Source: an uncultured archaeon
GTDB lineage: Archaea; Asgardarchaeota; Lokiarchaeia; Sigyniarchaeales; SOKP01
Assembly (NCBI GenBank): GCA_964598265.1
Contig: CAZRBD010000003.1
Coordinates: 1-62,311 of the forward strand
Length of the DNA: 62,311 nt
Reading direction: 5' to 3'
Part shown: in pieces, positions 1-62,311 of the stretch
Layout of the letters: every line of letters starts with the position of its first letter
Position numbering within the stretch: the stretch's first letter is position 1
The notes under the pieces: generated by a model
Seen by the model: only the letters and a program-made list of their open reading frames with translations
The model's database searches: none
What the model was told of the DNA's origin: nothing
Program-made: the position numbers and the translations under genes

Positions 1-928
1 ATCCTATAATCGCGCCTAAGCTAATTCCAATGATGATATATACCACAAATTTTAGATTGCTACTGGTTATTTTATAGATTAAGTTATCGTCACTATTTTT
101 AACAATAACATTATCCAATGACCCCCGGGAATTATACGAAAATTCCATAATGTAGGGTTTTTCTCCAAATCTCATAAATGTGATTTTGTTTTCCTGAATG
201 CTAACATTTACACATTCAAGTGCGTTGATAAGTTCAGTAAGATAATTATTAATTGGAGTGACCATCACATATCTATCCAGAATAAAGTGCCATAAAAAAT
301 CATCTCCATTTAAGATTGGCATAAAAAAATTTATTGCTTGCATAGCACTATCATTATTAACCACAGCAGCAAAATTGTTGTAATCGTCTAAAATGTTTTG
401 AAATTCCAAGGGCTCTCGAAAAAGAAAATATGAATATGAAAAAGAGGGACGTATATAATTAGAATAGTTATCAAATGGTTCGGTTCCAAAAGGCCAGAAT
501 GCTAATTGAGGATACCACCCCCAATTATACTCATATGGATAATTATCATAAAAATAATATGAACCAAATCCATATTGCTCAAGAAATGAGGTGTTTATCT
601 TGAACCAGCTAAAAAAAAGCTTACTAATGAGATAATATGTGTTACTACCACCCTCGTATACTCCTAATGCAGTAGTTTTACTTTTGGCTCCAATTATATC
701 TGATTCACCACCAAACCAATCGGTAGGATTTGAAGTTACATTAATGGTATCTTTCCATGCTTCTTCATCGTAATATATCACTTCAAAAATCTGAGATCCT
801 TTTTCTAAAGATATGGTGTAATTAGAATATGATGAAACCAATGGATACAATTCGTAATTTATTATAAAAATGCCGAAAATCACGAGTACTGTAAGTTTTA
901 ATTTTCTTTTTTTTTTAATATTTACCAT
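1..928 (-). CDS. hypothetical membrane-anchored extracellular protein (3' end runs off the window)
   Basis: Absent from the ORF track because it is open to the window edge. My translation from the ATG at 926-928 (MVNIKKKRKLKLTVLVIFGIFIINYELYP...) stays open to base 2. It has an N-terminal signal-anchor helix, a Y/W/N-rich body and a second hydrophobic stretch (VVYIIIGISLGAIIG) at the edge. It is co-directional with, and 58 nt downstream of, the ABC permease gene. Confidence 0.5.
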   Translation of the reverse strand, partial: MVNIKKKRKLKLTVLVIFGIFIINYELYPLVSSYSNYTISLEKGSQIFEVIYYDEEAWKDTINVTSNPTDWFGGESDIIGAKSKTTALGVYEGGSNTYYLISKLFFSWFKINTSFLEQYGFGSYYFYDNYPYEYNWGWYPQLAFWPFGTEPFDNYSNYIRPSFSYSYFLFREPLEFQNILDDYNNFAAVVNNDSAMQAINFFMPILNGDDFLWHFILDRYVMVTPINNYLTELINALECVNVSIQENKITFMRFGEKPYIMEFSYNSRGSLDNVIVKNSDDNLIYKITSSNLKFVVYIIIGISLGAIIG

Positions 929-986
929 TTTCAAAATTATATTATTTTTTTTTCTTTATATTTCTCTACATCTTATTGATTTTATC

Positions 987-1811
987 TTATAATTGTCTTC
1001 TTTTAAACAATAAATATCCTAATAGGAAAAAAACTATCCCATATAATGTTAAAACTATTAATGCTCCTTCCGCAGACGGGAAAAACCAAGTTCGAATAGT
1101 AATATTACCCGATGAATATTCATAATATCTTTCCATAGTGGAGAACTCAGGATAAATTATTTTACTAATAATATTACCAAGGTAAATTAACGAGTAAAGT
1201 GGCTCAATATGAGTAGGCGCAACAAATAAATCGATCATTGAAAAGCCAAATAAGATGAGGGCAATAATAATGACGAGCACGGAACCCGCTGAAGGCATAA
1301 AAGAGCTTAGAAATGTCGTAATGCTAGCTAAGGCTAGGATATATAGAGCAAGATATCCAAAACTAAGAAATAATGAAGGAGGTATGGGCTCAGCATAAAA
1401 ATAAAAACTTAAGAGCGCCATTATGAAATAATGAATAGCTGCAATTCCTATAACTAACATAAAATTTGCAATATATTTCCCTATAATTAAATTATGCTTC
1501 TCAATTAAAGGAAGCAATGTTAAACCCGTTTTCTTTTTATATTCAGTACAAATAATACCTGAAAAAAAGAACCCCGTAGTTAAGAATAGAATCGTCATAA
1601 AAAATGCGATTCCACCTTGATATAAATCAAATTGAGAAGAAGGGAGGGTCGAAGATGAGAAAAAAAAATAAGGAACTATACTAGTTAAAAAGTAAAAAAT
1701 AATGATTATAATTGAAAATATAATAAATTTCTTTTTTTGGAGCTTTACTTCAAACGATATCGAGTGTGAAACCACTTTAAGATTTACCCAAATATTATCT
1801 AATTTTTTCAC
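987..1811 (-). CDS. ABC-2 type transporter permease (multi-pass membrane protein)
   Basis: 274 aa with about 6 hydrophobic helices. It starts 21 nt downstream of an ABC ATPase gene on the same strand. Confidence 0.6.
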   Translation of the reverse strand: MKKLDNIWVNLKVVSHSISFEVKLQKKKFIIFSIIIIIFYFLTSIVPYFFFSSSTLPSSQFDLYQGGIAFFMTILFLTTGFFFSGIICTEYKKKTGLTLLPLIEKHNLIIGKYIANFMLVIGIAAIHYFIMALLSFYFYAEPIPPSLFLSFGYLALYILALASITTFLSSFMPSAGSVLVIIIALILFGFSMIDLFVAPTHIEPLYSLIYLGNIISKIIYPEFSTMERYYEYSSGNITIRTWFFPSAEGALIVLTLYGIVFFLLGYLLFKRRQL

Positions 1812-1832
1812 TTATTATAACCTCATTTAATC

Positions 1833-2855
1833 TCATTTTAGTTTTTTGTTAGTTTCTTTTATCATCTGATTATATAGACTTTCTAACTGAGAAATCTTTG
1901 GTTCGTAAAAAGAACTTATTGTAAGATCAGATTCGAATTCTGTAGACAAAATGTTTAAAATTTTACTTCTTGAAGTTTGTTTACCATCATAGCAAATTGT
2001 AAAGAAATTTTTCTGGTGATTATAAGTAATCGAACCTTCAAAATTGGGATGGTCCACTTTTGGTTCCAAAAATGGTTCTAATTGACGGGTCAATTTAAAT
2101 ATTAAATTTTTTACTATTTCTAATGGAATTGGATTAATAATTTCACAAATTAATTCCTTGGTTTTGAAATCCCGCTCCAAATTATCAATAGTATCAAATC
2201 CAATCAAAACACCTCGATTTATTAGAGCAATCTTATCACATACTTCTCTTAGCTCAGTTAATAAATGAGACGATAAAAGAATAGTTTTCCCCTCATTTTG
2301 AAGCGATTTAAGATATTCTCTTATTTTTATACGAGCATTTGGATCTAAGCCCGTTTGAGGCTCATCAAGAATAATAAGCTCTGGGTCGTGAATTATCGCA
2401 ATCATAAAACCCAATTTCTGTATCATTCCTTTTGAAAATATTTTTAACTTCTTATATTTCCACTTATATAAATCGAAGTTTTTTAAGAGATTATCAATTC
2501 TAAGTTTTATTTTGTTCCTTGGATAATTCCTAATGTTCGCAATATGTCTTAATAAGTAATATGGGGTTGTGTTATAAAAGTGAGGAATATCGATTAAAAA
2601 TCCCATTTCGATTAAATGTTTTGAATTTTTATGAATGTTCTGTAATTCACAATCAATGTTTTTAATAAAAACGCTTCCAGAATTGGGTCTAATCAAGCGA
2701 GCTATTAGTTTAAGCAATGTAGTCTTTCCTGCACCATTTGGTCCCACTAATCCGATAATTTCGCCTTTTCGTACTGCAAAGCTTACATTATCTAGGGCTA
2801 GAAAACTACCATACTTCTTGCTTAAGTTGTTTAATTTTATAACGGTTTCACTCAT
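1833..2855 (-). CDS. ABC transporter ATP-binding protein
   Basis: Walker A GPNGAGKTTL, ABC signature-like FSKGMIQKLGF and Walker B LIILDEP, plus a C-terminal accessory domain. Confidence 0.9.
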   Translation of the reverse strand: MSETVIKLNNLSKKYGSFLALDNVSFAVRKGEIIGLVGPNGAGKTTLLKLIARLIRPNSGSVFIKNIDCELQNIHKNSKHLIEMGFLIDIPHFYNTTPYYLLRHIANIRNYPRNKIKLRIDNLLKNFDLYKWKYKKLKIFSKGMIQKLGFMIAIIHDPELIILDEPQTGLDPNARIKIREYLKSLQNEGKTILLSSHLLTELREVCDKIALINRGVLIGFDTIDNLERDFKTKELICEIINPIPLEIVKNLIFKLTRQLEPFLEPKVDHPNFEGSITYNHQKNFFTICYDGKQTSRSKILNILSTEFESDLTISSFYEPKISQLESLYNQMIKETNKKLK

Positions 2856-2903
2856 TGTCTCTCTTATTATCCTTTTTGTTTTATTTGGAAGAAAAATATA
2901 GAG

Positions 2904-3830
2904 TTAGAAATTTTTCCCTCTTAGTGTACTTGTATCTGGTATTGAAGATATAAAATGTGGCTCTTTGAAGATTTTATTATAACTAAATAAAAGATTGTCG
3001 TCTATCGTATAACATTCTCTACCTGTTTTGTCTTTAGTTTTTTTAATAATATTTAAGTCCTTAATTTTTTTAAGGTAATAATGAATTTTATGAACGGGTT
3101 CATTAAGGACATTTCCTAATTGAATTCCAGATATATAATTATTTTTGGAAATCTCTTTAATTAAACTTGGTATCAGTGGATTTAAGAACAGAGCTTTCAA
3201 TTCATCATGATTCGGGGGGATATCCACTAAAAAAAAATGAAGTATTTTCCCAATTTTATGTGCTCTTATAATTTTATATCGTAATAATGTTATTACACGC
3301 TTTATAAAAGGATTTCGTGAAATTCCTAATTTTTCTACGATTTTATTGTCTGATGAATGAATTCCAGGGTTATTTCTAATAATTTCAATCACTTTTTTGT
3401 AATTATCATCATTAAGAATTTCTAACTTAGTTCTTCTACCCTCAGATACAATCCAACATTCCTTTTCTAAATTTCGAATAGCTAAGAATATTTTCTCTCT
3501 GCTGTATTTCTTGCTATAGTGTAATTTGCTAACACAACTGGAATATAATTTTCCAATTATAGGATATATTTCTATATCTGAGTTATTTTTGACAGAAAAT
3601 TTAGTGTCATATTTTTTTAATTTAAATATTTCTTTTGCAATATTCAATACATCTTTTTCGATTTCAGACAAATTATCAATTGATTCTAAGCTTTTTGTGC
3701 CTGTCTTTTTTTTATTATTAGCGGATAATAGAGAAATTTGCTTTTTTTTGATTGAAACATTATCCACTAACATCTCTCTTTTTTGCTTTTTTATAGGTCT
3801 TTTTTTAATATTCCTTTCTAATGACATCAA
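2904..3830 (-). CDS. winged-helix DNA-binding domain protein (two wHTH-like segments)
   Basis: IIRNNPGIHSSDNKIVEKLGISRNPFIKRVITLLRYKII resembles ArsR/TrmB-like wHTH. The same NPGIH motif occurs in the ORF at 6290-6733. A second wHTH-like stretch lies near the C-terminus. Confidence 0.5.
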   Translation of the reverse strand: MMSLERNIKKRPIKKQKREMLVDNVSIKKKQISLLSANNKKKTGTKSLESIDNLSEIEKDVLNIAKEIFKLKKYDTKFSVKNNSDIEIYPIIGKLYSSCVSKLHYSKKYSREKIFLAIRNLEKECWIVSEGRRTKLEILNDDNYKKVIEIIRNNPGIHSSDNKIVEKLGISRNPFIKRVITLLRYKIIRAHKIGKILHFFLVDIPPNHDELKALFLNPLIPSLIKEISKNNYISGIQLGNVLNEPVHKIHYYLKKIKDLNIIKKTKDKTGRECYTIDDNLLFSYNKIFKEPHFISSIPDTSTLRGKNF

Positions 3831-3852
3831 AACACTGCTTTTTTCTTGGTTT

Positions 3853-5511
3853 TTAATTTTTATATAAATGTACCAATAATTCTAAGAGATACCCTTGCTC
3901 TTTACTCGTTAAAAAAGCTAAATCCTTCAGAAAGTCGATCTTTTCTTCCCTTGAGATGTTTAATTTATCTATCTCATTTCTTGTTTGCTTAGAAACAACA
4001 ACAAATCTTTCTAATAAATATTTTTTCACTATTTTTTTATCTTTTTTCTCCTTAAGGATTGAAAGGTCTTCAAGAAATTCTAAATCAAATTCTCTCATGT
4101 TCTCCCCTTCCTTAAGCTTCTCTCCAATAGGTTCCTCCAATTTAGCTCTCTTTTCAACAATCTCCTCGGGTTTTAAAGTTATTTTATCTGGTGAACGTTT
4201 CTGAACAGCCTTTTGCATTGGCAATTCTTCTAAACCATTCTTTCTCTCGACTAAGAGAGCCACACATTTTGGACAAAATTTCCTATGATTTTTCATTTTA
4301 GAACCACAATTATGGCAATTATGATTTTTGGGAGGAAGATATTGCCTTAAGATCTGTTCATTTTTAATAATTTTAATAGTCAGGTATAAAATGCTTACAT
4401 CTAAAAGTAGGAGTAATACGAAATGCAAATTCAATCCAAAATAAGGATTTGGAGTATATTGATTGAATATGAATAACAATACCATTATACAATTATAAAA
4501 TATTGCTTGCACTATAGAATTTACTTTTAAAAACCGATATCCAAGCAATCTAACTTTCAATAATATAATAAAACCAATACTAAAATAAAGGATTTCAATA
4601 ATAAGATAAATAAAAAAAAAGAGTGAAATTTGATATACGAAAAAAAATAAATGATGTGTGATTGAGTAGTAAAAATTTACTAAAATAAAATTCACATACA
4701 TGGTAGCGATTAAAATTTTAAGTGCTTTTTTCTCATTTCCATTCGAACTCAAATTATTTCCCTGGGAATAGGGATAAAGCAATTTCCTTAATAAAACTTG
4801 ACCAATCGTATTTATCATTAAAGGTTGATGTCGATATTCTCTATTCCTTAATAATTTAATTGCTCTAATGGTCTCAAAGATCCCAAGTCCTAAAATAATG
4901 ATAAAAATGATATATCCAGTGAAATTGACTTGAATTATTTTGTAGAATAATCCTTGTATGAATGTTAGAAAATAAATTATTAAAATGAAATTCATGAAGA
5001 TAAATCCTATCAAAATTTTTTGAGCTTCCTTTTCATTTTCCTTGGAATTTAAGTTTTCTTCTTTAAATTTGGCTTTTTGTTTGAATTTTACGATTTTAAT
5101 AGAAACAGGAGCACCACATTCAGGACAATTTCTCCAATTATTTTTTATTTTAATACCACAATTATGACATCTATGATTTTTGGAAGAAAGATATTGCTTT
5201 AAGATTTGTTTATTTTTTATGATTTTAATATTCAAATATATAATAAATATATTTAAAAGTAGGAATAATAATACAAATACAATAACTTGAACGATAAAGA
5301 ACGACATATACAGTATCCAATTATATAAGATTGCTTGAACTTTAGAATTTAGATTAAAAGATCGATATCCAAGCAACTTGGCTTTCAATAAATAAATAAA
5401 ACCAATATTAAAATAAAGGACTTCAATAACAAAAAACAGAAAAATACCTATGCCACCAGCTGTGAGTAAAGGAGTGAACAAAAGAAAATAAAGTGTTAAA
5501 ATGAAATTCAT
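3853..5511 (-). CDS. internally repeated zinc-ribbon / multi-TM membrane protein
   Basis: Two CHNCG...CP(E/K)C zinc ribbons each follow a block of TM helices. The linker EENLNSKENEK(E/V)AQ recurs. The reading frame stays open upstream to 5736 and encodes a third ribbon (see findings). Confidence 0.6.
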   Translation of the reverse strand: MNFILTLYFLLFTPLLTAGGIGIFLFFVIEVLYFNIGFIYLLKAKLLGYRSFNLNSKVQAILYNWILYMSFFIVQVIVFVLLFLLLNIFIIYLNIKIIKNKQILKQYLSSKNHRCHNCGIKIKNNWRNCPECGAPVSIKIVKFKQKAKFKEENLNSKENEKEAQKILIGFIFMNFILIIYFLTFIQGLFYKIIQVNFTGYIIFIIILGLGIFETIRAIKLLRNREYRHQPLMINTIGQVLLRKLLYPYSQGNNLSSNGNEKKALKILIATMYVNFILVNFYYSITHHLFFFVYQISLFFFIYLIIEILYFSIGFIILLKVRLLGYRFLKVNSIVQAIFYNCIMVLLFIFNQYTPNPYFGLNLHFVLLLLLDVSILYLTIKIIKNEQILRQYLPPKNHNCHNCGSKMKNHRKFCPKCVALLVERKNGLEELPMQKAVQKRSPDKITLKPEEIVEKRAKLEEPIGEKLKEGENMREFDLEFLEDLSILKEKKDKKIVKKYLLERFVVVSKQTRNEIDKLNISREEKIDFLKDLAFLTSKEQGYLLELLVHLYKN

Positions 5512-6289
5512 GAGGATAAATTCTTTTATAATTCTTTGGGCAACTTTTTCATTTTCCTTGGAATTTAAGTTTTCTTCTCTTAATTTGGGTTTTGGTTTTA
5601 ATTTTCCGAGTTCAAGAGAAATTGGAGCACCACATCTTTCACAATAGACTTGATTTCCATTTTCCAGGTATTTATTTAATTCATCAGGAAAAAAGTGCCC
5701 ACATTCATTACAGGTATATTTAATTGGCAGTTTTAATTACACCTATTTTTATCTTTCATGTTTTTTAAATTGCAATTTCTATCTCTGATCGATTAATTAT
5801 CTTCATTATTTATAAAAATTAAGGAGTCAGATTTTCAAATGTCATATCTTTAAAGAGTATCATTTAATGCCAAGAATTATAATTGTTATAAATAAGTTCA
5901 GGAAATTTACGTTAAATAAAATTTTAAATGATCTACTTAATAAACTGTCTTAATGTGGTAAAGACTTTTTAGAGTATGCTAATAAAGTATCTTTTTCATT
6001 CTCAAAAAAATAAGAAATACTAAACTAGAAAGAAAAGTCAATTACTTTTATGTGTTAAGGTCATTATTATTATATTTATGTTGATAGCAACTACTATTAC
6101 CTTTATATCAATCCCACATGGCGGGGTGGCAGATTTCTATGAAACTTCAAGAGGTGTTTCTTTAAATTAAGTTCGAAAACTACACCTCAAACATTTTTAA
6201 ATAGATTTTATTTATATTTAATGAATAAAGTTAAAGTATTTTTTTGTTTCCAACCATAAAATTGAAAAAAACGAACTCTAATAATAAAA

Positions 6290-6733
6290 ATGAGAAATAA
6301 TAAACTAGATAGACAAATCAATGTAATAAAATCATTAATTATAATTTTTACATTAATCTTATTAATACTTGTATTAATTCTGGCTTTTTATAAGGAGCCA
6401 TCATCTACTGGAGGAGGAGCATCCGCATCCGCATCCGGAATAAGTATCATTTTTCTTCTAATAGTAGCGATTTTATTAATATCAACTCTAACAATACTTA
6501 CGTTAAAGGAGTATAGAAGCTATATCATAAGAAGAAGTTATATCCAAAAAGGGAATTCTTATTTAACCAGCACTGATATCTTTGAAAATGAAAACCGTGT
6601 AAATATAATAAACCAAATACTGAAGAATCCCGGAATTCATCATAATGAATTGCTACGAAACTGTGATTTACAAACTGGACAACTACAATGGCATTTGGGA
6701 GTTTTGTTAAAATATAATGTGCAACCACGATAA
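6290..6733 (+). CDS. membrane-anchored wHTH regulator, apparently 3'-truncated
   Basis: N-terminal TM helices followed by NQILKNPGIHHNELLRNCDLQTGQLQWHLGVLLKYN (HTH plus recognition helix). The ORF stops inside the expected wing, and its last codons are repeat-derived DNA. Confidence 0.5.
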   Translation: MRNNKLDRQINVIKSLIIIFTLILLILVLILAFYKEPSSTGGGASASASGISIIFLLIVAILLISTLTILTLKEYRSYIIRRSYIQKGNSYLTSTDIFENENRVNIINQILKNPGIHHNELLRNCDLQTGQLQWHLGVLLKYNVQPR

Positions 6734-7227
6734 AATAATGCAATCCATCAGTATATCCACTTAACCTTAAGCTTAATGATTATTTCACTTGCCAAGGTGG
6801 TTAAGCTCCCGTTAATCTCCGAAATGTAACTTGAATGATGATAGACCGAATAATTATTTGCTCCCGAAGACAGTGTCCAAATAAGATGGAAGACTCCGTC
6901 ATTGTCGGGATTTACCGCATTGGAATATACCGTGAAATCTCCTGGCGTTAATCCCACCACCACGGTAATGCAATTTAAGAGAACATCATCTTGATCATAA
7001 TGCGCCTCCACGATAAAATAATAAGTTCCGTCTGCATATTCACTTAACCCTAAGCTTAAATCGGTAATTTCACTTGCCAAGAGGGTTAAGCTCCCATTAA
7101 TCTCTGAAATGTAACTTGAATGACGATAGATCGAATAATTTCTTGCTCCCGGAGACTCTGTCCAAGTAAGATCGAAGGTTCCGTCATTATCGGGATTTCC
7201 CGCATTGGAATATAACACGAGATCTCC
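6716..7227. repeat. tandem direct repeat, period about 285 bp, second copy truncated and indel-bearing
   Basis: DNA near 6725-6850 (cacgataaaataatg...cacttaaccttaagcttaa...cacttgccaaggtggttaagctcccgttaatctccgaaatgtaacttgaatga) aligns with 7008-7135 (cacgataaaataata...cacttaaccctaagcttaaa...cacttgccaagagggttaagctcccattaatctctgaaatgtaacttgaatga). Confidence 0.7.
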
Positions 7228-7281
7228 CCCATCTGTAATAGTCCAGGAAAAATTAATGACAAACGAATAAATGTAAGTCAA
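6748..7281 (-). pseudogene. fragment of a secreted repeat protein (two about 95-aa FN3/Ig-like repeats), lacking a signal peptide and with a decayed 3' repeat
   Basis: Repeat 1 reads GDLVLYSNAGNPDNDGTFDLTWTESPGARNYSIYRHSSYISEINGSLTLLASEI... and repeat 2 reads GDFTVYSNAVNPDNDGVFHLIWTLSSGANNYSVYHHSSYISEINGSLTTLASEI.... Repeat 2 loses frame, and its continuation HYFIVVAHY appears in another frame (ORF 6525-6743). Confidence 0.45.
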
Positions 7282-7740
7282 GGGGGGTTAGAATTTTTCC
7301 TTTAAATAAAATCAAAGAGCAGATTCAATCACTTTTTTGGACTAACATAGCTCCCATTCAAATTTTTCTTTTAAATGTGATTGGTATACCATTATTAAAT
7401 TCGATACGCTCAATACGGCTCAGATGATTATCATATCTCATGAAAGATCATTGGATTCCTTTATAACGGACATTTTTACGTTTAATTAAAAAAGCAAATC
7501 ATCAAACAAGAGTGGTCAAAGAAACAATATAGTGGAAATTTAAATTTTAGAAAGAAATTTAGTGCTATTGATATAACACTAAAAAAATCTACTTTTAATT
7601 TTTCTAACAAAAAACATTTGGCGTACGAATAAGTAAATGAACACAATAAAACTAATTTTTTGATACGGAAAGATAATAAATTTACAGTAATTATTTCTAA
7701 TAAGCGTTTAATTGAATTTTGATTATTATTATTGGTATGA

Positions 7741-9351
7741 ATGTTTATGGAATTAAAGAATTACAAAGTTTTGGTATCGGATGGTTTAGCTCAAGAGGGA
7801 GTTGAGATATTAAAGAGATTCAAAAATTTTGACATCACAATTAATGATAAAACAAGTAGAGAAGAACTTCTTGAAATTATAGAGCAATTCGATGGAATTA
7901 TCGTTAGGAGTGCTACTAAAATCACTCCAGATATAATTAGAGCGGGAAAAAAATTGAAGGTTATTGTTCGAGCTGGTACGGGTTATGATAACATTAATAT
8001 TGAAGAATGTAATAAACATGGAATTGTTGTTTTAATAACTCCAGTAGGCAATACTAATGCAGTAGTTGAGCTGACAATTGGTTTAATGCTGAATTTTGCG
8101 CGAAATATTTATAAAGCGAACGCTTCTATGCGGGAAGGTAGATGGGATAAAAAATTATTAAGAGGTTCTGAATTACAAGGGAAAACTATAGGTGTTATTG
8201 GATTAGGGAATATTGGAGCCGCTGTGGTAAAAAAATGTCAATCATTTAACATGAATGTCGTGGCTTTCGATAGGTTTGTTCCAAAGAAACGGGGTCAGGA
8301 TTTAGGTGCTGAGTTATTAGATAATTTTGACGATTTTTTAGCTCGATCAGATTATATTACGATTCACGTTCCTTTAACCGCCCAAACAAAAGATTTAATT
8401 AGTTATTCTGAGATAGAAAAAATGAAATCTACTGCGATCATTGTTAATGTTGCTCGTGGAGGAGTCGTAAATGAACAAGCACTATATAAAGCTCTAAAAA
8501 ACAACAAAATTGGAGGAGCTTGTATTGATGTTTTTTCTAAAGAACCAGTTGATCCTAAAGACGTACCATTTATCGAATTAGATAATTGTATTACAACACC
8601 TCATTTAGGGGCTAACACTTATGAGGCTCAAATTGAAGTAGCGAAATTAGCAGCGGAAAGGATAGTCCAAGCTCTTAATTCCAAAATATTCATAGATGCA
8701 GTTAATATTTCCTTCAACATGTCAGAAGAATTGGCTGATTTATATAGGCCTTATATAGAATTAGGCGTTTCTTTAAGTAAATTCATCACACAGTTTAACC
8801 TATCAAAAATCACTAGTGTGAAAATTAAATACAAAGGAGAGATATTTACTAACTTTGAACCAATTAAAGCTGTGATATTGCAATCTCTTTTTGATGGTAG
8901 GTTAATAGATGTTATAACTTATATTAATTTAGAAGAGATTTTAAAAGAAAATGACATTAAAATTGTTTTAGAAAAATTTGAAAAGCCCATTAATTTTGAA
9001 AATTATATAAAAATTTACATCAGGACTGAAGATGGATCCTCAACTAAAATTGCGGGTACTGTTTTTTCAGATCGCCCAAAAATAGTCGAAATAAACGAAT
9101 TTTTTTTTGATCTCGCCCCCACAAATTACATGCTCGTACTTAAAAATAAAGATGTACCAGGAGTCATTGGAAGTATCGGAACATTCTTAGGAAATAAAGG
9201 GATTAATATAGCAGGCTTACAGTGTGGTCGAAAAAAAATGGGAGATATAGCCATTTCCATAGTTACCTTAGACGATCCCGTATCTAAAGAAGATATTAAC
9301 GAATTGAAAAAGTTTGATAATATTATTGATGCTCATGGTATAATTCTCTAA
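7741..9351 (+). CDS. serA: D-3-phosphoglycerate dehydrogenase (long form with C-terminal ACT domain)
   Basis: 2-hydroxyacid dehydrogenase fold with NAD motif GVIGLGNIGAAV and catalytic-region motifs NVARGG and PHLGA. The C-terminal part (VPGVIGSIGTFLGNKGINIAG) is ACT-like. 536 aa. Confidence 0.9.
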   Translation: MFMELKNYKVLVSDGLAQEGVEILKRFKNFDITINDKTSREELLEIIEQFDGIIVRSATKITPDIIRAGKKLKVIVRAGTGYDNINIEECNKHGIVVLITPVGNTNAVVELTIGLMLNFARNIYKANASMREGRWDKKLLRGSELQGKTIGVIGLGNIGAAVVKKCQSFNMNVVAFDRFVPKKRGQDLGAELLDNFDDFLARSDYITIHVPLTAQTKDLISYSEIEKMKSTAIIVNVARGGVVNEQALYKALKNNKIGGACIDVFSKEPVDPKDVPFIELDNCITTPHLGANTYEAQIEVAKLAAERIVQALNSKIFIDAVNISFNMSEELADLYRPYIELGVSLSKFITQFNLSKITSVKIKYKGEIFTNFEPIKAVILQSLFDGRLIDVITYINLEEILKENDIKIVLEKFEKPINFENYIKIYIRTEDGSSTKIAGTVFSDRPKIVEINEFFFDLAPTNYMLVLKNKDVPGVIGSIGTFLGNKGINIAGLQCGRKKMGDIAISIVTLDDPVSKEDINELKKFDNIIDAHGIIL

Positions 9352-9391
9352 TTTCTGGCGTTATATAAAACCTAAAACTCTGAAAAACCCC

Positions 9392-10456
9392 CTATTTTTT
9401 TAGCATGGATATCAACTTTTTAACTATTAAGTTACCCATTTCCCTCGTTGTTAGCGTTTTAAAAGCTTTATTTTTAATATCTATGGTTCTTCCTTCGTTG
9501 AGAGCTTCTTCCACAGAATTATCAATTAAATTTCCAATTTCTGGTGAATTGAATGATTCCTGCATCATTAATTTTACACTTAAAATAGTACCTATTGGAT
9601 TTGCTATATTTTTACCAGCTATGTCTGGGGCAGATCCGTGTATAGGTTCATACATTGAAACTTTTCCTGGATTAATATTTCCACTGGATGCCATTCCTAA
9701 ACTGCCAATGAGGAAGGCACCTTCATCACTAATGATGTCACCAAACATATTCCCTGTAACAACAGTTTGGAAAGAATAAGGAGCACGAATAAGCCATTGG
9801 CAAAAACTATCGATATAAATATCCTCTTTCTGTAAATCAGGATAATTATTTCCAATTATGTGAAAGATTTTACGCCAAAATTGACTTGGTTTTAACACAT
9901 TTGCTTTATCTACTGATGTAATTTTCTTATGTCCCTCATTCTTCGCAAATTCATAAGCATATCGTATAATTCGTTCACACCCTTTTTTAGTGTAAAGCAT
10001 TATACTTTGCGCTCTCTCTTTTGATATTTCTCCTATATCCTTATATATTCCTTCAGTATTTTCTCTTACAAAGGTGATATCAATACCTTTCCCTATAAAT
10101 TCGTCTTTAAGTGGGCATCTATCTCTTAGACTATCATATAACTTAATTGGTCTTAAATTCACATACAAATCTAATTCCTGCCTTATCTTTAAGATTGCTG
10201 ATTCAGCAACTCCGGGCGGTAAATCAGGAAGTCCAATAGCACCAAATAATAATGAATCAGAATTTTTAATAACATCAAATGACTTCTCTGGAAGGTTACT
10301 CCCATATTTTTTCCATATTTTCCCTCCAGCGGGAGCGTCTTTAAATTCGAAATCGAATTCAGTATAATCAGAAATAGTTTTTAATATCTTTAGACCTTCT
10401 TCTACTACTTCTGGACCACATCCATCACCACGGGTGATTGCTATAGTTTTCTTCAT
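9392..10456 (-). CDS. leuB: 3-isopropylmalate dehydrogenase (isocitrate/isopropylmalate dehydrogenase family)
   Basis: IAITRGDGCGPEV near the N-terminus and NMFGDIISDEGAFLIGSLGMASS, followed by HGSAPDIAGKNIANP. It lies in a cluster with leuD, leuC and leuA. Confidence 0.85.
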   Translation of the reverse strand: MKKTIAITRGDGCGPEVVEEGLKILKTISDYTEFDFEFKDAPAGGKIWKKYGSNLPEKSFDVIKNSDSLLFGAIGLPDLPPGVAESAILKIRQELDLYVNLRPIKLYDSLRDRCPLKDEFIGKGIDITFVRENTEGIYKDIGEISKERAQSIMLYTKKGCERIIRYAYEFAKNEGHKKITSVDKANVLKPSQFWRKIFHIIGNNYPDLQKEDIYIDSFCQWLIRAPYSFQTVVTGNMFGDIISDEGAFLIGSLGMASSGNINPGKVSMYEPIHGSAPDIAGKNIANPIGTILSVKLMMQESFNSPEIGNLIDNSVEEALNEGRTIDIKNKAFKTLTTREMGNLIVKKLISMLKK

Positions 10457-10483
10457 GGTAATTCCTCTTCAGAACTAATTATA

Positions 10484-11002
10484 TTAAGATTTCATTCCTG
10501 AATTTGCTATTTCTTCTTTGGCAAAATTTACCAGCCCCTTTAATTTAATTATTTTTTGTAGAAAGGCGGGAAATCTGGTAAAAGAATAAGATTGGTTAGA
10601 ACTTAAATTTCTTATAAATCCTTGTTCAAAATCAACATCTAACTTATCTCCCATATTTAAAGCTTTTAAATCAGGAAACTGAAGAATTGGAAGTCCAATA
10701 TTAATCGCGTTTCTGAAAAAAATTCGTGCAAAACTGGGAGTGATAATTAATTCTATTCCCGAAGCTTTCAAAGCGATTGGTGCTTGTTCTCGACTTGATC
10801 CACAACCGAAATTTGAACCTGCTACGAGAATTGTTGCTTGAAGTTCATTTTTTATTTGACGAAACTTTGAGTCAAAATCTTCCATACAATGTTTCGCTAA
10901 ATATTGAGGATCCGAATTTACTAAGTATCGAGCAGGAACTATTAAATCAGTATTAATATTCTCTTGAGGATATTTAATTACTATTCCTTTTATTATTTTC
11001 AC
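10484..11002 (-). CDS. leuD: 3-isopropylmalate dehydratase small subunit
   Basis: Aconitase swivel domain ([26 protein letters not shown]). 172 aa, directly downstream of the large subunit gene. Confidence 0.85.
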
Positions 11003-11023
11003 CTATTATATTGGATTTTTTTC

Positions 11024-12310
11024 TCATATACTTTCTGGAGAGGTAATAAAACCTTTTAGAGCAGAAGACGCAGCAATTGCAGGATTTGACAAATATACTT
11101 CACTCTCCTTATGCCCCATCCTCCCCACGAAATTTCTGTTTGTTGTTGATATCGCTCTTTCACCAGGAGCAAGGACTCCCATATGTCCGCCTAAACATGG
11201 ACCACAAGTAGGTGGAGATATAACCGCTCCTGCTTGAAGAAAAATTTCTATTAAACCTTCCTTAAGGGCATGAATGAGGATATGAGGAGATCCTGGAATG
11301 ATTATACATCTCACTCTAGGGTGGATCTTGTTATTTTTCATTATTCTTGCTGCAATCTGTAAATCTTCCAATCTTCCATTGGTACAAGAACCAATTACCG
11401 CTTGGTCAATTTCAATATGTAAAGCCTGTACTTCAGATATTGGTTTTATATTGCTTGGTGAGTGCGGAAGTGCTATTTGAGGTTCAATCTGAGAACAATC
11501 GATTTCAATGCTGTCATGATAAGTCGCATTATGATCATTTTCATAGGTTCTATAGTTTGAAATTCCTACATTTCTAAGATATTTTTCTGTAATCTTATCG
11601 GGAACAATGAACCCTGTTTTTGCCCCTGCTTCGATTGCCATATTACACATAGTAAAACGGTTTGCCATAGATAAATTATCGATTATTTCTCCTGTAAACT
11701 CCATAACTTTATAGGTTGCACCATCGACACCTATTTGGCCAATTGTATTTAAAATTAAATCTTTACCTGAAACCCATTTATGTAACTGACCTGAGTATAT
11801 GAACCTTATGGTTTCAGGTATTTGAAGCCAACATTTTCCGAGTGCCATTGCCATTCCTAAATCTGTAGACCCAACACCAGTAGAGAATGCTCCTAATGCA
11901 CCATATGTACAAGTATGAGAATCAGCCCCAATAATTATATCACTCGGAGCTACTAAACCTTGTTCGGGAATGAGGCAATGTTCAATTCCTACTCTTCCTA
12001 CCTCAAAATAGTGTGATATGTGATACTTAATTGCAAATTCTCTCAAAATTTTACACTGTTTTGCCGAAGCGATATCCTTATTTGGGGTAAAATGATCTGG
12101 TGTCAGTATAACCTTTTTTGTATCAAAAACACTTCTTTCTGTTCCTTTTATAATTTCTTCGAAAACTTCTATAGCTTTTGGAGCAGTTATATCATTAGCT
12201 AAGCATTTATCAATATTTACTAAAACGAAATCCCCAGCAGAGACATCCTTTCGATCGCAATGATCTCTTAAGATTTTTTCCGCAATTGTTAAATCCATAA
12301 TTTTTGGCAT
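11024..12310 (-). CDS. leuC: 3-isopropylmalate dehydratase large subunit
   Basis: Aconitase family with Fe-S ligand region GSCTNGR and CGPCLG, plus GADSHT. Confidence 0.9.
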   Translation of the reverse strand: MPKIMDLTIAEKILRDHCDRKDVSAGDFVLVNIDKCLANDITAPKAIEVFEEIIKGTERSVFDTKKVILTPDHFTPNKDIASAKQCKILREFAIKYHISHYFEVGRVGIEHCLIPEQGLVAPSDIIIGADSHTCTYGALGAFSTGVGSTDLGMAMALGKCWLQIPETIRFIYSGQLHKWVSGKDLILNTIGQIGVDGATYKVMEFTGEIIDNLSMANRFTMCNMAIEAGAKTGFIVPDKITEKYLRNVGISNYRTYENDHNATYHDSIEIDCSQIEPQIALPHSPSNIKPISEVQALHIEIDQAVIGSCTNGRLEDLQIAARIMKNNKIHPRVRCIIIPGSPHILIHALKEGLIEIFLQAGAVISPPTCGPCLGGHMGVLAPGERAISTTNRNFVGRMGHKESEVYLSNPAIAASSALKGFITSPESI

Positions 12311-12332
12311 TTCATTTTTTATTAAAAATTAA

Positions 12333-13955
12333 TTATTTTGTTGAAAGGCTTTTTTTCTTAACAATTAGATTTAATCCTTTTATAAGAGATAAAACAGAGC
12401 ACATAACAATGTCTTCATGAATCGCACTAGCTTTAACTATTATATTGCTTTCAAGATCCATGATTTCAAGGGTAACATGACCTAAAGCTTCAGTTCCACC
12501 TGTTATTGCATCAATTTGGAAATTTAAAAGTTTAATTTTGCTCATTGGTTCAAAACACTTTACTATTGCTTTACAAGATGCATCTACCGGACCTACTCCT
12601 GTTGCCGATGCTAATTTTTCCATTATATTTCCATTATTTTTTATCTTTAATCGGACTGTTGATGTGGGTGTAATTGATCCCGTCAAAACAGTTAACTCTT
12701 CAAGCTCTACATATAGTTCTTCTTTTGGTAGTTCACCCAAAACATCTTTTACAATAGCTAAAAAATCCTCTTCGGAAACCTCATGACCTTTATCACCAAA
12801 TCTCTTTATATACTTCATTATTTTCATTATTTGTTCATCATTAGGGCTTACTCCTAAATCATTAATTTTAGCCCTAAGAGCGTGGGCTCCAGTATGTTTT
12901 CCAAGTTTTATGGACTGTTTGATTATTGCTTCCACATCGTCAGAACGGTGAATTCCTATTAATTCGGGTGTAATGGGTTCATAAGTGCGTGCATGTTGAA
13001 TCATCGCATGAGCATGAATACCTGATTCATGAGCAAACGCATTCTGACCTATAAGAGGTGTTAATCGTCCGATTTTAATTTTTCCGCCACAATAACTTTC
13101 AACTAATTTAGCTGTAGGAAATATTTTTTTCGTCTTAATATTCATAGGCATTTGATATAATGCATAAAGAGACATAGCTGTCTCTTCAAAAGATGCATTT
13201 CCTGCCCGTTCACCCAAGCCTAAAATTGTTGTTTGAGCTTCTGAAGCACCATTTTCAAAACCAGCAATCGTATTTGCAACAGCTAGACCAAAATCATTAT
13301 GACAATGGACAGCTATGCGTATATTTTTGGGTAAAGCGTCATAATTCTTTTTTATAATATGTCCAAAAGCCATTGGAGAAATTGTTCCTACAGTATCAGG
13401 TATATTTATTCGAGTAGCTCCATTTTTTACAGCAGTTAGGTTAGCTTTAATTAAAAATTCTAAATCTGACCGGGTTGCATCCTCAGCTGAAAATAGTATT
13501 GTAGAGTAATGTTCTTTAGCATAAGAAACCGTCTCTCTTATTCTTTCTATCACCTCGTCTTTAGTTAAATGGAGTTTTTCTCTCATATGGAGTTCCGAGG
13601 TTGCAATAAATAAATGTATACTATCCATATCTGCCTCTATAACTTTGTCTATATCGATTTTCTTTGTTCTAGCTAAACCTATCACTTCAGAATCTAACCC
13701 CATTTTTGCAATATCTCTACAAGCTTCAAAATCACCTTGAGAAATTACAGGAAAACCGGCTTCTATAATATCAATCCCTAATTCATTAAGAGCTTGAGCA
13801 ATAGATAACTTTTCTTTGTGAGTAAAACTAATACCTGGAGTTTGTTCTCCATCACGGAGTGTTGTATCGAAAAAATAAGCTCTCTCAGGAAGATTAAGTG
13901 AACCTCTAATTTTTTCCATAATATCGGAAACAAGAATCGCATTTTTTCTAATCAT
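12333..13955 (-). CDS. leuA: 2-isopropylmalate synthase / (R)-citramalate synthase family enzyme with C-terminal regulatory domain
   Basis: HMGL-like TIM barrel (FDTTLRDGEQTPG, HCHNDFGLAVANT) plus a LeuA-dimer-type C-terminal domain. The real start could be the internal Met at 13919. Sequence alone cannot separate LeuA from CimA specificity. Confidence 0.85.
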   Translation of the reverse strand: MIRKNAILVSDIMEKIRGSLNLPERAYFFDTTLRDGEQTPGISFTHKEKLSIAQALNELGIDIIEAGFPVISQGDFEACRDIAKMGLDSEVIGLARTKKIDIDKVIEADMDSIHLFIATSELHMREKLHLTKDEVIERIRETVSYAKEHYSTILFSAEDATRSDLEFLIKANLTAVKNGATRINIPDTVGTISPMAFGHIIKKNYDALPKNIRIAVHCHNDFGLAVANTIAGFENGASEAQTTILGLGERAGNASFEETAMSLYALYQMPMNIKTKKIFPTAKLVESYCGGKIKIGRLTPLIGQNAFAHESGIHAHAMIQHARTYEPITPELIGIHRSDDVEAIIKQSIKLGKHTGAHALRAKINDLGVSPNDEQIMKIMKYIKRFGDKGHEVSEEDFLAIVKDVLGELPKEELYVELEELTVLTGSITPTSTVRLKIKNNGNIMEKLASATGVGPVDASCKAIVKCFEPMSKIKLLNFQIDAITGGTEALGHVTLEIMDLESNIIVKASAIHEDIVMCSVLSLIKGLNLIVKKKSLSTK

Positions 13956-14453
13956 CTTTTTAACCTTTTACGAATTCATTTAGAATATATAGCCCTTCCA
14001 CTCTTTCAAAAAGAAAATACTCTCCTAGAAAGAAAGAGGGCACTCTATAATAATAAGAGTAATAATAATTTCATCAATTCTAAAGGAGATACGAACCTTA
14101 AGCTCATTTTATTATTAGGAATAAACAAACTCTGAGTATCTTTCATTCTTTGTAATCCTTTTAGAATTGTTAATTATAAAAAGTAGATTGAATATAAACT
14201 TATAAATGTTTCTTTGACTTAAATTACACTCTTAGTAGAAAAAGTTTGAAATTCTTTTGAATAAATTTCCATGGTTTTAGTCCAAGAAATTCAGGAATAA
14301 CTTATAGATATTTAATTTATTCAGATTTGTCAGTGAGACAAAAATCAACATCTCATCCCTATTTATATCTCCCAAAAATACATTTAAATTTTGGTGTTTA
14401 TAATGTAATATAATTCAAAATTTTTTAAAACATGAAAATGATGTGCAAAAATT

Positions 14454-14960
14454 ATGGGAAAAGGTAATGGTCTAGCAATAGTGGCTATAATAATTGCAAT
14501 AGGTGGATGTGGGATTGGAGTCTATTCAGTAGTTATTCTACCAGGTACAATTATAGAGCAGACTACTAACAATTCTGAAATTATGCAAATCTGGACTGCT
14601 GAACAACCCGCTATCTATTATACATCCTCAAGTTATGAGGAAGTTCCAGACATGGACGTAACTATAAACGTGAATACAGGAGAAAGTGTTTTAATATTAT
14701 TCAATTGTGAATTTACAGCTAACGTTGGAATTCTTATAGGTGGGATACGCCTCATGATAGATAATGTCGAAATACTAAACTCTCGGAGAGAATTTAATAT
14801 AGAAACTTCTGGTGGAGTTCTTATGGGGTATAGCATAACTGCAAACGTGTTAATCGATAACTTAGTAACTGGTGTGTATGAAATAGAAGTGCAAGCTTTT
14901 GGCGCTGGTACAAATGATAGAATCGATGAAGGATTAATGGTGATCTACACTTTTAAATAA
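14454..14960 (+). CDS. hypothetical N-terminally anchored extracellular protein
   Basis: N-terminal hydrophobic helix (LAIVAIIIAIGGCGIGVYSVVIL) followed by a beta-rich 130-aa body. Convergent with the UvrA-like operon. Confidence 0.5.
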   Translation: MGKGNGLAIVAIIIAIGGCGIGVYSVVILPGTIIEQTTNNSEIMQIWTAEQPAIYYTSSSYEEVPDMDVTINVNTGESVLILFNCEFTANVGILIGGIRLMIDNVEILNSRREFNIETSGGVLMGYSITANVLIDNLVTGVYEIEVQAFGAGTNDRIDEGLMVIYTFK

Positions 14961-14978
14961 TTCTTTTTTATTTTTTTT
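14961..14978 (+). terminator. oligo-T tract after 14454-14960
   Basis: ttcttttttattttttttaa lies immediately after the stop codon. Archaeal termination commonly uses T-runs. Confidence 0.4.
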
Positions 14979-14983
14979 AATAA

Positions 14984-16018
14984 TCAAAATCGTTTAATTT
15001 TCTTAGGATATGATCTAAAAGGAGTAATAGGTTCTAAACTTATCCAGTCTTCTTGAGTTTCTAATTTAGAGAGTGAACGTAAAAGATCAAAAGTCAACCA
15101 TCGAGTAGCTTGTGGATGGTTTATATATTCCCATAAACTGTAAGGTCCTTGTTCAGCTTTAATAAATTCTACAAACTCCGCAATTCTACTATCCTTAACA
15201 CTTGCTTCAACTCTCCAACATAAATTAAGGATATGCGCAATGTCAAATTTGGCCATATAGGTGATTCTTCCAATTGACTTCTCTAAACCAATTAGTCTAG
15301 CAATTAAAAAACCAAGGTTTGTCCTTAATTTCATATCAGTTCCTAAAATTAAATCAAGTGCTCGTTTAGCTTCTTCACTTATCCTTCTTTTAGGATGATG
15401 CGCCAAGCAAGTCAATACAGCTGTAGTATTCGAACGGCAACCCCATCGAGAATGAGCTAGGCGACGATACCCCGCAATCCCTCCATAATTTTCCGATGCA
15501 ATACCTACTGGCCACGCCCCATCATCTAAACGTTTACTTATCAACCATTCATAAGCTTGTTCTGCTCTTTTATCCTCCGCATACCCACACATTACTAATC
15601 CTAATAATGGAATTGCAGTTTGAATTGGCATCATTTGATATCCCTTTTCTTCATCAACCAATTGATTTTTACCTGGCATAAGCCATGAGCCATCTTCTTG
15701 CTGCCGTGAAAATATGAATTCTGCACCTTTTTGAATGAATGTTTTTTTTAGATCAAAACCTAAATATCCCAATCTTTGTAATGCCATTGAAGTAATTTGA
15801 ATATTATCTCCAACAGCAATGCGACTAAGGCTAAAAGAATCCCAAGCACCACTCGATTTTTGGAGTTTAATTAATTCCGTAATTAATGGATCTTCTTCAC
15901 GGAGTTTTAATAATTCCTTAACTTCAGGATCCTCATCTGATCTCTTAAGTAAATCTTTCAATACTAAATACCTCAAACACGGAGATGGATCTGAAAGTAA
16001 TAGTGGTATCCAAGTCAT
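14984..16018 (-). CDS. QW-repeat alpha/alpha-toroid protein (prenyltransferase / terpene-cyclase-like repeats)
   Basis: Spaced motifs QKSSGAWD, QQEDGSW, RLDDGAW and EQGPYSLW are typical of prenyltransferase/squalene-oxidase repeats. Its ATG overlaps the stop of the upstream 1623-aa gene (ATGA at 16015-16018). Confidence 0.55.
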   Translation of the reverse strand: MTWIPLLLSDPSPCLRYLVLKDLLKRSDEDPEVKELLKLREEDPLITELIKLQKSSGAWDSFSLSRIAVGDNIQITSMALQRLGYLGFDLKKTFIQKGAEFIFSRQQEDGSWLMPGKNQLVDEEKGYQMMPIQTAIPLLGLVMCGYAEDKRAEQAYEWLISKRLDDGAWPVGIASENYGGIAGYRRLAHSRWGCRSNTTAVLTCLAHHPKRRISEEAKRALDLILGTDMKLRTNLGFLIARLIGLEKSIGRITYMAKFDIAHILNLCWRVEASVKDSRIAEFVEFIKAEQGPYSLWEYINHPQATRWLTFDLLRSLSKLETQEDWISLEPITPFRSYPKKIKRF

Positions 16019-19000
16019 GAGATTTCCTCCAAAATATTTTTGATATAAGGAGCAGTTGGAGTGTTTCCTTTTGCTAGCGTCTCTGGTGTCCCGTGTGCTA
16101 TAAGTTTACCCCCATTTGGCCCTGCTCCGGGTCCTAATTCAATTAACCAATCGCAAGACACTAATAGATGAGGATGATGCTCGATAACTATGACAGTATG
16201 TCCATTTTGCACTAGTAATTGCAGAACGTTAACCAACTGTGAAATATCCTCTAAATGTTGTCCGATTGTAGGTTCATCTAAGATGTAAAGCGTTTTTTTT
16301 ATTGATTTTTTACTTAATTCTTTAACGATCTTTAGCCTTTGTGCTTCACCACCCGAAAGTGTGTGAGCGGGTTGATTTAATTGTAGATAACCCAACCCTA
16401 CATCCTGAGTGAATTTTAATTTTGATATAATATTATCGTGTCCATCGAATAATTCAAAAGCCTCATCAATGGTAAGATTATTTACTTCTGGTAAAGTAAT
16501 GTCATTGTATCTAATCTGCCACGCTTCAACTTGAAAACCTGATCCTTTGCATACTTCACATGTTTCCACAATATCAGGTAAGAATTTCATGTCTACTTTG
16601 ATAATTCCACGCCCTTTACAAACTGTGCATCTTTTAGCAAGATTTTTTTCACTTAAACCCAATACCTTTGCATCCTCTGATTCTGCAAATAATTTTAAAA
16701 TCGGGCGTTCTAAATCTAGGAATTTTAATGGGTTTCCGAGTTTCGCCTTTGCTTGATCAATGACAATTGTTTGAGGTAAAGCTCCTTCAATGCTATCATG
16801 TTCACCTGGATCCATTGGCTCTCTCGCTACAGAGGTAGTGTGCTTTATAGGGACGAGAGCCCTTGCTAATGTGTCAATTAATAATGTACTCTTACCAGAA
16901 CCAGATACTCCACATAATCCTACTAATAAACCAAGTGGAATTTCGATTAAATCCCCTTTAAGATTATTAGCTGTTGCACCATAAATCTTAAGCCAATTTT
17001 TGGGTTTCCGACGTGGTGTTTTTACTAAAATTCTCTTTTTCTTATTCAACCAGTCAGCTGTAATAGTTTTTGTTTCCTTTATTTTATTAAGAGAACCTTC
17101 AGCTACGATTTTACCTCCATGAACTCCCGCACCAGGCCCCATATCCATAATATAATCTGCGTTTTCGATAAACATTGGATCATGCTCAATGGTAATTACT
17201 GTATTTCCTTTATCTCTTAAATTTAGCAATACATCGAGCAGAGCTTGAAGCTCTGATGGGTGCAAACCTCTCGAAGGTTCGTCCAATAACACAGTGAGAG
17301 ATGTGAGATCACTTCCAAGCAATCCTGCTAACTTAACGCGTTGAGCCTCTCCTGCTGAAAGGCTTTCAGCAACCCTGTTAAGATTTAAATATCCCAACCC
17401 CGTTTGAATTAAAAATTCTAAACGGGAAATTATTATTTTAAAGCTATTCTTAACGAATTCATACGTAATATTATCTAAAGATTGTCTTTTTAAAATTTTA
17501 TGGAGTTTTATTAAAGGAAGCTCGGATAATTGGTGAATATTAAATCCAAATAAACTAATTGCAAGATATTGAGGACGTAATTTAGTCCCATTACATTCTT
17601 CGCACGGCTCATTATCCGTATAGGTTCCTCCTACATCCCAATCCCTTAACCATTGTTCGTAAAAACCTTTAAATAAAAGAATTTTTTTATATCTCTGTCC
17701 CTTTCTGTTTTCAATTTCTACTGTTAAAGGTTTTTCATCCCCATATAAGAAAGCATTTTTAGCATCTTCTGACATTTCATTCCAAGGAGTTTCAAATCTA
17801 TCAAAACCATAACGATCTGCAATTGCTTGAATAAGATAATACCCGACATTATAAGGCTTACATAAGTATCCCTTTGGAAAAAAACCAGGGGAATACATTG
17901 CTCCTCCACAAAGTGGTTTGTCAGGATGAACAATAAGTTTATTTGGGCTAGGAATTTGAAGGGATCCTACTCCATGACACTTTAAACATGCGGCAGAATA
18001 ATTAGAAGTGATAAAATGTTTAGGTTTTGGAATTGGGATTAATATATTACACTTAATGCAATAAAAGTCTTCCATTCTCTCCATCCAATGATTACAATTA
18101 GGACACATAAGTTCTCCCATATAGGATAAGAGATTTGCTAAATGGAGACTTATATCAGTGACTCTCCCAATTGTATAGCGTACATTAAAAAACCATCCAT
18201 GAACTATCTTTTCTGGTGTAATTAGAGTGGTTATACCAAGGCCGTTGATATTTTCAACTTGTGCTTCGGACGTTTCCTTCGTGCCTTGTCTCTCATACAT
18301 AGATAATGTTTCTAAATATCGGCGTCGGGCTTCCGCTTCTATTGTGTCCATAATTAAGCTCGATTTTCCAGATCCCGATATTCCAGTGACAACGGTGAAT
18401 ACTCTTTTAGGGATTTTAACATTTATATTTTTTAAGTTGTGTATATGAGCGTTTTGAATAACAATTTCTGCCGAAGATGTTTTTCTTTTTATTCTATCTT
18501 TTGTTAATGGTACTATGGACTGTTCCTCCCATAATGCTCTTCCCGTTAAAGAGTCTTTTGCCTTCATCAATCCTTCTAGTGGACCCTCATATACCAAATT
18601 TCCTCCTTTGGGACCAGACCCCGGACCTAAATCTATTATCCAATCCGCAGCTTTTATAACATCAATGTTATGCTCTACAACAACGATTGTAGCTCCTATT
18701 TTTATAAGTTTATCTAATACTGTTAAAAGCCCTGCTAAATCTTGTGGATGAAGACCTGTTGAGGGTTCATCGAGAATGACTAGTTGATTTTTCAATGTAT
18801 CTCTTCCAAGATATTTTGATAATTTTACTCTCTGAGCTTCACCGCCAGAAAGTGTAGGAGATGGCTGTCCTAGAGATAAGTAACCTAAACCAAGCTCGTT
18901 CATTGCTTTAAGCATGCGCTTCGCTGCTGTAAGTTCTCTTTCTGATAAACGATTTTCCTTTTCAAATAATTTTATAATTTCAGAAATTGGTAGATTATAA

Positions 19001-20886
19001 AATTCTGCAATATTGTATTCTTTTTCTCCAAATTTTACATACTCTGATAAAATTTCTTCACAGAAACGTTTTCCATCGCAATCAGAGCAAATAATCCAAT
19101 TGGAAGGTAAATAACGCATCTTTATTTCAAGTGCGCCCATCCCATTACATGTTTCACAAGCACCTTCGGTAGTATTAAATGAATAAAATGTGGGTTTAAA
19201 CCTAGTTGACTTCCCAAATAATTTTCGGATGCTATCTGCAATTTTTGTATAAGTCGCGGGATTAGATCTTGGATTTTTACCAATAGGATCTTGATTTACC
19301 AGTATGGGCTTAATATTAGGATATTCAAGTGCTTTACATCCAATAGACTTTTTTCTCTTGAGGGATTCAAATAATACATCTTCTATTAATGTACTTTTCC
19401 CCGATCCCGATACTCCAGTTACAATCGTTAGCCTATTTAAGGGTAATTTCACGTTAATGTTTTTTAAATTATGCATTGTAGCACCCTTAATTTCGAGAAA
19501 GGTTTTTGATTCAGAACGTCGTTTTGGGATTGGTACTTGTTTCCTCAAGCTAAAATATAACCCTGAAGGGGTATCTACTTTCCATAATTCAGCAGGAGTC
19601 CCAGTAAATATAATTTCACCACCTTCATTCCCTGCTCCAGGACCCATATCAATCACATAATCTGCTGATATGGCTGCTTGCCGGTCATGCTCAATATAAA
19701 TTACAGGACCTGCAAGTTTCTGGAAAAGTGGTATTAATCTTGCGACATCAGCAGGATGTTGACCAATTGTCGGTTCATCAAGAATGTGGGTCACATCCTC
19801 CAGTTCACTCAATATTGCAATAGCTAATCTAACTCTTTGAGACTCTCCTCGAGATAAGGTAGGAGAAACTCTGTCTAAAGTCAAGTACTCTAAACCCACG
19901 GTGTGCAATGCCATTAGTCGTTTTTTTATTTCTTGTAATAATCGATCAGAAATCGGTATATCCTCTCTAGAAAAATGAAAGACAAGATCTCCTACTGATT
20001 TTGTTAATATCTTGGGAAATAATAATCCTTCCCAAGTAACATTGGATGCTAAAGGATGATATCCTGTCTCATTGCAATTCCTACATCCTTTTCCCTTACA
20101 GTGTGGGCATGTTCGCGTAAAATGTTTAGGATCAAGATCTCCGAACCATGTCCCACATTCAACACAAGCAGGAATTCGAGAAATGAGGATTGATTTTGTT
20201 ATACTTTCAATTAATAAGGAGCCTGCACCTATTCCAGAGATGTTCTGAACAATTTCTCGAATATCATTAATTGAACTGCTTGAATCTGCTTGTCCTATTT
20301 TAATTTGAATGTCATGAGGTTCATTGGGATCTAATCTATCCGTTAATGGATTTCCATCCACTTTTAGTGCTTCAACACTAAATTCCTTCTTTAAAAGCTC
20401 AAGAAGGGTTTGATGACTTCCCTTAACATTCTTAACTAGAAGAGCTGAGATTTTTAAGGATTCCGTTTTTATCAGACCATATATTTTGGCGACAATCTCA
20501 TCTTCTTTTAACACAGACAAGTAAGCACCACATACGTGACATTTTCGATCTCCAAATCTAGCATATAAAAGTTTCAATAAAGGAAGAAGTCCCGTCGCAG
20601 ATGCTACAATGGAATTAGGATTACGATTGAGAAGGTTTTGACCTAGTGCTATCGTAGGTCCTAATCCTGAAATGGAGTCTACTTTTGCGGGATTTAAATT
20701 TATCTGGTCTTTATTAACTGAAAATACCTCTAAGAAACGCCGACGAGCTTCTTTATATAATATGTCAAAAATAAGTGATGTCTTTCCTGACCCAGAAACT
20801 CCAGTCACCACCGTGAGTCCATCTCTAATGTTCACGTCGACTGCCTTCAAATTGTGTTCCCGAGCCCCTCGAATCTTGATTTCCAT
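16015..20886 (-). CDS. tandem-fused double UvrA-like protein (four ABC ATPase domains, 1623 aa)
   Basis: Four Walker A motifs (GVSGSGKTSL, GVSGSGKSTL, GISGSGKSSL, GVSGSGKSTL). Four ABC signatures (LSRGESQRVRL, LSGGEAQRVKL, LSAGEAQRVKL, LSGGEAQRLKI). Four Walker B motifs (ILDEPT, ILDEPS, LLDEPS, ILDEPT). UvrA-type Cys4 modules are present (CHVCG, CVECG..CPHCKGKG, CETCNGMG..CSDCDGKR, CPNCN..CIKCN, CLKCHGVG, CEECNGTK, CTVCKGRG..CEVCKGSG). Both halves open with the UvrA N-terminus pattern I(R/Q)xAxxHNLKxxxVxI. Confidence 0.85.
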   Translation of the reverse strand: MEIKIRGAREHNLKAVDVNIRDGLTVVTGVSGSGKTSLIFDILYKEARRRFLEVFSVNKDQINLNPAKVDSISGLGPTIALGQNLLNRNPNSIVASATGLLPLLKLLYARFGDRKCHVCGAYLSVLKEDEIVAKIYGLIKTESLKISALLVKNVKGSHQTLLELLKKEFSVEALKVDGNPLTDRLDPNEPHDIQIKIGQADSSSSINDIREIVQNISGIGAGSLLIESITKSILISRIPACVECGTWFGDLDPKHFTRTCPHCKGKGCRNCNETGYHPLASNVTWEGLLFPKILTKSVGDLVFHFSREDIPISDRLLQEIKKRLMALHTVGLEYLTLDRVSPTLSRGESQRVRLAIAILSELEDVTHILDEPTIGQHPADVARLIPLFQKLAGPVIYIEHDRQAAISADYVIDMGPGAGNEGGEIIFTGTPAELWKVDTPSGLYFSLRKQVPIPKRRSESKTFLEIKGATMHNLKNINVKLPLNRLTIVTGVSGSGKSTLIEDVLFESLKRKKSIGCKALEYPNIKPILVNQDPIGKNPRSNPATYTKIADSIRKLFGKSTRFKPTFYSFNTTEGACETCNGMGALEIKMRYLPSNWIICSDCDGKRFCEEILSEYVKFGEKEYNIAEFYNLPISEIIKLFEKENRLSERELTAAKRMLKAMNELGLGYLSLGQPSPTLSGGEAQRVKLSKYLGRDTLKNQLVILDEPSTGLHPQDLAGLLTVLDKLIKIGATIVVVEHNIDVIKAADWIIDLGPGSGPKGGNLVYEGPLEGLMKAKDSLTGRALWEEQSIVPLTKDRIKRKTSSAEIVIQNAHIHNLKNINVKIPKRVFTVVTGISGSGKSSLIMDTIEAEARRRYLETLSMYERQGTKETSEAQVENINGLGITTLITPEKIVHGWFFNVRYTIGRVTDISLHLANLLSYMGELMCPNCNHWMERMEDFYCIKCNILIPIPKPKHFITSNYSAACLKCHGVGSLQIPSPNKLIVHPDKPLCGGAMYSPGFFPKGYLCKPYNVGYYLIQAIADRYGFDRFETPWNEMSEDAKNAFLYGDEKPLTVEIENRKGQRYKKILLFKGFYEQWLRDWDVGGTYTDNEPCEECNGTKLRPQYLAISLFGFNIHQLSELPLIKLHKILKRQSLDNITYEFVKNSFKIIISRLEFLIQTGLGYLNLNRVAESLSAGEAQRVKLAGLLGSDLTSLTVLLDEPSRGLHPSELQALLDVLLNLRDKGNTVITIEHDPMFIENADYIMDMGPGAGVHGGKIVAEGSLNKIKETKTITADWLNKKKRILVKTPRRKPKNWLKIYGATANNLKGDLIEIPLGLLVGLCGVSGSGKSTLLIDTLARALVPIKHTTSVAREPMDPGEHDSIEGALPQTIVIDQAKAKLGNPLKFLDLERPILKLFAESEDAKVLGLSEKNLAKRCTVCKGRGIIKVDMKFLPDIVETCEVCKGSGFQVEAWQIRYNDITLPEVNNLTIDEAFELFDGHDNIISKLKFTQDVGLGYLQLNQPAHTLSGGEAQRLKIVKELSKKSIKKTLYILDEPTIGQHLEDISQLVNVLQLLVQNGHTVIVIEHHPHLLVSCDWLIELGPGAGPNGGKLIAHGTPETLAKGNTPTAPYIKNILEEIS

Positions 20887-20903
20887 TTTCTTTAAACAGT
20901 TAT

Positions 20904-23408
20904 TTATTTGAGATAAGGACCAGTTTTAGAGTTTTTATTACTTTTAATTTTTTCTGGAGTACCTTTCGTAATAATTTCCCCCCCTTTAGGACCACCTTCA
21001 GGCCCTAATTCAATAATGTAATCAGTAAAGGATAGAATGTCAGGGTCATGCTCTATAATAATCACACTATTTCCTTCTTGGACTAATTGCTCTAATAATT
21101 CCATTAATTTCCTGACATCATAAAAAGATAATCCAATCGTAGGTTCATCTAAAATATAAAGAGATTTTGATTTTCGAGCACGTCCCAGTTCTTTTGCGAG
21201 TTTTATTCGCTGTGCTTCTCCTCCACTGAGGGTAGGAGCTGGTTGACCTAAGGTGATATATCCCATTCCTATTTCTTCAAGAATCTTAAGAATTTTCAAA
21301 ATACCCGGTTGTGATTTAAATAAGTCGAGTGCCTCGGAAACTGTTTGGTCTAACACGTCTGCGATTGTTTTTCCTTTATATTTTATTTCTAAAATTTCAG
21401 TTTTATATCTTTGACCTTTACATTCTTTGCACGGTATTGTTATGGCACTTAAAAATGATACTTGAATATCTTTTATTCCATCCCCTTTACAAATTGGACA
21501 CCTTCCTCTATCTGAATTGAAAGAAAAGTGCCCTGCTACAAATTTTTTCTTTATTGCTTCGGGCAATTTTGCAAAGACGTTTCTTATTTTATCCCAAATG
21601 CCAATATATGAGATTGGCATAGATCTTCTTGTCCTCCCTATAGGTCTTTGATTCACAACAATAACCTCATCAATATTTTCCCAACCATGTATGGATCCAG
21701 TAAATTCTAAAAGATCCTCTCCATTCACAAATTCCTCCTCAGATTCTTGAGTTGTTTTACCTTTTTTTACGGCTTCCCGCGTAAAATGTGGTTTTAGTAA
21801 TGGAACGAGTGTATCCTGAATTAATGAACTTTTACCTGAACCAGACACCCCACATATGCCAACCATCATTCCTAATGGGATTTTCACTGAGATATTCTTG
21901 AGATTGTTAGTGCTAACATTCGTGATCGAAAGATATTTAGTATCATTATTGGTTATTCTACGGTCTTTTATGGATTTTTCTGGCAATGAAATTTTTCCAG
22001 CCATGAATTGGCCTGTATGTGAATCTTTAACTTTAGTGATATCTTCAAGTTTACCATGAAATACTATCTCCCCTCCTTTAATACCTGCATCTGGGCCAAT
22101 ATCAATAATCTCGTCCGCTATTTCTATAAACCGTTTATCATGTTCGACAACAATTACAGTATTACCTTGTTCTTTTAGTTTAATTAGTAGTTGAATCAAA
22201 GATTCTTTCTCTTTTTCATGTAAACTCATACTTGGTTCATCAAGAATATATATGAGAGAATCGATGCCTGCATCTAAATGCGTCATAAGTGCTAATCTTT
22301 GCTGTTCTCCGCCACTAAGAGTGGGAAGAGTTCTATTGAGATGCATGTAAGATAACCCAACGTTTACCATATTTTGGAGGCGTTTGAGAATTTTATCAAT
22401 CAATGCTTTCCCTTGCTCCGTCTTTATTTGCTTATCACTCAGGTTTTCTAAGAATTCAATTATATCATCTATTACTATAATAGCTAATTCTCCAATATGT
22501 TTTCCTGCGATTTTTATATTTCTTGCTTGATCATTAATTCTAAATCCTTGGCATTCATCGCATTTTTGCTTGGTCATATAATTCTTGGTTATTTTATTTC
22601 TCCGATATGTACTTACGCTAGTACTCATAGCTCTCTCTAAGTGAGGGATAATCCCTTCGTATACTCTTTGTTTCATAATTCCTGAGAAATTTTTAGACTC
22701 CATTCTGAATGATAATCTTTTTCCTCCACTCCCGTGAAGATATATATTTCGGATCTTTTCTGGTAAGTCTTTATAAGGTGTATCTATATCGAAATCATAA
22801 AAACCCCCCAATTGTTCAACCCATCTAGTTTGATCAGCAAAACAAGCAGAACCTGCTTTTGTTATCTCGACAAGGTTTCTATTATAGTCTTGTACTATAT
22901 TATCTTCTGTGAAATGCATTGTATATCCTCTCCCTTTACATTCTAAGCACATTCCTGAAGGCTCATTGAAAGAGAAATGTTTAATCTCCACACGATCTCT
23001 CACTAAACCGCACAATTCGCACTCTAAGTTCTCATCTACTGAGATTTTACAAATAGGACACAATAATTCACCTTCAATGGCATATAACATTCTAAGTAAG
23101 TTGTAAATTATTGTCTTAGTGCCGATAGTTGATCTAGGATTGAATGCTCTCGTCGTCCTCTGTTCTACTGCTATGGTTGGACTTAAACCTTCAATTAAAT
23201 CGAATGGTTTTTCATCTTCTAATTTAGGAGGAAATCCAATTGCTTGGAGATATCGATTCATTCCTTCATTAAATATGATATCGAATGCTAAACTTGATTT
23301 TCCCGAACCAGAAACACCTGTTATTAGTATAATTTTCTTTTTCGGGATATTAACATTGATATTTTTTAGGTTATGAATCCTTGCCCCTACAACTCTAATT
23401 TCATCCAT
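20904..23408 (-). CDS. UvrA-like ABC ATPase lacking the UvrB-binding domain (class II / UvrA2-like, 834 aa)
   Basis: MDEIRVVGARIHNLKNINVNIP, two Walker A motifs (GVSGSGKSSL twice), signatures LSGGEQQRLAL and LSGGEAQRIKL, and zinc modules. Only about 30 aa separate CPICK...CELCG from FSFNEPSGMCLECKGRG, the position where canonical UvrA carries its roughly 140-aa UvrB-binding domain. Confidence 0.85.
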   Translation of the reverse strand: MDEIRVVGARIHNLKNINVNIPKKKIILITGVSGSGKSSLAFDIIFNEGMNRYLQAIGFPPKLEDEKPFDLIEGLSPTIAVEQRTTRAFNPRSTIGTKTIIYNLLRMLYAIEGELLCPICKISVDENLECELCGLVRDRVEIKHFSFNEPSGMCLECKGRGYTMHFTEDNIVQDYNRNLVEITKAGSACFADQTRWVEQLGGFYDFDIDTPYKDLPEKIRNIYLHGSGGKRLSFRMESKNFSGIMKQRVYEGIIPHLERAMSTSVSTYRRNKITKNYMTKQKCDECQGFRINDQARNIKIAGKHIGELAIIVIDDIIEFLENLSDKQIKTEQGKALIDKILKRLQNMVNVGLSYMHLNRTLPTLSGGEQQRLALMTHLDAGIDSLIYILDEPSMSLHEKEKESLIQLLIKLKEQGNTVIVVEHDKRFIEIADEIIDIGPDAGIKGGEIVFHGKLEDITKVKDSHTGQFMAGKISLPEKSIKDRRITNNDTKYLSITNVSTNNLKNISVKIPLGMMVGICGVSGSGKSSLIQDTLVPLLKPHFTREAVKKGKTTQESEEEFVNGEDLLEFTGSIHGWENIDEVIVVNQRPIGRTRRSMPISYIGIWDKIRNVFAKLPEAIKKKFVAGHFSFNSDRGRCPICKGDGIKDIQVSFLSAITIPCKECKGQRYKTEILEIKYKGKTIADVLDQTVSEALDLFKSQPGILKILKILEEIGMGYITLGQPAPTLSGGEAQRIKLAKELGRARKSKSLYILDEPTIGLSFYDVRKLMELLEQLVQEGNSVIIIEHDPDILSFTDYIIELGPEGGPKGGEIITKGTPEKIKSNKNSKTGPYLK

Positions 23409-23461
23409 ATTTTACCATATTTTCAATCAGTTTTAAACAAAAATACATATATAATTTTCTA

Positions 23462-23788
23462 TTAGACAGAATTTCTTATTGTTTCCCAAGCTTTAGTTTC
23501 TAAATTAGACCATTCCTGAATTGAAGCAGTTTCTGTAATTTTTACACTCCCTCCTAAACAACTTAAGACCCTTTCAAAAACTTCCGTCTTTTTCACTACC
23601 AATCCTAGTATCATTGGGAAAGGCATTAGTTTCATATAATAGTAAAAAAAGCCTAACCCTGAGCATAATCCTAAGATCCTAGGTTCTGAAAGTTCAATGT
23701 TATAATACGCAAGAACTTTGCTTAGACTTGACAACTGACAATTTGCACCAGACATATGCTTAAAATCTTCTATAACTATTCTAACCAA
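23462..23788 (-). CDS. short BtrH_N-like (papain/C39-like fold) paralog, N-terminal part only
   Basis: FKHMSGANCQLSSLSKVLAYYNIELSEPRILGLCSGLGFFYY parallels IGCHCESSAMRDLFEFYGYTITEAMAFGLDATMGFGFF of the 377-aa neighbour. It ends before the HFGGH segment. Confidence 0.45.
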   Translation of the reverse strand: MVRIVIEDFKHMSGANCQLSSLSKVLAYYNIELSEPRILGLCSGLGFFYYYMKLMPFPMILGLVVKKTEVFERVLSCLGGSVKITETASIQEWSNLETKAWETIRNSV

Positions 23789-23801
23789 TTTTTACTCACT
23801 T

Positions 23802-24227
23802 CTATTTTATATTCGGATTTATTTTATTTCCACAATCAAAACATTCTGCATCGTGAATACAAATTTCACCATTACACTTAGGACAAGTGTATAGTTTTTC
23901 TTGCTCTTGGAGCCATTTTTCAGCCCCTATTATTTTAATCCTTTTTAAATTGCCTATAAAACTTAGAAAATATTTTTCTTGATAGCGACTATCAATGTTT
24001 TTTAAATTCTGGCAAGGGAATTTATCGCACTCGAAACAAAATTCAATTTCTTTTTTCCTTAGCATTAGACAATCTCTCTTAATGAAAGAACAATTTTTAT
24101 TTCGAATTCTACAGCCTTTACAACCTGATTTACGTCCTCTCTCTTTTAATAGATCTTTCTTTAATAATAAGTAGGATCTACACGCACCACAGTACATTCC
24201 ACAAGGAGCTGCTAAATTATTTTTCAC
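23802..24227 (-). CDS. Cys-rich DUF3795-like protein
   Basis: The N-terminal motif APCGMYCGACRSY and multiple further CxxC pairs (CKGCRIRNKNC, CFECDKFPC, CPKCNGEIC, CFDCG) match my memory of the DUF3795 family. Confidence 0.6.
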   Translation of the reverse strand: MKNNLAAPCGMYCGACRSYLLLKKDLLKERGRKSGCKGCRIRNKNCSFIKRDCLMLRKKEIEFCFECDKFPCQNLKNIDSRYQEKYFLSFIGNLKRIKIIGAEKWLQEQEKLYTCPKCNGEICIHDAECFDCGNKINPNIK

Positions 24228-24241
24228 TCTTTTTTCACCAC

Positions 24242-25375
24242 TTATAGTTTAATTTTTGATAATTTTTTGAATAAACCCTCTTCATTGGTAAGTATGAATA
24301 GAGCAATATTGTGTAATTCGTCTAAATCTATATGGGCTAAACAATCGTCATTGTATTCTTCCGAGACATTTTTTAAAGTCTCTGCTATTAAAGTCCATTT
24401 TTGAGCTACTTCAGTTATTATTGGTATAACACTTTCAATGATCTTAAATTCTTCCTTACTCCACGCTCTTTGGCCTTCTCTTAACTCCGGGTGATTAAGT
24501 AATTCTTCCAAGAATATCTTGTATAAACTCCGGAAAGCTGCGCCACCGGTCCCCCATGTTTCAATATATCCATGTAATAATTCAAACATCGTTTTGGCTA
24601 GTGAAACATCCTGACCTGATGCATTTTTTCTTTTTCCTTGCAATTTCTCTTTCCATTCAAGGATAGAGTTAACAAATAATTTTAACCCTTGAACTCCATT
24701 ATTATTTACGGAAGGTCTTAACATGTTATTTACTACTTTTTGGATTGATAATTTCACTCCTGCTGCTAACGGAGGATGCTTTCCATCTGGACGTCTCGAC
24801 ATGGAGAACTGAGCATTACTCGGCTGCATAAACTTTGGTCCAAATTCCGAGTTTCTTCCTTTCTTAAGAATACTAATTGATACTTCTTGAAATCCCTTAA
24901 ATTCGGAATCTCCCACATATGCAACTTCTTTTTCTTCATCATAACCTGCGAGCGAAATAGCATGACCGCCAAAATGGAATTCCCCTTGATGCTCAAAATA
25001 AGGTAAATACCCCATATCAATCTTCAGGATTAATGGAATATTTTGATCTAACATTTTTTTTGACTCTTCCCAAGCCTTATCAGCACTGGAAAAGGATTGT
25101 TTCCTGAAAATGATTCCTAATAATCGACAAGCTAATGAATTTGGTTCAATTATTCCTTGCTTACCTCCTAGAAAAAATTGAACTTCAGACTCAGGAATAA
25201 AAGACATAAGATTGGTAGTATCGAAAAATCCAAATCCCATTGTGGCATCCAAGCCAAATGCCATTGCCTCTGTAATAGTATATCCATAGAATTCAAATAA
25301 ATCTCTCATAGCAGATGACTCACAATGACACCCAATTCTGTGGATAAAGTTATTTACCATATGCTTCTGGACCAA
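24242..25375 (-). CDS. BtrH N-terminal domain + DUF4872-like protein
   Basis: GCHCESSAMRDLFEFYGY...FGLDATMGFGFF...IPLILKIDMGYLPYF...HFGGHAISLAGYDEEKEVAYVGDS matches the remembered BtrH_N consensus (Cys...His of a papain-like fold). It has a roughly 180-aa helical C-terminal domain. The 5' end overlaps the PadR gene by 26 nt. Confidence 0.65.
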   Translation of the reverse strand: MVQKHMVNNFIHRIGCHCESSAMRDLFEFYGYTITEAMAFGLDATMGFGFFDTTNLMSFIPESEVQFFLGGKQGIIEPNSLACRLLGIIFRKQSFSSADKAWEESKKMLDQNIPLILKIDMGYLPYFEHQGEFHFGGHAISLAGYDEEKEVAYVGDSEFKGFQEVSISILKKGRNSEFGPKFMQPSNAQFSMSRRPDGKHPPLAAGVKLSIQKVVNNMLRPSVNNNGVQGLKLFVNSILEWKEKLQGKRKNASGQDVSLAKTMFELLHGYIETWGTGGAAFRSLYKIFLEELLNHPELREGQRAWSKEEFKIIESVIPIITEVAQKWTLIAETLKNVSEEYNDDCLAHIDLDELHNIALFILTNEEGLFKKLSKIKL

Positions 25376-25943
25376 CTTTACCTCCTCCCTTTTTAATTTC
25401 TTCTAACACCCAGTTTAGAAACTCAACGTCAATTCCTAATATTTTAATGGGATGTAAAAACAAACCCCGTACATTTAATGGCATATGAGAGCTTTCATCT
25501 AGCATTTCCTCCAATTCTTTTTTATGTTTTATAATAGTATTTAAAGAATAGGATATTGATTCAATTTGCTCCTCGTGAGATAATATTGGAAGCATAGAAA
25601 AAGCTACATAAAAATCTTCATCATTTTTTCCTATAAATTCTTTTATAACATTTACAACCTTTTCCCTTAAAACTCTGGAACCTTTTTCTGTTATATTATA
25701 GACCTTAAGTGTTCTATTATCAACTTCTTCTATCCATTTATCTGTTAATCCTTTTTTTTCTAAACTCTTGATTACTCGATAAATCGAAGATTTACCTATA
25801 TTAGTCCAATTTCTCATGCCACGTTCTTCAATCCTTTTATTGATATTATAGGCATGACTAGGATTTTCAGCTATCAATCCCAGAACAACGAATTCAGAAT
25901 GATTCAGTGATATCATATTGTTCCTTTCTTCCAGGGGAGACAT
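25350..25943 (-). CDS. PadR family transcriptional regulator (long form with C-terminal domain)
   Basis: VVLGLIAENPSHAYNINKRIEERGMRNWTNIGKSSIYRVIKSLEKKGL is a typical PadR wHTH. It is the first gene of the co-directional cluster. Confidence 0.8.
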   Translation of the reverse strand: MSPLEERNNMISLNHSEFVVLGLIAENPSHAYNINKRIEERGMRNWTNIGKSSIYRVIKSLEKKGLTDKWIEEVDNRTLKVYNITEKGSRVLREKVVNVIKEFIGKNDEDFYVAFSMLPILSHEEQIESISYSLNTIIKHKKELEEMLDESSHMPLNVRGLFLHPIKILGIDVEFLNWVLEEIKKGGGKVGPEAYGK

Positions 25944-25970
25944 TACTTTGTTAGTTAATAGTTGAATAAT

Positions 25971-25990
25971 ATGGTCTCATATGAGACCAT
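25971..25990. promoter_or_regulatory. perfect 20-bp palindrome ATGGTCTCATATGAGACCAT, candidate PadR operator
   Basis: Read directly from the sequence. It lies 28-47 nt upstream of the PadR ATG (25943) and downstream of a TATA-like tttaaatataaa on the minus strand (about 26016-26027). An extra half-site CATATGAGA is repeated at 25993-26001. Confidence 0.5.
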
Positions 25991-26442
25991 TCCATATGAG
26001 AATATAAGGACAATTTATATTTAAATATATTTGTTTTAATAAAATTTATTTTAAAAAGTCAAAAAACTTTCTCTAAACAGCTTAAACTATTTATAGCGGT
26101 GGCAGTATAAAAAATAGCTAGGTTGAGGTTAACCTCAATACCCTCCCGCCATTTTTTGTATAAGAATGAATGTTTTAATCCATCTATCTCTTGGATTTTA
26201 ATGGTCGAATACCATTTCCAATCAGGAATGATAATATTTTGGAATACACCACATCTATATGGTTTTCCAAAAAAAGTACTTTACTTTTAATAAGAACTCA
26301 AAAATTTAAAGGAATTGTGGAAAATGGTAAACTTCGTAATTACTTAGAAGTTATAATTTATACATATGTTAATATTATTGCCTTTTTAATTTCATTAATT
26401 ACACTTTCAATTTTAAGACATAATTATAGTAGTGGTATAGTC

Positions 26443-27153
26443 ATGACAAGTATTTCTAATTCTACTCTTTCTAATCAAATCGGAACCTTAAAAGAAAAAT
26501 CCCTCCATGCTGAGTTAAAAGATTGGCTTAAAATACCTGGAGATAAGATTGAGACACCTATTGATGGTTATATAATTGATATTGTAAGAGGGAAACTTCT
26601 TATTGAAATCCAAACTCAAAACTTTTCCGCAATCAGGAAAAAACTTGAAAACCTTCTTAAACGTTATGAAGTTCGGTTAATATACCCAATAGTGCAAAAA
26701 AAATGGATTGTTTGTTTGGATCAAACCGGAGCACAAGTAACTAGGAGAAGATTATCTCCTAAACATAATTCATATGCAAATATTTTTGAGGAGTTAATCT
26801 GGATTCCTCATATTATTATGAATTCTAATCTGTCAATTGAAGCATTAATTGTTCATGTAGAAGAAACAAGGCTTAACAACGGTAAAGGGAGTTGGAGAAG
26901 AAAAGGTTGGAGTATCGTAGATCGAAAATTGGTTAATATAATAGACCAAAAGAGATTTCATGAACCTAAGGATTTTTTAACCTTAATTCCTAAAGACTTA
27001 AAATTTCCATTTACTAATTTTGAACTTTCTAAGGCTTTAAAAAAATCAATTGGATTAGCTCGAAAAATGACATATTGTTTGAGAAAAATAAATAATCTGA
27101 AAGTGATTGGTAAAAAAGGAAAAGCCTTTTTATATGACTTGAAACTTACCTAA
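26443..27153 (+). CDS. PD-(D/E)xK-like nuclease-fold protein (hypothetical)
   Basis: SLHAELKDWLKIPGDKIETPIDGYIIDIVRGKLLIEIQTQNFSAIRKKL contains a D...D-x8-E-x-Q arrangement resembling restriction-endonuclease-like cores. The ORF track opens at a TTG (26191), but the first ATG (26443) directly precedes the conserved-looking core. Confidence 0.45.
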   Translation: MTSISNSTLSNQIGTLKEKSLHAELKDWLKIPGDKIETPIDGYIIDIVRGKLLIEIQTQNFSAIRKKLENLLKRYEVRLIYPIVQKKWIVCLDQTGAQVTRRRLSPKHNSYANIFEELIWIPHIIMNSNLSIEALIVHVEETRLNNGKGSWRRKGWSIVDRKLVNIIDQKRFHEPKDFLTLIPKDLKFPFTNFELSKALKKSIGLARKMTYCLRKINNLKVIGKKGKAFLYDLKLT

Positions 27154-27288
27154 TACAATTCCTCATTAGCTAGTTTTTTTTCAGCCATAACTGAAGTACA
27201 TTATGATTAATATAATTTCCAATTAAGGAGAACTTAAATTATCCTACTTTTTTACATTTTTATAAGGATTCTCATTTAAGAGAGCATT

Positions 27289-28122
27289 ATGGAAAACTCA
27301 ATCGAACAGAAAGCTCAATCAATACTAGAAGAAAATGTTAAGAATATTGATTTAATAAGCTATTTCTGTAAGTCAACAAAGAAAACACCCATGTTTTTGA
27401 GTGAAATTCAAAGAAAATACGCTGAGATAATACCTTTGCTAAAGGAAGGATTAGTAAAGGATGAGAATCCAGTAAAAAGTTATATTTTTAATATAGATAA
27501 ATTTGAGAATTACTTTTATGAAAAATATCAAGGAGAAATTGATCTCTTAAAAGGCCAGATTTGGAAAAGAAAAAGAAAGAAAAATGAACTCGTACAATTG
27601 ACAGAAGATATGGAACCTGAAATCGGGAGTGAGGATTACGATCAAAAATTACGTGAAGTTCTTGATTTTGCTAAGAAATCAATAGATGAATTAGATAAAA
27701 TGGAGATAGAAAAGGAAGAATACAACAACGAGGTTGGAGGCTTACAGAAAAAGATGAAACAAGATCTCTATTATAAATTTCTATTTTTCATACGTAACGA
27801 TAAAGATTTTATTTTTAATAAAAGAACTGAAGATGATAAAGGAATAATTCATAAAAAAATATTGATCTATTTAAATGAATGCACCAAGGGTAAAGGATGG
27901 AAATTTTTTACAGAATTAAAGAATAAGAATTTTTTTAAAGAATATTCTCCGGCAAAGAATTATTACATCACGAAGTTAGGTATATGCGTTGATTATAATC
28001 TTAAAAAAAATAAATGGGATCAAGAGGAAGATTACCAGAAAACTGAGGAAGAGATTGCTCAAGATAAAGAATTTAATGAGTTTTTAAATAATATAAAGAG
28101 AGATATTTATTTCTCGGAATAA
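27289..28122 (+). CDS. hypothetical charged protein, possibly wHTH - coiled coil - wHTH
   Basis: 277 aa and K/E-rich. The segment KILIYLNECTKGKGWKFFTELKNK...YYITKLG looks wHTH-like. No firm family assignment. Confidence 0.45.
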   Translation: MENSIEQKAQSILEENVKNIDLISYFCKSTKKTPMFLSEIQRKYAEIIPLLKEGLVKDENPVKSYIFNIDKFENYFYEKYQGEIDLLKGQIWKRKRKKNELVQLTEDMEPEIGSEDYDQKLREVLDFAKKSIDELDKMEIEKEEYNNEVGGLQKKMKQDLYYKFLFFIRNDKDFIFNKRTEDDKGIIHKKILIYLNECTKGKGWKFFTELKNKNFFKEYSPAKNYYITKLGICVDYNLKKNKWDQEEDYQKTEEEIAQDKEFNEFLNNIKRDIYFSE

Positions 28123-28162
28123 TATAGTTGAATAATAATTATTAAAAAAATGTGAAAATAAA

Positions 28163-28936
28163 ATGATTACTTGGATATTATTTGGTATTTTCAGTATTTG
28201 GTGTATAATTAACCGGTTTAGTGAAAATGGTAAAGTTGAGGGCCAACCACTTGGAATGCCTCGAGGGACAGTTCGTGCTTTTATAACAGTTATGATTGTG
28301 TCCTTTCCTTTTGGATATTTAATATATGGTGAAGATATCCCAGGCTTAATAATTAGTGCAATATTTATAGTCGTCGCGTTTTATTTTGAAACCAGAAAGA
28401 GTGGCACGGAAAAATTAAAAGAAATTATCAATGAAATTAAAAAATCTGACTTAGTCCTTAACGATAGAATAGAGAAAAAACCCCTTTATTTACCAAAATA
28501 TACTATTCGAGTGTTTTTAGTATTTATGCTAATTCTAATTCAAATACTCATCTTCATAAAACCGACTATATCTTTTACAGAATCAAATACTCTTGCAGAT
28601 GTTCTCTTAATGATAGGGCTTTTCATTATCGGAGCATTTTTTAGATCTATCATGAAGTTCAGAGAAAAAAATAATATAAGAGAAAAAGTGCAAAATATGG
28701 ATGCATCACTTTCAGATGCCGAAATTATTGAAAAACTAATGTCAGAAGAACAGAGCTGGTTGAAAAGAGAAGGGAAGAACCTGCTTTCCTCACTAGTGCT
28801 AATTTTAGTCATTACAGCATTATTAGTTTATACGATTGGGTGGGATTTTACTATTTTCTCAGTTCCAGCGTATACATTGACAGTACAAGGTACTCTATTA
28901 TTGCTCATTAACTTTTATTATGGTTTCAGGGATTAA
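28163..28936 (+). CDS. hypothetical polytopic membrane protein with an internal repeat
   Basis: About 6 TM helices. PLGMPRGTVRAFITVMIV is echoed by PLYLPKYTIRVFLVFMLI. Confidence 0.55.
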   Translation: MITWILFGIFSIWCIINRFSENGKVEGQPLGMPRGTVRAFITVMIVSFPFGYLIYGEDIPGLIISAIFIVVAFYFETRKSGTEKLKEIINEIKKSDLVLNDRIEKKPLYLPKYTIRVFLVFMLILIQILIFIKPTISFTESNTLADVLLMIGLFIIGAFFRSIMKFREKNNIREKVQNMDASLSDAEIIEKLMSEEQSWLKREGKNLLSSLVLILVITALLVYTIGWDFTIFSVPAYTLTVQGTLLLLINFYYGFRD

Positions 28937-28999
28937 ACTAGGAATCGAATAAATAATTCCCTCTTTTTTTTTGGGATATGAATATTCTTCGTGTTTAAT

Positions 29000-29221
29000 T
29001 TATGAAAGATCCTCTTTAATTGGTATCTTGAAATAAAATGTCGATCCTTTATCTATTTCTGAATCCAACCATAAACGACCTTCAAGGCGTTCTACTATTC
29101 TTTTACATATAAAAAGGCCAATACCAGAGCCAGACTTTTTAGTTCCATTATCTACCCTTTTGAAAGGCTCAAAAATCATATCTATATTCATAAAATTTGA
29201 ATTTAAATATAAACAAATCAA
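29000..29221 (-). pseudogene. orphan C-terminal remnant of a sensor histidine kinase (HATPase_c tail)
   Basis: FEPFKRVDNGTKKSGSGIGLFICKRIVERLEGRLWLDSEIDKGSTFYFKIP corresponds to the end of the kinase ATPase domain (G2 box). No HisKA/DHp or N/G1 boxes lie upstream. Confidence 0.6.
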
Positions 29222-29391
29222 AAATTTTAAATTTTCAAACTATACTTTCATAATCCAATAAAGAAAGAGATACGAAAACGGGGTTGGTTTTTCACCCTAT
29301 TGTTAAAATTATTAATTTAATATGTATGATTTATGTTATAATAATAAGAATTTTTTTTAATCCCTAACATTATCAATTTAGTGATTATAGT

Positions 29392-30036
29392 ATGGAGAAT
29401 GAATTGGAATTACAAGACTTAAAAGAAATTGCGATTGCAAAAATTAAAGCTGCTTATAACCATTCTGTGGATTTAGAAGCAAATCATTCAGTTCTTTGGG
29501 ATAGATTTGCTAAAAGAAGAAAAATAAAACTCAGCATAACTTTAATTTTAAGTTTGATAGCAGCTAGTTCATTAATTTTTACTATTACATTTAATGATTT
29601 AACAGATATAAGAAATTATTTGTTCTTAGCTGATATTTTTGCGCTAATCATTGCAGGATTCATTATTTGGGAGGTTATTTTTGCATTTAAAGGGAAATTG
29701 GAAGATCATGGACAAATTGTAAATGGAGCACTGCGATTACGCGAGATGAGTATAGGGTTTCTTCAATATAAATTGGACAATCTTGATAAAAAAGGTTATA
29801 TTGATGAATTAAAGTCTCTTGAAATTAATGATTCAAACCTAACAAAAAAGAGCGCTAAATATACTAAAAATCTTTCAAAAAAAGTAAAGAGTATAGTTAA
29901 TGATAAAATTGAGGATCTTGAAAAACAGGGTATAAAAAAATACTTTATGATTCAAGAAGAAATTGACTCTGCAACCAAAAAATTACAGAAGTTTACAGCT
30001 TTAAGGACATGCGAAGCTTGGATTAAATTCACATAA
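29392..30036 (+). CDS. two-TM protein, possibly SLATT-like
   Basis: An N-terminal helix is followed by two TM helices (ITLILSLIAASSLIFTI and LFLADIFALIIAGFIIWEVIF). Next comes KGKLEDHGQIVNGALRLREMSIGF and a helical tail. The topology matches my memory of SLATT 2TM effectors, but this is weakly supported. Confidence 0.35.
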   Translation: MENELELQDLKEIAIAKIKAAYNHSVDLEANHSVLWDRFAKRRKIKLSITLILSLIAASSLIFTITFNDLTDIRNYLFLADIFALIIAGFIIWEVIFAFKGKLEDHGQIVNGALRLREMSIGFLQYKLDNLDKKGYIDELKSLEINDSNLTKKSAKYTKNLSKKVKSIVNDKIEDLEKQGIKKYFMIQEEIDSATKKLQKFTALRTCEAWIKFT

Positions 30037-30188
30037 TTATATCTAATACTGTGATAAGCAATAATGAAGAATTGGGTAAAAATGTAGAAGTATGGTCATT
30101 TAGATAAGTATATTCCTAAAATAATAATGAGTAATTAATTACAAAATTTAATTGAATAAAGATATATTAAAAGGAGGTTAGATATCTT

Positions 30189-30617
30189 ATGGAAGGGAAA
30201 TTAAGAAGAATAATAACTGGTAATAATGAGGAAGGCAAATCAATTATAGCCTATGATGGCCCTCCTATTGGATTTGGAGGTCTTTCCGAGATGTGGGTTA
30301 CAGATAGGTCGCCCGCAGATAATAAGCATAAAAATGATGCTGCGAAGCGAGAATTTAGACTTGAACCTCCACCAAATGGTTCTCTACTTCGTTTCTTTCA
30401 GATAAATCCTGGAAAAAACTCAGGTATGCATAAAACTAAAACTGTTGATTATATTATATTGCTTGAAGGAGAAATAACACTCCTTTTGGAGGACGATGAG
30501 GTGGATTTAAAACCATTTGATGTTGTAATTCAGAGGGGTACGAATCATGACTGGGTAAATAAAGGTTCTAATCCGGCTCTTTTAGTTGCAGTCATGATAG
30601 ATGCTGAGCCAGTGTAA
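30189..30617 (+). CDS. cupin domain protein
   Basis: 142 aa. MHKTKTVDYIILLEGEITLLLEDDEVDLKPFDVVIQRGTNHDWVN matches the cupin beta-barrel pattern. A GGAGG lies upstream. Confidence 0.6.
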   Translation: MEGKLRRIITGNNEEGKSIIAYDGPPIGFGGLSEMWVTDRSPADNKHKNDAAKREFRLEPPPNGSLLRFFQINPGKNSGMHKTKTVDYIILLEGEITLLLEDDEVDLKPFDVVIQRGTNHDWVNKGSNPALLVAVMIDAEPV

Positions 30618-30669
30618 TAATTAAACATCTTTTCTTTTCAAATATCTTTTATTTGAAATAAAAAACGCT

Positions 30670-31448
30670 GTGGCAACTATCACATTCAATAGGGAATATA
30701 AATTGAATGCCATAAATGGTAAAATGTTTGATGAAATATATGAAGCGTTAGATGAGGTTGCAAAAAATAGTGAAGTTAGAGCTGCGATAATTACAGGAAA
30801 AGGCAGAGTTTTTTCTACTGGAATTGATTTTAATCAAGCCAGCGAAGGAATGGCTGGTGATGTTGATGATGTTGAAGATAGTGGAAAAATGCAATCAGGA
30901 GAGATGGAAATCGATGTGTCTCAAAAGCGTACTGTATTAAAATTATATAAAACACAAAAACCCATAATAACGCTATAAACGGCCTGGCTTTAGGAGGTGG
31001 GTTTAATATTGCTTTAAATTGTGACTTAATTTACGCAGCTAACAGTGCTGAATTGGGTACTTTTTTCATGAAACGTGCGCTTATTCCGGAGATGGCTTCT
31101 ACATATTTATTGCCAAGAATAGTTGGAATCCATAAAGCAAAAGAATTGATTTTCTTTGGAGAACGATTTAGCGCTCAAGATGCGTTAAAAATGGGATTAA
31201 TTAACGGTTTGTTCCCTGATGATGTCGTCATTGATAAGGTAAAAGAAATTGCTGAAAAATTAGCAAGTGGTCCTACATTCTCTATAGGCCTTGCTAAATT
31301 GGCAATAACGAAAGTATTGGAAGCGAAGATGATAGAAGCTTGTAATAATGAATCTGAAGCATTATTTAAAGCTTTTGATAGTATTGATTTAACAGAAGGG
31401 TTGCTTGCTTTCTTTGAGAAAAGAGAACCAAAATTTTTAGGGCGATGA
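30670..31448 (+). pseudogene. enoyl-CoA hydratase/isomerase (crotonase family), frameshifted and with a short N-terminus
   Basis: ORF 1 reads ...ATITFNREYKLNAINGKMFDEIYEALDEV...ITGKGRVFSTGIDF...KPIITL and stops at 30976-30978. The crotonase core continues in another frame from 30972 as AINGLALGGGFNIALNCDLIYAA... through ORF 31053-31448. Only a GTG start is available. Confidence 0.75.
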
Positions 31449-31495
31449 TGAATGAAAGACAATAAATTTTCTACTTTTAGACGTTTCTGAGATAA

Positions 31496-32998
31496 TCAAT
31501 AAATTTTAAGAATGTTCCTCTCCACAGTTGAATCGTATTGAACCACAAAAATCCTCCCCACTAAATCTTGTTTTTCTAGTGTTAAGAGCTTAGGGATGTA
31601 ATTTTTCGTTATAGCAATAGTACGAAGTCCATTTTCAAGCGTCCCAATAACAATCACTCTCTTAGGTTTTCCTAATCGATCATACATAATAGTATAGGCG
31701 TCGACTGTAAGGGATCCATTAGCTTTTTCGATGGATAAAGGCAATTTTTTTTCTATAATCGATTGTTGGATAATCGTGTCATCTCGAACACTCCAAGGAA
31801 TGTAAGGTGGTTGCGAGCCATAAATCCCTACAGATTCTCCGGAATTATAACCACCATTTGCTAAAACCATTATATTTAAAGAAGGATTGTCTCGTATCAT
31901 TCCCACTGCTGTGACAACAGCATGTAAAGAATAGACACTTAAAGGTGCTCCAAAGTATGGAAGTCCTCCTGTAATTGTTAAATTACGCGGATCATCTTTC
32001 TTTATACCTAGTTCTCTCATTATTATCTCTACTATTGAGGGAAAGCAGCTATAGATATCAAACTTATCTATATCATCAAGTGTCAGACCTGCTTGTTTTA
32101 AAGCTAGGTTAGAACTTTCTTTTATTGCAGGTGAATCATATAATAGTGGACGTCGAGTAATTTCATGGATATTGTTTAAGTCTGCACTCCCCATTAAATA
32201 AACACAATGCTTAGGATCAATTTTAAGTAGTTCAGCTACCTCCTGACTTGTAACTATTACTGAGGCAGATTGATCTACAAAATTGTTAGCACACATACGT
32301 TTCGTATAAGGATAAGTAATATAACGATTATTAAGACTAGGAGTTGTGATTTCCTCCGCTTTATGATACTTCTGAGTCCAACTGAAAGGATTTTTTGAAG
32401 CTACCTTTGAAAATCTGGTAAAAAGATCACCTAAATATTTAGTATGGTCTTCTAAACTCCGTTTAGAAATCGTTCTAATGGCACTCTCAAAAATTGCATA
32501 TGGTATTGCCGCTCTTCTAAACCCATACAGCCTTTCAAAATCGTCAATCCCCCCCCATATCTTCTTTTCCATGTATTTTGGGGATTTATATGGAGGCCAA
32601 CTTTTAGGAAGAGTATTTTTAATTATTTTAGATCCCGTGTAGCCCGCTTCCCCTCCTGTAATAAGAACACTGCGATGAATTCCAGTAAAAATAGATTTGG
32701 CAGCTCGATTTATTAACATTTGAGGGCTGTTTCCGCCATCGCCTAAATAAACTTTTTCTTTTGGAGTTATATTGAGTTTTTCACTAAGTTCACCAGGAGC
32801 GTCTTCATATGACCAAGATATAATATTAACCATATAAACAGCATCGATAAAATCTACTAAACTATTAACATTTGTATCATCAATAGCTTTCTGGCTAGTT
32901 TTGATCATTAGTCTTAGTGGATCAAGAGGCTGAGAAGTACCCTTACGTTGCGTGAACTGAGCTACACCAATAATAACGGGAATTTTTTTTTTATTCAT
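31496..32998 (-). CDS. thiolase-like protein with a C-terminal OB-fold (DUF35-like) extension
   Basis: The N-terminus IPVIIGVAQFTQRKG and thiolase-like segments (GGNSPQ, ITGGLPYFGAPLSVYSLH) support the thiolase call. The last roughly 100 aa (LTVDAYTIMYDRLGKPKRVIVIGTLENGLRTIAI...GRIFVV) resemble acyl-CoA-associated OB folds. Confidence 0.6.
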   Translation of the reverse strand: MNKKKIPVIIGVAQFTQRKGTSQPLDPLRLMIKTSQKAIDDTNVNSLVDFIDAVYMVNIISWSYEDAPGELSEKLNITPKEKVYLGDGGNSPQMLINRAAKSIFTGIHRSVLITGGEAGYTGSKIIKNTLPKSWPPYKSPKYMEKKIWGGIDDFERLYGFRRAAIPYAIFESAIRTISKRSLEDHTKYLGDLFTRFSKVASKNPFSWTQKYHKAEEITTPSLNNRYITYPYTKRMCANNFVDQSASVIVTSQEVAELLKIDPKHCVYLMGSADLNNIHEITRRPLLYDSPAIKESSNLALKQAGLTLDDIDKFDIYSCFPSIVEIIMRELGIKKDDPRNLTITGGLPYFGAPLSVYSLHAVVTAVGMIRDNPSLNIMVLANGGYNSGESVGIYGSQPPYIPWSVRDDTIIQQSIIEKKLPLSIEKANGSLTVDAYTIMYDRLGKPKRVIVIGTLENGLRTIAITKNYIPKLLTLEKQDLVGRIFVVQYDSTVERNILKIY

Positions 32999-33374
32999 AA
33001 TAGAACTCGTTTTGCTAATAATGGATTATCTCTTATTTGTATAAAAAATTAGGTATTTTTTGTTACAATAATGGAAAAGATAGATCGACATGTTTGTTTT
33101 GTAATTAACCCAATCAATTGGATTTTCTCTTATTTCCTCATCAACAAATCTGTTACCACTCTCGGTATTATTGATAAAATTTTATTTTTCACCCTTTTTG
33201 GATTGTTCCAGTGGAATGATCAACACTACTGACATTAAAACCGTTGTCTGTAAGTGTAATGGAATTTGAGGGTAAATTTTTTATTGATTGTAAGAACTAA
33301 ATAATTGATCAAAATAATTATAAATAGATCAAACTTCTCTATTATTTCAATAATATACTTTTAGTGGTAATAGA

Positions 33375-34379
33375 ATGCCTAATTATTGTGAGCAATGCGG
33401 AAAAGCTTTAAAAGATGATTCAATTTCATGCCCATTTTGCAATTATCCTCCCGTACATGAACAAATTAAAAACAAGCAAACCGAACATAAGCCCGAAGAG
33501 ATATCTGGATACAAAGATAAATCTTTTAAGGATCCTAAATCCAATGTTGAAGGTAAAAAAGAATCTAAATATATTCTTTCTCCAGCCCATCGAAAAATTT
33601 TTTTACTGAAAGTATTACCAATTTTATTGATTGGAAATCTAATTTGGCTGATAGGTGATCTATTTTTTACCCTAATCCTTGCTAATTTACAATTTTCAGA
33701 GTTTGTTGGAATATATATTTTGATTGTAATAGTCGATATTATTATGTTTTTTTCATTGAATAGAATATCTCAAAAAGGTAAGAGTGTTTTAGGAATTATT
33801 ATTTATTTTTTATTTACATTTACCGCCGGTATTATTACGGTTCCAATTGTTATGTTGGGTAATCCTTTAGCAAAACAAGTTCATATGGTCGTATTTATAG
33901 CTTTAGAATGTGCAATTATTGTGTGTTTAATTGGAATCTCACTTAAAGATAAATACCTCGCTAAGGGATATGGCCTTGCTCATGCATTTCTATTTATAAT
34001 CTTTCTAATAATTGCTGAAATCATCTTTCTTGTAGTATTCAATATTAAAAATTTCTTGTTGACAATTTCTATTTCTGTGGCAGCAATTTGTATCTTTACG
34101 TTGACTACTATGTTTTTTGGGGCAATAGCAACTAAAAGAATAGAAAAATTACCTGCGATTTTTATAGCGTATAAAATTGTTAGCGTTTATATGTTTATCC
34201 TAATTGGTACAATAATACTCGCAATTGTAGTGTTAATTATTATTGCAATAGTCATTCTGTTAGATGACGCTGGTATTAGATTCCCCTCTTTTGGCTATTT
34301 ATCACATATTTTTTGGGGCACATCTTCAAGTTCAAGAAACAGGAGGAGAGATGAAGAGGTTGATGAGCTTTATTATTAA
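33375..34379 (+). CDS. N-terminal zinc-ribbon protein with about 7 TM helices (possibly Bax-inhibitor-1/YccA-like)
   Basis: CEQCGKALKDDSISCPFC followed by a polytopic hydrophobic body. The family call is tentative. Confidence 0.5.
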   Translation: MPNYCEQCGKALKDDSISCPFCNYPPVHEQIKNKQTEHKPEEISGYKDKSFKDPKSNVEGKKESKYILSPAHRKIFLLKVLPILLIGNLIWLIGDLFFTLILANLQFSEFVGIYILIVIVDIIMFFSLNRISQKGKSVLGIIIYFLFTFTAGIITVPIVMLGNPLAKQVHMVVFIALECAIIVCLIGISLKDKYLAKGYGLAHAFLFIIFLIIAEIIFLVVFNIKNFLLTISISVAAICIFTLTTMFFGAIATKRIEKLPAIFIAYKIVSVYMFILIGTIILAIVVLIIIAIVILLDDAGIRFPSFGYLSHIFWGTSSSSRNRRRDEEVDELYY

Positions 34380-34478
34380 AATATTATTTTTATAAAATTT
34401 TTATTTCAAAGTTTTTAAGAAAAATATTGATATGCATACAATAACCTTTAATTAATTAGGAGCCATAGGAGAACAAAT

Positions 34479-34785
34479 ATGACAAAAAGTAATTTGAAGA
34501 AACTTAAGTTAGTATCTCTCATTGGAGGTATTTATGAAATTTTTTTTTGGATTTATGTTGATTTTTTTCATTGTTCCCTTATTAAATTTATTATGATTAA
34601 ACATTACTAAATTAGAATACCCCATTTTTGCTCATACAGGAGGTTTGTTAGCTATTATTATTGGTTTAATGTTATCATTCTCTGCTTACAATGTAGAGAA
34701 GTATTTGCTTAATATAATATTAATAATTATATTACGCTTAATCATCCAGATTGTAATCAAAAAACAGGTTGAACTCTTAACATAA
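34479..34785 (+). pseudogene. decayed small membrane-protein gene
   Basis: ATG at 34479. The hydrophobic reading (..IGGIYEIFFGFMLIFFIVPLLNLL*LNITKLEYPIFAHTGGLLAIIIGLMLSF..) needs a frame change at the T9 run (34540-34548) and passes an in-frame TGA at 34594-34596. Confidence 0.3.
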
Positions 34786-34839
34786 AATAGGATAATGGAT
34801 TAGATTCTGAGTAATATAAGACATGTTTAATAACTTATT

Positions 34840-34968
34840 ATGATCGAAAAATGTCGTAATTGTGGAATGATACGTGCAACTAAAGATTTAGTATTGTTGG
34901 AAATCGGAAAATATATATGTTTCTCTTGTTGGAACAGAGTATATGTCGAAAAGAGGAGGAAACCTTAA
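34840..34968 (+). CDS. small zinc-ribbon protein (42 aa)
   Basis: My translation is MIEKCRNCGMIRATKDLVLLEIGKYICFSCWNRVYVEKRRKP, with two CxxC pairs. It is too short for the ORF track. Confidence 0.35.
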   Translation: MIEKCRNCGMIRATKDLVLLEIGKYICFSCWNRVYVEKRRKP

Positions 34969-35001
34969 TCTAAGTTCCTGGAGTTATCTATTCAAGCTTG
35001 A

Positions 35002-35217
35002 TTAATCATAAGATATTAGAAAAGTATATTTTTCAAGATTGAATTTTTTTATTTTAAGATCTTCTTTTGGATCTTGATTTGGAAAAAGGGGAACTTTCAC
35101 AACAATCTTGAAATTTTCTAGATAAAAATTATTATAAAAAACGTTTTCAAATTTATCCCAATCAATGAATTTCTGAATAATCACATCATTATTTTTTACT
35201 GTTCGAACTACAGACAT
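35002..35217 (-). CDS. hypothetical small protein
   Basis: ORF only (71 aa). It has no recognisable motif and sits in an otherwise empty region. Confidence 0.3.
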   Translation of the reverse strand: MSVVRTVKNNDVIIQKFIDWDKFENVFYNNFYLENFKIVVKVPLFPNQDPKEDLKIKKFNLEKYTFLISYD

Positions 35218-35609
35218 GATTAATTTTGATTTTTATGGTAATTATTTCAAATTTATTTTTTAGGAGAATTGGTTCATTACAACCCTTTCTAAATGCTAAG
35301 TTCACTCTGAAATAAAGAATTAATGGTTATTTCTGAGGGATCGCTCCGATATGGTAACATCTATATTATAATAAATTGTATATTTAAATGTTTCTTCAAA
35401 AAAATTTAAGTAGGGTTAAATCTCACAGTAATACTCTTAAAAACCATCATTATGATGATTCCTCTGTATCCGATTTTACATTGTAGAAAAAGTTATTTAG
35501 TTAAATAAACAACCGTTTGAGTAAACTTAGTCTTAAAAAACTTGGTGGTTTCGAAAAAATTTAATAAAGTCAAATTTATTTGAAACTAAAAGAAATCTGA
35601 AAATTATCT

Positions 35610-37574
35610 ATGAAAACAGGATTTTTTGGAAAAGTTTTATGGGTAAATCTCACTGAAGAGATCTTTCAAGATGAATTAATTGATAAAATAATTTATCAAC
35701 ATTATCTTGGAGGTTATGGTTTAGCTGTTAAACTTATTTATGAGGCTACACGGTCCGGAATTGATCCATTAAGTCCTGAATCTGTATTTGGTTTCTTTCC
35801 TGGACTATTAACTGGAACTGCTGCTCCCCTTTCAGGTAGGTATATGGTTGCGGGTAAATCTCCTTTAACCGGGACGTGGGGGGATTCGAATAGTGGAGGA
35901 ACTTTTGGTCCCGAGATTAAGAAATGTGGATATGATGCAATTCTTTTCACTGGTGCTGCTAATTCTCCTAAATATGTATCAATTATAGAAGGCAAAAAGG
36001 AGATACAAGATGCTTCTGATATTTGGGGTATGGATATAATTGAAGCTGAAAATAAACTAAAACAAAAACATGGAAAGTTTATAAAAACAGCTGGGATTGG
36101 ACAAGCGGGTGAAAAATTGTCTCGGATTTCAGGAATAGCGAATGATAAAGGACGAATTGCAGCACGCTCAGGTTTTGGCGCAGTTATGGGCTCTAAAAAC
36201 TTAAAATCCCTTGTCTTAAAAGGAAATAACAAAATTCTTTTTCAAAATAAAGTTAAATTTATAGACTTAATAAAGGCCTATAATGAAAATGGTACAAATG
36301 GAGAACCAAATAGATTAATAGCCTCTATCCTAAAAAATGTACCAAACATGGCAAAAACAATTCGTAGGCTTAGAATTGGCTTTTCTGGACCTCCCAAAAT
36401 GATAAAAAGAATTTATCGATCATTTGGAACTAGTGTAGGGAATACGATATCGGCGGAAACGAATGATTCACCTATAAAAAACTGGAATGGGATTGGAATG
36501 TATGATTTTCCGTTCAAAAAATCTAAAAATCTTTCAGCAACACAAATTCAAAAGTATAAAATAAGGGATTATGGATGTTTTAGTTGTCCCGTTCAATGTG
36601 GTGCGATTCTAAAAGTTCCAGAATTGAATTTAGAAGAAACATATCTTCCTGAATATGAAACCTGTTGTGCCTTTGGAACTCTTCTGCTTAATAATGATTT
36701 ATTATCTATTTTTGAGATTAATGATTTATGTAATCGAGCAGCAATTGACACCATATCTACCGGTTCCACTATTGCTTTTGCAATCGAATGTTTTGAAAAA
36801 GGGATCATAAATGTGAAGGATACTAATGGTTTGGAATTAACATGGGGGAATTCAGAAGCAATTGTTGAATTAGTAAAATTAATTATTAGACGTGAGGGAT
36901 TTGGGGACATCTTAGCTGATGGAAGTAAAATTGCGGCAAAAAAAATAGGAAAAGGATGTAACGAATATACTATGACTTCTCTAGGCTCAGAAATAGCCAT
37001 GCATAATCCTAAAATTTTTCCATCTCTAGCATTTACCTATAATTATGATCCAACTCCGGGAAGACATACAGCAGCAAGCATAGACTTTATTGATATTGGC
37101 CCGATAAACAAATTTCAAAAGGGTTTCAAGTTACCATCTGGATGGAAGAAAGATGAGAAAAGAAAGCAAAAAGGACAAATGCTGATCTCCTCTTTTCATC
37201 AAGTATTGAATAGTGCCGGGCTATGTATGTTCGCAACATTGTTTGGTTCTTACCCTTTTTATGATCTAATTAACACTTTAACTGGCTGGGATAATTCAGT
37301 TGAGGATTTTATAAAAATTGGATTAAGGATACAAACTCTACGACAGTCATTCACTTTACGTGAAGGAATAGACATAGCAAATAATACTATACCTGATAGA
37401 GTAATTGGCAATCCTCCCGATAAAAGAGGTCCAACTAAGGGAATAACTATTGAATATAAAGACTTTTATAAAGGATATTGCAGAGAAATGGGTTGGAATC
37501 CTGAAAATGGATACCCTTTGAAAGAAACTCTCAAAAATCTCGATTTAGAATTTGTCATAGAAGACTTATATTAA
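35610..37574 (+). CDS. aor: aldehyde:ferredoxin oxidoreductase family (tungstopterin enzyme)
   Basis: AOR N-terminal domain (GKVLWVNLTEE...YLGGYGLAVKLIY), the Fe-S ligand motif DYGCFSCPVQCG and 654 aa, typical of the AOR family. Confidence 0.9.
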   Translation: MKTGFFGKVLWVNLTEEIFQDELIDKIIYQHYLGGYGLAVKLIYEATRSGIDPLSPESVFGFFPGLLTGTAAPLSGRYMVAGKSPLTGTWGDSNSGGTFGPEIKKCGYDAILFTGAANSPKYVSIIEGKKEIQDASDIWGMDIIEAENKLKQKHGKFIKTAGIGQAGEKLSRISGIANDKGRIAARSGFGAVMGSKNLKSLVLKGNNKILFQNKVKFIDLIKAYNENGTNGEPNRLIASILKNVPNMAKTIRRLRIGFSGPPKMIKRIYRSFGTSVGNTISAETNDSPIKNWNGIGMYDFPFKKSKNLSATQIQKYKIRDYGCFSCPVQCGAILKVPELNLEETYLPEYETCCAFGTLLLNNDLLSIFEINDLCNRAAIDTISTGSTIAFAIECFEKGIINVKDTNGLELTWGNSEAIVELVKLIIRREGFGDILADGSKIAAKKIGKGCNEYTMTSLGSEIAMHNPKIFPSLAFTYNYDPTPGRHTAASIDFIDIGPINKFQKGFKLPSGWKKDEKRKQKGQMLISSFHQVLNSAGLCMFATLFGSYPFYDLINTLTGWDNSVEDFIKIGLRIQTLRQSFTLREGIDIANNTIPDRVIGNPPDKRGPTKGITIEYKDFYKGYCREMGWNPENGYPLKETLKNLDLEFVIEDLY

Positions 37575-37653
37575 ATATTTAATTTCAGTACTTCGTACTT
37601 AAAAAATATTCAATCATAGAATCATTTCGAATCTTATTAACATAAAAATAGTC

Positions 37654-38118
37654 ATGTCTGACCAAGAGGATCTTAAAACATTTGTTAAAACTGATATTAT
37701 TAAATCTTCAAAAAAGGTAAAAGGAAAACATTCTCCTATCTCTGAAGTTGTTGATGATGTGTCAAGAGTTTTAAAAGTTCAGGCTATTTATGATTTAAAT
37801 CAGAATCACAAAAATTTTTATTTTTTTAATGTGAAGAATTACTTTAAGAAGCCTAAAATTAGATATTATTTATCTGCAACTCTTGCAAATAACAGTTCAG
37901 ATTTGTTAGTCCAATTAGCAGGTGAGTATTTAATAAAACATGAATTAAAGTTAATCCAATATTCAATTTTTCCGGAAACATTAAGAGTTCAATTGCTTTT
38001 ACTAAAGGAGATTAAACTAGCAGAGGATTATACTCATTCTATCGAGATTTTAAATAAAATTAGGAAAAAATTTCGCAATAAGATCTTAAGATTAAAGAAT
38101 CTTGTAGAAAATGAATAA
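37654..38118 (+). CDS. hypothetical protein
   Basis: 154-aa ORF in a clean intergenic context with no recognised motif. Confidence 0.45.
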   Translation: MSDQEDLKTFVKTDIIKSSKKVKGKHSPISEVVDDVSRVLKVQAIYDLNQNHKNFYFFNVKNYFKKPKIRYYLSATLANNSSDLLVQLAGEYLIKHELKLIQYSIFPETLRVQLLLLKEIKLAEDYTHSIEILNKIRKKFRNKILRLKNLVENE

Positions 38119-38189
38119 TTTTTAAGGATATACTCAATAATATTATTAATTATTATAATTATCCATCAAATATAATTTGGTTTATTGAT

Positions 38190-39650
38190 ATGTCATTCAG
38201 AGATAATACAGTTAAAATAGTTTCAACATTAGGGCCTGCTTCTAGCTCAAAAGCAATGCTTAAAAAATTAATTGATGCGGGGGTAGATATTTTTCGCTTG
38301 AATTTTTCACACGGAGAACATTCAGAAAAAAGAGAATTAGTTAAAAAAATAAGAGAGATAAGTGAATTCACTGGCATTTTAGCTGATATTCAAGGACCTA
38401 AAATAAGGGTAGGTGAATTTAAAGGCGACCAATCTTATAATTTAAATATAGGGCAGGAAGTGAAAGTCTACGAGAAAAAAATTATGGGAGATCAAGAACA
38501 ATTTTCTATTCCATTACCAGGATTTCTTAAATCGATAAGAAAAGGTGATAATTTTTTCATAAATGATGGTATCATCAAAATTCAAGTAAAAAAGAAAGAA
38601 GCAGATCACATTATTGGAGAAGTACTTGCGGGGGGAACTATTAGTAATAGAAAAGGAGTTAATATTCCTATGGGTGAACTATCTCAAAAAGTCCCAACAG
38701 AAAAGGATATAATAGATCTTGAATTTATTGCTGAACTAGATCCTGAATATGTAGCAATATCTTTTGTGTCGGGGAGTGAGGATGTTATACATGTCAAGAA
38801 GATACTAGAAGGTTATGGAAATTCTACTATTAAACTAATTTCGAAAATTGAACGTCCCATTGCTTTAGATTATTTCGATCAGATATTAGAAGTTTCAGAT
38901 GGTATCATGGTGGCCCGTGGAGATTTGGGAGTTGAAATAGATCCGGATAAAGTGCCGTTATGGCAAAAGGAAATGATTTATAAAAGCAATCGTGAAGGAA
39001 AGCCCATTATAGTTGCGACCCAAATGCTAGAATCAATGGTTTCTAACCCGATTCCGACTAGAGCTGAAGCTAATGATGTATATAATGCTGTTATGGATGG
39101 AACCGATGCTGTTATGTTATCTGCTGAAACTGCCGTGGGGAAGTTCCCAATTAATGCTGTAGAATATATGAATCAAATTGCTAAAACAGCAACTGAAAAT
39201 ATGTCAAAACGAATTCCCGATGAGTATGATTCCGATAGATTAACTCACACACAAACTCTTGGACATGCTATTTATTCTTTAGCATCAGAAATGGAAGAGT
39301 TAAATTTTAGAGGCAAAATAGTCGTTATTACTAGAACTGGTTATGGGGCAAGAATGATAGCTAAATATCGACCGCCATTACCCATTATAGCGATAACTCC
39401 CTCAAAAAAGACTACAAGAGAATTACATTTAGTATGGGCGGTACAGGCTATGTACATAGAAAATATTGATTTTTTCCATATGGATGCCGAAGAAATAATA
39501 GAACAATCAGTAAAACATGCTGTAGAGAATAAAATGTTAGATGAGAATGAACATGTAATTATATTACTAGTTTCGAGGAAGTTTCAGAGAAGAGGTAATT
39601 TAATTGGATTGTATTATGTAGGAGAAATACTAGAATCAAGTTCTTCATGA
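38190..39650 (+). CDS. pyk: pyruvate kinase
   Basis: KIVSTLGPAS, FRLNFSHG, DIQGPKIR, VARGDLGVEI and MLSAETAVGKFP. Ends in TGA. Confidence 0.9.
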   Translation: MSFRDNTVKIVSTLGPASSSKAMLKKLIDAGVDIFRLNFSHGEHSEKRELVKKIREISEFTGILADIQGPKIRVGEFKGDQSYNLNIGQEVKVYEKKIMGDQEQFSIPLPGFLKSIRKGDNFFINDGIIKIQVKKKEADHIIGEVLAGGTISNRKGVNIPMGELSQKVPTEKDIIDLEFIAELDPEYVAISFVSGSEDVIHVKKILEGYGNSTIKLISKIERPIALDYFDQILEVSDGIMVARGDLGVEIDPDKVPLWQKEMIYKSNREGKPIIVATQMLESMVSNPIPTRAEANDVYNAVMDGTDAVMLSAETAVGKFPINAVEYMNQIAKTATENMSKRIPDEYDSDRLTHTQTLGHAIYSLASEMEELNFRGKIVVITRTGYGARMIAKYRPPLPIIAITPSKKTTRELHLVWAVQAMYIENIDFFHMDAEEIIEQSVKHAVENKMLDENEHVIILLVSRKFQRRGNLIGLYYVGEILESSSS

Positions 39651-39701
39651 AGATAGATTTACAACTATTTCTATTTAAATAATTCAAAGTAATTGAGAAA
39701 T

Positions 39702-39977
39702 TTACACTATTTTCCCATAATTTGGTTTCAGATACTTCATTGAGCTTGAACTTTCTTTTTTATCACTAATTACATCTTCTCGATATATTACAATTTCTTT
39801 TACATCCCCTTTTGGAATTGGAGGATGAGTTCTCTCTTTGAAAACTAAAAACTCATCAGATCCTTTAAAAAATTTTATTAACTTAAGTTTATCAATCGTC
39901 CCAACCAAATTCGTTTCAATCCCTGATTTTGGATCAGAAAACATGACTTCACATAAAACTTCGAGTTCGTTATCCAT
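39702..39977 (-). CDS. hypothetical protein
   Basis: 91-aa ORF with no recognised motif. Confidence 0.4.
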   Translation of the reverse strand: MDNELEVLCEVMFSDPKSGIETNLVGTIDKLKLIKFFKGSDEFLVFKERTHPPIPKGDVKEIVIYREDVISDKKESSSSMKYLKPNYGKIV

Positions 39978-40019
39978 GAAATAGAATCTTACTCTACCTA
40001 TTTAAAGAAAAAGAATTAT

Positions 40020-40223
40020 CTATCTTTTAGACTGAAGTTCAGATTTTGAAAAAGTATAAGGCTGATACCTCGTTTTGAAAGAATAACAATGACAGCAGTA
40101 AAGTTCAATATACTCACTATTCCAGATTTTGGTAAAATGTTCGATGGTTTTTAGACCACTATTTTTAATAAAATTTTCAAAATCCAGTTCTTTTCCGCAT
40201 CTAAAACACTTTCTTTTTCTCAT
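40020..40223 (-). CDS. small zinc-ribbon protein (paralog of 44648-44905)
   Basis: KCFRCGKELDFENF...W...ELYCCHCY shares the spacing of KCFDCGESISFGEF...W...SICCIQCF in the other ORF. Confidence 0.5.
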   Translation of the reverse strand: MRKRKCFRCGKELDFENFIKNSGLKTIEHFTKIWNSEYIELYCCHCYSFKTRYQPYTFSKSELQSKR

Positions 40224-40264
40224 AGTTTCAAACTGACATAGAATAGGAAAAATAAAAGTAAAAG

Positions 40265-40780
40265 TTAGAAAACTTCATAATGAACAATTTCCTTGAGCGG
40301 TTTCCTTTCAGTCACTTCTTTTTTAGATTTAACTGAATAACCTAAGGGAGTAATTCCCATTACCCTATATTTCTTAGGAATTTTCAAGACTGTTTTTAAC
40401 TTCTCCTCAGGGAACCAACCAATCCAACATGTTGCTAATCCTTCTGCAGCTGATGCTAAGATTATGTGTTCAAAACAAATTCCAAAGTCTACTCCATAAT
40501 ATTTTTCGCCATTCAAATTAGTTCCCGAGCCTTGTTCGGCTATAACTCCGATGATGAACATTGGTGCTCCTATAAATTTGGTCTCTTGCCCAATAGCTTC
40601 CCAAACAGCTTTAACATTTTCAGGCTCTTGGACAACAATATAATGTACGCCCTGTCTATTAGCCCATGTAGGTGCTAATCGAGCAGAGTTTAAGATTCTC
40701 TCGATTTTATCTTTTTCTGGCATATCGGGCTTATAAACACGATAGCTCCTTCTTTTTTTCACTACTTCGTAAAATTCCAT
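40265..40780 (-). CDS. nitroreductase family protein
   Basis: KKRRSYRVY and ILNSARLAPTWANRQGVHYIVV are typical nitroreductase motifs. 171 aa. Confidence 0.8.
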   Translation of the reverse strand: MEFYEVVKKRRSYRVYKPDMPEKDKIERILNSARLAPTWANRQGVHYIVVQEPENVKAVWEAIGQETKFIGAPMFIIGVIAEQGSGTNLNGEKYYGVDFGICFEHIILASAAEGLATCWIGWFPEEKLKTVLKIPKKYRVMGITPLGYSVKSKKEVTERKPLKEIVHYEVF

Positions 40781-41242
40781 TATTAATTTTTCCTCATTTT
40801 TTAAATTTAATATTTTAAATAATCCAAAAATTTATAATTTTTTCATTTTAGAAAGAATTAGCTAGTTTTCCGTTCTAATCATCAAATCACTCAGGATAAC
40901 AATACTATCTCAAATTACTTGGAATAGTATCAAAATATAACCTTTTTTTCTGTTGTTAAATGTTGTAATTCAATGTTAGAATCATAAATTGATGATGGAA
41001 TTGAATTTAATATGGAAGATGTTGGGATGAGTAGTTCTAGATTGGATAATAGATTTATTTCTTATATAGTCCAAAGAAGATAACGAGAAATATATATAAA
41101 TCTACAAACTCAACAACTATAACATAATTAAGAGTTTCTCCAAGAAGGTTTTGCTTTAACGGGAGGAAAATATTTGAACTTTTAAGTGTCATAATAATAA
41201 AATTTACTCTCTTCTGTCATATAAGAATTTCCTAAACCGGGC

Positions 41243-41737
41243 TTAGTAAAAAATCCAATCTAGTTCTCCTTTTGGCTTAATATAAAAAATTTTATTTAAA
41301 AAGTCATAAAAGAAGTAATTAGATGGATTAAATTTCATTTTTCCTATTATATATCGCAAAATTAAGGAAGGAATGACAATTAAAAACCCAACTCCCAATA
41401 GGGGAACCCCCCTATCTCCCATTAACTCATAAAAAATTAAGAAACAAATTCCAAGAATAATAGTGACTAGACCTAACCCATAAATGACATTTGACCATAG
41501 ATTATATGACTCCCATCTATAAAACTGTTTCCCGCACACTTTACAAGTAGGAACTTCCTCTTTGAACTTATATTTCTCTCTTCTATTCCCTATTCTAATA
41601 ATTCTTGATTTTTCCCCTTGTTTATATAAATATAAGTCCGGGCTTACTTCTTCTGAGTAACATACTACACATTTTTGTTTACTTAAAATCTCTGGTCTTT
41701 CCTTCTCTTTTTTATCCATTCTTCTTTGATAGAACAC
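41243..41737 (-). CDS. zinc-ribbon membrane protein
   Basis: CVVC...(x40)...CKVCG followed by two TM helices. Confidence 0.5.
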   Translation of the reverse strand: MFYQRRMDKKEKERPEILSKQKCVVCYSEEVSPDLYLYKQGEKSRIIRIGNRREKYKFKEEVPTCKVCGKQFYRWESYNLWSNVIYGLGLVTIILGICFLIFYELMGDRGVPLLGVGFLIVIPSLILRYIIGKMKFNPSNYFFYDFLNKIFYIKPKGELDWIFY

Positions 41738-41835
41738 TTATTAGTTACATTTAAAATAATAAGAATTCTAATATTTAAACTATTAAATTCAAAAAAATAA
41801 AATTAAGAGAAGTATAATAAAAAGTATTAAAATTA

Positions 41836-42753
41836 TTGTCAAGTAGAACAGAATTGAATTCTAATAGTTCTTTATCCCAAATATTTAGTTTGAAGGATGG
41901 CCGCAAGCTGGGGTTTGCTGAATTTGGGGACTTTGAAGGAATACCCATTTTATATTTTCATGGCCATAAATCATCTCGACTTGAACCAAAAATGTACGAT
42001 CTTAATGTATTACAGAATAAATGTCGTTTAATTGCAATTGATCGTCCTGGATTTGGGTTATCCGATTTTAAGATTGGTAATAAATTATTAGATTGGCCTG
42101 ATGATATAGTTGAGTTAACTAAAAATCTTAACATTGATAAGTTTGCTGTTTTAGGGGGATCAGGAGGAGGTCCATATGTTTGTGCATGTGCTTTTAAAAT
42201 TCCTCAACGTCTAACTGCTTGCGGTATAGTCTCGGGGCTTGGTCCCATTGAATTCGGAACTGAAGGAATGAATAAAAACAACCGGAGGGAATTATCGATG
42301 GCTCGTAAGTATCCTAAACTTTTAGAAAAGATATATAAACTACAAGTTCGATTTGTTAAAAAGCTACAAGGAAAAACGATTGAAGAAATTGCGAAAACTT
42401 TTCAAAAAAGACAAGGAGATTTGCCAGAACCGGATAAAAAACTATTCGAGGATACTGAAAAACTTTCTTTATTTGTCGAATTAATGTCAGAACCATTACG
42501 ACAAGGCATTAATGGAATTGTTCATGAAGCGAAATTATTTGCAAACTATTGGGGTTTCGATCTAAGAGAGATATCTTCGGAACTACCTGTTTTTTTGTGG
42601 CACGGAGAATTAGATAATAGTGTTCCCGTTCGAATGGCTCGGATGGTTTGTAAATCAATTCCAAACTGTAAAGGTAAATTCTTTCCAAATGAAGCGCATC
42701 TTTCTACAGCAGTTAATCATTTTAATGAAATAATAGAAACTTTAATCTCATAA
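41836..42753 (+). CDS. alpha/beta hydrolase
   Basis: ILYFHGHKSSRLE and IAIDRPGFGLSD, nucleophile-elbow region LGGSGGGPY, and a C-terminal WHGELDNSVP...NEAHL. The ORF has a TTG start. Confidence 0.75.
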   Translation: MSSRTELNSNSSLSQIFSLKDGRKLGFAEFGDFEGIPILYFHGHKSSRLEPKMYDLNVLQNKCRLIAIDRPGFGLSDFKIGNKLLDWPDDIVELTKNLNIDKFAVLGGSGGGPYVCACAFKIPQRLTACGIVSGLGPIEFGTEGMNKNNRRELSMARKYPKLLEKIYKLQVRFVKKLQGKTIEEIAKTFQKRQGDLPEPDKKLFEDTEKLSLFVELMSEPLRQGINGIVHEAKLFANYWGFDLREISSELPVFLWHGELDNSVPVRMARMVCKSIPNCKGKFFPNEAHLSTAVNHFNEIIETLIS

Positions 42754-42787
42754 ATTCAGATTTTTTAAAAAAAAGGTAATTTGATTT

Positions 42788-43201
42788 TTATTTCATTTCA
42801 TTCTTTATTTTGAAAATTGAAAAGGTTCCATTTGCTTTTGATACAAGAATTTCATTATTCTTAACTTCTGATTCAAGAACACTAAAGTTTCTTCCTTTAT
42901 GAATAACTGTTGTATCACAAATGAGTGTACCTACCTTAACTGGTTTGAAATATGAGATTTTAATTTCCAGCGTTGCACATAATTCATCCTCATCTAATAA
43001 GGAATAAAGCGCACCACCCATACCAGTATCCGCCATAGAATATATAACTCCTCCATGTAATACTTTATGTGGGTTCATTAATTTCTCATTTACTTCTAAA
43101 ACACATTGAGAATATCCTTTTTTGAGTTTAGTAAAATTGAAACCAATTAACTCACCAAATGGATGAAATCCTTTTGATATAAGAGGAAATTTTTTTGACA
43201 T
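42788..43201 (-). CDS. PaaI/4HBT-type hotdog-fold thioesterase
   Basis: NPHKVLHGGVIYSMADTGMGGA motif. 137 aa. Confidence 0.8.
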   Translation of the reverse strand: MSKKFPLISKGFHPFGELIGFNFTKLKKGYSQCVLEVNEKLMNPHKVLHGGVIYSMADTGMGGALYSLLDEDELCATLEIKISYFKPVKVGTLICDTTVIHKGRNFSVLESEVKNNEILVSKANGTFSIFKIKNEMK

Positions 43202-43242
43202 AGACTAATAAGAGTTTATAGAAATTTAATTTTTATCGAAAA

Positions 43243-44448
43243 CTAGAGGAAAGTTGGTTCTTGTTCAAAATCTCTTTTTGGAGTTTTCATTGTTGATGTT
43301 TCTTCTGGAGTCAAAAGTTCAATTAACTCATACTGAGATGTTCCCATTTTCATTTTCTCACCAAACCTTATCGCTTCATATGGATCTTTGTAAGGTCCTT
43401 GGAGTCTCGTGAAAGGATGAATGTTTTCGCTGGAATCAAGATTTACATGTTTTAAGAATGGTGGTATGGATTCCTTTATTAATCCCTCTTTATTTATTAG
43501 ATCGAGAGTAGCAGTTTCGATAGCAATAATATCTTTTGATCCTAACACTCCAATATCATTAACAATAGGAGGTTGTCCTGTACCGAGACAATCACAGAAA
43601 GCCGTTATCTGTGTTAAGAAATTTAAATAGAAAACTTTCTTGGGATTAAATGTTTCAAGCACTTTATTACATGAAATTGCAATCATCTCTTGGAATGCTG
43701 TATAGCTTTCTCTAGGTAACTTTACCGACCCCACTCCTTGATCTAATTCTAGACACGTGAAACACTGATGGCAATCATGATAATTGCGAAAAAGCTTATC
43801 TATTTTCTCATCATAGCGAAGTGCCCCATAAGGGCATCCTTCAACAAGTTTTCTAGCATGTTCTGGAGACCCTTTTTCAGGATCCCAGTATTTATCAACA
43901 TGAGATACAGCATGTATTTTAAACCAACGAGAAGGTGCAGAGTATGCCCCCAATGCGAGATTTTTTATAGCACCTCCATACCCACATGCGCCATGTCCTT
44001 TCGCATGAGATAAGTCAATGAGTACATCTGCATCCTTTAATACTCCACCAAGATCAAGCGTATCAAAACCTCTGAAGTTAATTTCTACAGGGGTAGTATA
44101 TCCTTCTTTTACTCCTGCAACAGGGATAATTGGACATCCACAGGTTTCTTGAGTATACCCTCTTTTTACTGCATTATAGACTGCAGTTGAAGTATCAGTT
44201 ATAAATGGATAACCACCAGTTTTTTTAACAGCCTCAATAATACGACGTACGAAGAAAACGGGAATAGTTTGATACCCATCTAAAAATCCAAGATGCATTT
44301 TTATAGCTATTTTATCCTTCTTTTCAATCGGTGTCTGTTCTAACAATATTTCAGTAATTTTATCAACTTTTGCAGCAAATGAAGCAAAGAGAGCCATTTT
44401 ACCATGCTGAACGGATCCAAAATAGACTTTTGAATTTTCAGAACTCAT
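43243..44448 (-). CDS. DUF362 domain protein (putative Fe-S binding)
   Basis: IAIKMHLGFLDGYQTIPVFFVRRIIEAVKKTGGYPFITDT and LSHAKGHGACGYGGAIKNLALG fit my memory of DUF362. It also has CHQCFTC and CDC cysteines. Confidence 0.65.
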   Translation of the reverse strand: MSSENSKVYFGSVQHGKMALFASFAAKVDKITEILLEQTPIEKKDKIAIKMHLGFLDGYQTIPVFFVRRIIEAVKKTGGYPFITDTSTAVYNAVKRGYTQETCGCPIIPVAGVKEGYTTPVEINFRGFDTLDLGGVLKDADVLIDLSHAKGHGACGYGGAIKNLALGAYSAPSRWFKIHAVSHVDKYWDPEKGSPEHARKLVEGCPYGALRYDEKIDKLFRNYHDCHQCFTCLELDQGVGSVKLPRESYTAFQEMIAISCNKVLETFNPKKVFYLNFLTQITAFCDCLGTGQPPIVNDIGVLGSKDIIAIETATLDLINKEGLIKESIPPFLKHVNLDSSENIHPFTRLQGPYKDPYEAIRFGEKMKMGTSQYELIELLTPEETSTMKTPKRDFEQEPTFL

Positions 44449-44647
44449 ATTATTATGAATGTTTCAGCAATTTAATGTGATATCCTTTTATTTTATAATG
44501 AAGTAAAATATGTAATTAGGAATTATATTATGCTCTATATATAGATTTATATGAATTTTACTCTTAATTATAAAAAAAAATAGAATTAATAGAGCAAAAT
44601 TAATGAGTAAATCAAATTACTTGTATAAATAATAAAAAAAAGAGACT

Positions 44648-44905
44648 TTACTTACGAAATCTGCTATAAAATCTGTAAAAACTCATATTTTTCTTGAATG
44701 GTTTTTCGGGCCTTCTGAAAAAGCACTGAATACAGCAAATGGAAAGTAGGGAATCGCCCCAGAGATCTTCTGCCCTTTCTTTTAGCATAGAAGGATTGTC
44801 ATTACAAAATTCACCAAAAGAAATTGACTCCCCGCAATCAAAACATTTTCTCATTTCATTCATATACTTATAACCCATTTCATAATTTAAAAGTGAAGGA
44901 CACAT
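44648..44905 (-). CDS. small zinc-ribbon protein (paralog of 40020-40223)
   Basis: MRKCFDCGESISFGEF...LWGDSLLSICCIQCFF. The true start is probably one of the internal Met codons (MNEMRKC). Confidence 0.45.
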   Translation of the reverse strand: MCPSLLNYEMGYKYMNEMRKCFDCGESISFGEFCNDNPSMLKERAEDLWGDSLLSICCIQCFFRRPEKPFKKNMSFYRFYSRFRK

Positions 44906-45108
44906 TCAAATTTCAAGGATATTCCAAATTAAATACTAAGGAGCACGATGACATATTTAGCAACAACTATTTAAATTGAAGTTACCTATTTTTCATTTTT
45001 ATCTTAGTAAAACCAGCACTCTCTTTAATCTTTATAATTATTGAGTAGATGTTTATCTATTCTATTTTACATGTATATAAATTTGAATTGGGTCCCCTTG
45101 ATTTTCAT

Positions 45109-45861
45109 ATGAAATCTTTTAATGAATTTATGAATTATGAAGATATGGTAGATAAACGACTAATTGAAATTGCATCTCTCTCATATAATTTTAGCAAAAT
45201 ACCACCAATAATTGGTATTATAATAGCTAATAAATTTGGAAACACTTTAATGGTTTTTGAGTATGAAGATCGGGTTAAAAATAATTATGGTCCAATAAAA
45301 TCATATTTATCAGAAAATGATAAGAATTTTTTAGATATTGATTTAATCTCGATGTATTTTAGTTCTCTTAAAGCGTTTGCAGGACAAACCAATATTCAAA
45401 ACTTATCGAACCTGGAAATCCATGGATCTAATATTAAAGTTCAGATATATTTTCTCTTTGATAATTATATGATAATTATATTTCTTAATTCCAAAATAGA
45501 TTTGAACCTAAAAAATAAAACGCAAATTGTACAGTATTTTGAAGATATATTAAGTAAGAATGAATTTGAGTTTAAACATTTCAATGCCTCACATTCGAGA
45601 AAGGTTATCAGAATGCTAGAGGCTAAAGGAACAGCATGGTTAAAGAATTTAAATAAAAATTATAAACACCTCTTTGAAAATGAATTTTTAAAAAAGCATG
45701 AAATTATTGATATCATAATGAACCAAATGTTCCCTATCATTCAAAAGGAATTGGGTGAATACTTAATAGGAATTCCTGAAGATATCTTACATAATATATC
45801 TAAAGAAATAAGAAACAAAATCCAAGATAAGATGTGTGAATTTAATATAGATTTAAGTTAA
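45109..45861 (+). CDS. hypothetical protein with N-terminal longin/roadblock-like domain
   Basis: The pattern is beta-beta-alpha-beta-beta-alpha: IIGIIIANKFGNTLMVFEYE / DLISMYFSSLKAFAG / LEIHGSNIKVQIYFLFDNYMIIIFLN / KTQIVQYFEDIL. A helical C-terminal half follows. The ORF track starts earlier (45049); the ATG at 45109 is preferred. Confidence 0.4.
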   Translation: MKSFNEFMNYEDMVDKRLIEIASLSYNFSKIPPIIGIIIANKFGNTLMVFEYEDRVKNNYGPIKSYLSENDKNFLDIDLISMYFSSLKAFAGQTNIQNLSNLEIHGSNIKVQIYFLFDNYMIIIFLNSKIDLNLKNKTQIVQYFEDILSKNEFEFKHFNASHSRKVIRMLEAKGTAWLKNLNKNYKHLFENEFLKKHEIIDIIMNQMFPIIQKELGEYLIGIPEDILHNISKEIRNKIQDKMCEFNIDLS

Positions 45862-46049
45862 AAAATAAAAACTAGTATAATTTTTCTTTTAAAATTTTTC
45901 CAGTATTGTAAGCCTGTGCAACCTTGTAACCTACTTTCTAATTTTGATAGAAGATTAAACAAGATAAAAAGGATACATAATTATTTATTATAATTACTAA
46001 ACTGAAATTTTCTTGTTATTAGTAAAGTTAAGACAAATGTGAAAAGAAC

Positions 46050-47069
46050 GTGAATTTAACATCTAGAAAGAAGAAAAAGCAAGAGTTTATTGCCTACATA
46101 TTATTAATCTTGACAATGGTTATTTGGGGAGGTACTTGGCCGCTAGGGCGATGGTTAGTATCTGAAGAAGTTGGAGGAGAAACTATCCCTCCATTAATGA
46201 TAGTAACAGTCCGATATTTTTTTGCAGTAATAGGTTTTTTTCTTATTCTTAAATACAAAGAAGGGACTTTAAATTGGAAATTTGCAAAATCACAATGGAA
46301 ATTTTTAACCATAATGGGGTTATTGTCTGTAACATTTTATCAAGTAGGGTATCTTTTTGGTGAATTTTTCACTGCTGCGAGTGATGCAAGCATAATGGTT
46401 GCAACAATGGCGGTTTGGGTCGTAATTCTTTCCAGTGTTTTCTTAAAAACAGAATTTTTTACCTGGAAAAAAGGGGTTGGATCCCTTTTAGCTTTTACTG
46501 CCGTATTCATAGTTATGGGATTTTCTCCGAATGCAGATGTCTCGAATAGAATTCTTGGAAATTTTTTAATAATAGCTGCAGCACTTGCTTATGCTGTGTA
46601 TACTGTAATTTCTCGCCATTTCTTGAATAAAACTCAAACCAATCCTAAATATAGTCAACCGAGTTCTTTATGGATACTGACTTGGGTTTCTTTTTTTGGT
46701 TTTTTAATTACAACTCCTATAGCATTACTCATTAGCCCAGAATTTATTAATCCATTAGAATATTTTACAATTCCACCTCGCGTTTGGTGGGGAATTGGTT
46801 ACTTAGCATTTATATCTACAATAGGCGCATATACTTTCTATTTAGAAGGAGTTAAGCGTCTAGGTGCAAGCAGAGCTGCTATCTTCCAGACGTTAGTACC
46901 TTTATTTGGGGTTATTTTCTCTGCTTTATTTTTGCAAGAAATATTCGGTATTATTGTCTATCCTTCTGCATTATTATTAGTAATAGGGGGTATTATTTTA
47001 GTCAATTATAAAGGAAAAAAACTTCGTAATGAAAAGAAGCGGGACACAAAATCTGAAAATTCATCCTAA
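46050..47069 (+). CDS. EamA/DMT family transporter
   Basis: 10 TM helices in two EamA-like halves. GTG start. Confidence 0.8.
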   Translation: MNLTSRKKKKQEFIAYILLILTMVIWGGTWPLGRWLVSEEVGGETIPPLMIVTVRYFFAVIGFFLILKYKEGTLNWKFAKSQWKFLTIMGLLSVTFYQVGYLFGEFFTAASDASIMVATMAVWVVILSSVFLKTEFFTWKKGVGSLLAFTAVFIVMGFSPNADVSNRILGNFLIIAAALAYAVYTVISRHFLNKTQTNPKYSQPSSLWILTWVSFFGFLITTPIALLISPEFINPLEYFTIPPRVWWGIGYLAFISTIGAYTFYLEGVKRLGASRAAIFQTLVPLFGVIFSALFLQEIFGIIVYPSALLLVIGGIILVNYKGKKLRNEKKRDTKSENSS

Positions 47070-47142
47070 AAGTAAGAGATTTAATTTTCATCAATTTTAT
47101 TTTTTGTAAAATATTTTATCCATAAAAAGTAGATGGTTAGTA

Positions 47143-49173
47143 ATGACTGAAGATACTTTAAAGATTGAGTTATCAAAGTTGCCTTTTATGAATAGTACTC
47201 TTGAGCTGGAAAAAAGGATAGATGATTTATTAGAACGATTGACATTAAAAGAAAAGTTTAAACTCAGTGCTGGAAGGCGAATGTGGTACACAAAACCGAT
47301 AAAAAGGTTAGGGATAAAATCTTTTACGATGTATGATGGTCCTCATGGTGTACGGGTAGATTCCAATGGGAAAACACAGTCTACTTATTTTCCTTCTGCT
47401 ATTTGTAGAGCTGCAACTTGGAATCCTGAATTATCTGAAAGATTTGGAATCGCTATAGCACAAGAAGTACGAGATGTTGGAGCACAGATGTTGCTTGCCC
47501 CAGGAATAAATATTCAAAGAACACCTATGTGCGGACGAACTTTTGAATATCAAACTGAAGATCCCTATCTTAATAAAGATTTAGCTGTAGCTGTCGTAAA
47601 AGGAATTCAGAGTCAAAGAATTGCAGCATGTGTGAAACACTTTATCTGTAATAATCAAGAGATTAATCGATTTACAGTTAGCTCTCAAGTTAGCGAAAGA
47701 GCTCTACAAGAAATATACTTCCCTGCTTTTAAGGCAGCTGTTCAAGAGGCCGATGCTTGGTCAATAATGACTAGTTATAACAAAATAAACGGAACCTATG
47801 GTTCTGAACATAAACATCTCCTTAGGGAAGTATTGATAAAAGAATGGGGATTCAGAGGTTTTGTTGTCTCCGATTGGACGGCTACAAAATTTATATCCAG
47901 AACAGAAAGCTGTATAAATGCTGGATTAACACTAGAAATGCCGATGCACAACAAGTATATCCCTACTAAAATGAAAAAAGCATTTGATGAAGGCAAATTC
48001 ACAGAAGAAAGACTTAATGATAACATAAAACGCTTGTTGAGGGTAATGTTTTTGACTGGTCTATTTGATGATGAAAGTACACTACCGAAAGGAAGCCGAA
48101 ATACAAGTGAGCATCAAAACTTGACTCGTGAAATTGCTGAAGAAGGGATAGTACTTTTAAAGAATGAGGGAGATCTACTTCCTTTAGACTCAGAAAAACT
48201 GAGAAAGATTGCAGTTATTGGACCAAACGCGAATTTAAAAACATATATAGGGGGTGGAAGTTCTACTAATTTTCCCCCTTATGAGATTACACCCCTTGAA
48301 GGATTAAAAAAAAGGTGTAAGGGAAAAATTGAGATAGTTAATACTCCTTCCACAGCAGATATAACATTAATGTTTGTAGGACTCAACCATGAAAAAGGAA
48401 TGGATGCTGAAGGTCATGACAGAGATTCATTTAGATTGCCCCAAGAACAAATTGATCTCATTGAAAAAACAAGGAATGAAAACTCAAATATAGTTTTAAT
48501 TATGATTTCGGGAAGTCCAGTATCGATGATTGAATGGATTAATAATGTACCTACCGTTTTACAGGCATGGTACGGAGGGATGGAAGCGGGAAATACAATT
48601 TCCGCTATACTATTTGGCGATGTAATACCTTCTGGAAAACTTCCGATAACATTTCCAAAACAGCTCTCAGATTCACCAGCACATGTATCTGAAAGAACTT
48701 ATCCCGGAAGTAAAGATGTTTTTTACGATGAGGGTGTTTTTGTTGGATATCGTCATTTTGATATAAGAAATATTGAGCCTCTTTTTCCATTTGGTCATGG
48801 TTTATCCTATACTAAATTTACTTATGAAAATCTCCAACTTTCAAAAAAAATTATTACAAAGGATGAAATTCTTGTCGTTTCTGTCTATATTTTTAACTCT
48901 GGAGTATATAAAGGAGCAGAAATTGTTCAGCTATATATCCAAGATATTGAATCCAGTGTAGAAAGACCTCATAAAGAACTGAAAGGATTTAAAAAGAAAT
49001 TTCTTAAACCGATGGAAAGAGCTACAGTTAAATTTGTTATATGTAAGGATGATTTGTCGTTTTTTAATGAAAATCTTGGAAAATGGACTACCGAGGAAGG
49101 AGAATTCAGTATTTTGGTTGGAGGTTCCTCGAGAGATATTCGCCTTCAGGATAAATTTACATATTTAAGTTAA
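47143..49173 (+). CDS. glycoside hydrolase family 3 beta-glucosidase
   Basis: GH3 motifs: NIQRTPMCGRTFEYQTEDPYL, KHFICNNQE and the nucleophile region GFVVSDW. It has a C-terminal FnIII-like domain. Confidence 0.9.
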   Translation: MTEDTLKIELSKLPFMNSTLELEKRIDDLLERLTLKEKFKLSAGRRMWYTKPIKRLGIKSFTMYDGPHGVRVDSNGKTQSTYFPSAICRAATWNPELSERFGIAIAQEVRDVGAQMLLAPGINIQRTPMCGRTFEYQTEDPYLNKDLAVAVVKGIQSQRIAACVKHFICNNQEINRFTVSSQVSERALQEIYFPAFKAAVQEADAWSIMTSYNKINGTYGSEHKHLLREVLIKEWGFRGFVVSDWTATKFISRTESCINAGLTLEMPMHNKYIPTKMKKAFDEGKFTEERLNDNIKRLLRVMFLTGLFDDESTLPKGSRNTSEHQNLTREIAEEGIVLLKNEGDLLPLDSEKLRKIAVIGPNANLKTYIGGGSSTNFPPYEITPLEGLKKRCKGKIEIVNTPSTADITLMFVGLNHEKGMDAEGHDRDSFRLPQEQIDLIEKTRNENSNIVLIMISGSPVSMIEWINNVPTVLQAWYGGMEAGNTISAILFGDVIPSGKLPITFPKQLSDSPAHVSERTYPGSKDVFYDEGVFVGYRHFDIRNIEPLFPFGHGLSYTKFTYENLQLSKKIITKDEILVVSVYIFNSGVYKGAEIVQLYIQDIESSVERPHKELKGFKKKFLKPMERATVKFVICKDDLSFFNENLGKWTTEEGEFSILVGGSSRDIRLQDKFTYLS

Positions 49174-49631
49174 TCATGAGTAAATTACAAATTGAAGTTA
49201 AATTGAATGATATGTCAGATTAAAAATAATATCTTCGATTACGTACAAGCTAATAATCGGGGAAAGCTTCAAAAGTTTTGTAAAAGGTTCAGATTTTCTG
49301 ATTGGAAATTTTGAGGCAACTTTAACAGAGAAAAAAGTGATCAATGGTAAACGACATACACCACAGATAATGGATGCTCTTGCTAGTTTATTCATTAAAG
49401 ATACTATAAACTTCTGCGATTGTATCACTTGTTAATATTGACTTATAACTCATTCCTAATAACTCATTTTTTGGAATACCTAAATATTTTCTGAATATCA
49501 AAATTTTAAACTTAATTCTCTAAAACTCTTACTTAAAAGTTGAATAATTGGCCCTTACACGTCTGTATAAGCACTTTTAACGAAAGAAAACTTATCATAT
49601 TATTCCTTACTTCATACAATATTCGAACTTC

Positions 49632-49937
49632 GTGCTAAGTCTTAAATCTGTGGAAACTTCTGATGAAGCTATGCATATCCTTAAAACTCTGACATCTAGA
49701 GTAATATTGCTAGATGTTAATTTAAAGACTAGCAATATAAATGGAGACAATTTATGTCAAATACTAAAATCGAACAATGAGTACAGTTCTATTCCAATAG
49801 TTCTAATATCAGCTGTATTTTCGGAAAACAAAAAAAAGGAAATTTTAACAAGCACAGGAGCAGATGCTGTTATTTTTAAACCCCTTGACAAATTGAAAGA
49901 CTTAGATGTTCTATTCAAGTACCTAAAGCAGTATTAA
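49632..49937 (+). pseudogene. receiver (REC) domain fragment without the N-terminal acidic pocket
   Basis: ILLDVNL...GDNLCQILK...IPIVLISA...GADAVIFKP matches REC beta3-beta5. The in-frame upstream sequence (RKKTYHIIPYFIQYSNF) lacks the DD pair, and only a GTG start is available. Confidence 0.5.
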
Positions 49938-50105
49938 ATAATTTTTTTTTATTATTAAATTATTTCTATGATGTAATCTTATTGTCAATACTTTTTATTT
50001 TTCACAAGTAAAATACGGGAATTATTAACTTACAAATAAGGATAAATTTAGAAATTCTTTATGGTTCTTTGTTTTAAATAATTAGCATCTTGTTTTCATC
50101 ATATT

Positions 50106-50276
50106 ATGTCATTAGAAGACATCTGCGTTAAATGTGGAAATCTTGTAAATATACCATCAGAAAGTAACGGCCCATTCCAACATGATTGTCCTTATTGTGG
50201 TAGTAACTACACCACGGGATATAGGTATAATTCGCTAATTAATCTACATATAAGGTATATTCGATTTAATTCATAA
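50106..50276 (+). CDS. small zinc-ribbon protein (56 aa)
   Basis: My translation is MSLEDICVKCGNLVNIPSESNGPFQHDCPYCGSNYTTGYRYNSLINLHIRYIRFNS. Confidence 0.35.
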   Translation: MSLEDICVKCGNLVNIPSESNGPFQHDCPYCGSNYTTGYRYNSLINLHIRYIRFNS

Positions 50277-50331
50277 CTTCCTTTTCTTTAATCCTTAATA
50301 AACAAGAAGAATTTTGCTCCTTTTATAATTA

Positions 50332-51237
50332 TTAGTGAGAAGGTTTTTTTCTTAGAACAGCGCGCTTTTTTAATTTCATTTCCTTACCAGTCACATCTGT
50401 TCTGCCTACAGCTCTTAATCTCACAAGTGCATGGGGATAAGGAGATAAAAACTCTTCCTCCACTTCTTTTTGAATAGAGGGATCAATATTTTTTAGTTTT
50501 CTATAGATTGAAGCTTTATCTTCCTCAGAAGTGAAACGTGGATCCACCACCACAGCAACATGAAACGATACACCAGCATCCCATAGCTTTTGAGCAGCCA
50601 TAAATGGGAGATCCACAAAATCTTTGTCATTTCCTGTTTTTTCTTCGAATGATTCAGGTAATCCCCCCCTAATTGACAAACGTACATGTCCAACGGTCTT
50701 ATCACTTGAATTTCGAGAGGCATATTTAACAAGATGCGGTGCTAAACTCTTGTCATTTGCGAGAACAACACCATTAGTTTCAATTACAAAAAGATCAAAT
50801 TCACTAGAGTTCTGGTGAACTAAATCTAGAACTGCACAGAGATGATCAGGGCATAGAGTAGGTTCCGCACCACTTATCCTAGCTCGTCTCAAACCTTTAG
50901 CTGACATTACATGGCGTAATTTTGAGTAAACTTCTTCAGGTGAGTAATAATCTCCATAGAGCTCCGGCCAGTCACGACTCCAATCCACCCAGCAAAATAT
51001 ACATCTAAAGTTGCAACCTACAGAATATGCAGTTGCTATCCCTCCATAAACACCTACGGCGTAAAAGTCGGTATATTTCCGCTGGATTATACCATTGATT
51101 TCCTTGCAAACTATTTTACGTGTTTGTTTAGTTAATTCCCAAGGATCAACTGGAAATGGTGGAATTAGCTTATTTTCTTTATTCCGCTTTACATAGCGAA
51201 TAGGTTCCTTTTCTGAATCAAAACTAGAATTCGGCAA
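50332..51237 (-). CDS. radical SAM domain protein
   Basis: CNFRCIFCW (CxxxCxxC) cluster motif followed by ISGAEPTL. Confidence 0.75.
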   Translation of the reverse strand: MPNSSFDSEKEPIRYVKRNKENKLIPPFPVDPWELTKQTRKIVCKEINGIIQRKYTDFYAVGVYGGIATAYSVGCNFRCIFCWVDWSRDWPELYGDYYSPEEVYSKLRHVMSAKGLRRARISGAEPTLCPDHLCAVLDLVHQNSSEFDLFVIETNGVVLANDKSLAPHLVKYASRNSSDKTVGHVRLSIRGGLPESFEEKTGNDKDFVDLPFMAAQKLWDAGVSFHVAVVVDPRFTSEEDKASIYRKLKNIDPSIQKEVEEEFLSPYPHALVRLRAVGRTDVTGKEMKLKKRAVLRKKPSH

Positions 51238-51409
51238 AATATTTATTCCTTCTTTAATTTTAATCCATTTTTTTAACGTCTATTATGTTTAAAGAAATTG
51301 AATAATAAATATTAAAGTAAAAAAAGAAGATTTTTGAGATTCCACGAAAATAATACCTAATTAAAGAGTAGAAGGTAAAAATAATATTTAACAATAATAA
51401 ACACCATAA

Positions 51410-51799
51410 ATGTTTAAGATGGATGAAATAAAAAACTTCATTAACGATTTAGGAATTACTGCGTTTGAGAATAATATAAAAATTGCTGGACTCGCAGTTG
51501 TATCTGACTCGGGAACTATAGTTTTTCAGACAGATAACTGGGATCTAACTAATCACGGAACCAATATAATAAATATTATTAAAGGAGAAAACTTATTTGT
51601 TTTAAACGATTTAGAATTTACGGTAGTTGACAATACTACTGAAGGGATTATAGCAACCAATAATGGTGGGATGGGACATGTAATTTTCGTTCCCTTTCAA
51701 GGAGGAGTGCTTGTATCATATGCCATGCCTCAAGCAGATCCCCCCAAAGCATTAACTTTTCTTAAAACTTATGCAAATGAATTGAATGGGGAGGTATAA
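51410..51799 (+). CDS. profilin-like protein (Asgard-type eukaryotic signature protein)
   Basis: 129 aa with profilin-like order: an N-terminal helix (IKNFINDL), AGLAVVSDSGTIVFQT and FVLNDLEFTVVDNTTEGIIATNNGGMGHVIFVPFQGGVLVSY. It ends in a C-terminal helix (ALTFLKTYANEL). Confidence 0.55.
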   Translation: MFKMDEIKNFINDLGITAFENNIKIAGLAVVSDSGTIVFQTDNWDLTNHGTNIINIIKGENLFVLNDLEFTVVDNTTEGIIATNNGGMGHVIFVPFQGGVLVSYAMPQADPPKALTFLKTYANELNGEV

Positions 51800-51941
51800 T
51801 CCACAAAGTAAAATAAATTGAAATGGTCATAAAAAATTAAAAAGAACCTTTCAATATCTGTTATGAGCTACTTTATAAATTTTTAAAATTTATTTGATAT
51901 AAATTAAAGCCAAATTCAGTAACATTAGGAGGAAATAATCA

Positions 51942-53411
51942 ATGCCGACAGAACCATCTGACCTTATTTTTAAATCCGCATTAGAAGCAGCAAGGGCAAT
52001 TCTAAGAGGTGAAATATCCTCCCTAGAACTCACTAAACATATACTAGAACGTATTGAGAAATATAATCCGGCTCTCAATGCAGTCGTCACCCTCCTCAAA
52101 GATGAAGCTCTTAATAGAGCTCGCGCTGCAGATGAAGCATTGGCAAAAGGAGAATTATGGGGTCCTTTACATGGCATCCCATGCTCAGTTAAAGATACAC
52201 TCGAAATAGCTGATGTTCTTACAACATCTGGATCACCTGAATTAGCTACTCATGTACCAAAAAAAGATGCAATTGTTGTTGAACGATTGCGTGGGGCAGG
52301 AGCTATCATCATAGGTCATACTAATGTACCCCTATTTGCTGCTGACTGGCAGAGTTACAATAAGGTCTTTGGCACAACAAATAATCCCTGGGATCATAAG
52401 CGTACTCCTGGTGGCTCAACAGGAGGTGGAGCAGCAGCAGTTGCCGCTGGTTTAAGCTATTTATCAATAGGAAGTGATATTGGAGGATCTATCCGGATCC
52501 CTGCTCATTTTTGTGGCTTATACGGTCATAAACCTAGCCTGAATGTTGTCCCGATGCGTGGTCAAATCCCACCTCCACCAGAAATCCTGATACCGCCTGC
52601 AGATCTAGCTGTGATTGGACCACTCGCACGAAGTGCAGGTGATCTCAAATTAGCTCTCAAAATCATTGGAGGCCCTGATCCTGAGAATTCAACCGCGTAT
52701 AGCTGGACCTTACCACCTGCCCGAGGAACTCGTTTATCTGATTATCGTGTTGGTTATGTTTTGGATGATCCTCTCTGTCCGGTTACTTCTGAAGTGGAAG
52801 AGATGTTAATTCGCACCATTAAACCACTTCGTGAAGCAGGAGCAGATTTAGAAGAAGGTTGGCCACCTGGGGTCAATCCTTCTGATCAATATGAAATTTA
52901 TCGTTTCTTATTATCATCTACATATGCCAATGAGCTACAAAATGAACGATTGGATGAATTTCGTGAACGCGCTTTAAAACGAGACGGAAGCGAAGAGGCG
53001 ATGCGTGCTTGGGCATGGACTGCCCCTCACAAATACTACCAGGCAATCAGCAGTGCACGGATGAAAGCCAGAGCAATATGGCAAGATTACTTCCGCACTC
53101 ACGATGTATTTCTCCTCCCTACAGCATTTATTCCCGCATTTCCTCACGATCATAGTGAACCCGCTGAAAAGCGCCTCCTAGACACTCTAGAAGGCCCAAG
53201 ACCATATTATGATCTATTATTTTGGATATCATTTGCAACATTGACTGGTCTCCCAGCAACCACGGCTCCAATTGGACTAACAAATGATGGATTACCCGTA
53301 GGTATTCAAATCATAGGGCCTTACTTAGAAGATGCGACTCCGATAGATTTCGCTGGAAAGTTGGCGGATATAATTGGGGAATTCCAACCGCCAGAAGGTT
53401 ACAAAATTTAA
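51942..53411 (+). CDS. amidase (amidase-signature family)
   Basis: AS motif GGSTGGGAAAVAAG...SIGSDIGGSIRIPA. Visibly more GC-rich than the flanks. Confidence 0.9.
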   Translation: MPTEPSDLIFKSALEAARAILRGEISSLELTKHILERIEKYNPALNAVVTLLKDEALNRARAADEALAKGELWGPLHGIPCSVKDTLEIADVLTTSGSPELATHVPKKDAIVVERLRGAGAIIIGHTNVPLFAADWQSYNKVFGTTNNPWDHKRTPGGSTGGGAAAVAAGLSYLSIGSDIGGSIRIPAHFCGLYGHKPSLNVVPMRGQIPPPPEILIPPADLAVIGPLARSAGDLKLALKIIGGPDPENSTAYSWTLPPARGTRLSDYRVGYVLDDPLCPVTSEVEEMLIRTIKPLREAGADLEEGWPPGVNPSDQYEIYRFLLSSTYANELQNERLDEFRERALKRDGSEEAMRAWAWTAPHKYYQAISSARMKARAIWQDYFRTHDVFLLPTAFIPAFPHDHSEPAEKRLLDTLEGPRPYYDLLFWISFATLTGLPATTAPIGLTNDGLPVGIQIIGPYLEDATPIDFAGKLADIIGEFQPPEGYKI

Positions 53412-53509
53412 TTCCAAGAGCTCAATAAGTCTAAAAACATCTAGGAGCATAGAAAAAGTAGGTTATAGAAGATAATGAGTTTGAAGTGGTATAACAATTA
53501 CATTACATT

Positions 53510-54562
53510 TTAATCAATTGAATCAAACCGTTTTATTTCAGGAATTTCTAGCACGAAATCAGCTCCAAAAGCTAAAGCGGGGGTCAAAGCACCTCTTGGT
53601 TTCATTTCAAATATTTTTTCAACACATCTCACTCCTGATACACCTGTGAATCTATAGGGCTCCATAGTTTCAAGCCATGCTTGTGCTTCCGTTCCTTTAT
53701 CATTTTTTACTGATGCCCAGATATAAGAGCGATAAGTTTTTCGTTTTACCTCATCGGGACCATGAATATTCTTATCGATCCATTTATTAACTTTCTTTTT
53801 TGATTCCTCATTTTCAAGCATCTCTTTTGGTGAAACTCCTAGATATTCAAGTAAGTTCGGGAATTTTTTTGGTAAAGGAAAATAAGTGGTAATATTAGGG
53901 ATTCCAGTTGTTCGATAAGCTGTTGAAAGATCACCCCAAGTAACTGGTCTCCCATCACGTTCTTTATCAGAAAATTGTATTTTTCGGATGGAGGTATCCT
54001 CAAGACGCACTAATCTCCCATTTCTTCTAGCTAATTGCCCTATGTTATAATGTGCTAATACTGTCTTTAAAGTTCCAGGACTTGGATTACTAAAGGCTGC
54101 TATTCCAAGATCTAAAGATGTGGGAGCAGTAATTTTATCACTGACATATTTAGATAAACAGTCAGTGGGAACAACGTCAAACCCAACCCCCGAAATAATT
54201 GCAATCTCTTTATCCTTTGCTTCGTTGTCATATTTAAAGTTTTGTTCGAAGACAGGTATTTCTCCTGTAATATCAATATAATTTGTACCCGTTTTTAAAC
54301 ACGCATTCACCATTGGAGCACTCATATTTATGTATGGACCTGCAGAATGAAAAACTAAATCGAAACCACTTATGGTATTTACCAAAGTATCTTCATTTTC
54401 CAAATCTAGAATTATATAATCTAAATTTAATTCTTCTGCAAGTGGGATTAATTTTTTAGCAGAACGTCCTGCTAACACTGGAGAATGACCCCGCAATTTA
54501 GCTTCATGCGCTATTAAATTCCCGGTATATCCATAAGCTCCATACAACATCCAAGAGTTCAT
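53510..54562 (-). CDS. saccharopine dehydrogenase-like NAD(P)-binding protein
   Basis: MLYGAYGYTGNLIA Rossmann start and 350 aa, typical of this family. Confidence 0.7.
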   Translation of the reverse strand: MNSWMLYGAYGYTGNLIAHEAKLRGHSPVLAGRSAKKLIPLAEELNLDYIILDLENEDTLVNTISGFDLVFHSAGPYINMSAPMVNACLKTGTNYIDITGEIPVFEQNFKYDNEAKDKEIAIISGVGFDVVPTDCLSKYVSDKITAPTSLDLGIAAFSNPSPGTLKTVLAHYNIGQLARRNGRLVRLEDTSIRKIQFSDKERDGRPVTWGDLSTAYRTTGIPNITTYFPLPKKFPNLLEYLGVSPKEMLENEESKKKVNKWIDKNIHGPDEVKRKTYRSYIWASVKNDKGTEAQAWLETMEPYRFTGVSGVRCVEKIFEMKPRGALTPALAFGADFVLEIPEIKRFDSID

Positions 54563-54602
54563 GATTATCTAGATGGTAAGTAATAATTATCATAAAAATT
54601 TA

Positions 54603-55121
54603 TTAGTTATACTTTAAACTTGAGGATTCATCTTTATAAATTGTTGTTAAAAGTTCCAAAATGGCTAGAACTGAAGCATCGTTAGCCTCAACACCCTCTC
54701 TAAAATATTTTTTAGTTATAATACCAATTACATGTGGAAATAATGAATTTGGTACGTCGATTAGTCTGTTATTAATTATAACTAGATGTTTTAACTCATG
54801 CAAAAAATGAATAGAAGGGGGAATTTCTCCAAGGTTATATATATTTAAATTTAAAGCTTGAACATGCCCATCCTTTATAGCAATCCAATGTTTTTCATCT
54901 ACATCACCTACTGAACTTGGCCAATAATCTTTTGACCATTGCTCCTCAATATTAAAAAAGTTGTTTTCTATGGCAAATATTCTATATATATGATATCTTT
55001 GATTTTTTAAATTTCCTGTTTTATTTGGGGTTAATAATAGGGGCGCTCTACTTAATTCAAAAACGGAGAAACCGAAACAAATGGTGAAGGATACATCAAG
55101 AAATACTAACAAAACACACAC
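54603..55121 (-). CDS. small leucine-rich-repeat protein
   Basis: VQALNLNIYNLGEIPPSIHFLHELKHLVIINNRLIDVPNSL fits two LxxLxLxxNxLxxIP repeats. Only a GTG start is available. Confidence 0.35.
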   Translation of the reverse strand: MCVLLVFLDVSFTICFGFSVFELSRAPLLLTPNKTGNLKNQRYHIYRIFAIENNFFNIEEQWSKDYWPSSVGDVDEKHWIAIKDGHVQALNLNIYNLGEIPPSIHFLHELKHLVIINNRLIDVPNSLFPHVIGIITKKYFREGVEANDASVLAILELLTTIYKDESSSLKYN

Positions 55122-55323
55122 CGAACATCGCTAATCTCTTGAAAAAATAGTTATAGTCAATAACTTTTTTGCTAAAAATCATAATCTAAACAAGTTACAC
55201 ACTCCTTCCCCCTTATTTTATAAAATCGTAAACTTTATATACTCAAATTAATATTGATATATTAAGTATTGTCAACTAAGTCTTGTCAATATAAAAGTAT
55301 TTTTTTTTTAAAACACAAAAATT

Positions 55324-55596
55324 ATGGTATATAATTACAGGAAAGTGAATGGAGATATAAAACCAATGTCGTTTGAAGATTATTCTGACCGATTTTTTAA
55401 CAGGCGCGGTTCGGGTCGGCACACACTTTTATCACCTCAGGTGTCGGTCTCGCGAGAGGAACTAAGGGAGCTTAGGGCGAAAGTTGAGAAGTATGAAGTG
55501 CTTAGTGAGGTTCATAAAAGGGTAAAAACTCAAAATGATCGCCTATCAAAGGAGTTGGATGACATGAAGGACGACGGACGTAAATTCAAGGAGTGA
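55324..55596 (+). CDS. GrpE N-terminal coiled-coil segment, separated from the core by one in-frame TGA
   Basis: EELRELRAKVEKYEVLSEVHKRVKTQNDRLSKELDDMK is the GrpE-type long-helix region. It is in the same frame as 55627-56046 (30 nt apart), with a single stop at 55594-55596. Confidence 0.55.
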   Translation: MVYNYRKVNGDIKPMSFEDYSDRFFNRRGSGRHTLLSPQVSVSREELRELRAKVEKYEVLSEVHKRVKTQNDRLSKELDDMKDDGRKFKE

Positions 55597-55626
55597 AGGG
55601 AGGAAAACGAGAAATACTTAAACTCC

Positions 55627-56046
55627 TTGATCCGGATGAGCGCGGATATCAAGAATTATAAGAAGATTTCGGAGCGCGAGAATGGTAAATATAAAGCCTA
55701 CGCCCTGGAACAAATTTTAAAGAAGTTAATCGATCATTATGACGATTTGGAACGCGCATTCAACCTGATGAAGATGGTTAAGAACATGGAAGGTATCAAG
55801 GATGGTTTTGAAATGGTGGTGAGGAATTTCGAGAAGTTGCTTGCGGATGAGGGGGTAAAACCCATGAAATCCGAGGGCGAGCAATTCGATCCCTACAAGC
55901 AAGAGGCGATCTTGGTTGAGGAGGGTCGCGATGATTTTCCAGATAACACGGTATTAGAAGAGTTAGATAAGGGTTATTTTTTAAAAGACAAGATTTTACG
56001 GCCTGCGAAGGTCAAAATCTCAAAACGAACAAAAAATAATGAATAA
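55627..56046 (+). CDS. grpE: GrpE nucleotide-exchange factor core
   Basis: LIRMSADIKNYKKISERE corresponds to the GrpE motif (R..AdfeNyrKR..rE). The C-terminal beta domain (EGEQFDPYKQEAI...GYFLKDKILRPAKV) is present. It sits directly upstream of dnaK. Confidence 0.8.
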   Translation: MIRMSADIKNYKKISERENGKYKAYALEQILKKLIDHYDDLERAFNLMKMVKNMEGIKDGFEMVVRNFEKLLADEGVKPMKSEGEQFDPYKQEAILVEEGRDDFPDNTVLEELDKGYFLKDKILRPAKVKISKRTKNNE

Positions 56047-56224
56047 ACAAAACAAGCAAAAGTAATACGAACTCAAAATCAAAAAAAAATAGAAAACCAA
56101 AAAAAATCAACAACAAAAAGAAATGACACTAAAAAGTCAAAGTAAGATAAATAATCAAAATAAAAGCAATAATCAAAATAAAACTATCAATCAAGATAAA
56201 AAATTAAAAAAGGAGTGAAGAATA
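56047..56224 (+). other. A-rich, T/G-poor grpE-dnaK spacer with 16-nt direct repeat
   Basis: Read directly. The stretch is almost pure A/C, with AATAATCAAAATAAAA at 56150-56165 and 56168-56183. It ends in aggagtgaagaataATG. Confidence 0.6.
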
Positions 56225-58129
56225 ATGGGAAAAATTATAGGTATAGATTTAGGCACATCAAATTCGGCAGCTGCAGTACTCATAGGCGGCAAACCGACGA
56301 TAATTCCGAGTGCTGAGGGGCTCACGATAGGCGGTAAGGCATTTCCATCCGTAGTTGCATTTACGAAGGAGGATCAGCGATTAGTCGGCGAGCCGGCGAG
56401 GCGTCAGGCGATTTCGAATCCTGATCGAACGATAACAGCAATAAAGCGTAAGATGGGGACTTCCTATAGGGTGAAAATCGACGGTAAAGAGTATTCACCG
56501 CAGGAGATATCGGCAATGATTCTGCGGAAGATCAAGGATGACGCGAGCGCCTATTTAGGTGAGGAAGTTACAGACGTAATAATCACGGTTCCAGCATATT
56601 TTAATGATAACCAACGGCAAGCTACGAAGGATGCGGGAAGGATCGCGGGATTAAATGTGAAGCGTTTAATCAACGAACCCACTGCCGCAGCCATAGCTTA
56701 TGGTTTAGATAAGAAGAATGCCCGGATGAAAATCGCGGTATTAGATCTTGGTGGTGGTACGTTTGATGTCACAATAATGGAACTGGACAACCAGGTGTTT
56801 GAGGTGATTTCGACATCTGGCGATACACAGTTAGGGGGAACAGATATGGACAAAATCCTAGTTGATTACATAGTCTTAGAGTTCCAGAAGGCTGAGGGTG
56901 TCGACTTAAAGGGTGATTCGATGGCAATGCAGAGAGTCCGGGAAGCGGCTGAGAAGGCAAAAATCGAGCTTTCTACATCAATAACTACTGATATCAACTT
57001 ACCTTATGTAACAGCTACAAGTAGCGGTCCAAAGCATCTTAATATAAAACTTACAAGAGCTAAAATGGAGCAATTAATCGATCCAATTCTAAAAAGGCTT
57101 GATTCTCCAATTTTAAAAGCCTTACAAGATGCTGGTATGGCTCGTGGTGAGATAAACAAGATAATCTTGGTAGGCGGACCTACAAGGATGCCGGTGATAC
57201 AGAAGAAATTTGAGACCTTATTGGGCAAGCTTCCAGAGCGCAGTATTGATCCGATGGAGTGTGTTGCGATGGGGGCCTCAATTCAAGGTGGTGTATTAAC
57301 TGGAGAAATAAAAGATCTACTCTTGCTTGATGTGACACCCTTATCATTAGGGGTTGAAACGTTAGGTGGAGTATTCACTAAGTTAATCGAACGTAATACA
57401 ACTATTCCAACGAAGAAAGCAGAAGTATTTTCGACCGCAGCAGATAATCAACCCGCAGTCGAGATTCATGTCCTACAGGGAGAGCGTCCAAAAGCCGGGG
57501 ACAATATAACCTTAGGTAGGTTTCACTTAAATGGGATACCACCTGCCCCGAGAGGTATACCCCAGATCGAAGTGACATTTGATATTGATCAGAATGGCAT
57601 TATAAATGTCTCAGCGAAAGATAAGGGAACAGGACAAAGTCAATCAATTACGATTACAGCCTCTACAAAGATGTCCGATGCTGAAATAGAGCAAAAAATT
57701 CGGGAAGCAGAACATAACGCTGAAGATGACAAGAAATTCAAGGAATTAACCGGAGCAAAGAATAGCGCTGAAGCATTAATTTATCAAACTGAGAAATTAT
57801 TGAAAAAAAATGAAGCAGTTATCGGAGATTTAAAATCAAGTATTCTTGATAAGATATCTGATTTGAGGAGTGCTATGGAATCTGAGGATGTCAGTCGAAT
57901 CAAGACCGCAACGGAGACTTTACAGACTTCATTACATGAGGTTTCGTCTCGTATTTACGGGCAAGGTCAAGGACAAAGTGCATATCAAGGGGCTCCACCT
58001 GAAGGAATGGGTGCCGTTCCAACAGAAGGAGATGGCTATCAAGGTAAGACACAAGATGAAATTGAGGCAGAGCGATTCCGAAGGGCAACTGGTCAAGATG
58101 ATAACGTAGTAGATGCGGAATACGACTAG
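56225..58129 (+). CDS. dnaK: molecular chaperone DnaK (Hsp70)
   Basis: [18 protein letters not shown], a full-length NBD and SBD, and an acidic C-terminal tail. Confidence 0.95.
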
Positions 58130-58137
58130 GTTAGAAG

Positions 58138-58164
58138 TTTTTTTTTATTTTTTTTTTATTTTTT
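58138..58164 (+). terminator. oligo-T tract after dnaK
   Basis: tttttttttattttttttttatttttt starts 9 nt after the dnaK stop codon. Confidence 0.45.
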
Positions 58165-58239
58165 AAGAAGTTTACGTTAGTTTGTTAGGATATAGTAAAT
58201 AAATTTTTTTTCATGATTATAAAAAAGAGGTTGTAAAGT

Positions 58240-59250
58240 ATGGCAAAAGATTATTATAAAGTGTTAGGGATAAATAAGGGAGCGTCTAAGGAAGAGATCA
58301 AACGAGCATTCCGTAAGATGGCTCGTAAATACCATCCTGATGTTAATCCTGATGAGTCAAAATCGGGTGAAAAATTCAAGGAAATAAATGAAGCATATAC
58401 ACTTCTGACTGATGATAAAAAGCGCGAGATGTATGATAAGTTTGGAGTAGTGGAAGGAGATACTTCAACCTATCAATATAGAAGTGGCAGTCCAAGAGGG
58501 GAGAGCTCATATCGGAGTCCAGACGGTACAACCTATTATTATTCAACTTCAGGGTCACCTGGAGGAGTTAATTTTAATGAAATTTTTGGAAACCACAATA
58601 ATTCAAGGGGTGGGCGTGGTGGATTTGATTTTTTCAATGATTTGGGAGACATTTTCGACGTATTTAATCGAAGTGGTGGAGGCAGTACAAGGGCGAGGTC
58701 TTCAAATCGTAAAAATATTCCCCGAGAAGGGGATGATTTAAGATATGATATGGAGATAGACTTTATGGATGCGTTTAATGGTGGTAAGCAAAAAGTTCAG
58801 TATAAGGATCCAGTAAGTGGTCAAAATAAAACTTTAAATGTTACAATTCCAAGAGGCGTTAAGAACAATCAAAAACTACGCCTAAAAGGGAAGGGAATGT
58901 CTGGAGAAAATGGAGGTTTTGCCGGAGATTTATATATTTCTATTCATGTTAAACAGCATCCTAGATTTCGAAGGGAAGAGGATGATATTATAGTGGAGCA
59001 AGAAGTTCCTTTCACAACGGCGGTACTTGGCGGGAAAGTTCAAGTGAAGGGGATCGAAAAACCTTTAAATGTAACAATTCCCCCGGGAACAACTGATTCA
59101 TCATTTTTGCGTTTAAAAAACCAAGGCTTTTATGAGTTAAACTCAGATCAAAGGGGAAATTTATTAGTTATGGTAAAAATTAAAATTCCGAAGAGATTAA
59201 GTAAGCCTCAAAAACATTTATTAGAGCAATTACAGGAAATTGGATTGTAA
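58240..59250 (+). CDS. dnaJ: J-domain co-chaperone, class B (CbpA-like; no zinc-finger domain)
   Basis: J domain DYYKVLGI...YHPDVNPD, a G/F-rich linker and two C-terminal beta domains. The protein contains no cysteine at all, so the CxxCxGxG repeats are absent. Confidence 0.85.
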
Positions 59251-59298
59251 TAAAAAAGTGGAAGGGGTTATTAACTATAAAAAAAGAAATAATGAGGT

Positions 59299-60192
59299 AT
59301 GATAAAAAAAGTGATTGTAAATACGAGTAAGTTAGTAAAAGGCTGTCCCGAATGTGGGGGATCTATCATTTCAATTGAGGAAAAGGGAGAAACAGTATGT
59401 AGACAGTGTGGTCTTATAGTTAGTGAGAGGTTGGTGGATTTTTCTCACAGTGGGAAAAGATCATATACTACTCAAGAAAGGAATAAACGAGAACAAACTG
59501 GAGCTCCAATTACAATTTTGTTACCAGATATGGGTTTAAGTACAATAATAGATAAAAAAAAAATTAATAATCCAGATTTAAAAAGAGCTGCTAAATGGAA
59601 TACAAGGATAACTTGGCAGAAACGGAATTTGTTAATAGCTTCTACCGAGCTTAAGAGAATAAGCAGTAATTTAAATTTACCTACTCATGTGAGAGAAGAA
59701 GCGATGCGTTTTTATATAGCAGCATTTAAGAAAAAGCTTTTGCGAGGGAGATCTATTAATGCAATGGTCGCAGCATGTCTATATTTAGCAATTAGAAGAA
59801 AAGAAATACCAAGAACATTTCAAGAAATAATAAAAGAAGCTTCTGTGAGTGCTAAAGATGTGAGAAGAAGTTATAGCATTTTAACTAGGGAGTTGAACAT
59901 AAAAACGAGCTCAACTGACCCAATTTCTTTAATTCCGCGTTATATTAATGAATTAGGATTGGAAGCGGATATCGAAAGAATAGCAACTAATATCCTAAGG
60001 GTATATATTGATAAGTTTTCTGTTGGTGGCAAAGATCCTAAAGGGCTGAGTGCTGGAGCAATATACCTGGCTAATAAAATAAAGGACAGAGGTTTTACTC
60101 AACAACATATCGCTGAAGTTGTGGGTATTACAGAGGTTACCCTACGTTCAAGATACAAAGATCTTAAAACAAAATTAGAAATTCGGGTATAA
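59299..60192 (+). CDS. tfb: transcription initiation factor IIB (TFB)
   Basis: N-terminal zinc ribbon CPECGG...CRQCG, a B-reader/linker and two cyclin-like repeats. Confidence 0.9.
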   Translation: MIKKVIVNTSKLVKGCPECGGSIISIEEKGETVCRQCGLIVSERLVDFSHSGKRSYTTQERNKREQTGAPITILLPDMGLSTIIDKKKINNPDLKRAAKWNTRITWQKRNLLIASTELKRISSNLNLPTHVREEAMRFYIAAFKKKLLRGRSINAMVAACLYLAIRRKEIPRTFQEIIKEASVSAKDVRRSYSILTRELNIKTSSTDPISLIPRYINELGLEADIERIATNILRVYIDKFSVGGKDPKGLSAGAIYLANKIKDRGFTQQHIAEVVGITEVTLRSRYKDLKTKLEIRV

Positions 60193-60444
60193 TCAATACT
60201 AAATTTCTCTATTTTTTTTTGTTCTTTTTTGCCCCTATAATGACAAAAAGTAAAAAAATTTTTGATCCTAAAAATGTTTTAATTCTTGGAGTTCTTTGTT
60301 TTGATGATTTCATCATAAAACATCCTTTCTTAAGTACTTTAGATTGTATTTAGGTAGATTCGTTTTCGCAAATATTAAATATTTAATCTATTATTATAAT
60401 TGAGAATTATAAATATTAATCTTAAAATACAAAAACTACAGACG

Positions 60445-61326
60445 ATGAAACCTCAAATTTTACTTATCGAAGATGATCAAGTTCTTGTCCGTAATTTTAA
60501 AATGTATTTGGAAATGTATGATTATGAGTTAGAAACTGCTCTAAATGGTAAAGATGGATTAAAAATTCTTTCTTCTCTTGAAAATCCTCCTGACCTTATA
60601 ATTAGCGATATTTTAATGCCAGAGATGAATGGCTATGATTTCTACATGAAGGTCTCCGAAAATCCTGAATGGTCAAGGATTCCATTTTTTTTTCTGTCTG
60701 GTAAAACTGAACTTGATGATGTAAAATTCGGTAAAATGTTAGGAGCTGACGATTATATCACTAAACCATTTAGTCCTAAGGATCTATTAGAAAAAATCAA
60801 AGAAAAAGTGGGAGAATACCGCGAACAAAAGAAAAGCACTAAAATTCTCGAAGAGAAACTAAAAGATATTTTAAAGTATGAAGAACCGTCTATCAAAAAG
60901 TTAAGTAGAGCTGATTATTTTTACATCTTTTATATGGTATGGGACGATGAAACTGGACCAACTATTAAGGAATCTTTCCCCAAAATCGAAATTTCTTCAT
61001 TAAACCTTGAAGAACTTACTTCTCAATTATACAGCACTTTAATAAAAATTTATAAATTTGAGGAAATTTTGGAGAGAAATCAATTTATCATAAGAGTTGT
61101 AAAAGAATTAATAGAAGCCTATGCCTTAATTGATAGAGTTAACAATAATGTAGATGTTGGTGAACATGAGGGTACAGGTACTTTTATGGTATGTGCTATC
61201 ACTCCAAACTTTCACTATTTACAATCTGAAAGAATAAGAGACATTCTTGCACAAGTAGCTTTTAATATCAAGTCTAATAGAGAATGGAATATTAAAGATT
61301 ACTGGGAAACTCTTGTAAATATATAA
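60445..61326 (+). CDS. response regulator: receiver domain fused to a longin/roadblock-like C-terminal domain
   Basis: REC motifs: ILLIEDD, LIISDILMPEMNGY, FLSGK and ITKPF. The C-terminal 140 aa has a beta-beta-alpha-beta-beta-alpha pattern (YFYIFYMVWDDETGPTI / LTSQLYSTLIKIY / FIIRVVKELIEAYALI / FMVCAITPNF / IRDILAQVAFNI). The ORF-track TTG start at 60400 is replaced by the ATG at 60445. Confidence 0.7.
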   Translation: MKPQILLIEDDQVLVRNFKMYLEMYDYELETALNGKDGLKILSSLENPPDLIISDILMPEMNGYDFYMKVSENPEWSRIPFFFLSGKTELDDVKFGKMLGADDYITKPFSPKDLLEKIKEKVGEYREQKKSTKILEEKLKDILKYEEPSIKKLSRADYFYIFYMVWDDETGPTIKESFPKIEISSLNLEELTSQLYSTLIKIYKFEEILERNQFIIRVVKELIEAYALIDRVNNNVDVGEHEGTGTFMVCAITPNFHYLQSERIRDILAQVAFNIKSNREWNIKDYWETLVNI

Positions 61327-61534
61327 TTTTTTTTAATGTTAAAAAGTTCTCTTACTTTTTTGTTAAAATCTTTATTCTATTTATTAGTTTCATTATTATA
61401 AAGCAGAGTAGTCTTTATCACTTGATAAGGAAATAACAGAATTAAATTGTTAAAGTTATTTGCCCTAGATTTATTATCACTAATATCAGCAAGATGATCT
61501 TAAAAATTATCTAAAAATCAATATTAATCAAAAG

Positions 61535-62311
61535 ATGGATAATATGGGGAAGAGAAGCAACCCTGAAGTATTTCAAGGAAACTTGAAGAAAAAATCCTAT
61601 TTTGAAGGGTGGTATCATAAAATTGTTGATGCGTCAGAAGAACATATATACGCTATTATTCCAACCATAGCATTGAATCGAAAAGAACTAACTTCACATT
61701 GTGCTATCCAATTTTTTGACGCGGTTAATGCAACAACTGAATATTTTAAGTTTCCTATAGAAGAGTTTAAAAATTTATCAAACAAAAAATTTGAGATTTC
61801 TATTGGAAAAAATTATTTCTCATTGGAGCGAAGTCACCTTGATATTGACCAACAGGGATATAAAATTACAGGAGATCTTAATTATATTGATCCATTTCCT
61901 TGGCCTAAAAAATTCTTACAACCGGGAGCAATGGGATGGCTTTCATATATACCATTTTTAGAAACCTATCATGCTGTAGTGAGTATGAATCATAAGATAC
62001 ATGGTAAAATTTCAATTAATGGAGAAATTGTGAATTTTAAAAATGGGAAAGGATATATCGAAAAAGATTGGGGTAAATCCTTTCCTGTAGCATGGATTTG
62101 GACACAATCAAATCACTTTTCAAATCAAAATCTTTCCTTTATGTTTTCAATTGCTAAGATACCTTTCCTCAGAATGCGATTTAATGGATTTTTAAGTGCA
62201 ATATGGTATGAAGGAAAATTCTTTAAATTTGCTACATATACAGGAGCAAAGGTAAAATCATTAGATGTCAATCCAGATAATATTCAAATTTTAGTAGAAG
62301 ATAAGAAATAT
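61535..62311 (+). CDS. tocopherol-cyclase-like family protein (3' end runs off the window)
   Basis: My translation is MDNMGKRSNPEVFQGNLKKKSYFEGWYHKIV...GYIEKDWGKSFPVAWIWTQSNHF. It parallels plant VTE1 motifs (FFEGWYF and [20 protein letters not shown]). The frame is open to the last base. Confidence 0.7.
   Translation, partial: MDNMGKRSNPEVFQGNLKKKSYFEGWYHKIVDASEEHIYAIIPTIALNRKELTSHCAIQFFDAVNATTEYFKFPIEEFKNLSNKKFEISIGKNYFSLERSHLDIDQQGYKITGDLNYIDPFPWPKKFLQPGAMGWLSYIPFLETYHAVVSMNHKIHGKISINGEIVNFKNGKGYIEKDWGKSFPVAWIWTQSNHFSNQNLSFMFSIAKIPFLRMRFNGFLSAIWYEGKFFKFATYTGAKVKSLDVNPDNIQILVEDKKY

Follow-up and report, generated by a model that had tools for sequence, protein, structure and literature searches.

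The seven genes at positions 25943 to 14984 of the window (the whole stretch of DNA that was analysed, 62,311 nt in length) are two modules standing side by side and not one fixed system: module A consists of a PadR regulator followed by a BtrH-like enzyme, variable cassettes and a class II UvrA (UvrA2), and module B of a 1623-aa double UvrA (UvrA4) together with a 344-aa alpha/alpha-toroid protein. Judging from gene context, we infer that the block most likely serves to respond inducibly to compounds that bind or damage DNA, and for the reading of the block as a composite operon in which both modules would handle DNA-bound toxins or the resulting lesions we estimate a probability of roughly 0.45. 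From the promoter onwards, the elements of the block are:

26018..26025, minus strand: putative archaeal TATA box of the PadR promoter, TTTAAATA on the coding strand, presumed functional
25990..26004, no strand: putative operator half 1, imperfect palindrome, TATTCTCATATGGAA (coding strand)
25971..25990, no strand: putative operator 2, perfect 20-bp palindrome, ATGGTCTCATATGAGACCAT
25350..25943, minus strand: PadR-family winged-helix regulator, 197 aa, head of module A (PF03551, 51.9 bits, cut-off 27)
24242..25375, minus strand: BtrH_N + DUF4872 papain-fold enzyme, 377 or 372 aa (Pfam/NCBIfam)
23802..24227, minus strand: DUF3795 protein, 141 aa, 15 Cys (PF12675), one of the variable cassettes
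23462..23788, minus strand: remnant of a second BtrH_N+DUF4872 gene (blastn against L008, L017, L025 and L007)
23409..23461, minus strand: deletion scar (comparison with sister loci)
20904..23408, minus strand: UvrA2, 834 aa, last gene of module A (Pfam/NCBIfam, alignment to 2R6F)
16015..20886, minus strand: UvrA4, single-chain double UvrA, 1623 aa, four nucleotide-binding domains (NBDs) (Pfam/NCBIfam, motif and alignment)
14984..16018, minus strand: alpha/alpha-toroid protein, 344 aa, QW-type repeats (profiles, AlphaFold2 model, adjacency)

Layout of the block and separability of its modules

An earlier note on this DNA had described seven minus-strand genes headed by a 20-bp palindrome: genes, domains and palindrome are real, as judged from the open reading frames, Pfam and NCBIfam profiles and the sequence, and the search of all seven proteins against both profile collections reproduced every domain call. 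The junctions given there (-26, 14, 13, 53, 17 and -4 nt) were recovered with longest-ORF starts, but the gene calls of the source assembly place the BtrH start at an ATG 5 codons further downstream (372 aa, overlap -11) and give the short BtrH protein 97 aa, and the values of -26 and 13 are therefore uncertain. From this spacing, the seven genes may form a single transcript. The T-run said to bound the block downstream is present at 14961-14983; it lies, however, on the plus strand and thus fits the convergent plus-strand gene and not the operon. A search of the window for a uvrB-like ORF yielded none, as the note had stated, although the negative is a weak one. Leucine-biosynthesis genes adjoin the UvrA4-toroid pair in the window.

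Comparison with related loci reveals that the genes did not come together at random but form a conserved neighbourhood: BtrH has PadR as its immediate upstream neighbour in 61/63 loci, UvrA2 closes the head module (16 of the 20 loci having at least 5.5 kb downstream of BtrH) and the UvrA4 C-terminus lies upstream of the toroid in 75/76 informative loci, with a gap of at most 60 nt in 67 of these. The earlier view of a single system, in which one PadR operator governs all six UvrA ATPase domains, does not hold, since the two modules occur apart. Module A, restricted to Asgard archaea as far as seen, is not followed by UvrA4-toroid after UvrA2 in 11/18 informative loci; in L089 and L133, UvrA2 is directly followed by a glyoxalase gene, and the order and sizes of the downstream genes in L089 are those found in L022. 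Module B is usually found without module A, as in Bathyarchaeia, Heimdall- and Thorarchaeota, Chloroflexi and others. Identities are also mosaic (heads 70-74% and UvrA4-toroid 59% in L042, L043 and L047; head 70% and UvrA4-toroid 86-91% in L140), which indicates that the two parts recombine independently.

The head module: promoter, cassettes and UvrA2

The perfect palindrome ATGGTCTCATATGAGACCAT, confirmed at 25971-25990 and recurring in orthologous promoters, lies 28-47 nt upstream of the PadR ATG, where the transcription start is expected. The window holds no second perfect palindrome of 20 bp, and Markov shuffles give an expectation of 0.21. At the place of the imperfect half, many sister loci exhibit the perfect version TATTCTCATATGAGAATA, and TTTAAATA/TTTATATA is found ~13-20 nt upstream of the palindromes in most of the orthologous PadR upstream regions listed. 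The core TCTCATATGAGA occurs with at most 1 mismatch in 19/61 of these upstream regions as against 9/1220 control windows; a TCTCATATGAGA-type palindromic putative operator just downstream of the TATA box is found again in sister loci, and its sequence varies between lineages. The arrangement resembles PadR/LmrR-type repressors of drug and phenolic-stress operons in that a PadR winged-helix domain heads the presumed target operon and the palindromic putative operator overlaps the promoter; it differs in its archaeal promoter, with a TATA box and the putative operator over the expected start site, and in a putative operator sequence that differs between lineages.

The BtrH-like enzyme, of a family seen only in Asgard archaea, exhibits an invariant Cys18/His138/Asp156 and weakly matches the DarH acyltransferase model. 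Between it and UvrA2 lie cassettes that vary across loci, namely DUF3795, a toroid paralogue, a SAM methyltransferase and a second BtrH; farther downstream, a glyoxalase/bleomycin-resistance protein is often encoded. DUF3795, with a CGMYCGAC motif and a C-terminal CxxC...CxxC, is present in 15/22 complete BtrH-UvrA2 intervals, in some with two copies. The short BtrH protein had been taken for a paralogue in its own right; blastn against sister loci instead reveals the remnant of a 389-aa paralogue, in which an in-frame internal deletion of ~844 nt has left ~90 N-terminal and ~19 C-terminal residues, with His and Asp of the triad gone and a Pfam match only to BtrH_N in the N-terminal part. At the adjacent scar, sister loci carry a ~680-nt gene for a 223-aa SAM methyltransferase that has been lost from the window; the scar contains a TATA-like TTATATAT, and an internal promoter at this site is conceivable. 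Methyltransferase, second BtrH and glyoxalase are missing or broken in the window.

UvrA2 comprises two intact NBDs, an insertion domain and a Zn3 module. The absence of a UvrB-binding domain, as described earlier, was confirmed by alignment to Geobacillus UvrA (2R6F), whose residues ~149-264, the UvrB-binding domain, are skipped. It thereby resembles the class IIa UvrA proteins of Streptomyces (Ecm16, DrrC, TrsM), two-NBD UvrA proteins lacking the UvrB-binding domain (PMC9328131), as it does in its regulated, resistance-like context. In contrast to class IIa, UvrA2 is archaeal, lies outside any biosynthetic cluster, has retained the first cysteines of the zinc module, stands together with BtrH-like and further cassettes (here with UvrA4-toroid as well) and is closer to class I UvrA (688 bits) than to Ecm16 (437 bits), with 528 bits against Deinococcus UvrA2.

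UvrA4 and its toroid partner

UvrA4, described earlier as a four-NBD UvrA fusion, is indeed one, with four Walker A sites, but not simply two class II units: its N-half (1-~812) keeps a UvrB-binding-like domain at ~117-240 and is devoid of the insertion domain, which makes the protein, from its sequence, an asymmetric single-chain pseudo-dimer. The C-half is the reverse, without UvrB-binding domain and with the insertion domain kept (PF17755 at 1011-1078). Residues 3-267 align contiguously with residues 26-303 of canonical UvrA, UvrB-binding domain included, and this architecture, UvrB-binding-like region included, is common to all 49 full-length orthologues; the region is nevertheless the least conserved part of UvrA4 except for the inter-half linker (0.445 vs 0.6-0.73 for the NBD regions). 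UvrA4 scores 579 bits against class I UvrA, 458 against Ecm16 and 432 against Deinococcus UvrA2.

With the canonical UvrA2-UvrB2 damage sensor of bacterial nucleotide excision repair (NER; PMC7835731) UvrA4 shares the ABC ATPase core, Zn3 hairpin modules and the insertion domain, together with a homologue of the UvrB-binding domain in the N-half only, and it would be expected to resemble the canonical dimer with its four ATP sites. It differs in being one asymmetric polypeptide with one UvrB-binding-like and one insertion domain, not two of each, and in that its invariably coupled gene is an alpha/alpha toroid and not uvrB, with no uvrB or uvrC linked. UvrA4 also resembles the Chlamydia-type duplicated UvrA (NF001885/PRK00635), in which two UvrA units are likewise fused in tandem within a chain of >1600 aa, but it scores 896 bits against a cut-off of 3054 and hence does not belong to that family. 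The duplicated UvrA proteins likened to UvrA4 we take to be 'class III' UvrA. No report of a dedicated toroid partner for them was found in the literature searched.

The toroid protein is a SQHop_cyclase_C-like alpha/alpha toroid (AlphaFold2 model, pTM 0.84) whose start overlaps the UvrA4 stop (ATGA); the 12 commonest junction heptamers, from 37 loci, are all ATGA or GTGA overlaps. A single barrel with QW-type repeats places it with the superfamily of class II terpene cyclases, prenyltransferase beta subunits, LanC and A2M/C3d. It differs from these in its merely generic fold matches (best Foldseek matches drimenyl-diphosphate synthase, squalene-hopene cyclase, MstE, CD109/A2M and LanCL2, TM-scores at most 0.5), in the absence of a DxDD, a thioester CGEQ or any recognisable catalytic motif and of a second domain, and in its own invariant HSRWGCRS loop, DPR and RLDDGxWP motifs and basic, conserved C-terminal tail (WISLEPxTPF..YPKKxKRF). 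A further difference is its genetic tie to a UvrA: to our knowledge no toroid family has been reported with such a tie, a literature search having found none, and no published description of the UvrA4-toroid pair was found in the literature searched.

UvrA4 and toroid are co-inherited: their identities to the window correlate with r = 0.976 (n = 48). The pair is found in Asgard, Bathyarchaeia, Chloroflexi, Aminicenantes and Patescibacteria with a housekeeping-like conservation of 50-73% identity across domains, which fits endogenous-lesion repair as well as drug resistance. Outside Loki-type genomes it has no conserved third neighbour: the 115 flanking proteins include ABC_tran (6), methyltransferases (4) and Fpg (2), and ABC transporters are common everywhere.

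A proposed response to DNA-bound toxins and its alternatives

In our preferred reading, module A would be an inducible xenobiotic-response unit. PadR may bind the pair of neighbouring palindromes that directly follows the TATA box and repress its own operon until a small-molecule ligand releases it, as ligands release PadR/LmrR-type drug sensors. The BtrH-like enzyme, with its intact Cys-His-Asp triad, and the cassettes, interchangeable among sister genomes (methyltransferase, second BtrH, DUF3795, toroid paralogue, glyoxalase/bleomycin-resistance protein), could modify or sequester the compound, and UvrA2 would detect DNA distorted by the drug and, with no need for canonical NER, use ATP hydrolysis to clear it. 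Such clearing has been shown for Ecm16 and proposed for DrrC; Ecm16 provides echinomycin resistance, needs its ATPase activity for this and acts independently of UvrA, UvrB, UvrC and UvrD (PMC9328131). The toxin or lesion theme, raised earlier, gains support from the wider neighbourhood: a glyoxalase/bleomycin-resistance (VOC) protein lies downstream of the toroid on the same strand in 18 loci, the cassette region can include a SAM methyltransferase, the module in L038 and L035 borders on pairs of ABC_tran and ABC-2 membrane proteins (DrrAB-type exporters, recalling drrABC), four loci (L067, L068, L082 and L086) encode AlkZ-like DNA glycosylases, and Fpg is found twice among the flanking genes. 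Drug and repair neighbours are, however, a minority of the genes flanking the pair. Further points that weigh against this reading are the closeness of both UvrA proteins to class I UvrA and not to Ecm16, the absence of a recognisable catalytic motif from the toroid and the missing or broken state of methyltransferase, second BtrH and glyoxalase in the window.

With its UvrB-binding-like domain kept, UvrA4 might simply feed canonical UvrB, and the block could then be a specialised front end of canonical NER: UvrA4 would load the genome's UvrB at one kind of lesion, whether endogenous or environmental, with the toroid as lesion-specific cofactor or chaperone, UvrA2 as backup sensor and no drug involved. 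The contiguous alignment of its N-half with canonical UvrA, the retention of the UvrB-binding-like region in every full-length orthologue, the closeness of UvrA2 and UvrA4 to class I UvrA, the strong conservation across phyla and the Fpg and AlkZ-like glycosylases near the pair in some loci all speak for this. We nonetheless regard it as rather unlikely: neither the window nor 2.09 Mb of related loci yielded a uvrB-like gene (again a weak negative), UvrA2 and the UvrA4 C-half would be unable to bind UvrB canonically, the UvrB-binding-like region is, linker aside, the least conserved part of UvrA4, the strictly coupled toroid is left without a role, and the PadR, VOC, methyltransferase and acyltransferase genes of the Loki-type context are typical of xenobiotic responses.

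Defence against viruses or mobile elements, with the UvrA-like ATPases sensing foreign or modified DNA (as those of the MADS system may likewise do) and toroid and BtrH as effectors, appears quite improbable. UvrA2 and UvrA4 match PADLOC mad3 strongly (1e-73 and 3e-120) and also mad8, the variable cassette region in the middle of module A follows a pattern known from defence loci, and one BtrH homologue (P0264) is fused to an HNH nuclease domain. The PADLOC matches, however, reflect nothing beyond general UvrA/ABC homology; none of the remaining five proteins matches a MADS model or, apart from weak winged-helix matches of PadR, anything else in PADLOC, and the window holds no nuclease, methyltransferase-kinase set or other MADS partner. 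Nor are organisation and conservation defence-like: the pair is highly conserved in varied neighbourhoods, here beside leucine biosynthesis, and no copies were found in the viral, phage and plasmid collections searched, so that the foreign-DNA role suggested earlier finds no backing. Most improbable of all is a small biosynthetic cluster in which the BtrH-like enzyme, methyltransferase, DUF3795 and terpene-cyclase-like toroid would produce a metabolite that binds DNA, with the UvrA proteins shielding the producer from it. BtrH and DarH are acyltransferases of biosynthesis (PMC3949708), class II terpene cyclases are the best fold matches of the toroid, and UvrA-like genes serve as markers of gene clusters for DNA intercalators (PMC10413001); yet a core synthase (PKS, NRPS, prenyl-diphosphate or terpene synthase) is absent from both the window and the conserved neighbourhood, the toroid is devoid of DxDD and its match to squalene-hopene cyclase is confined to residues 74-170, the QW scaffold, the cassettes can replace one another and be dispensed with, two of them being deleted here, and UvrA4-toroid travels alone in most phyla.

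Returning to the response to DNA-bound toxins, module B would be an autonomous two-gene machine that moves horizontally and here sits between UvrA2 and the downstream genes. UvrA4 corresponds to a UvrA dimer whose two unequal halves are joined covalently; it has four ATP sites that appear competent and two Zn3 modules, but a single insertion domain and a single UvrB-binding-like domain. The toroid would be its obligate partner, which probably docks on UvrA4, the UvrB-binding-like domain being the obvious candidate site. Its aromatic-rich barrel could then trap the displaced ligand or adduct, or process it; alternatively, the toroid could serve as downstream effector in place of UvrB. Module B, conserved in both archaea and bacteria, probably shields DNA against toxins that bind it or against special lesions.

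Gene layout, decay and predicted promoter of the putative operon

ORF calling on the window reproduced the seven minus-strand genes at the coordinates that the earlier note had assigned to them, and Pfam and NCBIfam searches confirmed every domain it had named. In transcriptional order, with the upstream operator first, the features are:

25971-26004, predicted operator palindromes upstream of PadR
25350-25943, minus strand, PadR regulator
between PadR and DUF3795, minus strand, BtrH-like enzyme (BtrH_N + DUF4872)
23802-24227, minus strand, DUF3795 protein
23409-23788, minus strand, short BtrH ORF (BtrH_N fragment) and the deletion scar that follows it
20904-23408, minus strand, UvrA2 (class II UvrA, 834 aa)
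16015-20886, minus strand, UvrA4 (double UvrA, 1623 aa, four nucleotide-binding domains, NBDs)
14984-16018, minus strand, toroid (alpha/alpha-toroid protein, 344 aa, SQHop_cyclase_C-like)

The junctions of -26, 14, 13, 53, 17 and -4 nt hold with longest-ORF starts, but two of these values are soft, since the gene caller of the source assembly starts BtrH at a downstream ATG (372 aa, overlap of -11) and shortens the small BtrH ORF to 97 aa. PadR scores 51.9 bits against PF03551 (cut-off 27, residues 20-94), and BtrH scores 103 bits against PF14399 and 68.9 bits against PF16169, with C18, H138 and D156 invariant across both of its paralogue groups. The BtrH protein is not DarH itself, because its score against the DarH equivalog model (106.8 bits) lies far under the cut-off of 300; the ORF and Pfam survey of the operon revealed no ACP gene. 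One BtrH homologue of 468 aa (P0264), 72% identical to that of the window, has an HNH endonuclease domain (PF01844, E = 4e-11) at its N-terminus, a putative fusion or gene-calling artefact. The DUF3795 protein contains 15 Cys in 141 aa, and its motifs, an N-terminal CGMYCGAC (Cx3Cx2C) and a C-terminal zinc-ribbon-like pair CPKC...CFDC, suggest a Fe-S or zinc protein; the journals searched, a part of the literature, gave one incidental mention of this family. The window is part of a metagenomic scaffold of 85 kb. Homologues with a source name are all from Asgard genomes, those of the toroid extending to Chloroflexi and others. An Rfam scan of the whole window returned no RNA family at threshold. 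Directly past a convergent ORF lies a minus-strand cluster of leucine-biosynthesis type (9392-13955: HMGL-like/LeuA, aconitase large and small subunits, isopropylmalate dehydrogenase), which places the operon in a housekeeping neighbourhood and not in an obvious island.

The copy in the window has undergone decay. In sister loci, L008, L017 and L025 among them, the space between DUF3795 and UvrA2 contains two further genes, for a BtrH paralogue of 389 aa and a class I SAM methyltransferase of 223 aa. By blastn, the window retains the first ~270 nt of the paralogue gene and then its last ~50 nt with the same stop codon, and after a gap it matches a few terminal bases of the methyltransferase gene and the beginning of UvrA2. 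As only both ends of the 389-aa gene are retained, what had been taken for a short BtrH_N paralogue is instead the in-frame internal-deletion remnant of a BtrH_N + DUF4872 gene, and it lacks the His and Asp of the invariant Cys-His-Asp triad. The methyltransferase gene has been deleted, leaving a scar of 53 nt before UvrA2 (the matching gap in L008 is ~15 nt); this scar holds a TATA-like TTATATAT and may harbour a secondary promoter. A same-strand VOC gene (glyoxalase/bleomycin-resistance protein), which follows the toroid in 18 loci, is also missing from the window, where its place is taken by the convergent ORF of 168 aa with no family match.

The palindrome ATGGTCTCATATGAGACCAT at 25971-25990 is perfect, as the earlier note had it, and is the sole perfect 20-bp palindrome in the window (0.21 expected). 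Read along the coding strand, TTTAAATA is followed by 13 nt, TATTCTCATATGGAA, the perfect palindrome, 27 nt and the PadR ATG. The upstream regions of PadR in sister loci have the same layout: a box reading TTTAAATA or TTTATATA precedes a single palindrome or two of them, mostly of the sequence TATTCTCATATGAGAATA, with lineage-specific variants such as CATTCTTATATAAGAATG. The core TCTCATATGAGA was found with at most one mismatch in 19 of 61 PadR upstream regions versus 9 of 1220 control windows, and with at most two mismatches in 27 of 61 versus 29 of 1220. Archaeal repressor sites usually follow the TATA box closely and cover the expected transcription start, and we infer from the sequence that PadR binds the operator palindromes of its own promoter. 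A second perfect palindrome of 16 bp, TTGAGGTTAACCTCAA, is found in the same divergent intergenic region (26123-26138), ~50 nt upstream of a divergent ORF of 320 aa without Pfam match (26191-27153); chance alone would give the window ~2.8 palindromes of 16 bp.

Distribution of the two gene modules

A toroid-profile scan using one genome per species identified 203 genomes, from which the best 80 loci were kept and searched by tblastn with all seven proteins of the window. Among these best 80 loci, UvrA4 as the gene immediately preceding the toroid was found in Promethearchaeota, Hermod-, Hod-, Heimdall- and Thorarchaeota, Bathyarchaeia, Chloroflexi/Anaerolineae, Aminicenantes and one Patescibacteria bin. 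In 76 loci the sequence extends 300 nt or more upstream of the toroid; the UvrA4 C-terminus was present there in 75 of them and lay at most 60 nt away in 67. The 12 commonest heptamers at the UvrA4/toroid junction, which account for 37 loci, each show an overlap of start and stop codons, either ATGA or GTGA; the junction in the window, tcATGAc, is of the same type, with the toroid gene overlapping and directly following an asymmetric double UvrA of ~1620 aa. The identities of toroid and UvrA4 to their counterparts in the window are tightly correlated (r = 0.976; 48 loci, full-length best HSPs). Outside Loki-type genomes, the other five window genes were absent from the UvrA4-toroid loci by tblastn, the flanks had nothing in common past clade-level synteny, and a Pfam census of 115 flanking proteins revealed no conserved third partner.

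The remaining genes form a module of their own. A metagenome scan with the BtrH-like protein gave 80 loci, in which PadR lies directly upstream of BtrH (61 of 63 loci) and UvrA2 is the closing gene. The interval between BtrH and UvrA2 is occupied by changing cassettes: DUF3795, which comes in two subtypes and as a single or double copy, a second BtrH_N + DUF4872 paralogue, various subtypes of SAM methyltransferase and a toroid paralogue of 338 aa with 23-26% identity to the toroid. In its minimal form, seen in two loci (L149 and L157), the module consists of PadR, BtrH and UvrA2 only.

The earlier note had treated the seven genes as one system, and this is not borne out: in the 18 loci with sequence beyond UvrA2, UvrA4 is present in 7 and absent in 11. 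In two loci (L089 and L133) the VOC gene directly follows UvrA2, and the genes after this junction in L089 have the same order and sizes as those after the toroid in L022; UvrA4-toroid therefore behaves as an insertion/deletion between UvrA2 and the VOC gene. Mosaic loci also occur: three heads (L042, L043 and L047) are 70-74% identical to the window with a UvrA4-toroid of only 59%, and the reverse is seen in L140 (head 70%, UvrA4-toroid 86-91%), so that head and UvrA4-toroid have separate histories.

Anatomy of the UvrA and toroid proteins

UvrA2 exhibits the motifs GVSGSGKS, LSGGE, ILDEP and EHD twice each, giving two complete NBDs, and scores 868.7 bits against TIGR00630 (cut-off 729.8). 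Alignment to Geobacillus UvrA (2R6F, phmmer) places residues 1-125 on 21-148 and residues 125-834 on 265-953, leaving ~115 canonical residues, the UvrB-binding domain, without counterpart; the absence of this domain from the 834-aa protein, as first read, is hence upheld. Both NBDs, the insertion domain (PF17755) and the Zn3 module are retained.

UvrA4 comprises two UvrA units, each half aligning full-length to UvrA2 with 31-35% identity, and four NBDs with Walker A (at 29, 491, 835 and 1326), signature (LSRGE, LSGGE, LSAGE and LSGGE), Walker B and H-loop. To this extent the earlier description stands, but the protein is not a tandem of class II units: the C-half is class II-like, with the insertion domain present and the UvrB-binding domain absent, and residues 3-267 of the N-half align unbroken to residues 26-303 of canonical UvrA, including the UvrB-binding domain. 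The N-half alignment then jumps from 267 to 310, as against 303 to 475 in canonical UvrA, and the insertion domain is therefore missing from this half. The UvrB-binding-like segment (~117-240) is present in 49 of 49 full-length UvrA4 orthologues, with a mean identity to the window of 0.445 versus 0.6-0.73 for the NBD regions. The canonical UvrA dimer is symmetric, with two UvrB-binding and two insertion domains (the roles of which are summarised in PMC7835731), whereas UvrA4 contains one of each and can thus be regarded as a single-chain, asymmetric counterpart of this dimer. Assignment of UvrA2 and UvrA4 as canonical class I UvrA was rejected, as no unit has both a UvrB-binding and an insertion domain.

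The toroid is highly conserved, with a mean column identity of 73% over 17 archaeal and bacterial sequences, in which an HSRWGCRS motif, Cys194, Cys204, His208 and Cys267 are invariant. Its AlphaFold2 model is an alpha/alpha barrel (pLDDT 78.7, pTM 0.84) with low confidence in the most conserved loops (116-127 and 177-193). Foldseek retrieved generic superfamily matches only (class II terpene cyclases, A2M/complement thioester domains and LanCL2; TM-scores <=0.5), and the squalene-hopene cyclase profile covers only the QW-repeat scaffold at residues 74-170. A class II terpene cyclase was rejected on the basis of these TM-scores, the single 344-aa barrel and the lack of a visible DxDD in the 17-sequence alignment. 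A general DNA-binding role is disfavoured by the spread of isoelectric points among the orthologues (5.9 to 9.2).

The cassette paralogue belongs to a second family, toroid-2 (~338 aa, 2854 matches, 60-80% identity among Asgard members; members include L089:8520-9536, L124:11144-12160 and L012:872-1888), which is mostly stand-alone. It shares with the toroid the W-G-(x)-C loop, DPR, RLDDG..WP and N-terminal motifs, and lacks the C-terminal tail WISLEPxTPF..YPKKxKRF. A general pairing of toroid paralogues with UvrA was rejected, as three stand-alone toroid-2 genes (~62% identity) have no UvrA nearby: only the toroid-1 subfamily, that of the window, is tied to UvrA. Several toroid-2 members bear the NCBI name "nitrogen fixation protein NifH", apparently a misannotation. 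On one JGI contig (L169:1-7842) toroid-2 adjoins an integrase and defence-type genes (GmrSD_N, TIR_2, HEPN_Swt1, Prim-Pol and MCM), a cluster that probably represents an integrated element and has no relation to the UvrA modules.

Candidate functions and their significance

The reading that we prefer, with a rough probability of 0.45, is an inducible response to compounds that bind or damage DNA, because of the resistance-type companions, the DrrAB-type and AlkZ-like neighbours and the precedent of Ecm16. The recurrent companions in Loki-type genomes, a PadR regulator, a papain-fold acyltransferase or hydrolase, methyltransferases and a VOC/bleomycin-resistance protein, are kinds of gene found in xenobiotic and antibiotic-resistance loci. 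In one locus (L038:110-2295) a divergent pair of ABC_tran and ABC-2 membrane genes replaces the PadR-BtrH head directly upstream of UvrA2, and in another (L035:12038-13998) such a DrrAB-type pair lies downstream of the toroid; both echo the position of drrAB beside drrC. AlkZ-like DNA glycosylase genes (PF06224) occur less than 10 kb from UvrA4-toroid in four loci, three from Chloroflexia and one from Thorarchaeota (L067:1016-2236, L068:911-2224, L082:473-1624 and L086:13091-14311), those of the Chloroflexia being on the same strand, with Methyltransf_32 and metallophosphoesterase genes directly upstream of UvrA4. AlkZ is reported to be the family of the azinomycin self-resistance enzyme (PMC9040887). 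Ecm16, a class II UvrA, confers resistance to a DNA bis-intercalator in a manner that requires ATP hydrolysis and is independent of UvrA, UvrB, UvrC and UvrD (PMC9328131); among class II UvrAs, drug tolerance independent of UvrB and UvrC has been shown for Ecm16 only (PMC9328131). In sequence, UvrA2 and UvrA4 both resemble class I UvrA more closely than they do Ecm16 or the UvrA2 of Deinococcus. Within such a response UvrA4-toroid would act as a second, autonomous sensor-effector pair; outside Asgard genomes, the context evidence for this pair is thin.

Specialised nucleotide excision repair (NER) is an unlikely reading that nevertheless stays alive because of the housekeeping-like conservation of UvrA4-toroid and the UvrB-binding-like domain retained in UvrA4; a tblastn search with an approximate E. 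coli UvrB query gave no UvrB-like match in the window or in 172 related loci (2.09 Mb). Should the function prove to be ordinary NER, the value of the system would shrink to that of an architectural curiosity. Defence against mobile elements or foreign DNA, which the earlier note had also entertained, was not borne out, and we consider it highly improbable: the PADLOC matches are generic and fall on the two UvrAs (mad3, mad8, NsnB, AriA and others), the other five proteins giving nothing except weak winged-helix matches for PadR, and apart from a weak squalene-hopene cyclase match no toroid was found in the viral contigs, phage collection and plasmids searched. Assignment as a MADS anti-phage system was rejected, since the mad3 and mad8 models match the UvrAs only and the other five proteins have no MADS match. 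Least probable of all is a small biosynthetic cluster: a core synthase is absent from the neighbourhood and the toroid displays no DxDD motif.

Alongside the favoured compound response, a bolder and rather doubtful proposal concerns UvrA4-toroid itself: the pair could be a previously unrecognised, UvrB-independent DNA-surveillance machine common to Asgard archaea, Bathyarchaeia and Chloroflexi, in which the pseudo-dimer would hand a distorted or ligand-bound site, via the UvrB-binding-like domain, to the toroid as effector, a new enzyme or trap removing adducts or ligands. The component families and the idea of non-NER UvrA paralogues are already known. In the full-text literature searched, a subset of journals, there was no description of a UvrA coupled to a toroid/squalene-cyclase-like gene, of this double-UvrA architecture or of a PadR-BtrH-UvrA2 unit. 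To our knowledge, UvrA paralogues without the UvrB-binding domain are a long-standing puzzle, not least in their mode of action without UvrB, and few (Ecm16 and DrrC being those named) have a demonstrated role. With the pair present in ~200 species-level genomes from both prokaryotic domains, a UvrA-type sensor with a strictly co-inherited, non-UvrB partner is at hand, which makes the question of what replaces UvrB directly testable, and the asymmetry of UvrA4 could serve to separate the roles of the two UvrB-binding and two insertion domains. For the Asgard archaea, our analysis shows that they carry a presumably PadR-controlled, cassette-like gene set with resistance-type domains, which is of relevance to chemical warfare in anoxic sediments.

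Follow-up and report, generated by a model that had tools for sequence, protein, structure and literature searches.

A conserved double UvrA with one UvrB-binding domain and one insertion domain on different units, encoded with an alpha/alpha-toroid protein in Asgard archaea and bacteria

Introduction

Canonical UvrA is made of two identical chains that dimerise. In an uncultured Asgard archaeon, a single gene encodes two UvrA units in one chain, raising the question of whether this fusion is real, whether its two halves are equivalent and with which partner the protein may act. The window analysed here is the whole stretch of 62,311 nucleotides (contig CAZRBD010000003.1, positions 1 to 62,311); its relevant features are collected in Table 1. 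In bacterial nucleotide excision repair (NER), it is an open question whether the damage sensor is UvrA2UvrB1 or UvrA2UvrB2, and how a symmetric dimer chooses the strand and hands the lesion over to a single UvrB (PMC11985968). Covalently ordered UvrA protomers, with one UvrB-binding domain (UBD) and one insertion domain (ID) on separate units, would help to answer both.

Table 1. Features of the double UvrA locus, in positions of the window.
Feature	Position	Strand	Description
Toroid partner protein	14984..16018	-	344 aa, single-domain QW-repeat alpha/alpha-toroid; ATG overlaps the UvrA stop (ATGA)
Double UvrA ORF	16015..20886	-	1623 aa; four nucleotide-binding domains and six zinc modules
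C-half, residues 807-1623	16015..18468	-	UvrA unit without UBD, with ID
C-half insertion (DNA-binding) domain, residues ~971-1094	17605..17976	-	PF17755 match
Collapsed UBD slot of C-half, residues 928-946	18049..18105	-	12 aa separating the CxxC pairs of Zn module 1
Inter-unit linker, residues ~786-812	18451..18531	-	C-terminal extension of the N-half past the canonical UvrA end
N-half, residues 1-806	18469..20886	-	UvrA unit with UBD, without ID
Zinc knuckle CPHCKGKGCRNC, residues 260-271	20074..20109	-	N-half Zn module 2, ID excised
UBD homologue, residues ~120-240	20167..20529	-	Between Zn-module-1 cysteines C116/C119 and C241/C244
834-aa class II-type UvrA	20904..23408	-	No UBD, ID present; 17 nt upstream of the double UvrA
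108-aa BtrH_N fragment	23462-23788	-	Upstream gene of the Asgard version of the locus
DUF3795 protein	23802-24227	-	Upstream gene of the Asgard version of the locus
BtrH_N/DUF4872 protein	24242-25375	-	Upstream gene of the Asgard version of the locus
PadR regulator	25350-25943	-	Upstream gene of the Asgard version of the locus

Authenticity of the double UvrA gene

An earlier note, made from the sequence alone, had described the ORF as a covalent double UvrA with four Walker A, four ABC-signature and four Walker B motifs. All of these residues were located: the Walker A motifs lay at residues 29, 491, 835 and 1326 and the signatures at 344 (LSRGE), 679, 1176 (LSAGE) and 1510, each of the four Walker B motifs had its D-E pair, and there were four H-loop His. 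The profile TIGR00630 matched the protein with 1341 bits. The second unit started at residue 807 (EIVIQNAHIHNLKN; DNA about 18468), close to the restart that had been placed near residue 815 (about 18440).

A long ORF of this kind could also arise from an assembly or frameshift error that merges two neighbouring uvrA genes. However, the 1623-aa protein was recovered in identical form from an ENA scaffold and two Logan assemblies, and region 17900-19100 showed 0 differences in three per-run assemblies at 19-34x depth. In the same comparison, a strain of different study origin differed by 15 substitutions and zero indels. Neither an indel nor a stop was found in independent assemblies near 18440-18500, where a check of the fusion had been suggested, and 117 full-length homologues shared a linker of conserved length. 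No support for an artefact was found in these data; the error reading is refuted by the assemblies and homologues and has a negligible probability, confirming that the fusion is a genuine gene.

Domain content of the two halves

Domains were mapped by alignment to E. coli UvrA and to UvrAs in the PDB, and by Pfam searches of excised segments. PF17760 (UvrA_inter) matched only the N-half, with 27.1 bits (cut-off 23.3), and PF17755 (UvrA_DNA-bind) matched only the C-half, with 35.9 bits, showing that the halves are not identical in domain content. The UBD of the N-half aligned to residues 129-255 of M. tuberculosis UvrA, whose ID spans residues 290-411 (PMC3167621); the ID region held only 41 residues in the N-half versus 176 in M. 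tuberculosis UvrA. The alignment of the C-half skipped T. maritima residues 130-247, so the UBD is missing there. The earlier reading of an N-half with a UBD-like insert and almost no ID, and of a C-half without that insert but with an ID-like region, was thus borne out by the domain searches. The best Foldseek match of the N-half AF2 model (pLDDT 83) was 3uwx_A, UvrA as crystallised in complex with UvrB (TM 0.79).

The halves also differed in their motifs. Signature I was LSRGE in the N-half, with an invariant Arg, and LSAGE in the C-half. The NPRS and SPIGRTPRSNPATY motifs of the C-half were degenerate, and its NBD-I had lost the Q-loop Gln, indicating that one ATP site may be non-hydrolytic. 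The UBD matched PF17760 weakly (27 bits, versus 135 for E. coli UvrA and 81-157 for other doubled UvrAs), suggesting that its ligand may have changed. Each half was 42-43% identical to E. coli UvrA over 642 shared columns, whereas the two were 36% identical to each other; being closer to E. coli UvrA than to one another, they are old, separately specialised units and not the products of a recent duplication.

Conservation and distribution of the family

At least 117 full-length homologues (55-90% identity) were found in Asgard archaea, Bathyarchaeia and Chloroflexota. In 117 of 117 homologues, the N-half combined a UBD slot of 122-134 aa with an ID slot, between the CxxC pairs, of exactly 5 aa; in the C-half, the UBD slot was 12-22 aa long and the ID slot 123-126 aa. 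Each of the 117 chains thus had precisely one UBD, on one unit, and one ID, on the other. The four Walker A Lys, the Walker B D-E pairs, the H-loop His and the 24 zinc Cys were kept in 115-117 of the 117, as were the twelve CxxC pairs, which form three zinc modules in each unit, the C-terminal zinc finger among them. The linker was conserved in length (73-77 aa between residues 760 and 835) and poorly conserved in sequence (31.5%). The UBD was the fastest-evolving folded domain, with a mean pairwise identity of 39.7% versus 61% overall; the value for the C-half ID was 66%. A few Nanopore-derived MAG copies of the double UvrA (L071) were frameshifted.

The difference between the halves was invariant in the 117 homologues, which argues for an obligate asymmetric unit. 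The earlier note had proposed such an obligate asymmetric assembly together with the third UvrA encoded upstream; the asymmetry held, and the third UvrA did not. Orthologues of the 834-aa protein (at least 67% identity) occurred only in Promethearchaeota-type loci, and the gene was missing from Bathyarchaeia, Chloroflexota and some Asgard loci with a double UvrA. By its distribution, it is a lineage-specific Asgard accessory rather than a core part of the assembly.

We infer that pairing of the two units is intramolecular. With a third UvrA gene so close in the window, the units might instead not be paired together, the chain dimerising or oligomerising or pairing with the 834-aa UvrA, and the asymmetry would then be mere domain loss. 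However, the 834-aa gene is missing from most lineages that have the double UvrA, and an invariant reciprocal domain loss together with a conserved linker length is difficult to account for unless the units pair in a fixed way, making this alternative improbable.

The toroid partner and the surrounding genes

Just two families were universal in the flanks of the loci: the UvrA-like proteins and a 344-aa alpha/alpha-toroid protein, which the earlier note had not mentioned and which, in place of the third UvrA, was the conserved coupled gene. Of 80 loci, 56 complete and 16 edge-cut ones had the toroid gene beside the double UvrA, and the start of the toroid gene overlapped the UvrA stop by 4 nt (ATGA) in 49 of the 56 complete ones. 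Paired loci spanned Asgard archaea, Bathyarchaeia, Chloroflexota, Aminicenantes and others, and the pairing also held for a double UvrA of only 42% identity (P0242). The earlier note knew of no such asymmetric layout in archaea; it is not special to them, as the same two-gene module occurred in Chloroflexota and other bacteria with 52-57% identity. The mean column identity of the toroid protein was 70%. By this pattern, it is the strictly conserved, translationally coupled partner of the double UvrA. To our knowledge, an alpha/alpha-toroid fold coupled to a DNA-repair ATPase is undescribed.

The fold assignment came from several searches. PF13243 matched the toroid protein (E 4e-10), and its profile matched squalene-hopene cyclase (SHC) residues 494-592 (E 2e-18). 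The AF2 model (pLDDT 83) gave Foldseek matches to terpene cyclases and TED domains (E 5e-5 to 1e-3), with low TM-scores of 0.33-0.50. QW-like repeats were found at residues 51, 105 and 162 in a single alpha6/alpha6 barrel. The protein thus shares the QW-repeat alpha/alpha-toroid fold of the class II terpene cyclase/prenyltransferase superfamily (SHC, MstE, drimenyl-PP synthase). Unlike SHC-like cyclases, it is a single domain, with no beta-gamma two-domain architecture and no DxDD motif, which was absent from the protein in the window and present in just 8 of 186 homologues. Sequence conservation revealed an invariant Cys/His set (H189, C194, C204, H208 and C267), which presumably recalls the Zn sites of LanC and prenyltransferase toroids. 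The alpha/alpha-toroid fold also occurs in the thioester domains of C3 and alpha2M; a thioester motif was rejected, the toroid protein having CRS[N/S/T] and not a CGEQ-type sequence.

The other same-strand genes upstream (23462..25943) were present in 19-25 of about 80 loci, all of them Asgard. Asgard loci were surrounded by genes for PadR, methyltransferase, glyoxalase, DinB_2 and beta-lactamase-fold proteins, and TetR, acetyltransferases and glyoxalase lay near P0242. The locus itself sat among housekeeping genes (leu operon, PGDH, pyruvate kinase, DnaK). This setting bears on a role as a MADS-like component of anti-phage defence, which is suggested by PADLOC matches to mad3 (400 bits) and mad8 (167 bits). 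However, an E. coli UvrA control gave equivalent matches to both (342 and 124 bits), indicating generic similarity of the UvrA NBDs, and the neighbours had no defence-family matches; a defence role is very unlikely.

Proposed function

Starting from the observed architecture, its conservation and the gene pairing, we propose, with a probability of roughly 0.55, that the double UvrA is a single-chain pseudo-dimer hard-wired like UvrA2UvrB1 and acts with the toroid protein. By analogy, the asymmetric repair complex recently seen by cryo-EM may exist here in a naturally hard-wired version. In the UvrA2UvrB1-DNA complex of M. tuberculosis, the UvrB-bound protomer releases its own ID and the other protomer grips the lesion with its ID, so that the two IDs split the labour as 'support-ID' and 'recognition-ID'; UvrB binding and ID-DNA contact by the same protomer are mutually exclusive, and each UvrB touches the UBD and signature II of opposite protomers (PMC11985968). 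In the double UvrA, two units joined by a linker of about 25 residues would divide these accessory functions. The N-unit is the sole UBD carrier, its ID cleanly excised, and the C-unit, without a UBD, is the sole carrier of the ID, the predicted DNA-clamping and lesion-recognition element. The four ATP sites are all retained, as are the two C-terminal zinc-finger hairpins. Damaged or adducted DNA would probably be bound via the C-unit ID, and a single docking site, formed by the N-unit UBD and the C-unit signature II, would probably be offered to one partner molecule, most likely the host's UvrB. From the gene coupling, the toroid protein is predicted to be an obligate accessory subunit in physical contact with UvrA. 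When residues 290-400 are removed from E. coli UvrA, the protein remains able to support repair, with a loss of specificity (PMC3025350), indicating that an ID-less unit can be functional. Asgards have a bacterial UvrABC system according to a review (PMC12993045), and the fast evolution of the UBD fits a surface that, once transferred horizontally, must re-adapt to the UvrB of every new host.

Class II UvrAs such as Ecm16 work without UvrB or UvrC, so a UvrA fold is no proof of NER. It is conceivable, though we hold it to be distinctly less probable, that the double UvrA and the toroid protein form a self-contained, horizontally transferred, UvrB/UvrC-independent pair for DNA surveillance, protection or adduct handling, of the class II type (Ecm16, DrrC-like). 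Here a relic UBD would recruit the toroid protein as an enzyme, possibly Zn/thiol-dependent, that binds, sequesters or chemically processes a bulky, hydrophobic ligand or adduct of DNA, or a xenobiotic bound to it, which UvrA senses or dislodges. Neither uvrB nor uvrC was found in the window or in the ~1.4 Mb of flanks of 83 loci, the UBD is highly divergent from canonical UBDs, and Ecm16 confers resistance without NER proteins. The strict co-inheritance and translational coupling of the toroid gene, the hydrophobic substrates enclosed by toroids of the terpene cyclase superfamily (to which the Foldseek and profile matches point), the invariant Cys/His set and the xenobiotic-response-like context of the Asgard loci and P0242 are also in keeping with such a pair. 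However, a UBD that docks on a toroid protein of 70% identity should be conserved, yet the UBD evolves fastest; the toroid lacks DxDD, no biosynthetic gene cluster lies nearby and the flanking 'detox' genes are not conserved beyond Asgard archaea. If this reading were true, UvrA-type sensors would have a further, new class of effector in the toroid.

As the single-chain pseudo-dimer that we favour, the double UvrA would offer cryo-EM and single-molecule studies an asymmetric reagent that is ready to use, and would be evolutionary evidence that one UBD and one ID suffice. The module is widespread among uncultivated lineages of sediments, the Asgard relatives of eukaryotes among them, and its toroid protein might act as a new accessory to, or effector of, UvrA-type sensors.

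Comparison with known UvrAs

The closest known system is the class I UvrA homodimer (TIGR00630/NF001503), with its UvrA2UvrB1 and UvrA2UvrB2 complexes (B. stearothermophilus 2R6F/3UWX, T. maritima 3PIH, M. tuberculosis 3ZQJ/9GA2-5); the double UvrA had its best matches, in sequence and in structure, among class I UvrAs. The units of both have NBD-I and NBD-II, three zinc modules, and UBD and ID sprouting from signature domain I, and the one-UBD/one-ID layout mirrors the asymmetric UvrA2UvrB1-DNA state. The class I NBD set (Walker A, Q-loop, signature, Walker B and H-loop) was present twice over, giving four NBDs, save for the Q-loop Gln of C-unit NBD-I. The double UvrA differs in being a 1623-aa fusion and not a homodimerising chain of about 940 aa, in the variants of signature I (LSRGE and LSAGE) and the lost Gln, and in its obligate toroid neighbour. 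A class I protomer carries both PF17760 and PF17755, whereas each unit of the double UvrA carries one.

The layout of class II UvrAs (D. radiodurans UvrA2 2VF7, Ecm16 7SH1, DrrC) was matched by the C-half and the 834-aa neighbour, and UvrB-independent action would be possible for the double UvrA as for this class. However, the whole protein has a UBD, and both halves scored 549-582 bits against class I UvrAs and about 390-405 bits against UvrA2/Ecm16. Duplicated class II UvrAs, reportedly termed 'class III' by Goosen and Moolenaar in 2008, have two UBD-less units with an ID; the N-unit here has a UBD and no ID, so the label 'duplicated class II', brought up in the earlier note, does not fit. 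A true double class II protein (P0288) had PF17755 twice and PF17760 not at all. Against the profile of the chlamydial-type UvrA of about 1800 aa (NCBIfam NF001885), the double UvrA scored 896 bits, below the cut-off of 3054.

Other doubled families, likewise covalent tandems of two units, had two UBDs and one ID, two of each, or one UBD and two IDs, and several have lost one ID. Since doubled UvrAs with other domain sets are common, the fusion itself is not new. The present family is the minimal, reciprocal form, in which one unit bears the only UBD and the other the only ID, and this in-trans layout with a toroid partner appears to be undescribed. The toroid gene adjoined both same-architecture members examined beyond the close family (L006 and P0242) and was not next to P0258, the one member of another architecture examined. 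A tendency to drop one ID was also seen in other doubled UvrA families (P0258 and P0283, each with two UBDs and one ID).

Gene locus and integrity of the fusion

Pfam and NCBIfam assigned both the 1623-aa protein (the double UvrA) and its 834-aa neighbour, a class II-type protein, to UvrA, with TIGR00630 scores of 1341 and 869 bits, respectively. Walker A motifs were located at residues 29, 491, 835 and 1326 of the double UvrA and signatures at 344 (LSRGE), 679, 1176 (LSAGE) and 1510, together with four Walker B D-E pairs, four H-loop histidines and 12 CxxC pairs. The second UvrA unit began at residue 807, near the restart estimated in an earlier note made from the sequence alone. The start of the 344-aa ORF overlapped the double UvrA stop in an ATGA. 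The locus was set among ordinary chromosomal genes (leu operon, PGDH, aldehyde:ferredoxin oxidoreductase, pyruvate kinase and DnaK). No RNA families were detected in the window by Rfam, and a scan with a sigma-70 promoter model, which is ill-suited to an archaeon, and for terminators gave no more matches than shuffled sequence.

Coordinates of the features discussed (positions in the window unless a related locus is named)
Feature	Coordinates	Strand	Remark
344-aa ORF (toroid protein)	14984..16018		directly after the double UvrA ORF
Double UvrA ORF, 1623 aa	16015..20886	minus	
Start of second UvrA unit	about 18468		residue 807
834-aa ORF	20904..23408		17 nt upstream of the double UvrA ORF
108-aa ORF	23462-23788	minus	partial BtrH_N match
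377-aa BtrH_N/DUF4872 gene	24242-25375		adjoins the 108-aa ORF
PadR gene	25350-25943		
Inverted repeat	25975-26001	minus	just upstream of the PadR gene
DUF8091 protein	26191-27153	plus	PadR end of the locus
GC-rich stretch	52000-58000		amidase and DnaK/Hsp70
DnaK/Hsp70	56225-58129		
DUF8091 protein, Lokiarchaeota contig L005	4257-4955		near the module
612-aa ORF, Bathyarchaeota locus L065	8166-10004		before the toroid gene

Two independent Logan assemblies and an ENA scaffold of 85 kb each encoded an identical double UvrA. Contigs from three separate runs, at 19-34x depth, had 0 differences from the window over 17900-19100, and in a related strain, taken from another study, there were 15 substitutions and no indels. 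Database searching recovered at least 117 full-length homologues (1600-1655 aa, 55-90% identity, 100% coverage) from Promethearchaeota (Lokiarchaeota), Thor-, Hod-, Hermod- and Odinarchaeota, Bathyarchaeota and Chloroflexota/Anaerolineae, showing that the covalent double UvrA is real and not an assembly or frameshift artefact. The source samples were marine sediment, and one relative of the 344-aa protein, 95% identical, was labelled LCGC14. Together with the nearest relatives, these sources assign the window to a Lokiarchaeum-like Asgard archaeon.

Domain content of the two halves

The published limits of two domains, UvrB-binding (UBD) and insertion (ID), in M. tuberculosis UvrA are 129-255 and 290-411 (PMC3167621). 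When the N-half (residues 1-806) was compared with this protein, the alignment covered 28-312 and then skipped to 489, showing that the UBD was present and the ID missing. The C-half (residues 807-1623) aligned to 11-129 and then 248-916 of T. maritima UvrA, showing that here the UBD was missing and the ID present. In a four-way MAFFT alignment including E. coli UvrA, both losses were clean excisions between zinc-module cysteines, and zinc module 2 of the N-half was cut down to the knuckle CPHCKGKGCRNC. Pfam searches of excised segments gave the same picture: PF17760 (UvrA_inter) matched the N-half only, at 27.1 bits (cut-off 23.3; E. coli control 135 bits), and PF17755 (UvrA_DNA-bind) matched only the C-half, at 35.9 bits, and the 834-aa neighbour, at 59 bits. 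Modelled with AF2 (pLDDT 83, pTM 0.78), the N-half was most similar to UvrA as crystallized with UvrB (3uwx_A, TM 0.79). The two halves thus differ in architecture, as first suspected from the sequence.

Conservation of the asymmetry

Across 117 homologues, the UBD slot was 122-134 aa long in the N-half and 12-22 aa in the C-half, and the ID slot exactly 5 aa and 123-126 aa, respectively. At all four sites, every one of the 117 homologues kept the Walker A lysine, the Walker B D-E pair and the H-loop histidine; each of the 24 zinc cysteines was kept in 115-117 of the 117, and the unusual signatures LSRGE and LSAGE were fixed. These sequence comparisons indicate an asymmetry that is under selection. 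When the 642 shared columns were compared, the two halves were 43 and 42% identical to E. coli UvrA, 38.5 and 41% identical to the 834-aa protein and 36% identical to each other; each half is therefore nearer to E. coli UvrA than to the other half, indicating that the units diverged long ago.

Family-wide, nucleotide-binding domain (NBD) I of the C-unit (residues ~886-905) has lost the NPRS motif and has P/S/T at about residue 891 in place of the Q-loop glutamine, with Walker A, Walker B and H-loop intact; the SPIGRTPRSNPATY motif was gone from NBD-II of the same unit. By analogy with asymmetric ABC proteins, ATP may be bound but not hydrolysed at one of the four sites.

The toroid protein as a conserved neighbour

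A downstream SQHop_cyclase_C-like gene of ~344 aa also stood beside distant members in a Promethearchaeota locus (L004), a Lokiarchaeota locus (L005) and a locus of an Aggregatilineales bacterium (L006). When species-representative genomes were scanned with the partner alignment, 228 encoded a relative. The best 80 of these, used for locus analysis, came from Asgard archaea, Bathyarchaeia and Chloroflexota, with one bin each from Aminicenantes, Zixibacteria and Patescibacteria. In 56 of the 80 loci, an ORF of 1500 aa or more ended at the partner start, with a 4-nt overlap in 49 of the 56; a further 16 loci were interrupted by contig ends, and a few were frameshifted in Nanopore-derived MAGs (e.g., L071). 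Even in P0242, a member with just 42% identity, the toroid gene came next downstream (8-nt overlap). When flanking ORFs were clustered all against all, the partner and the UvrA-like proteins were the only two universal families. Genes for the methyltransferase, BtrH_N/DUF4872 and DUF3795 were present in 19-25 loci, all of them Asgard.

The 834-aa UvrA was absent from the L005 and L006 neighbourhoods, showing that this third unit is accessory. The earlier note had cited its adjacency in suggesting an obligate asymmetric assembly. The layout is not confined to archaea: the module also occurs in Chloroflexota and other bacteria. The note's reading of an obligate asymmetric fused UvrA was supported, and the conserved partner had been overlooked.

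The partner had a mean column identity of 70% and was modelled by AF2 as a single alpha/alpha toroid (pLDDT 83) with three QW-like repeats. Its profile matched residues 494-592 of squalene-hopene cyclase (E 2e-18), and in Foldseek it resembled class II terpene cyclases, as well as thioester domains, in fold only (TM 0.33-0.50). The catalytic DxDD motif of terpene cyclases is absent from it. An invariant patch comprised Y184, R185, H189, S190, G193, C194, R195, T198, C204 and H208, together with C267. Because the fourth position of GCRSN varies (N/S/T), a thioester (CGEQ-like) identity was ruled out.

In L065, on the Bathyarchaeota bin16 chromosome (CP070784.1), only a 612-aa ORF preceded the toroid gene, with the usual 4-nt overlap, and it matched C-half residues ~260-816; an opposite-strand 667-aa ORF filled the remaining place. 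Either the copy has decayed or the variant is truly a shorter one.

Other doubled UvrAs

An exhaustive search of 1.84 billion cluster representatives with the N-half returned, among the best 150 matches considered (P0241-P0390), mostly proteins of 1570-2340 aa. Doubled and still longer UvrA-like proteins (up to 2343 aa) were numerous among them and had at least five domain complements. Typing of the 150 by landmark spacing (regex) with Pfam spot checks was approximate, and gave about 25 representatives with two UBDs and one ID (P0258 and P0283 checked by Pfam), about 22 with two of each (e.g., P0255), about 20 with no UBD and two IDs, i.e., duplicated class II (e.g., P0288), and roughly 8-10 with one UBD and one ID on different units, the family of the window protein; one UBD with two IDs was also found (e.g., P0291). 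For P0283, regex typing put the ID in the wrong half compared with Pfam. Because several doubled families were found, fusion as such is not new; the loss of one ID is also recurrent. P0258 had no toroid neighbour.

The window protein differed from chlamydial-type UvrA, failing the NF001885 model (896 bits vs. a cut-off of 3054 bits). The class III UvrA concept reportedly comes from Goosen and Moolenaar in 2008; in the open literature on class III, double, tandem or fused UvrA, we found no description of doubled UvrAs or of their range of domain complements. PADLOC matches to mad3 and mad8 were rejected as a defence identity, since E. coli UvrA used as a control gave the same matches.

Proposed mechanism

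Cryo-EM of M. tuberculosis UvrA, UvrB and DNA revealed a UvrA2UvrB1-DNA intermediate in which UvrB sits on the UBD of one protomer, whose 'support-ID' must quit the DNA, and the flipped base is held by the 'recognition-ID' of the other protomer; each UvrB also contacts the opposite protomer, at its signature II domain (PMC11985968). E. coli UvrA lacking residues 290-400 is functional with poor damage discrimination (PMC3025350). The same split of labour appears to be built into the double UvrA, with a UBD-only unit and an ID-only unit, and the ATPase and zinc-finger machinery was complete in both. On this analogy we propose that it would act as a single-chain pseudo-dimeric lesion sensor with a single docking site for a single partner molecule.

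The ligand of the UBD is most likely UvrB, because every member retains the domain and Asgards are reported with UvrABC (PMC12993045). Further, the UBD was the fastest-evolving folded domain (mean pairwise identity 39.7%, compared with 66% for the ID and 63-72% for the NBD segments), which fits adaptation to the UvrB of different hosts after horizontal transfer. With E. coli UvrB and UvrC as queries, tblastn matched no uvrB or uvrC in the window or in ~1.4 Mb of related loci, the only sequence searched. A less likely but serious alternative is that the toroid protein has become the ligand of the UBD, which is only weakly canonical, and that the two proteins work independently of UvrB and UvrC, for which Ecm16 is a precedent. 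Whether the UBD binds UvrB, as we favour, or the toroid protein, the latter is almost certainly a functional partner of the double UvrA. The system should interest the NER field because it offers a minimal UvrA 'heterodimer', ordered by nature and accompanied by a conserved protein.

Other features of the window

The 108-aa ORF matched BtrH_N over the first ~80 domain residues only and looked like a cut-down copy of the N-terminus of the adjoining 377-aa gene; it occupies the place of a 223-aa methyltransferase in L004 and L005. The inverted repeat, with 10-bp arms (TCTCATATGG..(7)..TCATATGAGA), is a candidate operator through which the gene string from PadR to the toroid gene may be autoregulated. 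A DUF8091 protein was encoded both here and in L005. The GC content was 0.41-0.42 over the GC-rich stretch, compared with ~0.30 elsewhere. Archaeal Hsp70 is commonly bacterial in origin, so this rise may reflect a transferred gene; it may also reflect a highly expressed one.
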